Shown here: positions 1-23,324 of the stretch, in pieces
How positions within the stretch are numbered: position 1 is the stretch's first letter
Layout of the letters: every line of letters starts with the position of its first letter
From: Myxococcota bacterium
Lineage (GTDB): Bacteria > Myxococcota_A > UBA796 > GCA-2862545
Direction of reading: 5' to 3'
Length of the DNA stretch: 23,324 nucleotides
NCBI GenBank assembly: GCA_039208735.1
Contig: JBCCQY010000149.1
Location: forward strand, 1-23,324
Position numbers and translations under genes: made by a program
The notes under the pieces: generated by a model
Told to the model about the DNA's origin: nothing
The model's database searches: none
Seen by the model: only the letters and a program-made list of their open reading frames with translations

Positions 1-115
1 ATGTCATCGGCAATGACGCCAATCGAGCCGCCGTAGCGAATGACTTCTGTTAGGGCAGAGGTATTTAGAATCTCTTTAAAGCAGCAGGCTTCAGTCTCGT
101 TCACGGGCGGTAGCT
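1..115 (-). pseudogene. Internal fragment of a RecD2/Dda-like SF1 helicase, foreign to the downstream DNA
   Basis: The minus strand reads open as LPPVNETEACCFKEILNTSALTEVIRYGGSIGVIADD. LPPV resembles SF1 helicase motif III (GDxxQLPPV) and LTEVIR resembles motif IV. Bases 1-100 are 49% GC by hand count, well below the following genes. Not in the ORF track. Confidence 0.6.
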
Positions 116-1875
116 CCTCAATCCGCTACACCGGTTGGTTCGGCTTTCGCCGGGCCTCGGCCACCGCGCGCATGCTCCTCGCGGAAGCCGGGGCGGCCGC
201 CCTAGGTGTTCCCGTTTCCGAGGTCATCACCCGCGACAGCCACGTGATCCACGAGGCGAGCGGTAAGAAGGTGGCCTACGGTGACATCGCCGCCGACGCG
301 GCTGCGCTCCCGTTGCCCGAAGAGCCCGTCTACAAGTCCCGCTCCGAGTACAAGTTCATCGGCACCGCGCACCATCGCGTGGACCTGCCGGAGAAGATCT
401 TCGGCGAGCCCATCTACGGCATCGACACTGACGTTCCGGGCATGCGATACGCGGCCGTCGCTCCACCGACCATCGCAGGTGGCACGGTCACGGGCCTCGC
501 CAACCGCGCCGAGATCGAAGCGATGCGTGGCGTCGAGGCGGTTGTCGTGCTCGACAACTGCGTAGCCGTCGTGGCCGACAAGGTCTGGCGTGCCCAGTGG
601 GCCGCCGACAAGGTTCAGGTCCAGTGCGATCCCCCCGACCAGGGGCCGCTGAACGACGGCGTGCTGCCCGGCAATCGCTTCGCCGACCTCGAGAAGGGTG
701 GCCTGTCCACCATCATCTCGGAGGGTGAGGTCGACGGTCCGCTCACCGGTGACGACGTGATCGAGGCTCGGTACACCCTGCCGTTCCTCGCGCACGTACC
801 CATGGAGCCACTGAACTGCACGGTCTGGAACGAAGACGACAAGGTCCACGTCGCGAGCGGTGTGCAGGGGCCCATCAATGCGCGCATCGCGGTCGCCGAC
901 ATCTATGGCGTCAGCATCGACGACGTCGAACTGCACGCCTGCTCCCTCGGCGGAGGGTTCGGCCGTCGCAACTCGCTCATCTACGAGGCGCTGAACTACG
1001 TCACGACGACCTGTGAGCTCCAGAAGGTCGTGGGTGGCGCGATCAAGATGACGTTCTCGCGCGAAGCCGAGATGAAGATGTCGACGTACCGCCCAGCCGA
1101 CGCCGCCATCATGCAGGCCCGGCTCGGCCCCGACGGCAAGCCCACGGCCTGGTACGGGCGTTCGTTCATCAGCATCCCGCTGGCCTCGGAAGCCAAGCCG
1201 GTCTACGACCTGCCGAACTTCGCCATGCTCACCGCCGCGGAGCCCCCGGTCCTCGCCTATGGAGTTTGGCGCAGCGTCGAAGCCACGCAGACCATCCACT
1301 TCATCGAGTGCTTCGTCGACGAGCTGGCCATCGCCGCGGGCGCCGACCCGATCGCGTACCGGCGGTCGCTGCTCTCCGACCCACGCGCCATCGCGGTTCT
1401 TGATCGGGTCGCAGAAATCTCGGGTTGGACCGACCGTCCCAGGACGAAGAACCGGGGCTACGGCGTGGCCATGAGCGGCTCGTTCGGCAGCTGGGCGGCG
1501 ACCGTCCTCGACGTCGAGCGGGTCGACGGCGTTCCCAAGGTTCACACCGCATGGACCGTCATCGACTGCGGCACCGCGGTGAACCCTGGCAGCGTCGAGA
1601 CACAGATGCAGGGCGGCATCCATTGGGGGCTGTCCGCTGGGCTGTACGGCAAGATCGACTTCGACGAGCAAGGCGCCATCCGGCAGACCAACTTCCACAA
1701 CTACCGGGTGGTGACCTTCAGCGACGCCCCCCGCATCGTGGTCGACATCATCGACTCGCCCGATGCCCCCGTGGGTGGTGTCGGTGAGGTGAGCACCCCG
1801 ACGGCCGGCCCTGCGCTGCTCAACGCGCTCGCCCAGATGGGTGAGCGTCCCCGCGACCTCCCGCTGGTGGGCTGA
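100..1875 (+). CDS. Xanthine dehydrogenase family molybdopterin-binding subunit (isoquinoline 1-oxidoreductase beta/IorB-like), 5'-truncated
   Basis: Motifs TGGSSSIR, HVPMEPLNC, GGGFGRR, WRSV, DCGTAVNP, QMQGG and GGVGE (catalytic Glu). Homology starts at about FTGGS (pos 100). There is an in-frame TAG at 34-36, and the ATG at 40 lies in unrelated sequence, so the normal N-terminus is missing. Confidence 0.9.
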   Translation, partial: FTGGSSSIRYTGWFGFRRASATARMLLAEAGAAALGVPVSEVITRDSHVIHEASGKKVAYGDIAADAAALPLPEEPVYKSRSEYKFIGTAHHRVDLPEKIFGEPIYGIDTDVPGMRYAAVAPPTIAGGTVTGLANRAEIEAMRGVEAVVVLDNCVAVVADKVWRAQWAADKVQVQCDPPDQGPLNDGVLPGNRFADLEKGGLSTIISEGEVDGPLTGDDVIEARYTLPFLAHVPMEPLNCTVWNEDDKVHVASGVQGPINARIAVADIYGVSIDDVELHACSLGGGFGRRNSLIYEALNYVTTTCELQKVVGGAIKMTFSREAEMKMSTYRPADAAIMQARLGPDGKPTAWYGRSFISIPLASEAKPVYDLPNFAMLTAAEPPVLAYGVWRSVEATQTIHFIECFVDELAIAAGADPIAYRRSLLSDPRAIAVLDRVAEISGWTDRPRTKNRGYGVAMSGSFGSWAATVLDVERVDGVPKVHTAWTVIDCGTAVNPGSVETQMQGGIHWGLSAGLYGKIDFDEQGAIRQTNFHNYRVVTFSDAPRIVVDIIDSPDAPVGGVGEVSTPTAGPALLNALAQMGERPRDLPLVG

Positions 1876-1882
1876 GGACGAC

Positions 1883-3046
1883 ATGACTCGCTTCCTGTTC
1901 GCGGCCCTTGCCGCCTGTGGTTCAGAGCCGGAGCCTGTCGCCCCTGTGGCGGCGGAAGCCCCGGAGGTCGAGGAGAAGGCCTACGAGCCCTACGTGGCCG
2001 GTCCGGCCGAGGTTCAGTACGGCGTCTGTGTGCAGTGCCACGGCCTGCATGGCGAGGGGCGTCCCGAACTCGGCGCCCCCCGCATCGGTCAGCTCGATGC
2101 GGAGTACGTGACCGCCCAGCTGCGATCGTTCCGCGCCGGAACGCGCGGCTACGACCCTGAGGACGAGAGCGGCCAGGCCATGCGCGCCGTCGCAGCCGGT
2201 CTACCCGACGAAGCGATCGAGCTTCTGGGACCGTTCGTCGAGGACCTCGACCCGGCGCCGCAAGCCCCCACGGCCAAGGTCTCGGGCGGTGCCGCAGCCT
2301 ACGGCGTCTGCTCCTCTTGCCACGGCCCCGACGGCCTAGGCAACGAGGCGCTACAAGCACCGGCTCTCGCCCAGCAGCATCCGGCCTACCTCACGCGGCA
2401 GCTCCGCCACTACCGCGATGGCGGGCGGGGGGGCCCCCAGGGGGCTCCCCTCGGCATGACGATGGCCGCACAGGCCACCGGGCTTTCCGACGACCGTATC
2501 GAACGACTCGTGGCCCACATCGGCTCGCTGCGCGAGGAGCCGCCACCCCTCGAGAACCCGCCCGTGACGCGGTCGCGCGACGAAGGACTCGCCGCCTTCG
2601 CCGACATCTACGCGGTCGCCACGCATCCCCGGTGCATGAACTGCCACCCCGACGGCGATGCACCGATGCAGGGCGACGACAGCCATGCGCACATCTACGG
2701 CATCACCCGGTTCAGCCCCCTCGAGGGCACGCACTGCAGCACCTGCCACGCCCCCAAGGCGGTGGGCGACGGTCAGGTGCCGCTCCCGCCCGCCGATGCG
2801 GTGTGGAGCATGCCTCCCCAGGCCATGGCCTTCCAGAACCGGACGCAGGGCGAGCTATGCAACCAGCTCAAGAACCCGGCGACCAACGGCGGTCGCGGCC
2901 TCGGTGACCTCGCGGAGCACATCGAACACGACCACCTGCTGGTCACGAGCTGGCATTCCGGCCGTGAGACGCCGCCCATCACGCACGCCGAGCTGGTTGA
3001 GCGCTACGAGATCTGGGCTGAGGCGGGCGGGCCGTGTCCGGAGTGA
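1883..3046 (+). CDS. Four-haem c-type cytochrome lipoprotein (c4-like dihaem domain plus an IorAB-associated dihaem domain)
   Basis: GAGGA RBS then ATG 1883; lipobox LAA-C. CxxCH motifs: CVQCH 2027-2041, CSSCH 2309-2323, CMNCH 2633-2647, CSTCH 2735-2749. The first two haems have c4-style 'P.L..Q...Y...QL..F/YR.G.R' segments and distal Met candidates. Confidence 0.88.
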   Translation: MTRFLFAALAACGSEPEPVAPVAAEAPEVEEKAYEPYVAGPAEVQYGVCVQCHGLHGEGRPELGAPRIGQLDAEYVTAQLRSFRAGTRGYDPEDESGQAMRAVAAGLPDEAIELLGPFVEDLDPAPQAPTAKVSGGAAAYGVCSSCHGPDGLGNEALQAPALAQQHPAYLTRQLRHYRDGGRGGPQGAPLGMTMAAQATGLSDDRIERLVAHIGSLREEPPPLENPPVTRSRDEGLAAFADIYAVATHPRCMNCHPDGDAPMQGDDSHAHIYGITRFSPLEGTHCSTCHAPKAVGDGQVPLPPADAVWSMPPQAMAFQNRTQGELCNQLKNPATNGGRGLGDLAEHIEHDHLLVTSWHSGRETPPITHAELVERYEIWAEAGGPCPE

Positions 3047-3855
3047 TGGGCCTTCTCCTGGCCGTGGTAAATGCTTCGTTCGCCCAGGTCAACGGCGAAC
3101 CGCTTGCGGCTGCCGCGGCCCAGGAGGGCATTGGCTTTCAGTTCACCACGGCGGGCAGTTGGTCGCAGGGCAACGTCGACTTCCTCCAGCTGAGCGGAAA
3201 CCTCGCCGTCCAGTACCGGCGCAACTTTCGGAACCGGGAGGACGCCGAGGGCGAGATGCGAGACCGAGCCATCCTCTCGGCGCGAGGACTCCTGCTGCAG
3301 CTGAACGGCGCGCCGTTTGCGGACCAGCGGCTCGTCCACCTTCGGTACACGCGGATGGCGAACCCACGGTTAGGCGTGGATGTCGTGGCCCAGTACGAGA
3401 ACAACCTGCTGCTCCTTCTCGAAGGGCGGTACACGGTCGGCGCAGCCCTCGGCTGGCAAGCGGTGGACAACGAAACCTGGGGGCTCCATTTTGGCCTGGG
3501 CCCCTTGCTCGAGCACGAGGTCCGCAACGTGGATCCCGAGGGACCCGACCCGCGCCTCATGACGAACCCCAGACTCGTCTTCGCGAATCGGCTGAATGTT
3601 GTGCTCGTGCCGAACGAGCTGACCCTTTCGAACACGCTGTACGTGGAGCCGCGTGTCGACGATCCAGGCGACATCCTGATCGTTGACTATTTCGCGCTCA
3701 ACGCGCCGATCTCCAAGGCGTTGACCATGAACGGGAACCTGACCGTTCGCCACGACTCCCGCCCTCCCGTGCCCGTCCAGAACACCGACGTCACGGTGGG
3801 CTGGGGCTTCACGCTGCGGCTCGCGGCACGCCCCGACCCGCACGAGCCTCACTGA
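3046..3855 (+). CDS. DUF481-like putative outer-membrane beta-barrel protein
   Basis: The ATG overlaps the upstream TGA (TGATG). N-terminal signal peptide, 'WSQGNVD' segment, alternating amphipathic strands, and C-terminal 'HDSRPPVPVQNTDVTVGWGFTL' typical of DUF481. Confidence 0.75.
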   Translation: MGLLLAVVNASFAQVNGEPLAAAAAQEGIGFQFTTAGSWSQGNVDFLQLSGNLAVQYRRNFRNREDAEGEMRDRAILSARGLLLQLNGAPFADQRLVHLRYTRMANPRLGVDVVAQYENNLLLLLEGRYTVGAALGWQAVDNETWGLHFGLGPLLEHEVRNVDPEGPDPRLMTNPRLVFANRLNVVLVPNELTLSNTLYVEPRVDDPGDILIVDYFALNAPISKALTMNGNLTVRHDSRPPVPVQNTDVTVGWGFTLRLAARPDPHEPH

Positions 3856-4856
3856 CCGTCGGGCTGGAGTTCGTGACGTAGTGCCTCCGGTGTCATTCCG
3901 GTCCAGCGTTGAAAGGCGCGAAAGAAGGATGCCGGCTCCTCGAACCCGAGGAGGTAGGCGATTTCGCTCGCAGAGAGCCGCGTCTTGCCGAGGTAGTGCC
4001 GAGCCAAGCTCTCGCGCACGTCTCGTACGACAGCCTTGAAGCTCGTGCCCTCGTTGTGGAGCCGGCGCTGGAGGGTCCGCGTACTCAGCGCCAGCCGACG
4101 TGCGACATTGTCGATGGACACACGACCGCTCGGCAGGGCCTCGAGAAGGACCGCGCGGGTGCGTGCCTCGAAGGAGGCCGAGCCCTCGAGCTCGTCCAAA
4201 CGCTTGCGTAGCTGGGGTTCGAAGATGTCCCACATCGAGCTGTTGTCAGTGAGAAAGGGGCGCTCCGCATCTTCGGGGTGGAACAGGACGGCGGGGCGCT
4301 CGCCGGGGCGGATGCGACAGCCGAGGAAGTCTTCGTAGGCGGCCCGCGCTCGCGGGGGCTCGGGCATGGTCACCACGGCGGGCCGGACTTCGTGCCGCGT
4401 CCCCATCCGTGCCAACCTCACCAAACCGAGGGCTTCGGAACCCACGAGGAACCAAGGCGTCCCCATCGCTCGCTCGAACCAATCGTAGGTCACCCGCAGC
4501 CCGACCGCCCCCCTCTCGACCCCCAGCTGGACTGGGGCCACGAGTGGTTTGAACCGAGCCAAGCGGTTGGCTGCGACGGTGAGATTCGGACTGCACAAGG
4601 CCGCGAAGACGGGGGGAGAAAACCACTCGGCTCCAAGGCTTTCGGCGAGGCGAATGGGAAACAATGGATCGTCGACGGATTCCTGAATCCCCCTGGCAAA
4701 CGCGAAGAACTGCTCGGTCGAAACCCGAACGTTGGGTCGATGGAGAAGGTCTTCTGGGAGTCCGGCCCGCCGCAGGACGTCCTGGTACCGAACCCCGACG
4801 GAGGCGAGCAACCCCTTGAGGCTCGGATCGAGGGCATAGCCGTAGTTCGCGGCCAT
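3849..4856 (-). CDS. AraC family transcriptional regulator (OruR/VirS-like N-terminal domain)
   Basis: C-terminal double HTH 'SIDNVARRLALSTRTLQRRL...EIAYLLGFEEPASFFRAFQRWTGMTP'; GGGAGG RBS upstream of the ATG. Confidence 0.95.
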   Translation of the reverse strand: MAANYGYALDPSLKGLLASVGVRYQDVLRRAGLPEDLLHRPNVRVSTEQFFAFARGIQESVDDPLFPIRLAESLGAEWFSPPVFAALCSPNLTVAANRLARFKPLVAPVQLGVERGAVGLRVTYDWFERAMGTPWFLVGSEALGLVRLARMGTRHEVRPAVVTMPEPPRARAAYEDFLGCRIRPGERPAVLFHPEDAERPFLTDNSSMWDIFEPQLRKRLDELEGSASFEARTRAVLLEALPSGRVSIDNVARRLALSTRTLQRRLHNEGTSFKAVVRDVRESLARHYLGKTRLSASEIAYLLGFEEPASFFRAFQRWTGMTPEALRHELQPDGQ

Positions 4857-4947
4857 GACCGCCTCCCTGTCGGACTCCTACTGTAGGAATGCCCCAGCGA
4901 ATGGGCATTGGCCAATCCCGCCAGCGCGATGTCGAAACGCGCCGCAG

Positions 4948-4978
4948 GTTGGCACGTATTCGCTCATCGTTGGCACGT
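4948..4978. promoter_or_regulatory. Tandem direct repeat GTTGGCACGT x2, a probable AraC-family operator
   Basis: Exact 10-mers at 4948-4957 and 4969-4978 (21-bp period), about 90 bp upstream of the AraC gene. A 21-bp tandem spacing is characteristic of AraC/XylS sites. Confidence 0.65.
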
Positions 4979-5014
4979 TGGGGGCCATTTCGCGTTGAGC
5001 AGGTCCACTGCACG

Positions 5015-5412
5015 TCAGGGCACGATCCGCGAGACGACTTCAACGAGCCCCTCGCCCTCGACCTTGACCACGTCTCCAGCGGAGAGAAAGTCAGCGTGAC
5101 GTCCCTGCACGATGGAGAGTCGGCTGAAGCGGTCGAGGCCCACAAGGTTCGCCAGCTCGACTTTCCATGGGGGGGGATGGCGAGCGCCACGCCGCTGGGC
5201 GTGCCCGTGAGCAGCCACGTGCCCGCACCCATGGGCTCCCCCTGCACCTGTGACACGACCTGCAGCATGGCGGTCATCGTCAACACGAGATCGGTCGTCG
5301 AGGCTTCTTGCCTTAGCTCCCCGTTGACCGTGGTCCGCAGCGTCACACAGAGGATGCCATCGGCGATGGGCTCGTGCGGCACCCACATCTGGGACGTGGT
5401 GGGAAGGAACCC
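5015..5412 (-). pseudogene. Fumarylacetoacetate hydrolase family protein, C-terminal half only, frameshifted
   Basis: One frame gives GFLPTTSQMWVP...LRTTVNGELRQEASTTDL...WLLTGTPSGVA. After the G8 run (5169-5176) another frame continues WKVELA...FLSAGDVVKVEGEGL to the stop at 5015. No N-terminal half or start is visible. Confidence 0.8.
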
Positions 5413-5414
5413 CG

Positions 5415-5642
5415 ATCTTGGCGTGGATTGCTCAGCAAGAGCGTGCCCGACAACGCGAGCGGACGCTGGCAGGCCTCGAGCGGGCCAAGGCGTCCGGAAC
5501 CGTATTGGGCAGGCCGAGGCTCGAACTTGACGCGGACGCGGCCCGAGCCCTCATCGGCCAGGGCTACACCCAACAACGGGTCGCAGACCTCCTTGGGGTC
5601 TCTCGCTCCACGCTTCAGCGGCGCCCGAGAGCCAGCAACTGA
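5415..5642 (+). pseudogene. Serine recombinase (resolvase/invertase) C-terminal fragment with HTH
   Basis: ILAWIAQQERARQRERTLAGLERAKASGTVLGRP matches resolvase helix E and the GRP motif; 'TQQRVADLLGVSRSTLQR' is the HTH. The catalytic N-terminal domain is absent. Confidence 0.85.
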
Positions 5643-5676
5643 ACCGCTAAGCCCCAGCGCTCACCCGCGCTGGTAC

Positions 5677-5695
5677 CCAAATGTATTACACTTGG
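5677..5695. promoter_or_regulatory. Palindromic operator in the parDE promoter
   Basis: CCAAATGTA-T-TACACTTGG: 9-bp arms with one mismatch, AT-rich, just before the GGAGG RBS of the RHH antitoxin. Confidence 0.55.
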
Positions 5696-5709
5696 AACGG
5701 AGGTCGACG

Positions 5710-5955
5710 ATGAGGAACACCAGCATCACGCTGGGCGAGCACTTCGAAGGCTACGTGAAGTCCCTTGTGGAGTCCGGTACCTTTCGCTCGGTGAGCGAGG
5801 TCGTCCGGGACGCGCTTCGGCTACACGAGGGGCACCGTGAGCGGAACGAAGCCCTTCGAGCGGCGATCCACGAAGGTCTGGAAGGACCCTTCCGAAAGAG
5901 GACTGCGGACGACTTCAAACGGGCGGGGCGACGCCTCGCTCGTGAAGATGATTGA
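5710..5955 (+). CDS. parD: Type II TA antitoxin, ParD (CC2985-like ribbon-helix-helix)
   Basis: MRNTSITLGEHFEGYVKSLVESGTFRSVSEVVRDALRL...EALRAAIHEGL; GGAGG RBS; overlaps the toxin gene. Confidence 0.92.
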   Translation: MRNTSITLGEHFEGYVKSLVESGTFRSVSEVVRDALRLHEGHRERNEALRAAIHEGLEGPFRKRTADDFKRAGRRLAREDD

Positions 5956-6238
5956 GGCCAGATACTCCGCCGCAGCGGAAGGCGATGTTGCGCGGGCCTG
6001 GCTTGCCTGTCGCAACCGGTGGGTCGAAGAACAGGCTGATCGATACATCGACATGCTTCACGCCGCGGTCGAGCAACTCTGCCTCTTCCCCGAGAGTGGC
6101 AACGACCGTACGGAACTCGTTCCTGGGCTTTGTTCCAGGGTCATGAAGACGCACGTTATCTTCTACCGCCTCGTCAGCGAAACCCTGCAAGTGGTTCGTG
6201 TGCTGCATGTACACCAGGATCCCACCGAACACGTCTGA
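5948..6238 (+). CDS. parE: Type II TA toxin, RelE/ParE family
   Basis: YSAAAEGDV...W.EEQADRYI..L...FPESG...HVIFYR...LQVVRVLHVHQD. Start is ATG 5948 or GTG 5942, overlapping parD. Confidence 0.9.
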   Translation: MIEARYSAAAEGDVARAWLACRNRWVEEQADRYIDMLHAAVEQLCLFPESGNDRTELVPGLCSRVMKTHVIFYRLVSETLQVVRVLHVHQDPTEHV

Positions 6239-6377
6239 ACACGCTGTCGAGGAGGCGGGGCGGCTCGCCCTGCGTCAACTCGACACCCGGCCAGACGACC
6301 ACGAGCGCCTCCCCGGTCTGTGCCTTCGTGGCATCAGGATCGCCGGAGCGCCCGCGGCGTTCGCCCGGGTCCTCGTC

Positions 6378-7709
6378 GTGGCGGGCCTGTTCTGGTCTTC
6401 GTGGTTCGTGGGATCCGGGTGTGCCAAGACGCTAAAGACGGCACGGGTCGATCGCGCCGGGCCGTGCCTCGTCGAGCCCTGTGAGGGGTGTCGCTTCGTG
6501 GACCTCGCTCGGGAGGGGCGACCACTGGCATCGCCCACGTGGAGGCCCGGTCGTCTCCGCGCGATCCGGGGGGACTTCGATGGAGATGGGCGCGACGACC
6601 TCGTCGTCGCAGGCCCGAGCCGAGCGTCCGTGTTCTACGGACCCCTCGACGCGGGCGGGCCCGAGCCCGACGCGACGCTCGTGATCGCGGGTGGAATCGA
6701 GGTGGCGCGAGCCGGTGATGTCGACGGGGACGGAGCCGACGAGCTTCTCGTGGGGGTTCCCCGGGAGACCCCGAGTGAGGACCTCTACCGGGCCGGGGCG
6801 GTTTACGTGTTCGACGGACCGCTCCGCGGCGACCTCGCCCTGGACCAGGCCGATGCGCGCATCACGCCCACGCGGTGGAATGGCGCCCTCGGCGCCTCGC
6901 TCGCCGGGGGGACCGATCTGAACGGAGATGGCCTCGACGACATCGTGGTCGCGGCCCCCGGAGACCCGATGCTCGCCACGTTCCCGGGCGCGCTGCACGT
7001 GCTCTTGGCTCCGTTCGAGGGAGAACGTTCGGTCGAAACCGCGGTGTGGACGTTCCCGGGGCAAGACGGAGACCGAGCCGGAGAGTGGATCCAGGCGGTC
7101 GGAGACATCGATGGCGATGGCCACGCCGACATCCTGGCGTCCACCCGGACGGAAGGGAACCTGCTGTTTCTCGGTCCCTTCACCGGTGACGGGCCCATCC
7201 GGCAAGCCGCGCACGCCCATCGGGGCGTCGGCGATCTCGATGGTAACGGCGTCGCGGACCTCTTCGAAGCGAGTTCGCGGGGGTTGGCGATGCCCGCGCA
7301 GGTGAGGCTCGGGGGCCTCCCCACGGGCGCGCCTGCGACGGTGGACGTCGTCCCCGTGTGGGCGCGCAAGGACGTCACGGGCAGTGCGGTCGCGCCGGCG
7401 ACCGACGTGGATGGCGACGGACACGCCGATCTGATGATGGTCGACGGACGCGTCGCGTACGTGGTCCGGGGCCCGATCCAATCCGGCCGCGTCGAGCTCG
7501 GAACCGCCGCAGTCGTGCTGTCCGCCGGTTTCGAAGAGCCGGGGGCAGTGCTCGACGATCTGGTGGTGGGGGACTTCGACGGCGATGGTCGCCACGATCT
7601 CGTGTTGAGCCTGCCCCAGCTGGAGGACGTGCGGCGTCGCCTGATCCTGGTGTCCGACGTCGCGAATGCGGGAAGTGCGGGGTCCCGATGCCGAGACGGT
7701 CTGCCGTGA
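6378..7709 (+). CDS. FG-GAP/VCBS (integrin-alpha-like beta-propeller) repeat protein, probable lipoprotein
   Basis: About seven GDxDGDGxxDL-type Ca-binding repeats plus 'AGAVYVF'; hydrophobic stretch ending GSG-C. The start is uncertain: the frame is open from 6198, and GTG 6378 was chosen. Confidence 0.85.
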   Translation: MAGLFWSSWFVGSGCAKTLKTARVDRAGPCLVEPCEGCRFVDLAREGRPLASPTWRPGRLRAIRGDFDGDGRDDLVVAGPSRASVFYGPLDAGGPEPDATLVIAGGIEVARAGDVDGDGADELLVGVPRETPSEDLYRAGAVYVFDGPLRGDLALDQADARITPTRWNGALGASLAGGTDLNGDGLDDIVVAAPGDPMLATFPGALHVLLAPFEGERSVETAVWTFPGQDGDRAGEWIQAVGDIDGDGHADILASTRTEGNLLFLGPFTGDGPIRQAAHAHRGVGDLDGNGVADLFEASSRGLAMPAQVRLGGLPTGAPATVDVVPVWARKDVTGSAVAPATDVDGDGHADLMMVDGRVAYVVRGPIQSGRVELGTAAVVLSAGFEEPGAVLDDLVVGDFDGDGRHDLVLSLPQLEDVRRRLILVSDVANAGSAGSRCRDGLP

Positions 7710-7846
7710 ACGAAACGAACGACGTGCATCGTTTCCCCGAGCCGCTCGAGTGCGGTTCGAGCTGCCGTCCCCGAAGGGGCGTTTCCGTGCGCCCGACACG
7801 TATCGGGCTTCGGCGACGCGGACGTCAGCGGGTCCGGCTTCGTGCC

Positions 7847-9787
7847 CTACTCCACGGGGTCGATGTAGGAGACGACGTCGCCGAACAGATCGACTTCGGT
7901 CGGATGGGCCATCACAGCGTCGCCAATCGCATTGGCGAGCTCCAGGAGCCCGTCCGTCGTGTTGAGGGTCGTGGTGATGACCACGTCGACCCCGTCGATC
8001 TCGGGAAGATCGCCGGTCCTCGGGTAGGCGACGTACCGAGCAATCTGGGCCGAGGTGGCGGATTCTACGCGTAGTCCGTTGTGGCTCGCCCGGTAGGCGC
8101 TGCACTCGTCGTTCACGCAAGCCAGCTGCCATCCGAGCCCCCGGTTGCGGAAGCTCTCGAACATCGGTCGCTCCATGGTCACCCGGCTCGCACCGGAGAT
8201 GACGTCGACCCGGTTCGGGTAGCCGTCCATCGCCGCCAGGATCTTGGCGAAGTCGACGGCGGACAGCCGCATCGAGCCCGCCGAGCTTCCGGCGTGGTTG
8301 GTGGGGGTCCACGGCACCTGCACGAGCTCGCCGTCCGAGTCGAACCTGTTGCCCTTTGCGTCGATGGCCTGGATCAGCTCGAGCCCGTTGAACGAAACTC
8401 CACCCGCATCCGCCGGTGCGAACAGCTCGACGAGCCGCTCGGACCAGTCCTGTCCGGTCATCTCCCCCACGATGGTTCCTACGAGGCCCATGCCGTGGTT
8501 CGAGTAGCTGGTGGCGCTGCCCGGAGTGAACAGCAGCGGCCGGGTGCTGAGCACCCACTGATTGGTGATCGTGCCGGGGACTGGGGCGAAGTCCGCGTCG
8601 AAATCGTCGTAGCCGTACTTGATCGCGGCCTGTGCGGGCGTACCGCTGCCCGTCAGTCCCGAGGTGTGCGTCAGCAGATGTCGCATCTCGATCGCCTCAT
8701 AAGCGTCGATCCACTGGCGACGGGACCCTGGCATGTCGGGACGCTGGTAGTCGAGCGTGGCATTGATCGAGCCGAGGTTGTTGGTGAGACCTTTGCTCGC
8801 AGTCTCATCGCTGTAATAGGCGGTGTTGATGCCGTTTGGCGACCGCGCGATGCCGGTGATGTCGTAGCGGCGGTCCTCGGAGCCGGGCACCACGAAGTCG
8901 CGAGCCTCGCCATCCCAGCCGTCTCGGAGTCGATCGGCGGTGGGCCCCGAAGTGACGCGGCCATCGTGGTAGAACGCGTAGAAGATCTCGGTGTTCGGAT
9001 CACACACGATGCCGACAATCCAGTCGGAGTTTCGAGAGTCGTAGGCGGGCTCATTCACCCCCGACGTGAACGACACCGCGGTCAGGTCCTCGATTGTCCC
9101 TACCCCGAGACTGCCGTCCCGGTACCAGCTGTAGACGTCTTCGTCGCATTGTGCGATGGCGACGACGTCGAGGGGTGAGCGAAACGCCGGCAGTTCATAG
9201 GGCAACGGACTCTGATAGAAGTCGAGGTCTCCGCTGGTGCCGCGCGTGTACGTGCCATCTCGGTACCAGGTGATCACCTCACCGAGCGAGCCGATTCCGA
9301 CGTCGATCATCGGATGGTACCGCCGTACGCCCTGAGTGTACGCCCCCGTGAACGTCGGATCATTCGAAAACGGAGGGACGGTCAGCAAGTCTCCGTAGAC
9401 GAGGGACTCGACCGACGCATTGGAGATCTCGGTCTGCCGCATGTAGACAGCCGAGATCACCACCTTGGTCGTGCTTCCCACATGGATCCGCGTGTACGGT
9501 TGCATCGTGGTGCCCACGTCGCGGTCCGCCAGGCCGTAGGCTCCGCTGTAGACGAGACGGCCCTCGTGCGTCGCTGCGACCTGCATCCCGGGGTAGCCCA
9601 CCTCGTCCATCAGCTCCTCGACGAGTCCGTCGATGGCGTCGCCGAGGCCCTCGGCCTGCACGAACTCTTGGGGAGGGCCTTCCTCGTCGGTCGGCGGAAC
9701 CGCCACGAGCGACGGGTCACAGCGGTCACCCGTGCAGCAACCCGCTACCATGATGCTTGTGCAGCCGATGATGAACCACGTTCGCAT
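7847..9787 (-). CDS. Serine hydrolase (beta-lactamase/PBP family) lipoprotein with an inserted repeat domain
   Basis: GGAGG RBS then MRTWFIIGCTSIMVAG-C. SxxK (GSTTK), LLTHTSG, YxN (YSNHG) and HNG motifs. About 200 aa are inserted between SxxK and LLTHTSG. Confidence 0.88.
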   Translation of the reverse strand: MRTWFIIGCTSIMVAGCCTGDRCDPSLVAVPPTDEEGPPQEFVQAEGLGDAIDGLVEELMDEVGYPGMQVAATHEGRLVYSGAYGLADRDVGTTMQPYTRIHVGSTTKVVISAVYMRQTEISNASVESLVYGDLLTVPPFSNDPTFTGAYTQGVRRYHPMIDVGIGSLGEVITWYRDGTYTRGTSGDLDFYQSPLPYELPAFRSPLDVVAIAQCDEDVYSWYRDGSLGVGTIEDLTAVSFTSGVNEPAYDSRNSDWIVGIVCDPNTEIFYAFYHDGRVTSGPTADRLRDGWDGEARDFVVPGSEDRRYDITGIARSPNGINTAYYSDETASKGLTNNLGSINATLDYQRPDMPGSRRQWIDAYEAIEMRHLLTHTSGLTGSGTPAQAAIKYGYDDFDADFAPVPGTITNQWVLSTRPLLFTPGSATSYSNHGMGLVGTIVGEMTGQDWSERLVELFAPADAGGVSFNGLELIQAIDAKGNRFDSDGELVQVPWTPTNHAGSSAGSMRLSAVDFAKILAAMDGYPNRVDVISGASRVTMERPMFESFRNRGLGWQLACVNDECSAYRASHNGLRVESATSAQIARYVAYPRTGDLPEIDGVDVVITTTLNTTDGLLELANAIGDAVMAHPTEVDLFGDVVSYIDPVE

Positions 9788-10003
9788 GCCTTCGTCCTCC
9801 GGAGGTTGGATGGGCAGGTTCTGCGCAGCGGTCGACCGCGTTCGAGCGGGCGCTAGCGTCGAATCCTCATAGGAGGCACACGGTCTCACTTGGGTCCCAA
9901 CTCGCACCAGTACGGGACTGACACCGCGACGACCGCGATCAGGCCGGCCAGAGCCGCTCGATCGAGTACGCTACGTGGAGTGCTCGACAACGGTGACGAC
10001 GCG

Positions 10004-12913
10004 ATGTCCAACTTCGAAGATCTTCGACAGCTTCAACTCGACGTCGGCACGCTCGATCTCGTCTCGGGGACCTTCCAGCGATCCGAGGGCCCCCTTACGC
10101 TCACCCCGGTCGAGACCGCCTTGCTTCGCTACCTCGTTGCGCGACCGGGCGAGGCCGTCGCTCGCGACGAACTGTACGCCGAGGTGTGGGGATTCGTGCC
10201 GCAGGCGCTCAGTCGAGCCGTCGACAAGGCCGTTCGAAGGCTTCGCGTGAAGATCGAACGGGATCCTTCGCGCCCTCGGCACCTCCTGACCGCCCACGGG
10301 GTGGGGTACCGGTTCGCGACGGCTGGACTGAATCCCGCGCCGCCGCTTCCATCGTCCGAGTTGCAGGAAGAGGTGGCGGCCATCGGAAGCCGTCGCGTCG
10401 ATTTGGCCAGAGGAACCGTCGATGGGCCATCGGGGCGTGAGTACCTCACCGCCGTCGAGGTAGGGCTGGTGCGTGCACTGCACCACGCGAAGGGACGAGT
10501 GGTCGAGCGCTCGACGCTCAAGCGCGCCGGATGGACCGGAGGCGCTTCCGATCGGGCACTCACCAACGCGATGCACCGCCTTCGGTCCAAGCTCGGCCAA
10601 GATGCCTTGCGTACCACCCGAGGCTCCGGGTACCAGCTGGTCACCGGGTCGCCCCCATACCCGACGCCCACCCTGACCGAGCCGAGCTCACCGCTCTTCG
10701 GTCGCGAGCCGGAGCTCGCGGCCATCCTCGACCGCCTCGACGACGGAGCGCACCTGGTCAGTCTGGTGGGGGCCGCGGGTATCGGAAAGACGCGGCTGGC
10801 GGTTCGCGCTGCCTCGATGACGGCGGATCGGTTCTGCGGAGGCGTCTGGCTCGCCGACCTCACACAAGCCACCGACGAAGACGACGTCATCCGCTTGTTG
10901 ACCCAGGATCTCCAGGTGCCAGACGGCACCCGAGATGCGTTGGTCCGCACCCTGAAGCTTCGGGGGGCTTCGCTCGTGGTCGTCGACAGCTTCGAAGGGG
11001 TGGTCGACCACGCCGCGAGTACAGTTGGCTACTGTCTGCGCGAGGCGCCGGAGTCCGTATTCGTCGTGACCTCGCGGGAGCGCCTCCGGATTCGGGAGGA
11101 GTCCGTCCTGCAGATCGGCCCCCTACCCAAGCCCGACGCGATCGCCCTGTTCGAGTCCCGGGTGTGTCAAGCCGGCGCGATGGTCCGGGCCTCGGACCAT
11201 CTCGCGATCGAAAGCATCGTCGAGCAGCTGGATGGGATCCCGCTCGCGCTGGAACTGGCGGCGGCTCGCTCCCCCCAGCTCGGAATTCGACAAGTCGAGG
11301 CGATGCTCTCCGACCGGTTTGCGTTGCTCGTCGGAGGACCGCGAGACGCCCCTCCGCGGCATGCGATGTGGCACGCCGCGCTCGCCTCGTCCTGGCGACT
11401 CCTGGACTTCACAGAGCAACAGCTGATGACCGAGCTCTCGGTGTTCGTGGGCGGGTTCGACCGAGCCGCGGCGGAGGCCGTGGCCACGGTGTCCGACGTG
11501 ACGGAGAAGCTGACGAGCCTCGTCGACAAGTCGCTGATTCAGCTCTCGTCCGACGGTGGGCGCTACTCCCTCTTTGCGTCGGTCCGACTGTATGCCGCAC
11601 AGTTCCTATCGAACGAAGCGATCCGCAAACGACACGCGACGTACTACGCATCGCTGGGCAGCGAGGAAACCCAGCGTTTGCGGGGCCGCCCCGGGGAGAT
11701 CGAGCGACTCGAGCGCATGAAACTCGAACGAGAGAACCTTCGCACCGCGTTCGACTTCGCAAGGGCCGCCGGACTTCCCAGGGTCGCCGTCGAGTCCGCA
11801 ATGGCCCTGGCCAAGCTCGGTTGGGAGTTCGGGCCGATCCCGCCAGAGCTCGCGCGCTGCAACGAGCTAATCGACGCCTTTGGCGAGAGCCTGCCCACGC
11901 GATTGCTTGCCCGCTTGGTGTACGTGAAGTCCTATCTGGCAATCCGAACGGGTCGGAACGCCCAGGCCATCGAGGCCGCTACCCAGGCCCGGATGATCGC
12001 CGAGTCGCTCGGCGCCACATGGATCGCCCAGGCAGCCACCATCGTCCTGTCTGGGGCCTACCGCCAGGTGGGTGAACTCGACCGGGCCCGAGAGGAGGCG
12101 CTCGTCGGCCAGTCTTTAGCCGAGCAGGAAGGCGAGCTGTTCTTGCTTGGCCGCTCGCTCCATGCGCTCGAACGGTGGTCTCGCGTCGTCGGCGACTTTC
12201 AACAGGCGGTGGCCCTGGGCGAACGGATGCTCCAGATCGGTCGCGACACCGGAGATCTGCTGGGTGAGCTCGTCGCGCTCTCGGTTCTCGGAACATCGCA
12301 CTCCGAGCTTCTCAACGTCGAGATGGCCCGCTTCTACTACGAGCGTGCGCTGGAGCTGTGCAAGATCACCCGGAGTCCGACGCTCGAAGCACCGCTTCGG
12401 AACCTCCTCGGCATCTGGTTCGCAGACCGTGGCGCAGGTGCCGAAGCACGGCGCGAGTTCGGTATCTGTCTCGACCTCTCGAAGCTCGCCGGAGACGAGC
12501 GAGTGTACGGCCCCGTCACCCTGAACATCGCGACGATCGCGGTCACCGAGGACCAGCTGGTGGAGGCACGGTACTTCATCGAGCAAGCGCAGACCGTGGC
12601 GATGCGTTCGGGAGCGCGCCGCCTTCTCTTGCGGGCACGCATCTTGCTGGCCGAAGTCAGCCGACGCGGAGGCGACCTCGATGCGGCAAGGCGGCAGCTA
12701 GACGTGGTTCTCGCGGACCCCTACTGCCAACGAACTCCCCATCTGTCCGCGCAGGCCGAGAGTCAGGCAGGACTGTTGGCGCTGGACGAACAGGAGGCCT
12801 CCAAGGCCGAGCGTTGCCTCCACTCCGCGGAGAAGGCCCTTGCCTCGTTCAAGCTACGACGGCCGAGCCAACGACGCACCGTCGACGAGTTGGCCCGACG
12901 ACTGCGCGGGTAG
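10004..12913 (+). CDS. STAND-type regulator: two OmpR-like winged-helix domains, NB-ARC-like ATPase and TPR repeats
   Basis: wHTH1 'LTPVETALLRYL...RLRVKIE.DPSRPRHLLTAHGVGYRF'; wHTH2 'LTAVE..L...HRLRSKLG...TTRGSGYQL'; Walker A GAAGIGKT; Walker B VVVDSFE; TSRE; LDGIPLALELAAAR; helical TPR-like C-terminus. Confidence 0.9.
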   Translation: MSNFEDLRQLQLDVGTLDLVSGTFQRSEGPLTLTPVETALLRYLVARPGEAVARDELYAEVWGFVPQALSRAVDKAVRRLRVKIERDPSRPRHLLTAHGVGYRFATAGLNPAPPLPSSELQEEVAAIGSRRVDLARGTVDGPSGREYLTAVEVGLVRALHHAKGRVVERSTLKRAGWTGGASDRALTNAMHRLRSKLGQDALRTTRGSGYQLVTGSPPYPTPTLTEPSSPLFGREPELAAILDRLDDGAHLVSLVGAAGIGKTRLAVRAASMTADRFCGGVWLADLTQATDEDDVIRLLTQDLQVPDGTRDALVRTLKLRGASLVVVDSFEGVVDHAASTVGYCLREAPESVFVVTSRERLRIREESVLQIGPLPKPDAIALFESRVCQAGAMVRASDHLAIESIVEQLDGIPLALELAAARSPQLGIRQVEAMLSDRFALLVGGPRDAPPRHAMWHAALASSWRLLDFTEQQLMTELSVFVGGFDRAAAEAVATVSDVTEKLTSLVDKSLIQLSSDGGRYSLFASVRLYAAQFLSNEAIRKRHATYYASLGSEETQRLRGRPGEIERLERMKLERENLRTAFDFARAAGLPRVAVESAMALAKLGWEFGPIPPELARCNELIDAFGESLPTRLLARLVYVKSYLAIRTGRNAQAIEAATQARMIAESLGATWIAQAATIVLSGAYRQVGELDRAREEALVGQSLAEQEGELFLLGRSLHALERWSRVVGDFQQAVALGERMLQIGRDTGDLLGELVALSVLGTSHSELLNVEMARFYYERALELCKITRSPTLEAPLRNLLGIWFADRGAGAEARREFGICLDLSKLAGDERVYGPVTLNIATIAVTEDQLVEARYFIEQAQTVAMRSGARRLLLRARILLAEVSRRGGDLDAARRQLDVVLADPYCQRTPHLSAQAESQAGLLALDEQEASKAERCLHSAEKALASFKLRRPSQRRTVDELARRLRG

Positions 12914-13048
12914 GTTCGATCGCGGCGGCATCGCGTCCAACCTTCGGGAGCGCCCCTGTCTGCGCCGGCGAGCGACGGCGAAGGTGAACGGCAGCCCAGC
13001 CCTCGGATTGACCCGACTTGATCGCTGCGGGTCGCACGCAAGGGTGTC

Positions 13049-13164
13049 GTTTGCCCGCTGTTTGCCCAAGTTCAGACCGAAGCCACGCAACTTTCACAAA
13101 TTATAAAGGTTGAACCTTTATCCGGGTGTTGCGGTGGCGGAGACCTACAAGAAACAAACCCACC
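13049..13164. mobile_element. Possible decayed attachment site/integrative-element end with a tRNA 3'-end remnant on the minus strand
   Basis: GTTTGCCC direct repeats (13049, 13060), AT-rich palindrome ATAAAGGTT-G-AACCTTTAT (13103-13121), then TGGCGGAGACCTACAAGAAACAAACCCACC (13135-13164), which resembles the reverse complement of a tRNA T-arm/acceptor/CCA end. Confidence 0.4.
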
Positions 13165-13196
13165 TGAACGTGCGTTCGAACGGGCCGCTCAAGTGT

Positions 13197-14111
13197 TCAG
13201 CCTCGTCGGGGCCGCACGGGAATGATCAGTGCGACGCGGTGAATGCCCTTGTCATCCGGCATGCCGAGGTACTCCTCGTAGCCAAACCGATCGTCGGGCT
13301 CGTACGGACTGTCGGGTAGCCAGTTCCCGTAGACCCACTGCCACGCCGATGCGTACTGCGCCGTGGTCAGTTCAAAGGTCGCGACAAGGCACTTGCCGGC
13401 TGGCACCTCGAGCACGCCGACCTCCCCTTGACCCTCGGTTCCCGTCGGCACCGACGCGCACACGCTGATGCGAAGCTGGCTATCGTCGGTGACACCTGGA
13501 TCATCATGGTAAATCGTGAGCATCCGCGTAGTCGGCGACATGAGGTCCCTGGCCGACAGCCAACCCGTGAGCTGACCGAACAAGCGGCCGAAGAGGGAGC
13601 CGTCCCCTGCGTAGGGACCAGTGTGTCGAACGTACGCGACGGTGAACGCATCCCGTTCCTGGACATCGTGACCGGTGGGAGCGAGCGCTTCAGGTTTCAT
13701 CGATACCTCCTGGTGGTTCGATGAAACCGCAACCGCTCCCTCCTCGACTTGGCCGTGCTTGCGATTGACGTGACCATTCTTGCGCCATTCGCGCGCGGAC
13801 ATTCCAAAGTGACGCCGAAATGCGCGCGAGAACGAGGAGGTCTCCCCGAACCCGCAGTCGATGGCAATCTCGGTGATGCTGTACTCGGGAAGGGTGAGGA
13901 GTACGCTGGCCGCTCGCTCGAGCCGCACGCGACGCACGAACGCAGACGGGGTCTCGCCCACCAACGCGGTGAAGATGCGATGGAAGTGGAACGGCGAAAA
14001 GTGCGCCACCTTGGCGAGATCAACGAGTTCAAGCGGCTCGGCTAGATGTTGCTCAATGTGGTCCTGCACCCGTTGGACCCGGGCGATGTAGTCGGTACGA
14101 CCATTCGTCAT
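13197..14111 (-). CDS. AraC family regulator with C-terminal GyrI-like effector-binding domain
   Basis: N-terminal 'LAKVAHFSPFHFHRIF...EIAIDCGFGETSSFSRAFRRHFG'; GyrI-like 'VAYVRHTGPY...YHDDP...WLPDSPYEPDD'. The ATG overlaps the ankyrin stop (ATGA). Confidence 0.93.
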   Translation of the reverse strand: MTNGRTDYIARVQRVQDHIEQHLAEPLELVDLAKVAHFSPFHFHRIFTALVGETPSAFVRRVRLERAASVLLTLPEYSITEIAIDCGFGETSSFSRAFRRHFGMSAREWRKNGHVNRKHGQVEEGAVAVSSNHQEVSMKPEALAPTGHDVQERDAFTVAYVRHTGPYAGDGSLFGRLFGQLTGWLSARDLMSPTTRMLTIYHDDPGVTDDSQLRISVCASVPTGTEGQGEVGVLEVPAGKCLVATFELTTAQYASAWQWVYGNWLPDSPYEPDDRFGYEEYLGMPDDKGIHRVALIIPVRPRRG

Positions 14112-14932
14112 GTCGAGCCCTCCTCCGCCGTCAGAAGGTCGATCAGTGCGGCGTGCTGATGGTGCTTGGCCCATCCCAGAGCATCGCCGCCCACCATGCC
14201 GTCGCGAACCGCCGGATCGGCCCCGTGAGCCAACAGCCATTCCACTATAGGCCGGTCCCCCCGCCAGATCGCGCCGTGGAGGGCCGTGCCGCGCCAATGA
14301 AATCCGGGCGGGCAGGCATTCACTTGGGCGCCTCGCGCCAACAACTCCGCGGTGCAAGCCGACCAGCCGTTTTGTGCAGCCATCACAAACGCGTTGTTCA
14401 CGATGTCTTGAGGCACGTTGGCACGGTCTGCAGGCACCGTGTCTGGAAACGGCGAGCCGATCGGGCCCGCTTCGGGACGTAGCCCCCCCGATGCAAAGAA
14501 ACCGACCATCCCATCGACATCGCCAAGCCCTGCCGCGGCACGCAACGACCGCACTTTCGCTCCGCGCTCCACCAGAACCCGGGCCAGCTCGAGATGACGC
14601 CAATAGAGCGCCTCATCGAGGGGGCCCCACGACGTCGTTCCGTCGAGGGGGGCACCGCGCTCCAACAGATAGAGCAGCACGGGCCGAGCGTCGACGCTCG
14701 CGGCGGCCACCAAAGGTTCAGCGAGGGAAGCCCCCGCGTTCACAAGTACGGCGGCCGCTCCCACTGCATCGGGCAAGTTCTCGGCCTCACAAGCCACCAT
14801 CTGGAGCAGGGTAGGATGGCTGCACGAGGAGCGGCGATGAACCAGCGTTGGCTCGGCTTCGAGCGCCGACCGTAAGCTCTCGAGATCTCCGCTTACGATG
14901 GTCGTAAGCACCGGCTGGAAGACGGGGTCCAA
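14108..14932 (-). CDS. Ankyrin repeat protein
   Basis: Repeats 'PLVAAAS...LLERGA', 'GPLDEALYW...LVERGA', 'GTALHGAIWRG...LLAHGADP'; TTG start after GGAG. Confidence 0.88.
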   Translation of the reverse strand: MDPVFQPVLTTIVSGDLESLRSALEAEPTLVHRRSSCSHPTLLQMVACEAENLPDAVGAAAVLVNAGASLAEPLVAAASVDARPVLLYLLERGAPLDGTTSWGPLDEALYWRHLELARVLVERGAKVRSLRAAAGLGDVDGMVGFFASGGLRPEAGPIGSPFPDTVPADRANVPQDIVNNAFVMAAQNGWSACTAELLARGAQVNACPPGFHWRGTALHGAIWRGDRPIVEWLLAHGADPAVRDGMVGGDALGWAKHHQHAALIDLLTAEEGST

Positions 14933-14956
14933 TAATGCTCCAACTTCAGCCCTCTT

Positions 14957-15592
14957 CTATCGGACCGCGATGACACTCCCCGAATCGTCTGGATCCTCCG
15001 GGCGTCGGACCAGGGCAAACCCCGACCGATGACGGGCCTGCGCGCGTATTGCCCCAGGCGCCACCCACGCTTCACCGAGCCGCCATCCTTGTTCGGTCGC
15101 CTGCTGAACGCCGCGGGCGCGCACCCAGACGGGTGGATCACCAGGGAGCAGCCGCCAAGGCCCATCGAGCGGCTGCCCCTGTCGGCTGAATCGCAGCGCA
15201 CCCGACGTTGGAACGAACCGTGCTGCCGCGGTGCGTCGGCCGATCTCGCTCTCTTCGACGACCCAGTAATCATGGGGATGATCCGAGCCGGTTCGAGGCG
15301 TGATGGTGACCGTTTCGGCGAGGCTCTCCCAGTCTCCGGTCGGGTCGAAGCCTGCCAGCAGCCGTCGGTCTAATTCCACCGAGAAGGCTAAGGCAACCTC
15401 GGGTTTCCCCTCGGCCATTGCATCATGGATGCTCTCATACAGCGCATCATCCGATGCTGAACGATCCGTGGACTCGCGATAGCGCTGGCGAATCGACGCG
15501 ATCCATGCGCCTTCGGCAAACGCCTGCTCGATGGCCCAGTCGAGCGCCACGGCCTCGTGCATCATGAATAAGGTTCGGAACGCCTCAAACAC
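14957..15592 (-). CDS. Hypothetical protein
   Basis: 211-aa ORF with GGAGGG RBS before GTG, collinear with the neighbouring minus-strand genes; no motif recognised. Confidence 0.65.
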   Translation of the reverse strand: MFEAFRTLFMMHEAVALDWAIEQAFAEGAWIASIRQRYRESTDRSASDDALYESIHDAMAEGKPEVALAFSVELDRRLLAGFDPTGDWESLAETVTITPRTGSDHPHDYWVVEESEIGRRTAAARFVPTSGALRFSRQGQPLDGPWRLLPGDPPVWVRARGVQQATEQGWRLGEAWVAPGAIRAQARHRSGFALVRRPEDPDDSGSVIAVR

Positions 15593-15661
15593 GCCGCCCT
15601 CCGCTTGCGAAGGATGTGCACGTCCCCGCGGCCGTCAACCACGGGCTCCGCTTGCCGCCGA

Positions 15662-16075
15662 TCACACAGCTCCGTCGAGGGTTCCTGTGTCGACGCCACC
15701 CGAACAGACCATCGATTCTCCAGACCAATCGTCTTCGACCACCGCAACCTCGTCCCCATGACGGACGAACAAGGTCTGGCCTTCCGGCAACGAAGGCATA
15801 GGGCAGGTGGCCGTGTCGACGTTGCAGTCCGCTACGATGTCGCGGCTCGCGAAGAGACCTCCTGGCGTTCGCACCCGGTACAGACTGTCGATCCGGTAAC
15901 GACCGTCGCCCTCTTCGATGACTTCGCAACTCGCCTGGGTGACGTCGAGCGACGAGCTTCGGCACGTAGAAAGGACGACCGTCACCTCGACGGGGGTGCC
16001 GCCGATGCAGAAACCACCTGCATTACGTTGCGTCTCGACGCATGCCATGAGCAACACGAGCCACGTGAAGCGCAC
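15662..16075 (-). CDS. Cys-rich hypothetical lipoprotein
   Basis: GGGAGG RBS then GTG: MRFTWLVLLMA-C; six further Cys in about 125 aa. Confidence 0.75.
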   Translation of the reverse strand: MRFTWLVLLMACVETQRNAGGFCIGGTPVEVTVVLSTCRSSSLDVTQASCEVIEEGDGRYRIDSLYRVRTPGGLFASRDIVADCNVDTATCPMPSLPEGQTLFVRHGDEVAVVEDDWSGESMVCSGGVDTGTLDGAV

Positions 16076-16173
16076 GATGACCTCCCACTTTCGGCGACTA
16101 AGCCTAGATCGAATGGGGGTGCCTGAACAAATGCCTTGCCATTCGCGGGCGTTGTTCGCGATATGTGCGCGCC

Positions 16174-17070
16174 ATGTTGACCTGGTGGCTACTTGCGCTT
16201 GCGGGATGCACAAGGGTGCTCGACCTTGACGCCGAGGACGAGCCCGCCACGTGCGTGCCGGTCGAGACTCCTGAGTTCCGTCTGCCAAGCGTACGCTGGG
16301 GCTTGGCTACGCTTTACGCCTCGCGACGACTAAGCGAGCGGACCGATGCCGTGCCGCAGCTTCGACCCGCATGGTTCCTCGCTTCTGCATGGCAAGCCAC
16401 CGGCTTCGGGTGTGCGGCATACCGAGACCCGTTTGCTGGCGTCAACAATCGACTGGACCGAGACGAAGGGTGTTTGGGCATTCGCCGCGACAAGGTCTGG
16501 AATGAGATCTGCGTGCTGTACCCTTCGATCTTCCCCTGCGATGCTTACCCGGGAACCCTCGCTGGCGACACCCCGGAGGCGAGCGCGCTGACGCTTGCAT
16601 GGTATGCCGTGGCCGCGCACGCCCTCCTGGGGCGATTCGAGGTCGACCCGAACGTGTTCTATGACGAAGCTACCGATCCACGCGCCGCAGCCGAACTTTC
16701 GGCGGCTCTGCACGTGGCGGGTCCCGACCTCAATTCGGCAGGCATCGAACTCAGCGGGTGCGAAGAGGACGTCGCGGCCTGTCTAGACGGTGAGGTCCGG
16801 GACCATGTCCTTGGGGTCACCGAGAAGCTGGATGCGCTGGATGCGGCGGACTGCATCGACATTGACGTTCCAAACGAGGAGCTTTCGGGGTTCATCGACG
16901 GGCTGGCCAGCCGGATTCCCGACTTCGATGCCGATGATGCACTTTCGGCGGCGCAGGCCGCGGAACCGACCTTGAGTGCTGTGGTGGCCGCCGTCGAGCA
17001 GGCGTCCCCCGTGTCGTTGATCTGCCCCGAAGCGGAGCTGAAGCGTTGGTACGGCTTGTCCTGTCCCTAG
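16174..17070 (+). CDS. Cys-rich lipoprotein, possibly a degenerate lysozyme-like fold
   Basis: MLTWWLLALAG-C lipobox; many Cys; acidic. The fold guess rests only on 'PAWFLASAWQATGF...DEGCLGI'. Confidence 0.75.
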   Translation: MLTWWLLALAGCTRVLDLDAEDEPATCVPVETPEFRLPSVRWGLATLYASRRLSERTDAVPQLRPAWFLASAWQATGFGCAAYRDPFAGVNNRLDRDEGCLGIRRDKVWNEICVLYPSIFPCDAYPGTLAGDTPEASALTLAWYAVAAHALLGRFEVDPNVFYDEATDPRAAAELSAALHVAGPDLNSAGIELSGCEEDVAACLDGEVRDHVLGVTEKLDALDAADCIDIDVPNEELSGFIDGLASRIPDFDADDALSAAQAAEPTLSAVVAAVEQASPVSLICPEAELKRWYGLSCP

Positions 17071-17831
17071 TTGACTTCCTTGGGGTCCCCATCGAAGACC
17101 GACTCCAACAAGAGCTGCAGCTTGCGGATGTCGACGTCACGATGGTGGAGGCCGAAGGATTCGCGGTGGCCTCATTGGAAGATCGGTTGGCATTGCTTCG
17201 CGAGCGCGAGGTGGCGTCGCCCGCCGCGTGGATCACGCTCAAAGAAGACACCGTGCAGGTTTCGCTGGCCACGTTCGATTCGGACCGCGCGAATGTCAGG
17301 CTTGTCGCAGTTCCCAGCGGGCCGGATGCCCCCGCCGAACTCGCACTGGGCATTCGCGAGATCCTGACGCAGCTGGCCCCCCCACCCTTGGCCGGCCCGG
17401 AGCCCCGCTCGAGTCTCCATGCGAGCGTCGGGCTCGGAGCCGTCGTTCCCACGCAAGGGCTTGCCCTCGGTCCTCGGTTGTTGTTGCAGGCCGAAGGGAC
17501 CTGGTCGCTTGGTTCGCCGGCCTCGATCGGTGGGATGCTCGCGGTTCAACTGGGACGAGATCAATGGCGAGTGGGACTCGGCGCGGTGGGTCGGTACGGT
17601 CCTGGGCTTGTTGCGGCCCGGCTTGATGTGGCCCGACTGCCCTGGGTGACCTGGCTTCAACCTCGCTTGGACATCGGTGCAACGATCACGCTGAGCCGCT
17701 TCTGGGCGGAGCCTCGCCTCTCGTGGGCCCCGCAACGCGACATCGTCCAACAACGCACGGGTCGGATTTACGACTCCGGACGCATTGAATTCGTGATTGC
17801 GATCGGCTTGCGACAGATGCCTGCCCGTTGA
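17046..17831 (+). CDS. Hypothetical protein, putative outer-membrane protein (N-terminal domain, Pro linker, beta-strand-rich C-terminus)
   Basis: Fills the gap between the lipoprotein and the sigma factor; PPPLAGPEP linker followed by Gly-rich amphipathic strands. The TTG start is uncertain. Confidence 0.7.
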   Translation: MVRLVLSLVDFLGVPIEDRLQQELQLADVDVTMVEAEGFAVASLEDRLALLREREVASPAAWITLKEDTVQVSLATFDSDRANVRLVAVPSGPDAPAELALGIREILTQLAPPPLAGPEPRSSLHASVGLGAVVPTQGLALGPRLLLQAEGTWSLGSPASIGGMLAVQLGRDQWRVGLGAVGRYGPGLVAARLDVARLPWVTWLQPRLDIGATITLSRFWAEPRLSWAPQRDIVQQRTGRIYDSGRIEFVIAIGLRQMPAR

Positions 17832-17835
17832 CGAC

Positions 17836-18417
17836 ATGTCGGGTGTGATTGCCACCGACGTCGATGCCGGTCTTGTGAACCGCCTGCTGCTTGGAGACCA
17901 GGATGCCCTGGGTGCGCTGTACCTGCGATACGGCGCGTCGGTCCGAAGCTTCTTGGCTCGGGTGGTGCCTGCGCTGTCCAATGAGGACATCGACGATCTC
18001 TGCCAGGAGACGTTCATGACCTTCGCCGACGGCGTTCAGCGCTACCAGCACATCGGTCGACTGCGCAGTTGGCTGTTCGGTATCGCCATTCGCAAGGCCC
18101 GCGCCGCGGTGCGACGGCGGCGATGGCGTCGGGCAGTGGGACTTCGGAGCGGCCCGCCAGCGGCCGGCGTCGCCTTAGGGCAACCCCGCGCGGATGACCG
18201 GGTCGATGCTCGGCGTCGGATCGGTCAGCTGATGGCGGACCTTCCAGACCCACAACGAGAGGTGCTGGTACTCACGGCCATGGAGGGCCTCTCGGTGAAA
18301 GAGGCGGCGGCCGTGTTGGGAATTCGAGAAAACGCAGCGTCCGCACGACTGTACCGGGCGCGCAAGGCCATGGCCGCGCTTGACGCAGAGGCCACGCGCA
18401 CGCCGGAGGCCTCATGA
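17836..18417 (+). CDS. ECF RNA polymerase sigma-70 factor
   Basis: Region 2 'DIDDLCQETFM...LRSWLFGIA'; region 4 'LPDPQREVLVLTAMEGLSVKEAAAVLGI...SARLYRAR'. Confidence 0.95.
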   Translation: MSGVIATDVDAGLVNRLLLGDQDALGALYLRYGASVRSFLARVVPALSNEDIDDLCQETFMTFADGVQRYQHIGRLRSWLFGIAIRKARAAVRRRRWRRAVGLRSGPPAAGVALGQPRADDRVDARRRIGQLMADLPDPQREVLVLTAMEGLSVKEAAAVLGIRENAASARLYRARKAMAALDAEATRTPEAS

Positions 18418-19421
18418 ACGAAGACGAACTCCAGGCGTGGGCCCATGCGCAGCGGCAACCTCGGCCCTCTCCCCAAGATGCGTCCGGCTTGGTGAACCGA
18501 TGGCAACGCCGGACCCGACGTCGCTTCGTGACCCGCACGGGATTTGGACTTGCGCTGGCCGCCGCCGTCGTGGCCTTCGTATTGACGAACGCCCCCGATC
18601 CCGTCGTGGCGCCGGTTCCCGAGGTGGTGACCGCAGCGCCCATTCAGCTTGCGCCAGGCCTGCATGAAACCAATGGCGACGCCATTGACGTTGCCGACAA
18701 CAGTTCCGTCACGGTGCTCGCACCCGGACGGTTTGTGCTCACCTCGGGCACCGTCGCCATTGAAGCCCGCTCTCGTCCGAAGACCGCGCCCCTAACGGTC
18801 CAGGCGGGCGATGTGACGGTGACCGTGGTGGGCACCCGGTTCATCGTGACGCTCGATCCGCTTCGCGTCGAGGTGACGGAGGGGGTGGTGGCGGTGGAAC
18901 AGGGGGGAGCGCGCCACCTTGTTCGAGCGGGAGAGGTCTTTCCTCCGCTCGACGATGTTCCACCAGCCCCCCTTCCGCCCCTCGACGCTTTGCGGAACCA
19001 GATCGTGAGCGGAAACCTGGACTCCGCGCGTCTAGGGCTTCGCTATCGCCTCGCCACCGACCCGACCGATGCCGATACCTGGGTCGTACTGGCCCAGCTC
19101 GAGGGGCAAGGCGGAAAGGTCGAGGCGGCCCGAACCGCCTGGCGCGCCGTCGTGGAGCATGGCCGCACGCGTCAAGCCCAGCGCGCACGATTCGAACTCG
19201 CTCGTTCGTTTGAAGACGAGCCGGAAAACGCCCTTGGTTGGCTCGAGGCGTACCTGGCCGATCCTGGGGTCCTCGCGCCCGAGGCTCGGCTTCGCCTGGG
19301 TTTAGCGCAGCGCCAACTGGGCCGACCAGAGGCTGAAAACACCCTTCGACAGGTGATTGTCGACCATCCCGGAACTGCAGCGGCCGCGAGAGCGCGTACG
19401 CTGCTCGGAGAACCTCGATGA
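18414..19421 (+). CDS. FecR-domain anti-sigma factor with C-terminal TPR-like repeats
   Basis: Short cytoplasmic N-terminus, one TM helix (GLALAAAVVAFVL), FecR motif 'VTVVGTRF.V...VEVTEGVVAV', and TPR-like 'EARLRLG...QVIVDHP'. ATGA-coupled to the sigma gene. Confidence 0.9.
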   Translation: MNEDELQAWAHAQRQPRPSPQDASGLVNRWQRRTRRRFVTRTGFGLALAAAVVAFVLTNAPDPVVAPVPEVVTAAPIQLAPGLHETNGDAIDVADNSSVTVLAPGRFVLTSGTVAIEARSRPKTAPLTVQAGDVTVTVVGTRFIVTLDPLRVEVTEGVVAVEQGGARHLVRAGEVFPPLDDVPPAPLPPLDALRNQIVSGNLDSARLGLRYRLATDPTDADTWVVLAQLEGQGGKVEAARTAWRAVVEHGRTRQAQRARFELARSFEDEPENALGWLEAYLADPGVLAPEARLRLGLAQRQLGRPEAENTLRQVIVDHPGTAAAARARTLLGEPR

Positions 19422-20650
19422 ACCGAAGACAGTTGCTCGAGTTCGGGTCCGCCTCGTTGCTGGCGGCACCGTTCGTGGACTTGCTGCGTCCGACGTCGTC
19501 GTTCGCCCAAGCGCGCGGAAAGGCCAAGCGCCTCGCCATCCTGTTCTCGCCGAATGGCACGATCCCCCATCGGTGGCAGCCGACGGGCTCGGGTCGAAAC
19601 TACTCGTTCGGCGATGGTTCGATCCTCGAACCGTTGCAGGGTCTCGAACAAGACCTGCTGGTGCTCGGGGGAATGGACTTCAACACCGGCAACAACCACG
19701 AGGGAGGCATGCGGAACATGCTCACCTGCGGTGGTGACATCAGCATTGACCAGGTGATTGCAGATCACATCGGTGGTGCAGCGCGCTTCGGCTCGCTCGA
19801 ACTCTCGGCTCAGACCTCGGCATGGGGCGGATCGAACCAGACCCGCATGTGCTACCGCGATGGCGGGTTCATCACCCCCGACGATGACCCGATTCACGCC
19901 TGGACGCGATTGTTCGGCGAGGTCGGAGACGCGGCCACCCAGGCGCGCCGTCAGTCGGTTCTCGATCTGGCATCGGACGAACTCAAGGCGCTGCATAAAC
20001 GCCTTGGCAAGGCCCAGCAGGCGCAGCTCGACACCCATCTCGAGGGCCTTCGGACCGTGGAACGGAGCCTCTTTGGCGGCGGTGACTGCGAGTCGCCGGT
20101 GGCGCCAGGGGTCGACGATCCCCAGAACAATGATGCCTTCCCTGCCGTGGCGGACGCCCAGATCGACCTGGCGGTCCAAGCCCTAGCCTGCGGCGTGACG
20201 CCGGTGGTCACGGTGCAGCTGTCCCACACGGTGAGTCCCGTGGTTTGCCGGTGGGTAAACGCGACGTCCGGTCACCATGAGCTTTCGCATGCCGATGACG
20301 GCAACACGGGTTCCGTCCAGAGCTTCGTGGACTGCGAGCAGTGGTTCGCAGGTCAGTTCCGCCGCCTGTGGGAGGGCCTCGATGCAGCGGTCGATCCCGA
20401 AACCGGTCGTCCGTTGCTCGATGACACCGTCGTACTGTGGGTGAAGGAACTCGGAGACAGCCGGGCCCACGTCTGTGAATCGGTGCCTTGGGTGCTTGCG
20501 GGACGAGGCGCCGGGTTTGAACTCGGTCGGTTCTTGGATGTCAACGGAGCGACCCACGATCGCGTGCTCACCTACGTCGCTCAGGCCTTTGGGCTGTCGC
20601 TGGGTTCGTTCGGTACGGGCACCCAGGGCCCGCTGGAGGTGTTGGGATGA
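19418..20650 (+). CDS. DUF1552 (HXXSHH) family protein with Tat-like signal
   Basis: MNRRQLL twin-Arg signal; 'KRLAILFSPNG', 'ILEPL', 'SIDQVIA', 'RRQSVLD', 'HHELSH', 'LLDDTVV..ELG..H' family motifs. Confidence 0.92.
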   Translation: MNRRQLLEFGSASLLAAPFVDLLRPTSSFAQARGKAKRLAILFSPNGTIPHRWQPTGSGRNYSFGDGSILEPLQGLEQDLLVLGGMDFNTGNNHEGGMRNMLTCGGDISIDQVIADHIGGAARFGSLELSAQTSAWGGSNQTRMCYRDGGFITPDDDPIHAWTRLFGEVGDAATQARRQSVLDLASDELKALHKRLGKAQQAQLDTHLEGLRTVERSLFGGGDCESPVAPGVDDPQNNDAFPAVADAQIDLAVQALACGVTPVVTVQLSHTVSPVVCRWVNATSGHHELSHADDGNTGSVQSFVDCEQWFAGQFRRLWEGLDAAVDPETGRPLLDDTVVLWVKELGDSRAHVCESVPWVLAGRGAGFELGRFLDVNGATHDRVLTYVAQAFGLSLGSFGTGTQGPLEVLG

Positions 20651-22371
20651 TCGCACTGTTCGCCTTGATCGGCTGTGGTGGTGGCGGCGGTAACGACGCC
20701 CCGACCTGTGGCGAAGAAGAACCTGCGGAACGGCTGCTTCGTCGGCTGACCCACGACGAGTATCGGCGGACCGTCGAGGACCTGACCGGGGTGACGGTCG
20801 ATGCCTCGCTCGCGTCCGACCCGACGGTCGAGAACTTCCGCAACGACGCCCATGCACTCGTGGTCAACGGCTTGCTGGCGGACCAGTACCGGACCGCGGC
20901 AGAATCCGTGGGGCAGGCCTACAACGTTGAGGGGAATCTGCCGTGCAACCCCACCGAAGACGGAGATGTGGCATGTGCGACCAGCTTCGTTGAGACGTTT
21001 GGGCTGCGCGCGTTCCGGCGCCCCTTGAATGACGACGACATCGAAGCATACGTGGGCTTATGGTCCGAAGTCGCCTCGGAGGATGGCTTTTCCGAGGGGG
21101 TTCGCTGGGTGGTGACGGCGATGCTTCAATCGCCGCACTTCCTCTACCGTTCCGAACTGGGTACGCGAGAGCGGAAGAAGGACCCCTTTGTGCTTTCCGA
21201 CTGGGAGATGGCCACCGCGCTGTCTTACCTGCTGTGGGGCACGATGCCCGATGCGACGCTGTTTGAAGCCGCAGCGGTGGGCCAGTTGCGCACCGATGAG
21301 CAGGTCGAAGCCCAAATCGACCGGATGATCGGAGACCCCCGAGCCGTCGAAACGGTGGCTGACTTCGTCGACGCCTGGCTCGATCTGGGGCAGCTGCAGA
21401 CGGTGGCGCGGGAAGGCCTGACCGATGACGCCCGCCAAACCATGGCCGACGAGACGCGAGCCCAGGTGGCGCAGTGGGTGGAAGAAGGTGGGACGTTGGC
21501 CTCGTTGTTGGCCGCGGAGGATGGGCTGTTGACGCAGGCCTCGGTGCTTACCACACATGCCCGTCCCGACGGCTCATCCCCGGTCCATCGGGGTGTGTTG
21601 ATTCGCGAACGCTTGCTCTGCGAGGAGCTTCCACCCCCTCCTCCGAACATCGACACGTCGCCGCCGCCGGTCGATCCCACCAAATCCACCCGCGATCGAT
21701 ACCGCGAGCACTCCGACAACCCCGATTGTTCGGGCTGCCACGTGCTCATCGATCCCCTAGGCTTCGCGTTCGAACACTACGATCAGCTTGGGCAATGGCG
21801 TGACGACGATGCGGGGCATCCCATCGATGACTCGGGCGCGCTCGACGGGGTCCCGTTCGAAGGACCCGAGGGCCTGGCGATGGCCTTGCTCGATGATCCC
21901 AGGTTCCGTGAGTGCTTTGTGTACAGCTGGCGACGCCATGCCAGGGGAACCCATGCGTGTGGCGATGACCGTGGCACGGATGTGCTCTTGATCCAGCCCC
22001 TGCTCGAAGTGCTTACGACGTACGGCTTTCGCCATCGAGACGGGGCTCGCAGTGAAAAGGACACCTTGGCCGTCGGAGATGGGGGGCCCGTCTCCGCTCC
22101 CAATGTGCCCGGGGCCGTAGGCGCCGTCGAATTCAGGATCGAAGTCAACAACGATTGGGGCGGTGGGTTCTGCGCGAACGGATCGGTTCACAACGACGGT
22201 CAGGAACCCGTGACGTGGAGCGGTCGCTACGCCATCGACGGCAGCATCAGCAGCATCTGGGATGCCGTCGTGGAGGAAGACGGGGCTAACTGGGTGTTCT
22301 CAGGCCGCGACAACAACGCGACCCTCGAGCCCGGTGAACGCACGCAGTTCGGCTTCTGCGCCCAACGGTAG
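20647..22371 (+). CDS. DUF1587/1595/1592/1588 (PSD/PSCyt) haem-binding lipoprotein with C-terminal CBM2
   Basis: Lipobox LIG-C; LRRLT..EY; FGLRAFRRPL; LQSPHFLYRSE; LSYLLWGTMPD; SPVHRG...LLC..LPPPP; CSGCH (21727-21741) followed by IDPLGFAFEHYD. C-terminal 'NDWGGGFCAN...W...IWDA...N..LEPG...FGFCA' matches CBM2 (about 22130-22368). Confidence 0.92.
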   Translation: MIALFALIGCGGGGGNDAPTCGEEEPAERLLRRLTHDEYRRTVEDLTGVTVDASLASDPTVENFRNDAHALVVNGLLADQYRTAAESVGQAYNVEGNLPCNPTEDGDVACATSFVETFGLRAFRRPLNDDDIEAYVGLWSEVASEDGFSEGVRWVVTAMLQSPHFLYRSELGTRERKKDPFVLSDWEMATALSYLLWGTMPDATLFEAAAVGQLRTDEQVEAQIDRMIGDPRAVETVADFVDAWLDLGQLQTVAREGLTDDARQTMADETRAQVAQWVEEGGTLASLLAAEDGLLTQASVLTTHARPDGSSPVHRGVLIRERLLCEELPPPPPNIDTSPPPVDPTKSTRDRYREHSDNPDCSGCHVLIDPLGFAFEHYDQLGQWRDDDAGHPIDDSGALDGVPFEGPEGLAMALLDDPRFRECFVYSWRRHARGTHACGDDRGTDVLLIQPLLEVLTTYGFRHRDGARSEKDTLAVGDGGPVSAPNVPGAVGAVEFRIEVNNDWGGGFCANGSVHNDGQEPVTWSGRYAIDGSISSIWDAVVEEDGANWVFSGRDNNATLEPGERTQFGFCAQR

Positions 22372-22374
22372 CGG

Positions 22375-22626
22375 TCACGAAAAGGAGGCTTGTCCAAGGC
22401 GTGTGGACCAACCATCGTCGTATTCAACGACGAGGTAGGTCCCGCTGCCATGCCGGACCAGCTTCCGACGCTTCTTGCCCTGTCCTGGGCCAAGCCATCC
22501 GCCATCGTCGACGATGACGTCAAGGTCGGCGCGGCTCCGGCAGGCCTGAAGGCTTGCAATCTCGGAGGCGTGATTTGCGGGATCGAGCGCATCGATCAAC
22601 GTTTTCAGGGCGTGGTCAAAGGCCAT
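22375..22626 (-). CDS. Small hypothetical protein (83 aa)
   Basis: The ATG overlaps the mgsA stop (TGATG), with GGAGGAG upstream; sequence [10 protein letters not shown]...LVVEYDDGWSTRLGQASFS. Confidence 0.7.
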   Translation of the reverse strand: MAFDHALKTLIDALDPANHASEIASLQACRSRADLDVIVDDGGWLGPGQGKKRRKLVRHGSGTYLVVEYDDGWSTRLGQASFS

Positions 22627-23081
22627 CACTCCTCCGGAGCTGAGAAGCGGTTGTTGTAGGACGAAAAATCTGGGATTTCGCGGGCGTATTCGTCCCCGAG
22701 AAACAACGGGGAGGAAATCAGAAAGTCGGCGGTGCTGCGATTGCAGGCCATCGGCACGTTCCAGACCACCGCAAGGCGAAGTAGCGCTTTGACATCCGGA
22801 TCGTGCGGCATCGGGGCCAGGGGATCCCAAAAGAAGATGACGAGGTCGATCTTGCCCTGCGCAATGAGGGCCCCCATCTCCTGGTCGCCGCCCAGCGGCC
22901 CGGAGTGCAGGCAATGAACGGGATGTTCAAGGGCATCTTCGAGCAACGTTCCGGTGGTTCCCGTTGCGATCAGGCGGTGTTGAACGAGGACCGAGCGGTT
23001 GTAGCGGCTCCATTCGATGAGCGCGGGCTTGCGGTGATCATGCGCAATGAGCGCGATGGTCCCACGTGGGGTCGTCGACAT
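22626..23081 (-). CDS. mgsA: Methylglyoxal synthase
   Basis: [42 protein letters not shown] signatures; GGAGG RBS before ATG 23081. Confidence 0.97.
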
Positions 23082-23190
23082 CGGGCCTCCCGACGTGAGC
23101 ATAGCGGGTGTGAGATTCACGCAATGGTTCGGCCTGGCTGGCGCAAGCCCGGTCTGCTAGCAACCCATGCGTATGCACAGGGAGGCGGCA

Positions 23191-23324
23191 ATGATCCGTT
23201 GGGTCGCGCTGTTCGGGGCCGGCATGTTGATGTCGGGCTGCTTCATCTCGGACCTGGTCAACGGCGGCAATGACCGCACCGACGAGGACCAGGACGACGA
23301 CGATGATGACGACGTCAACACGGG
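23191..23324 (+). CDS. Lipoprotein N-terminus, partial (runs off the window)
   Basis: GGAGG RBS, MIRWVALFGAGMLMSG-C, then an Asp-rich linker (DEDQDDDDDDD). Not in the ORF track. Confidence 0.75.
   Translation, partial: MIRWVALFGAGMLMSGCFISDLVNGGNDRTDEDQDDDDDDDVNT

Follow-up and report, generated by a model that had tools for sequence, protein, structure and literature searches.

Six genes, designated g1 to g6, were found on the forward strand between positions 16174 and 22371 of the window (the whole stretch of 23,324 nt analysed). Open reading frame calls and Pfam searches bore out the gene number, the common strand and the domains named in a preliminary description of this DNA. The genes encode a predicted lipoprotein with the fold of the chitinase 5XSV (g1, 16174-17070), a protein with an alpha/beta domain and an OmpA/OprF-type barrel (g2, 17046-17831), an ECF sigma factor (g3, 17845-18417), an anti-sigma factor of FecR-like type that carries TPR repeats (g4, 18414-19421), a DUF1552 (HXXSHH) protein with a twin-arginine N-terminus (g5, 19418-20650) and a predicted lipoprotein with the DUF1592 domain set and a CBM2 (g6, 20647-22371). 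Genes g1 and g2 overlap by 25 nt, and the ATGA overlaps given earlier at 18414, 19418 and 20647 are all present. The 4-nt gap described between g2 and g3 holds for a g3 start at ATG 17836. That ATG, however, falls within a predicted -10 box, and the alignment of orthologues begins at GTG 17845, which is therefore the more likely start. With the GTG start, the sigma factor mRNA would be leaderless. When positions 15500-23324 were scanned, no sigma-70 promoter sites were detected, and five terminators were found against 4.7 expected.

The g1 protein has 298 amino acid residues and a lipobox read by eye (LAGC, Cys12), and its family lies outside the coverage of Pfam and NCBIfam. Among solved structures, 5XSV was the only match of the family profile below E 0.1 (E 1.7e-8), and it was the top Foldseek match of the g1 model (pLDDT 89.7). 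The model and 5XSV aligned over 267 residues (Z 18.6, rmsd 3.8, 14-16% identical), covering the catalytic and C-terminal regions of 5XSV; the next fold, MltE, reached Z 11.3 over 160 residues. We take 5XSV, 5XSW and 5XSX to be ChiD of Thermococcus/Pyrococcus chitonophagus, a GH23-like enzyme, and its Glu, at the end of the central helix, is, from the superfamily motifs, presumably the catalytic general acid. The motifs KE(S/N), G.FQ and YN.G are common to 5XSV and the relatives of g1 that keep this Glu. In the window g1, Ala75 (codon 16396-16398) is found where these relatives (KES/KEN) and 5XSV (AAKEN) have the Glu, Gly102 replaces the hairpin Gln (GCLG versus Gly-x-x-Gln), and HVAG stands in place of YNRG. 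A central-helix Glu and a hairpin Gln are active-site features of the lysozyme superfamily (PMC2976769), and Tc-ChiD appears among the characterised chitinases in PMC8615776.

According to the motif table, the Glu was absent in 16/16 g1 copies linked to the regulatory cassette (g1-g4), all of which retain the full fold and the Cys pattern, and was kept in seven of eight other copies, four of these seven lying directly behind a GH18 gene. The split of the Glu-less copies received SH-aLRT values of 98 (57 rows, a quick tree search only) and 99 (22 rows), in keeping with monophyly, but the long-branched Glu-keeping copy of G336 (contig C126) took the opposite placement in the 22-row tree, relative to the Glu-less side, from that in the first. 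Longer or fused forms of g1 (875-2495 aa) were not found among 7989 candidates, which is weak evidence, and a scan of named genomes with g1 gave one irrelevant match. In several copies without the Glu, the preceding residue is a Glu, whereas the window g1 has Gln there; this counts against the chitin switch proposed below. On sequence and model evidence, g1 is likely a dead enzyme and a candidate chitin sensor.

The g2 model (pLDDT 92.6) comprises an N-terminal alpha/beta domain (residues 4-110), a Pro-rich linker and an 8-stranded barrel (124-257), which makes g2 a candidate outer-membrane transducer. The barrel matched OprF 4RLC with Z 15.9, and the N-terminal domain matched TolB with Z 8.2 and ITPase-like folds with Z up to 10.0. 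By eye, no signal peptide was visible in g2 of this genome, which counts against a chitin switch; it was absent in 3/13 g2 proteins (G000, G036 and G053). Paralogues of g2 in G008 (C8) and G006 (C208) sit outside any cassette. The g4 protein starts with a short segment, followed by a single hydrophobic helix (39-57), a FecR domain (88-159; Pfam 1e-5, above the cut-off) and TPRs at about 200-320, all Pfam matches to which were below the cut-off. In 13/13 aligned cassettes, g2 and g4 are separate genes. The predicted complex of g1 with g2 and the periplasmic part of g4 scored 0.00 in two runs, a result that informs neither way.

A TonB-dependent receptor had been reported as missing from the operon, and none was found among the 20 window ORFs scanned. 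Its absence is not special, since it has been described for ECF267 and since at three further sigma/FecR loci in this genome, with unrelated upstream genes, no TonB receptor lies alongside either.

For g3, Pfam identified the ECF sigma regions r2 (7e-12) and r4_2 (2e-14); in NCBIfam only the general model TIGR02937 matched, and no specific ECF model exceeded its cut-off. A predicted ECF promoter was located at 17812-17838 on the forward strand, with the -35 element GACAGATG inside the last g2 codons, a 14-nt spacer and the -10 element ACATG. Using a matrix trained on the g5-upstream sites of other genomes, this site scored 16.7 bits and was the best in 15501-22600; sites of at least 16 bits occur in this genome at 4.3e-6 per position. 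The motif was found upstream of 8/10 cassette-type g5 genes, preceding DUF1552 where g4 and g5 are spaced apart (g4 and g5 overlap in the remaining two), and upstream of 2/26 unlinked g5 genes at 14 bits or more. The same g5-trained matrix detected a second copy just before the sigma factor gene in 10/13 cassettes. Moreover, the motif preceded GH18 in all four genomes in which a Glu-less copy lies beside GH18. In G008, GTAAGTC-N14-RCATG matched exactly two times in 8.3 Mb, before the sigma factor gene and before GH18 (reversed control, one match). Identical -35 octamers precede the sigma factor gene and GH18 in G496 and in G041, where they lie on different contigs, and a partial -35 match was observed between the two promoters in G462. 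The -35 variant tracks the recognition helix of sigma region 4.2, and the G(A/T/G)AAG-type pattern was formulated only once those sites had been inspected.

Additional hits of the GACAGAT pattern across the genome were not accepted as evidence of a regulon, because 146/154 genomes contain a few by chance and the two others in this genome are antisense within genes. A search of 16 loci revealed no shared motif upstream of g1. From these sequence patterns, the sigma factor likely turns on the DUF1552/DUF1592-CBM2 pair; the wiring of the sigma factor to the pair, proposed earlier, is thereby supported through the common promoter motif that ties both.

The g5 protein matched DUF1552 in Pfam with E 3e-66, and H94, D111, Q112, C224, C258, H291 and H351 are invariant. 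Of the alkaline phosphatase/sulfatase superfamily, only the sulfatases 3B5Q and 5G2T came up, at E about 1, and DUF1501 was an Atlas look-alike at 0.81. The best PDB match (E 0.004) was a helical stretch of an oxidoreductase and was disbelieved, leaving no significant PDB match. The g6 protein contains a lipobox (LIGC, Cys10), one CxxCH at residues 361-365 and the domains PSD3, PSD5, PSD4 (DUF1592) and PSCyt3, all above the Pfam cut-off, with PSD2 below it. Everything behind the earlier term "haem redox enzyme pair" consists of the CxxCH, the conserved His and Cys residues and the Tat-like signal, from which such a function may be predicted.

The C-terminal domain of g6 (22138-22362) was confirmed as a CBM2 by Pfam (CBM_2, PF00553, E 1.6e-11) and by its best PDB sequence match, 2RTT of ChiC (2.6e-5), followed by 3NDY of endoglucanase D (7e-4). 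It is the only CBM2 found in this genome and keeps the disulfide pair C509 and C571 as well as W504 and W538. The third surface Trp, kept in 15/22 aligned CBM2-bearing copies, is replaced by Asn here, and its loss counts against a chitin switch. Ten DUF1552/DUF1592 pairs were found in this genome; DUF1552 precedes DUF1592 in the window, and the order is the opposite in the other nine.

A gene-neighbourhood survey showed that the linkage is conserved: the six-gene order recurs on one contig in 8/17 genomes with a g1 relative, these eight representing three families, and is therefore not due to chance. The description of the locus as one self-contained unit did not survive, since the DUF1552/DUF1592-CBM2 pair occurs without the cassette at 27/39 places and the cassette elsewhere adjoins GH18 chitinases. 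The locus is two modules, not one. In G496, a GH18 gene, a Glu-keeping copy, a Glu-less copy, the barrel, the sigma factor and FecR-TPR follow one another in one row. A metagenome scan with the sigma factor alignment gave 80 loci, 76 matching in the sigma factor only and four also with g2 and/or g4; g1, g5 and g6 were detected in none of the 80.

As for glycan enzymes, this genome (92.7% complete) showed no GH19, AA10, GH20, GH5 or CBM5/12. Its GH18 complement was one weak match with NIDFE instead of the full motif, and no convincing chitinase was identified. Among the ten genomes with a six-gene or split six-gene locus, a strong GH18 match was present in G036 and G011 only; neither gene has the promoter motif upstream, and the G036 protein is without the DxDxE motif. 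Of the four GH18s preceded by the motif, three carry Ser in place of the middle Asp of DxxDxDxE. The lack of a convincing chitinase here, the motif-free GH18s of G036 and G011 and these Ser residues count against a chitin switch.

We propose, with a probability of about one half, that g1-g4 form a TonB-free chitin-sensing switch that took over the DUF1552/DUF1592-CBM2 pair as its output. Sequence and models show the protein folds, the absence of the Glu from all cassette copies, the order of the genes and the repeated occurrence of the promoter motif, and the reading is built on these. Genes g1 and g2 would be made from a promoter upstream, and g1 would bind, without cutting, beta-1,4-GlcNAc chains (chitin or chitin fragments). 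The periplasmic domain of the g2 barrel protein would relay the signal to FecR-TPR, replacing a TonB-dependent receptor, and the freed sigma factor would transcribe g3-g6 from 17812-17838, resulting in self-amplification. Relatives likely use this switch to drive a GH18 gene, behind which a Glu-keeping g1 paralogue often lies. The output in this lineage may have become two proteins, one His/Cys-rich and exported by Tat, the other a c-type haem lipoprotein anchored by its CBM2, which are predicted to act jointly on the polysaccharide surface. Glycan sensing, suggested earlier, has thus gained a specific candidate sensor in g1, whereas it is g1 and the neighbouring GH18 genes, rather than the CBM2, that point to a substrate. 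A more far-reaching version, which is tentative and somewhat unlikely, holds that a chitinase gene was duplicated and one copy died, giving a chitin relay receptor that spans two membranes without TonB; the output would then have shifted from chitinases to the DUF pair because the pair is an unrecognised haem-dependent chitin-attacking system in bacteria without GH18/GH19 chitinases or LPMOs.

Alternatively, the wiring may be the same with g1 sensing peptidoglycan here, of prey or of the cell itself, and the DUF pair responding to cell-wall material. Many Myxococcota are predators, the nearest g1 folds after 5XSV are the lytic transglycosylases MltE, MltC and Slt (Z 9-11), its Atlas look-alikes are SLT-domain clusters (0.90-0.93), and divergence from the Glu-keeping copies is greatest in the g1 copies that accompany the DUF pair; the lack of a convincing chitinase in this genome fits as well. 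However, the 267-residue match to 5XSV includes a C-terminal part beyond the transglycosylase coverage, members of the g1 family adjoin GH18 genes, and CBM2 domains bind crystalline cellulose, chitin or xylan, not peptidoglycan. We consider a peptidoglycan signal unlikely.

It is quite unlikely that the sigma factor controls the DUF pair with g1 as an accessory lipoprotein, the barrel and FecR-TPR answering another envelope cue. The sigma family does occur without g1 in G357, where the barrel is present, and with neither in second copies of G006 and G008, which also counts against the chitin switch; no promoter motif precedes the window g1 (2.4 bits), and the genes upstream of the other sigma/FecR loci are unrelated. 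Nevertheless, 14/14 strong first g2-profile matches within the taxonomic order lie directly behind a Glu-less g1, the fold and Cys pattern persist although the Glu is gone in every cassette copy, and a swappable upstream protein is the expected look of a modular sensor.

The target could also be cellulose or another plant glucan, with the CBM2 anchoring a Cellvibrio-like haem protein and g1 shifted to a glucan ligand. A Cellvibrio CBM2-DUF1592 protein was found in the proteome of a lignocellulose community (PMC6004670), Cbp2D and TERTU_3803, CxxCH proteins that bear a CBM2, have been connected with the use of cellulose (PMC10916295, PMC12542752), the second-best PDB match of the g6 CBM2 is an endoglucanase domain, and this genome has one GH9. 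This is very unlikely given that no promoter motif precedes the GH9 gene (5.9 bits), that GH9 was present in 1/5 and GH5 in 2/5 operon genomes tested, and that the family context of g1 is GH18. Finally, decay of the cassette in this lineage, with the linkage a leftover and the DUF pair working alone, has in its favour that no cassette accompanies the nearest relative of g5 (in G038, 79% identical, with the same mgsA gene downstream), that unlinked g5 copies are interspersed among linked ones on the tree, which implies about eight losses, that g2 is without a signal peptide here and that an in-frame stop interrupts g6 in G036, but it is most improbable with all six ORFs intact here at normal GC3, the promoter retained and direct g4/g5 coupling having arisen in G000 and G036.

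Under the chitin-switch reading, the locus suggests a route by which signals reach FecR-TPR anti-sigma factors that have no TonB receptor, and the use of dead hydrolases to sense polysaccharides, known from clostridia, would extend to a bacterium with two membranes. A bacterial family akin to the archaeal chitinase 5XSV also comes to light, in which Glu-keeping and Glu-less paralogues are paired. For the abundant DUF1552/DUF1592 pairs, no substrate or regulator was found in the parts of the literature covered; the locus offers chitin as a candidate inducer, an assayable promoter and a minimal pair. Since the predicted sigma promoter lies before chitinase genes in some relatives and before the DUF pair here, chitin would be a testable substrate for the pair. 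Literature searches, with most subscription journals outside their scope, found no paper joining chitin, chitinase, ECF sigma/anti-sigma factors and myxobacteria, and none joining FecR, sigma factor, chitinase and Myxococcota.

A TonB-free FecR-TPR protein (ECF267) and a nearly dead hydrolase as a sensor (RsgI6) are known separately. ECF267, from Sorangium and Chondromyces (Casas-Pastor et al. 2021, PMC7826278), resembles the window by description in its myxobacterial ECF sigma factor, its TPR-fused FecR-like anti-sigma factor at +1 and the absence of a FecA-like, TonB-dependent transporter. In the accessible account, ECF267 has protein kinases nearby and no conserved promoter, and no barrel, dead hydrolase or target is named; the window locus has a conserved promoter and no kinase among its six genes (none among the 20 window ORFs; neighbourhoods of relatives were partly scanned). 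In SigI6/RsgI6 of Clostridium thermocellum (PMC4711584), a glycoside-hydrolase domain of very low activity binds polysaccharide and senses it for an autoregulated alternative sigma factor that acts on hydrolase genes. There, a GH10 domain is fused to the anti-sigma factor in one chain of a Gram-positive bacterium with a sigma-I factor, whereas in the window the predicted dead enzyme has a different fold and is a lipoprotein in its own right, with two membranes to cross. Compared with 5XSV itself, g1 shares the fold over 267 residues, and three 5XSV motifs recur in its Glu-keeping relatives, but g1, a predicted lipoprotein encoded within a signalling operon, lacks the Glu, Gln and YNRG. FecI/FecR/FecA likewise combines an ECF sigma factor with a single-helix FecR-domain anti-sigma factor (PMC7826278); in the window, the place of a TonB-dependent receptor is taken by a barrel of eight strands that carries an alpha/beta domain at its N-terminus, and FecR bears TPRs. 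In Dma1/Das1 of Bacteroides (PMC10927553), an 8-stranded outer-membrane barrel is also linked to ECF control, with barrel and anti-sigma factor in one chain (ECF21), whereas two genes with a FecR-TPR domain between are found in the window. For the output, PSCyt3/PSD proteins with a partner gene and the same Pfam set have been described, and both fusions to CBMs and a connection with carbohydrate metabolism had already been suggested (He et al. 2017, PMC5615132), and X132 (Cbp2D/TERTU_3803, PMC10916295) would correspond to the PSCyt3/DUF1592 set of g6. The window pair differs in its DUF1552-then-DUF1592 order, opposite to that of the other nine pairs of this genome, its C-terminal CBM2 and its predicted regulator and inducer.

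The six open reading frames of the preliminary description, with their overlaps and domain content, were confirmed by ORF calls and domain searches of the window. They encode a predicted lipoprotein (g1, 16174-17070), an OmpA-type barrel protein (g2, 17046-17831), an ECF sigma factor (g3, ending at 18417), a FecR-TPR anti-sigma factor (g4, 18414-19421), a DUF1552 protein (g5, 19418-20650) and a predicted DUF1592-type CxxCH lipoprotein with a CBM2 (g6, 20647-22371); g1-g4 are referred to as the cassette. The genome (9.4 Mb, 92.7% complete) contains 11 DUF1552 matches, 10 of which are paired with a DUF1592-type gene, and the DUF1592 gene comes first in the other nine pairs, the reverse of the order in the window. 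Seven FecR matches were found; four of the six others lie behind an ECF sigma gene, and at three of these four loci an unannotated gene, with a C-terminus that appears barrel-like by eye, precedes the sigma gene. No TonB receptor was seen among the inspected neighbours of the other sigma/FecR loci. The sigma/FecR loci L031 (5584-9621), L032 (3325-8365) and L034 (4262-9153) of this genome have unannotated upstream genes and downstream lipoproteins.

Around the six genes, a methylglyoxal synthase gene (22626-23081, minus strand) is convergent on g6 and also follows g6 in the cassette-free genome G038. A small Cys-containing lipoprotein-like ORF (15662-16081, minus strand) is separated by about 90 bp from the divergently oriented g1, and the gene upstream of g1 varies between relatives. 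Farther upstream, on the plus strand, are genes for a molybdopterin oxidoreductase subunit and then a multihaem c-type cytochrome (40-3046), a small ORF followed by a ParE-family gene, likely a ParDE toxin-antitoxin pair (5710-6238), and a regulator with two winged-helix domains, NB-ARC and TPRs (9980-12913), from which a beta-lactamase-family lipoprotein gene with a long insert (7847-9706) is divergent.

The upstream regions of g5 were compared among genomes of the order. The sequence ACAGAT was conspicuous ahead of g5 genes of the cassette type, and the motif GA(C/A)AG(A/G)T-N-N13/14-(G/A)CA(T/A) was found in 8/10 of these regions (leave-one-out scores of 12.8-19.9 bits; this and the other motif counts include related genomes, and kin are not independent). 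In the two motif-free regions, those of the window's genome and G036, g4 and g5 overlap. Scores of at least 14 bits were reached by 2/26 unlinked g5 regions (those of g5 copies not joined to a cassette). In G062, the motif precedes the unlinked g5, which suggests that this gene may be controlled in trans by the sigma factor. In 10 of 13 cassettes, the g5-derived matrix detected a second copy directly ahead of the sigma gene, scoring 16.7-20.3 bits (at 16 bits the background is 4.3e-6 per position); the remaining three carry a GTAAG variant there. The sigma-upstream motif is not a coding artefact, because it is intergenic in G117 and G128. The predicted promoter ahead of g3 lies at 17812-17838, and its -10 box spans the ATG at 17836; since five g3 orthologues start with GTG 6-7 nt past the -10 box, the g3 start is likely the GTG at 17845. 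Six further sigma genes of the g3 family all have a G(A/T/G)AAGGT form upstream (background 3.9e-6), the G(A/T/G)AAG-type pattern having been written after the sites had been seen. The -35 box tracks the sigma recognition helix: A(A/V)S(T/A)RL occurs with GACAGAT, VW(T/V/I)RL with G(A/T/G)AAGG, and KNAA(N/S)VRL with GTAAGTC. We put the probability that the sigma factor g3 controls g3-g6 at about 0.85, and one induced transcript would likely span these four genes.

Copies of the predicted promoter were also observed at other loci. A barrel-sigma-FecR cassette without g1 (G357:C160, L240, 2137-7850) has a second copy ahead of a lipoprotein gene, vWA-like by eye and without a Pfam match. Paralogous sigma/FecR-TPR pairs without g1 or g2 (L238 in G006:C92; L239 in G008:C4) have their own copy and sit behind a B12-binding radical SAM gene. 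A well-placed promoter-like match ahead of an arylsulfotransferase-family lipoprotein gene (G036:C166, L156) may be chance.

The preliminary description had taken the six genes for one self-contained unit. Relatives of g1 were found in 17/154 genomes of the order, and in eight of these, spread over 6 genera in 3 families, all six do recur on a single contig in the order seen in the window, with three exceptions for g6, which ends at the contig edge in G066, is split by a stop in G036 and lacks CBM2 in G128. In G036 the stop, an in-frame TAG, follows the PSCyt3 domain (L046, ~4488), and CBM2 lies in the downstream piece. The locus is divided between contigs in G051 and G067, g1-g4 occur without the DUF pair in G117, G008 and G006, and the parts are dispersed in G062 and G041; in G038 and G127 the sole g1-family copy keeps the predicted catalytic Glu. 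When the 154 genomes were searched for g5 orthologues (E of 1e-80 or better), 39 places in 35 genomes were obtained: 9 immediately behind g4, 27 without g4 and 3 undecidable at contig ends. In the g5 tree, the nine linked copies fall inside one clade (support 0.99), mixed with unlinked copies. The linkage thus stands, but this distribution and the tree show two modules rather than a single unit; one joining and about eight losses would fit their history. CBM2 was present in 27/32 scannable g6 relatives, both linked and unlinked, and the fusion is therefore independent of the cassette link. A g1 relative at 58% identity carries the source label Myxococcota, and clusters of look-alike proteins in the Atlas database are mostly from Myxococcota.

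No match above cut-off was obtained for g1 with Pfam and NCBIfam. A family profile of g1 and 35 of its 49 relatives matched 5XSV ('Chitinase') in the PDB (E = 1.7e-8), and 5XSV ranked first when the g1 model (pLDDT 89.7) was used in Foldseek. Structural alignment of the model with 5XSV gave Z 18.6 over 267 residues. Lytic transglycosylases scored far below this (Z up to 11.3, ~160 residues), as did the GH23 chitinase of Ralstonia (Z 8.8). The motifs KE(N/S), G.FQ and YNRG are common to 5XSV and the Glu-keeping relatives; the Glu of KEN in 5XSV is presumably the catalytic residue. At these three places g1 has Ala75, Gly102 and HVAG. Enzymes with the lysozyme fold use the Glu that ends the central helix as general acid, with a hairpin Gln alongside (PMC2976769). 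The Glu is absent in 16/16 cassette copies with known context and kept in 7/8 copies outside cassettes; the exception, in G041, is divergent from GH18, with the sigma gene elsewhere in the genome. Trees place Glu-less apart from Glu-keeping copies, except for one unstable long branch. These results indicate that g1 is very probably a non-catalytic 5XSV-type protein.

Four of the seven Glu-keeping copies lie directly behind a GH18 gene (G038, G041, G462 and G496), and a Glu-less copy adjoins the GH18 unit in G008, G041, G462 and G496. In G496 the row reads GH18, Glu-keeping copy, Glu-less copy, barrel, sigma, FecR-TPR; this row (G496:C3, L242, 835-7510) carries two promoter copies and is the cleanest locus for experiments. 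Sigma-type promoter boxes precede GH18 in all four genomes where a Glu-less copy adjoins it. The exact pattern occurs in G008 only ahead of sigma and ahead of GH18; the -35 octamers before the two genes are identical in G496 and in G041, where they are on different contigs, and the two promoters of G462 share the -10 box and part of the -35. In G038, where GH18 is present, no such boxes were found ahead of it and no g3-family sigma gene was found.

The following observations speak against chitin as the ligand in the window's genome, in which, at 92.7% completeness, no GH19, AA10, GH20, GH5 or CBM5/12 was found. It has one GH9 and a weakly matching GH18-like gene whose catalytic motif is incomplete (C181:13858-14748, L103), and most genomes of the order have GH18 matches that are similarly weak. 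GH20, AA10 and CBM5/12 were found in none of the five six-gene-operon genomes examined. Strong GH18 matches were found in 23/154 genomes, including only 2 of the 10 with a six-gene or split locus, where the motif is absent. The middle Asp of DxxDxDxE is replaced by Ser in 3/4 GH18s that have the promoter motif upstream; those of L057, L098 and L242, coupled to a Glu-keeping gene, read DGLS(I/V)DWE, and the G038 GH18 keeps the Asp. The CBM2 of g6 has lost one Trp, and its best PDB matches, the CBM of a chitinase and that of an endoglucanase, differ little in score. That g1 is a sensor whose ligand in the window's organism is chitin or chitin fragments is an evenly balanced proposition. Either the DUF pair would itself be the chitin-directed output, or the ligand would have changed in the window's lineage.

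Of the two output proteins, g5 starts with a twin-arginine segment and has His, Cys and Asp positions that are invariant; a PDB search with it gave no significant match. The other, g6, carries a single CxxCH and is predicted to be a lipoprotein; a second CxxCH near the N-terminus is found in 16/23 relatives. Redox chemistry of the pair is a guess, and an attack on chitin seems unlikely. Fusions of PSCyt proteins to CBMs, and a role connected with carbohydrates, have already been suggested (PMC5615132), a Cellvibrio CBM2-DUF1592 protein was found in a lignocellulose proteome (PMC6004670), and cellulose use has been linked to the CBM2-bearing CxxCH proteins Cbp2D and TERTU_3803, the X132 domain being unexplained (PMC10916295, PMC12542752).

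In the g2 model (pLDDT 92.6), a proline linker joins an alpha/beta domain to an 8-stranded barrel resembling OprF/OmpA/NspA (Z 15-16); the similarity of the N-domain to that of TolB and to ITPase-like folds reaches only Z 8-10. All 14 strong first g2-profile matches in the order lie behind a Glu-less g1, and two g2 paralogues do not. By eye, a short signal-like N-terminal segment was seen in 10 of the 13 g2 copies checked and not in those of G000 (the window's genome), G036 and G053.

The locus recalls RsgI6, in which a nearly dead hydrolase serves as the sensor (PMC4711584), ECF267, with a FecR-TPR chassis without a TonB receptor (PMC7826278), and Dma1, whose barrel the g2 barrel recalls (PMC10927553). 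By analogy, it may work like RsgI6 in an ECF267-like chassis with a Dma1-like barrel, a likeness and not an assigned membership.
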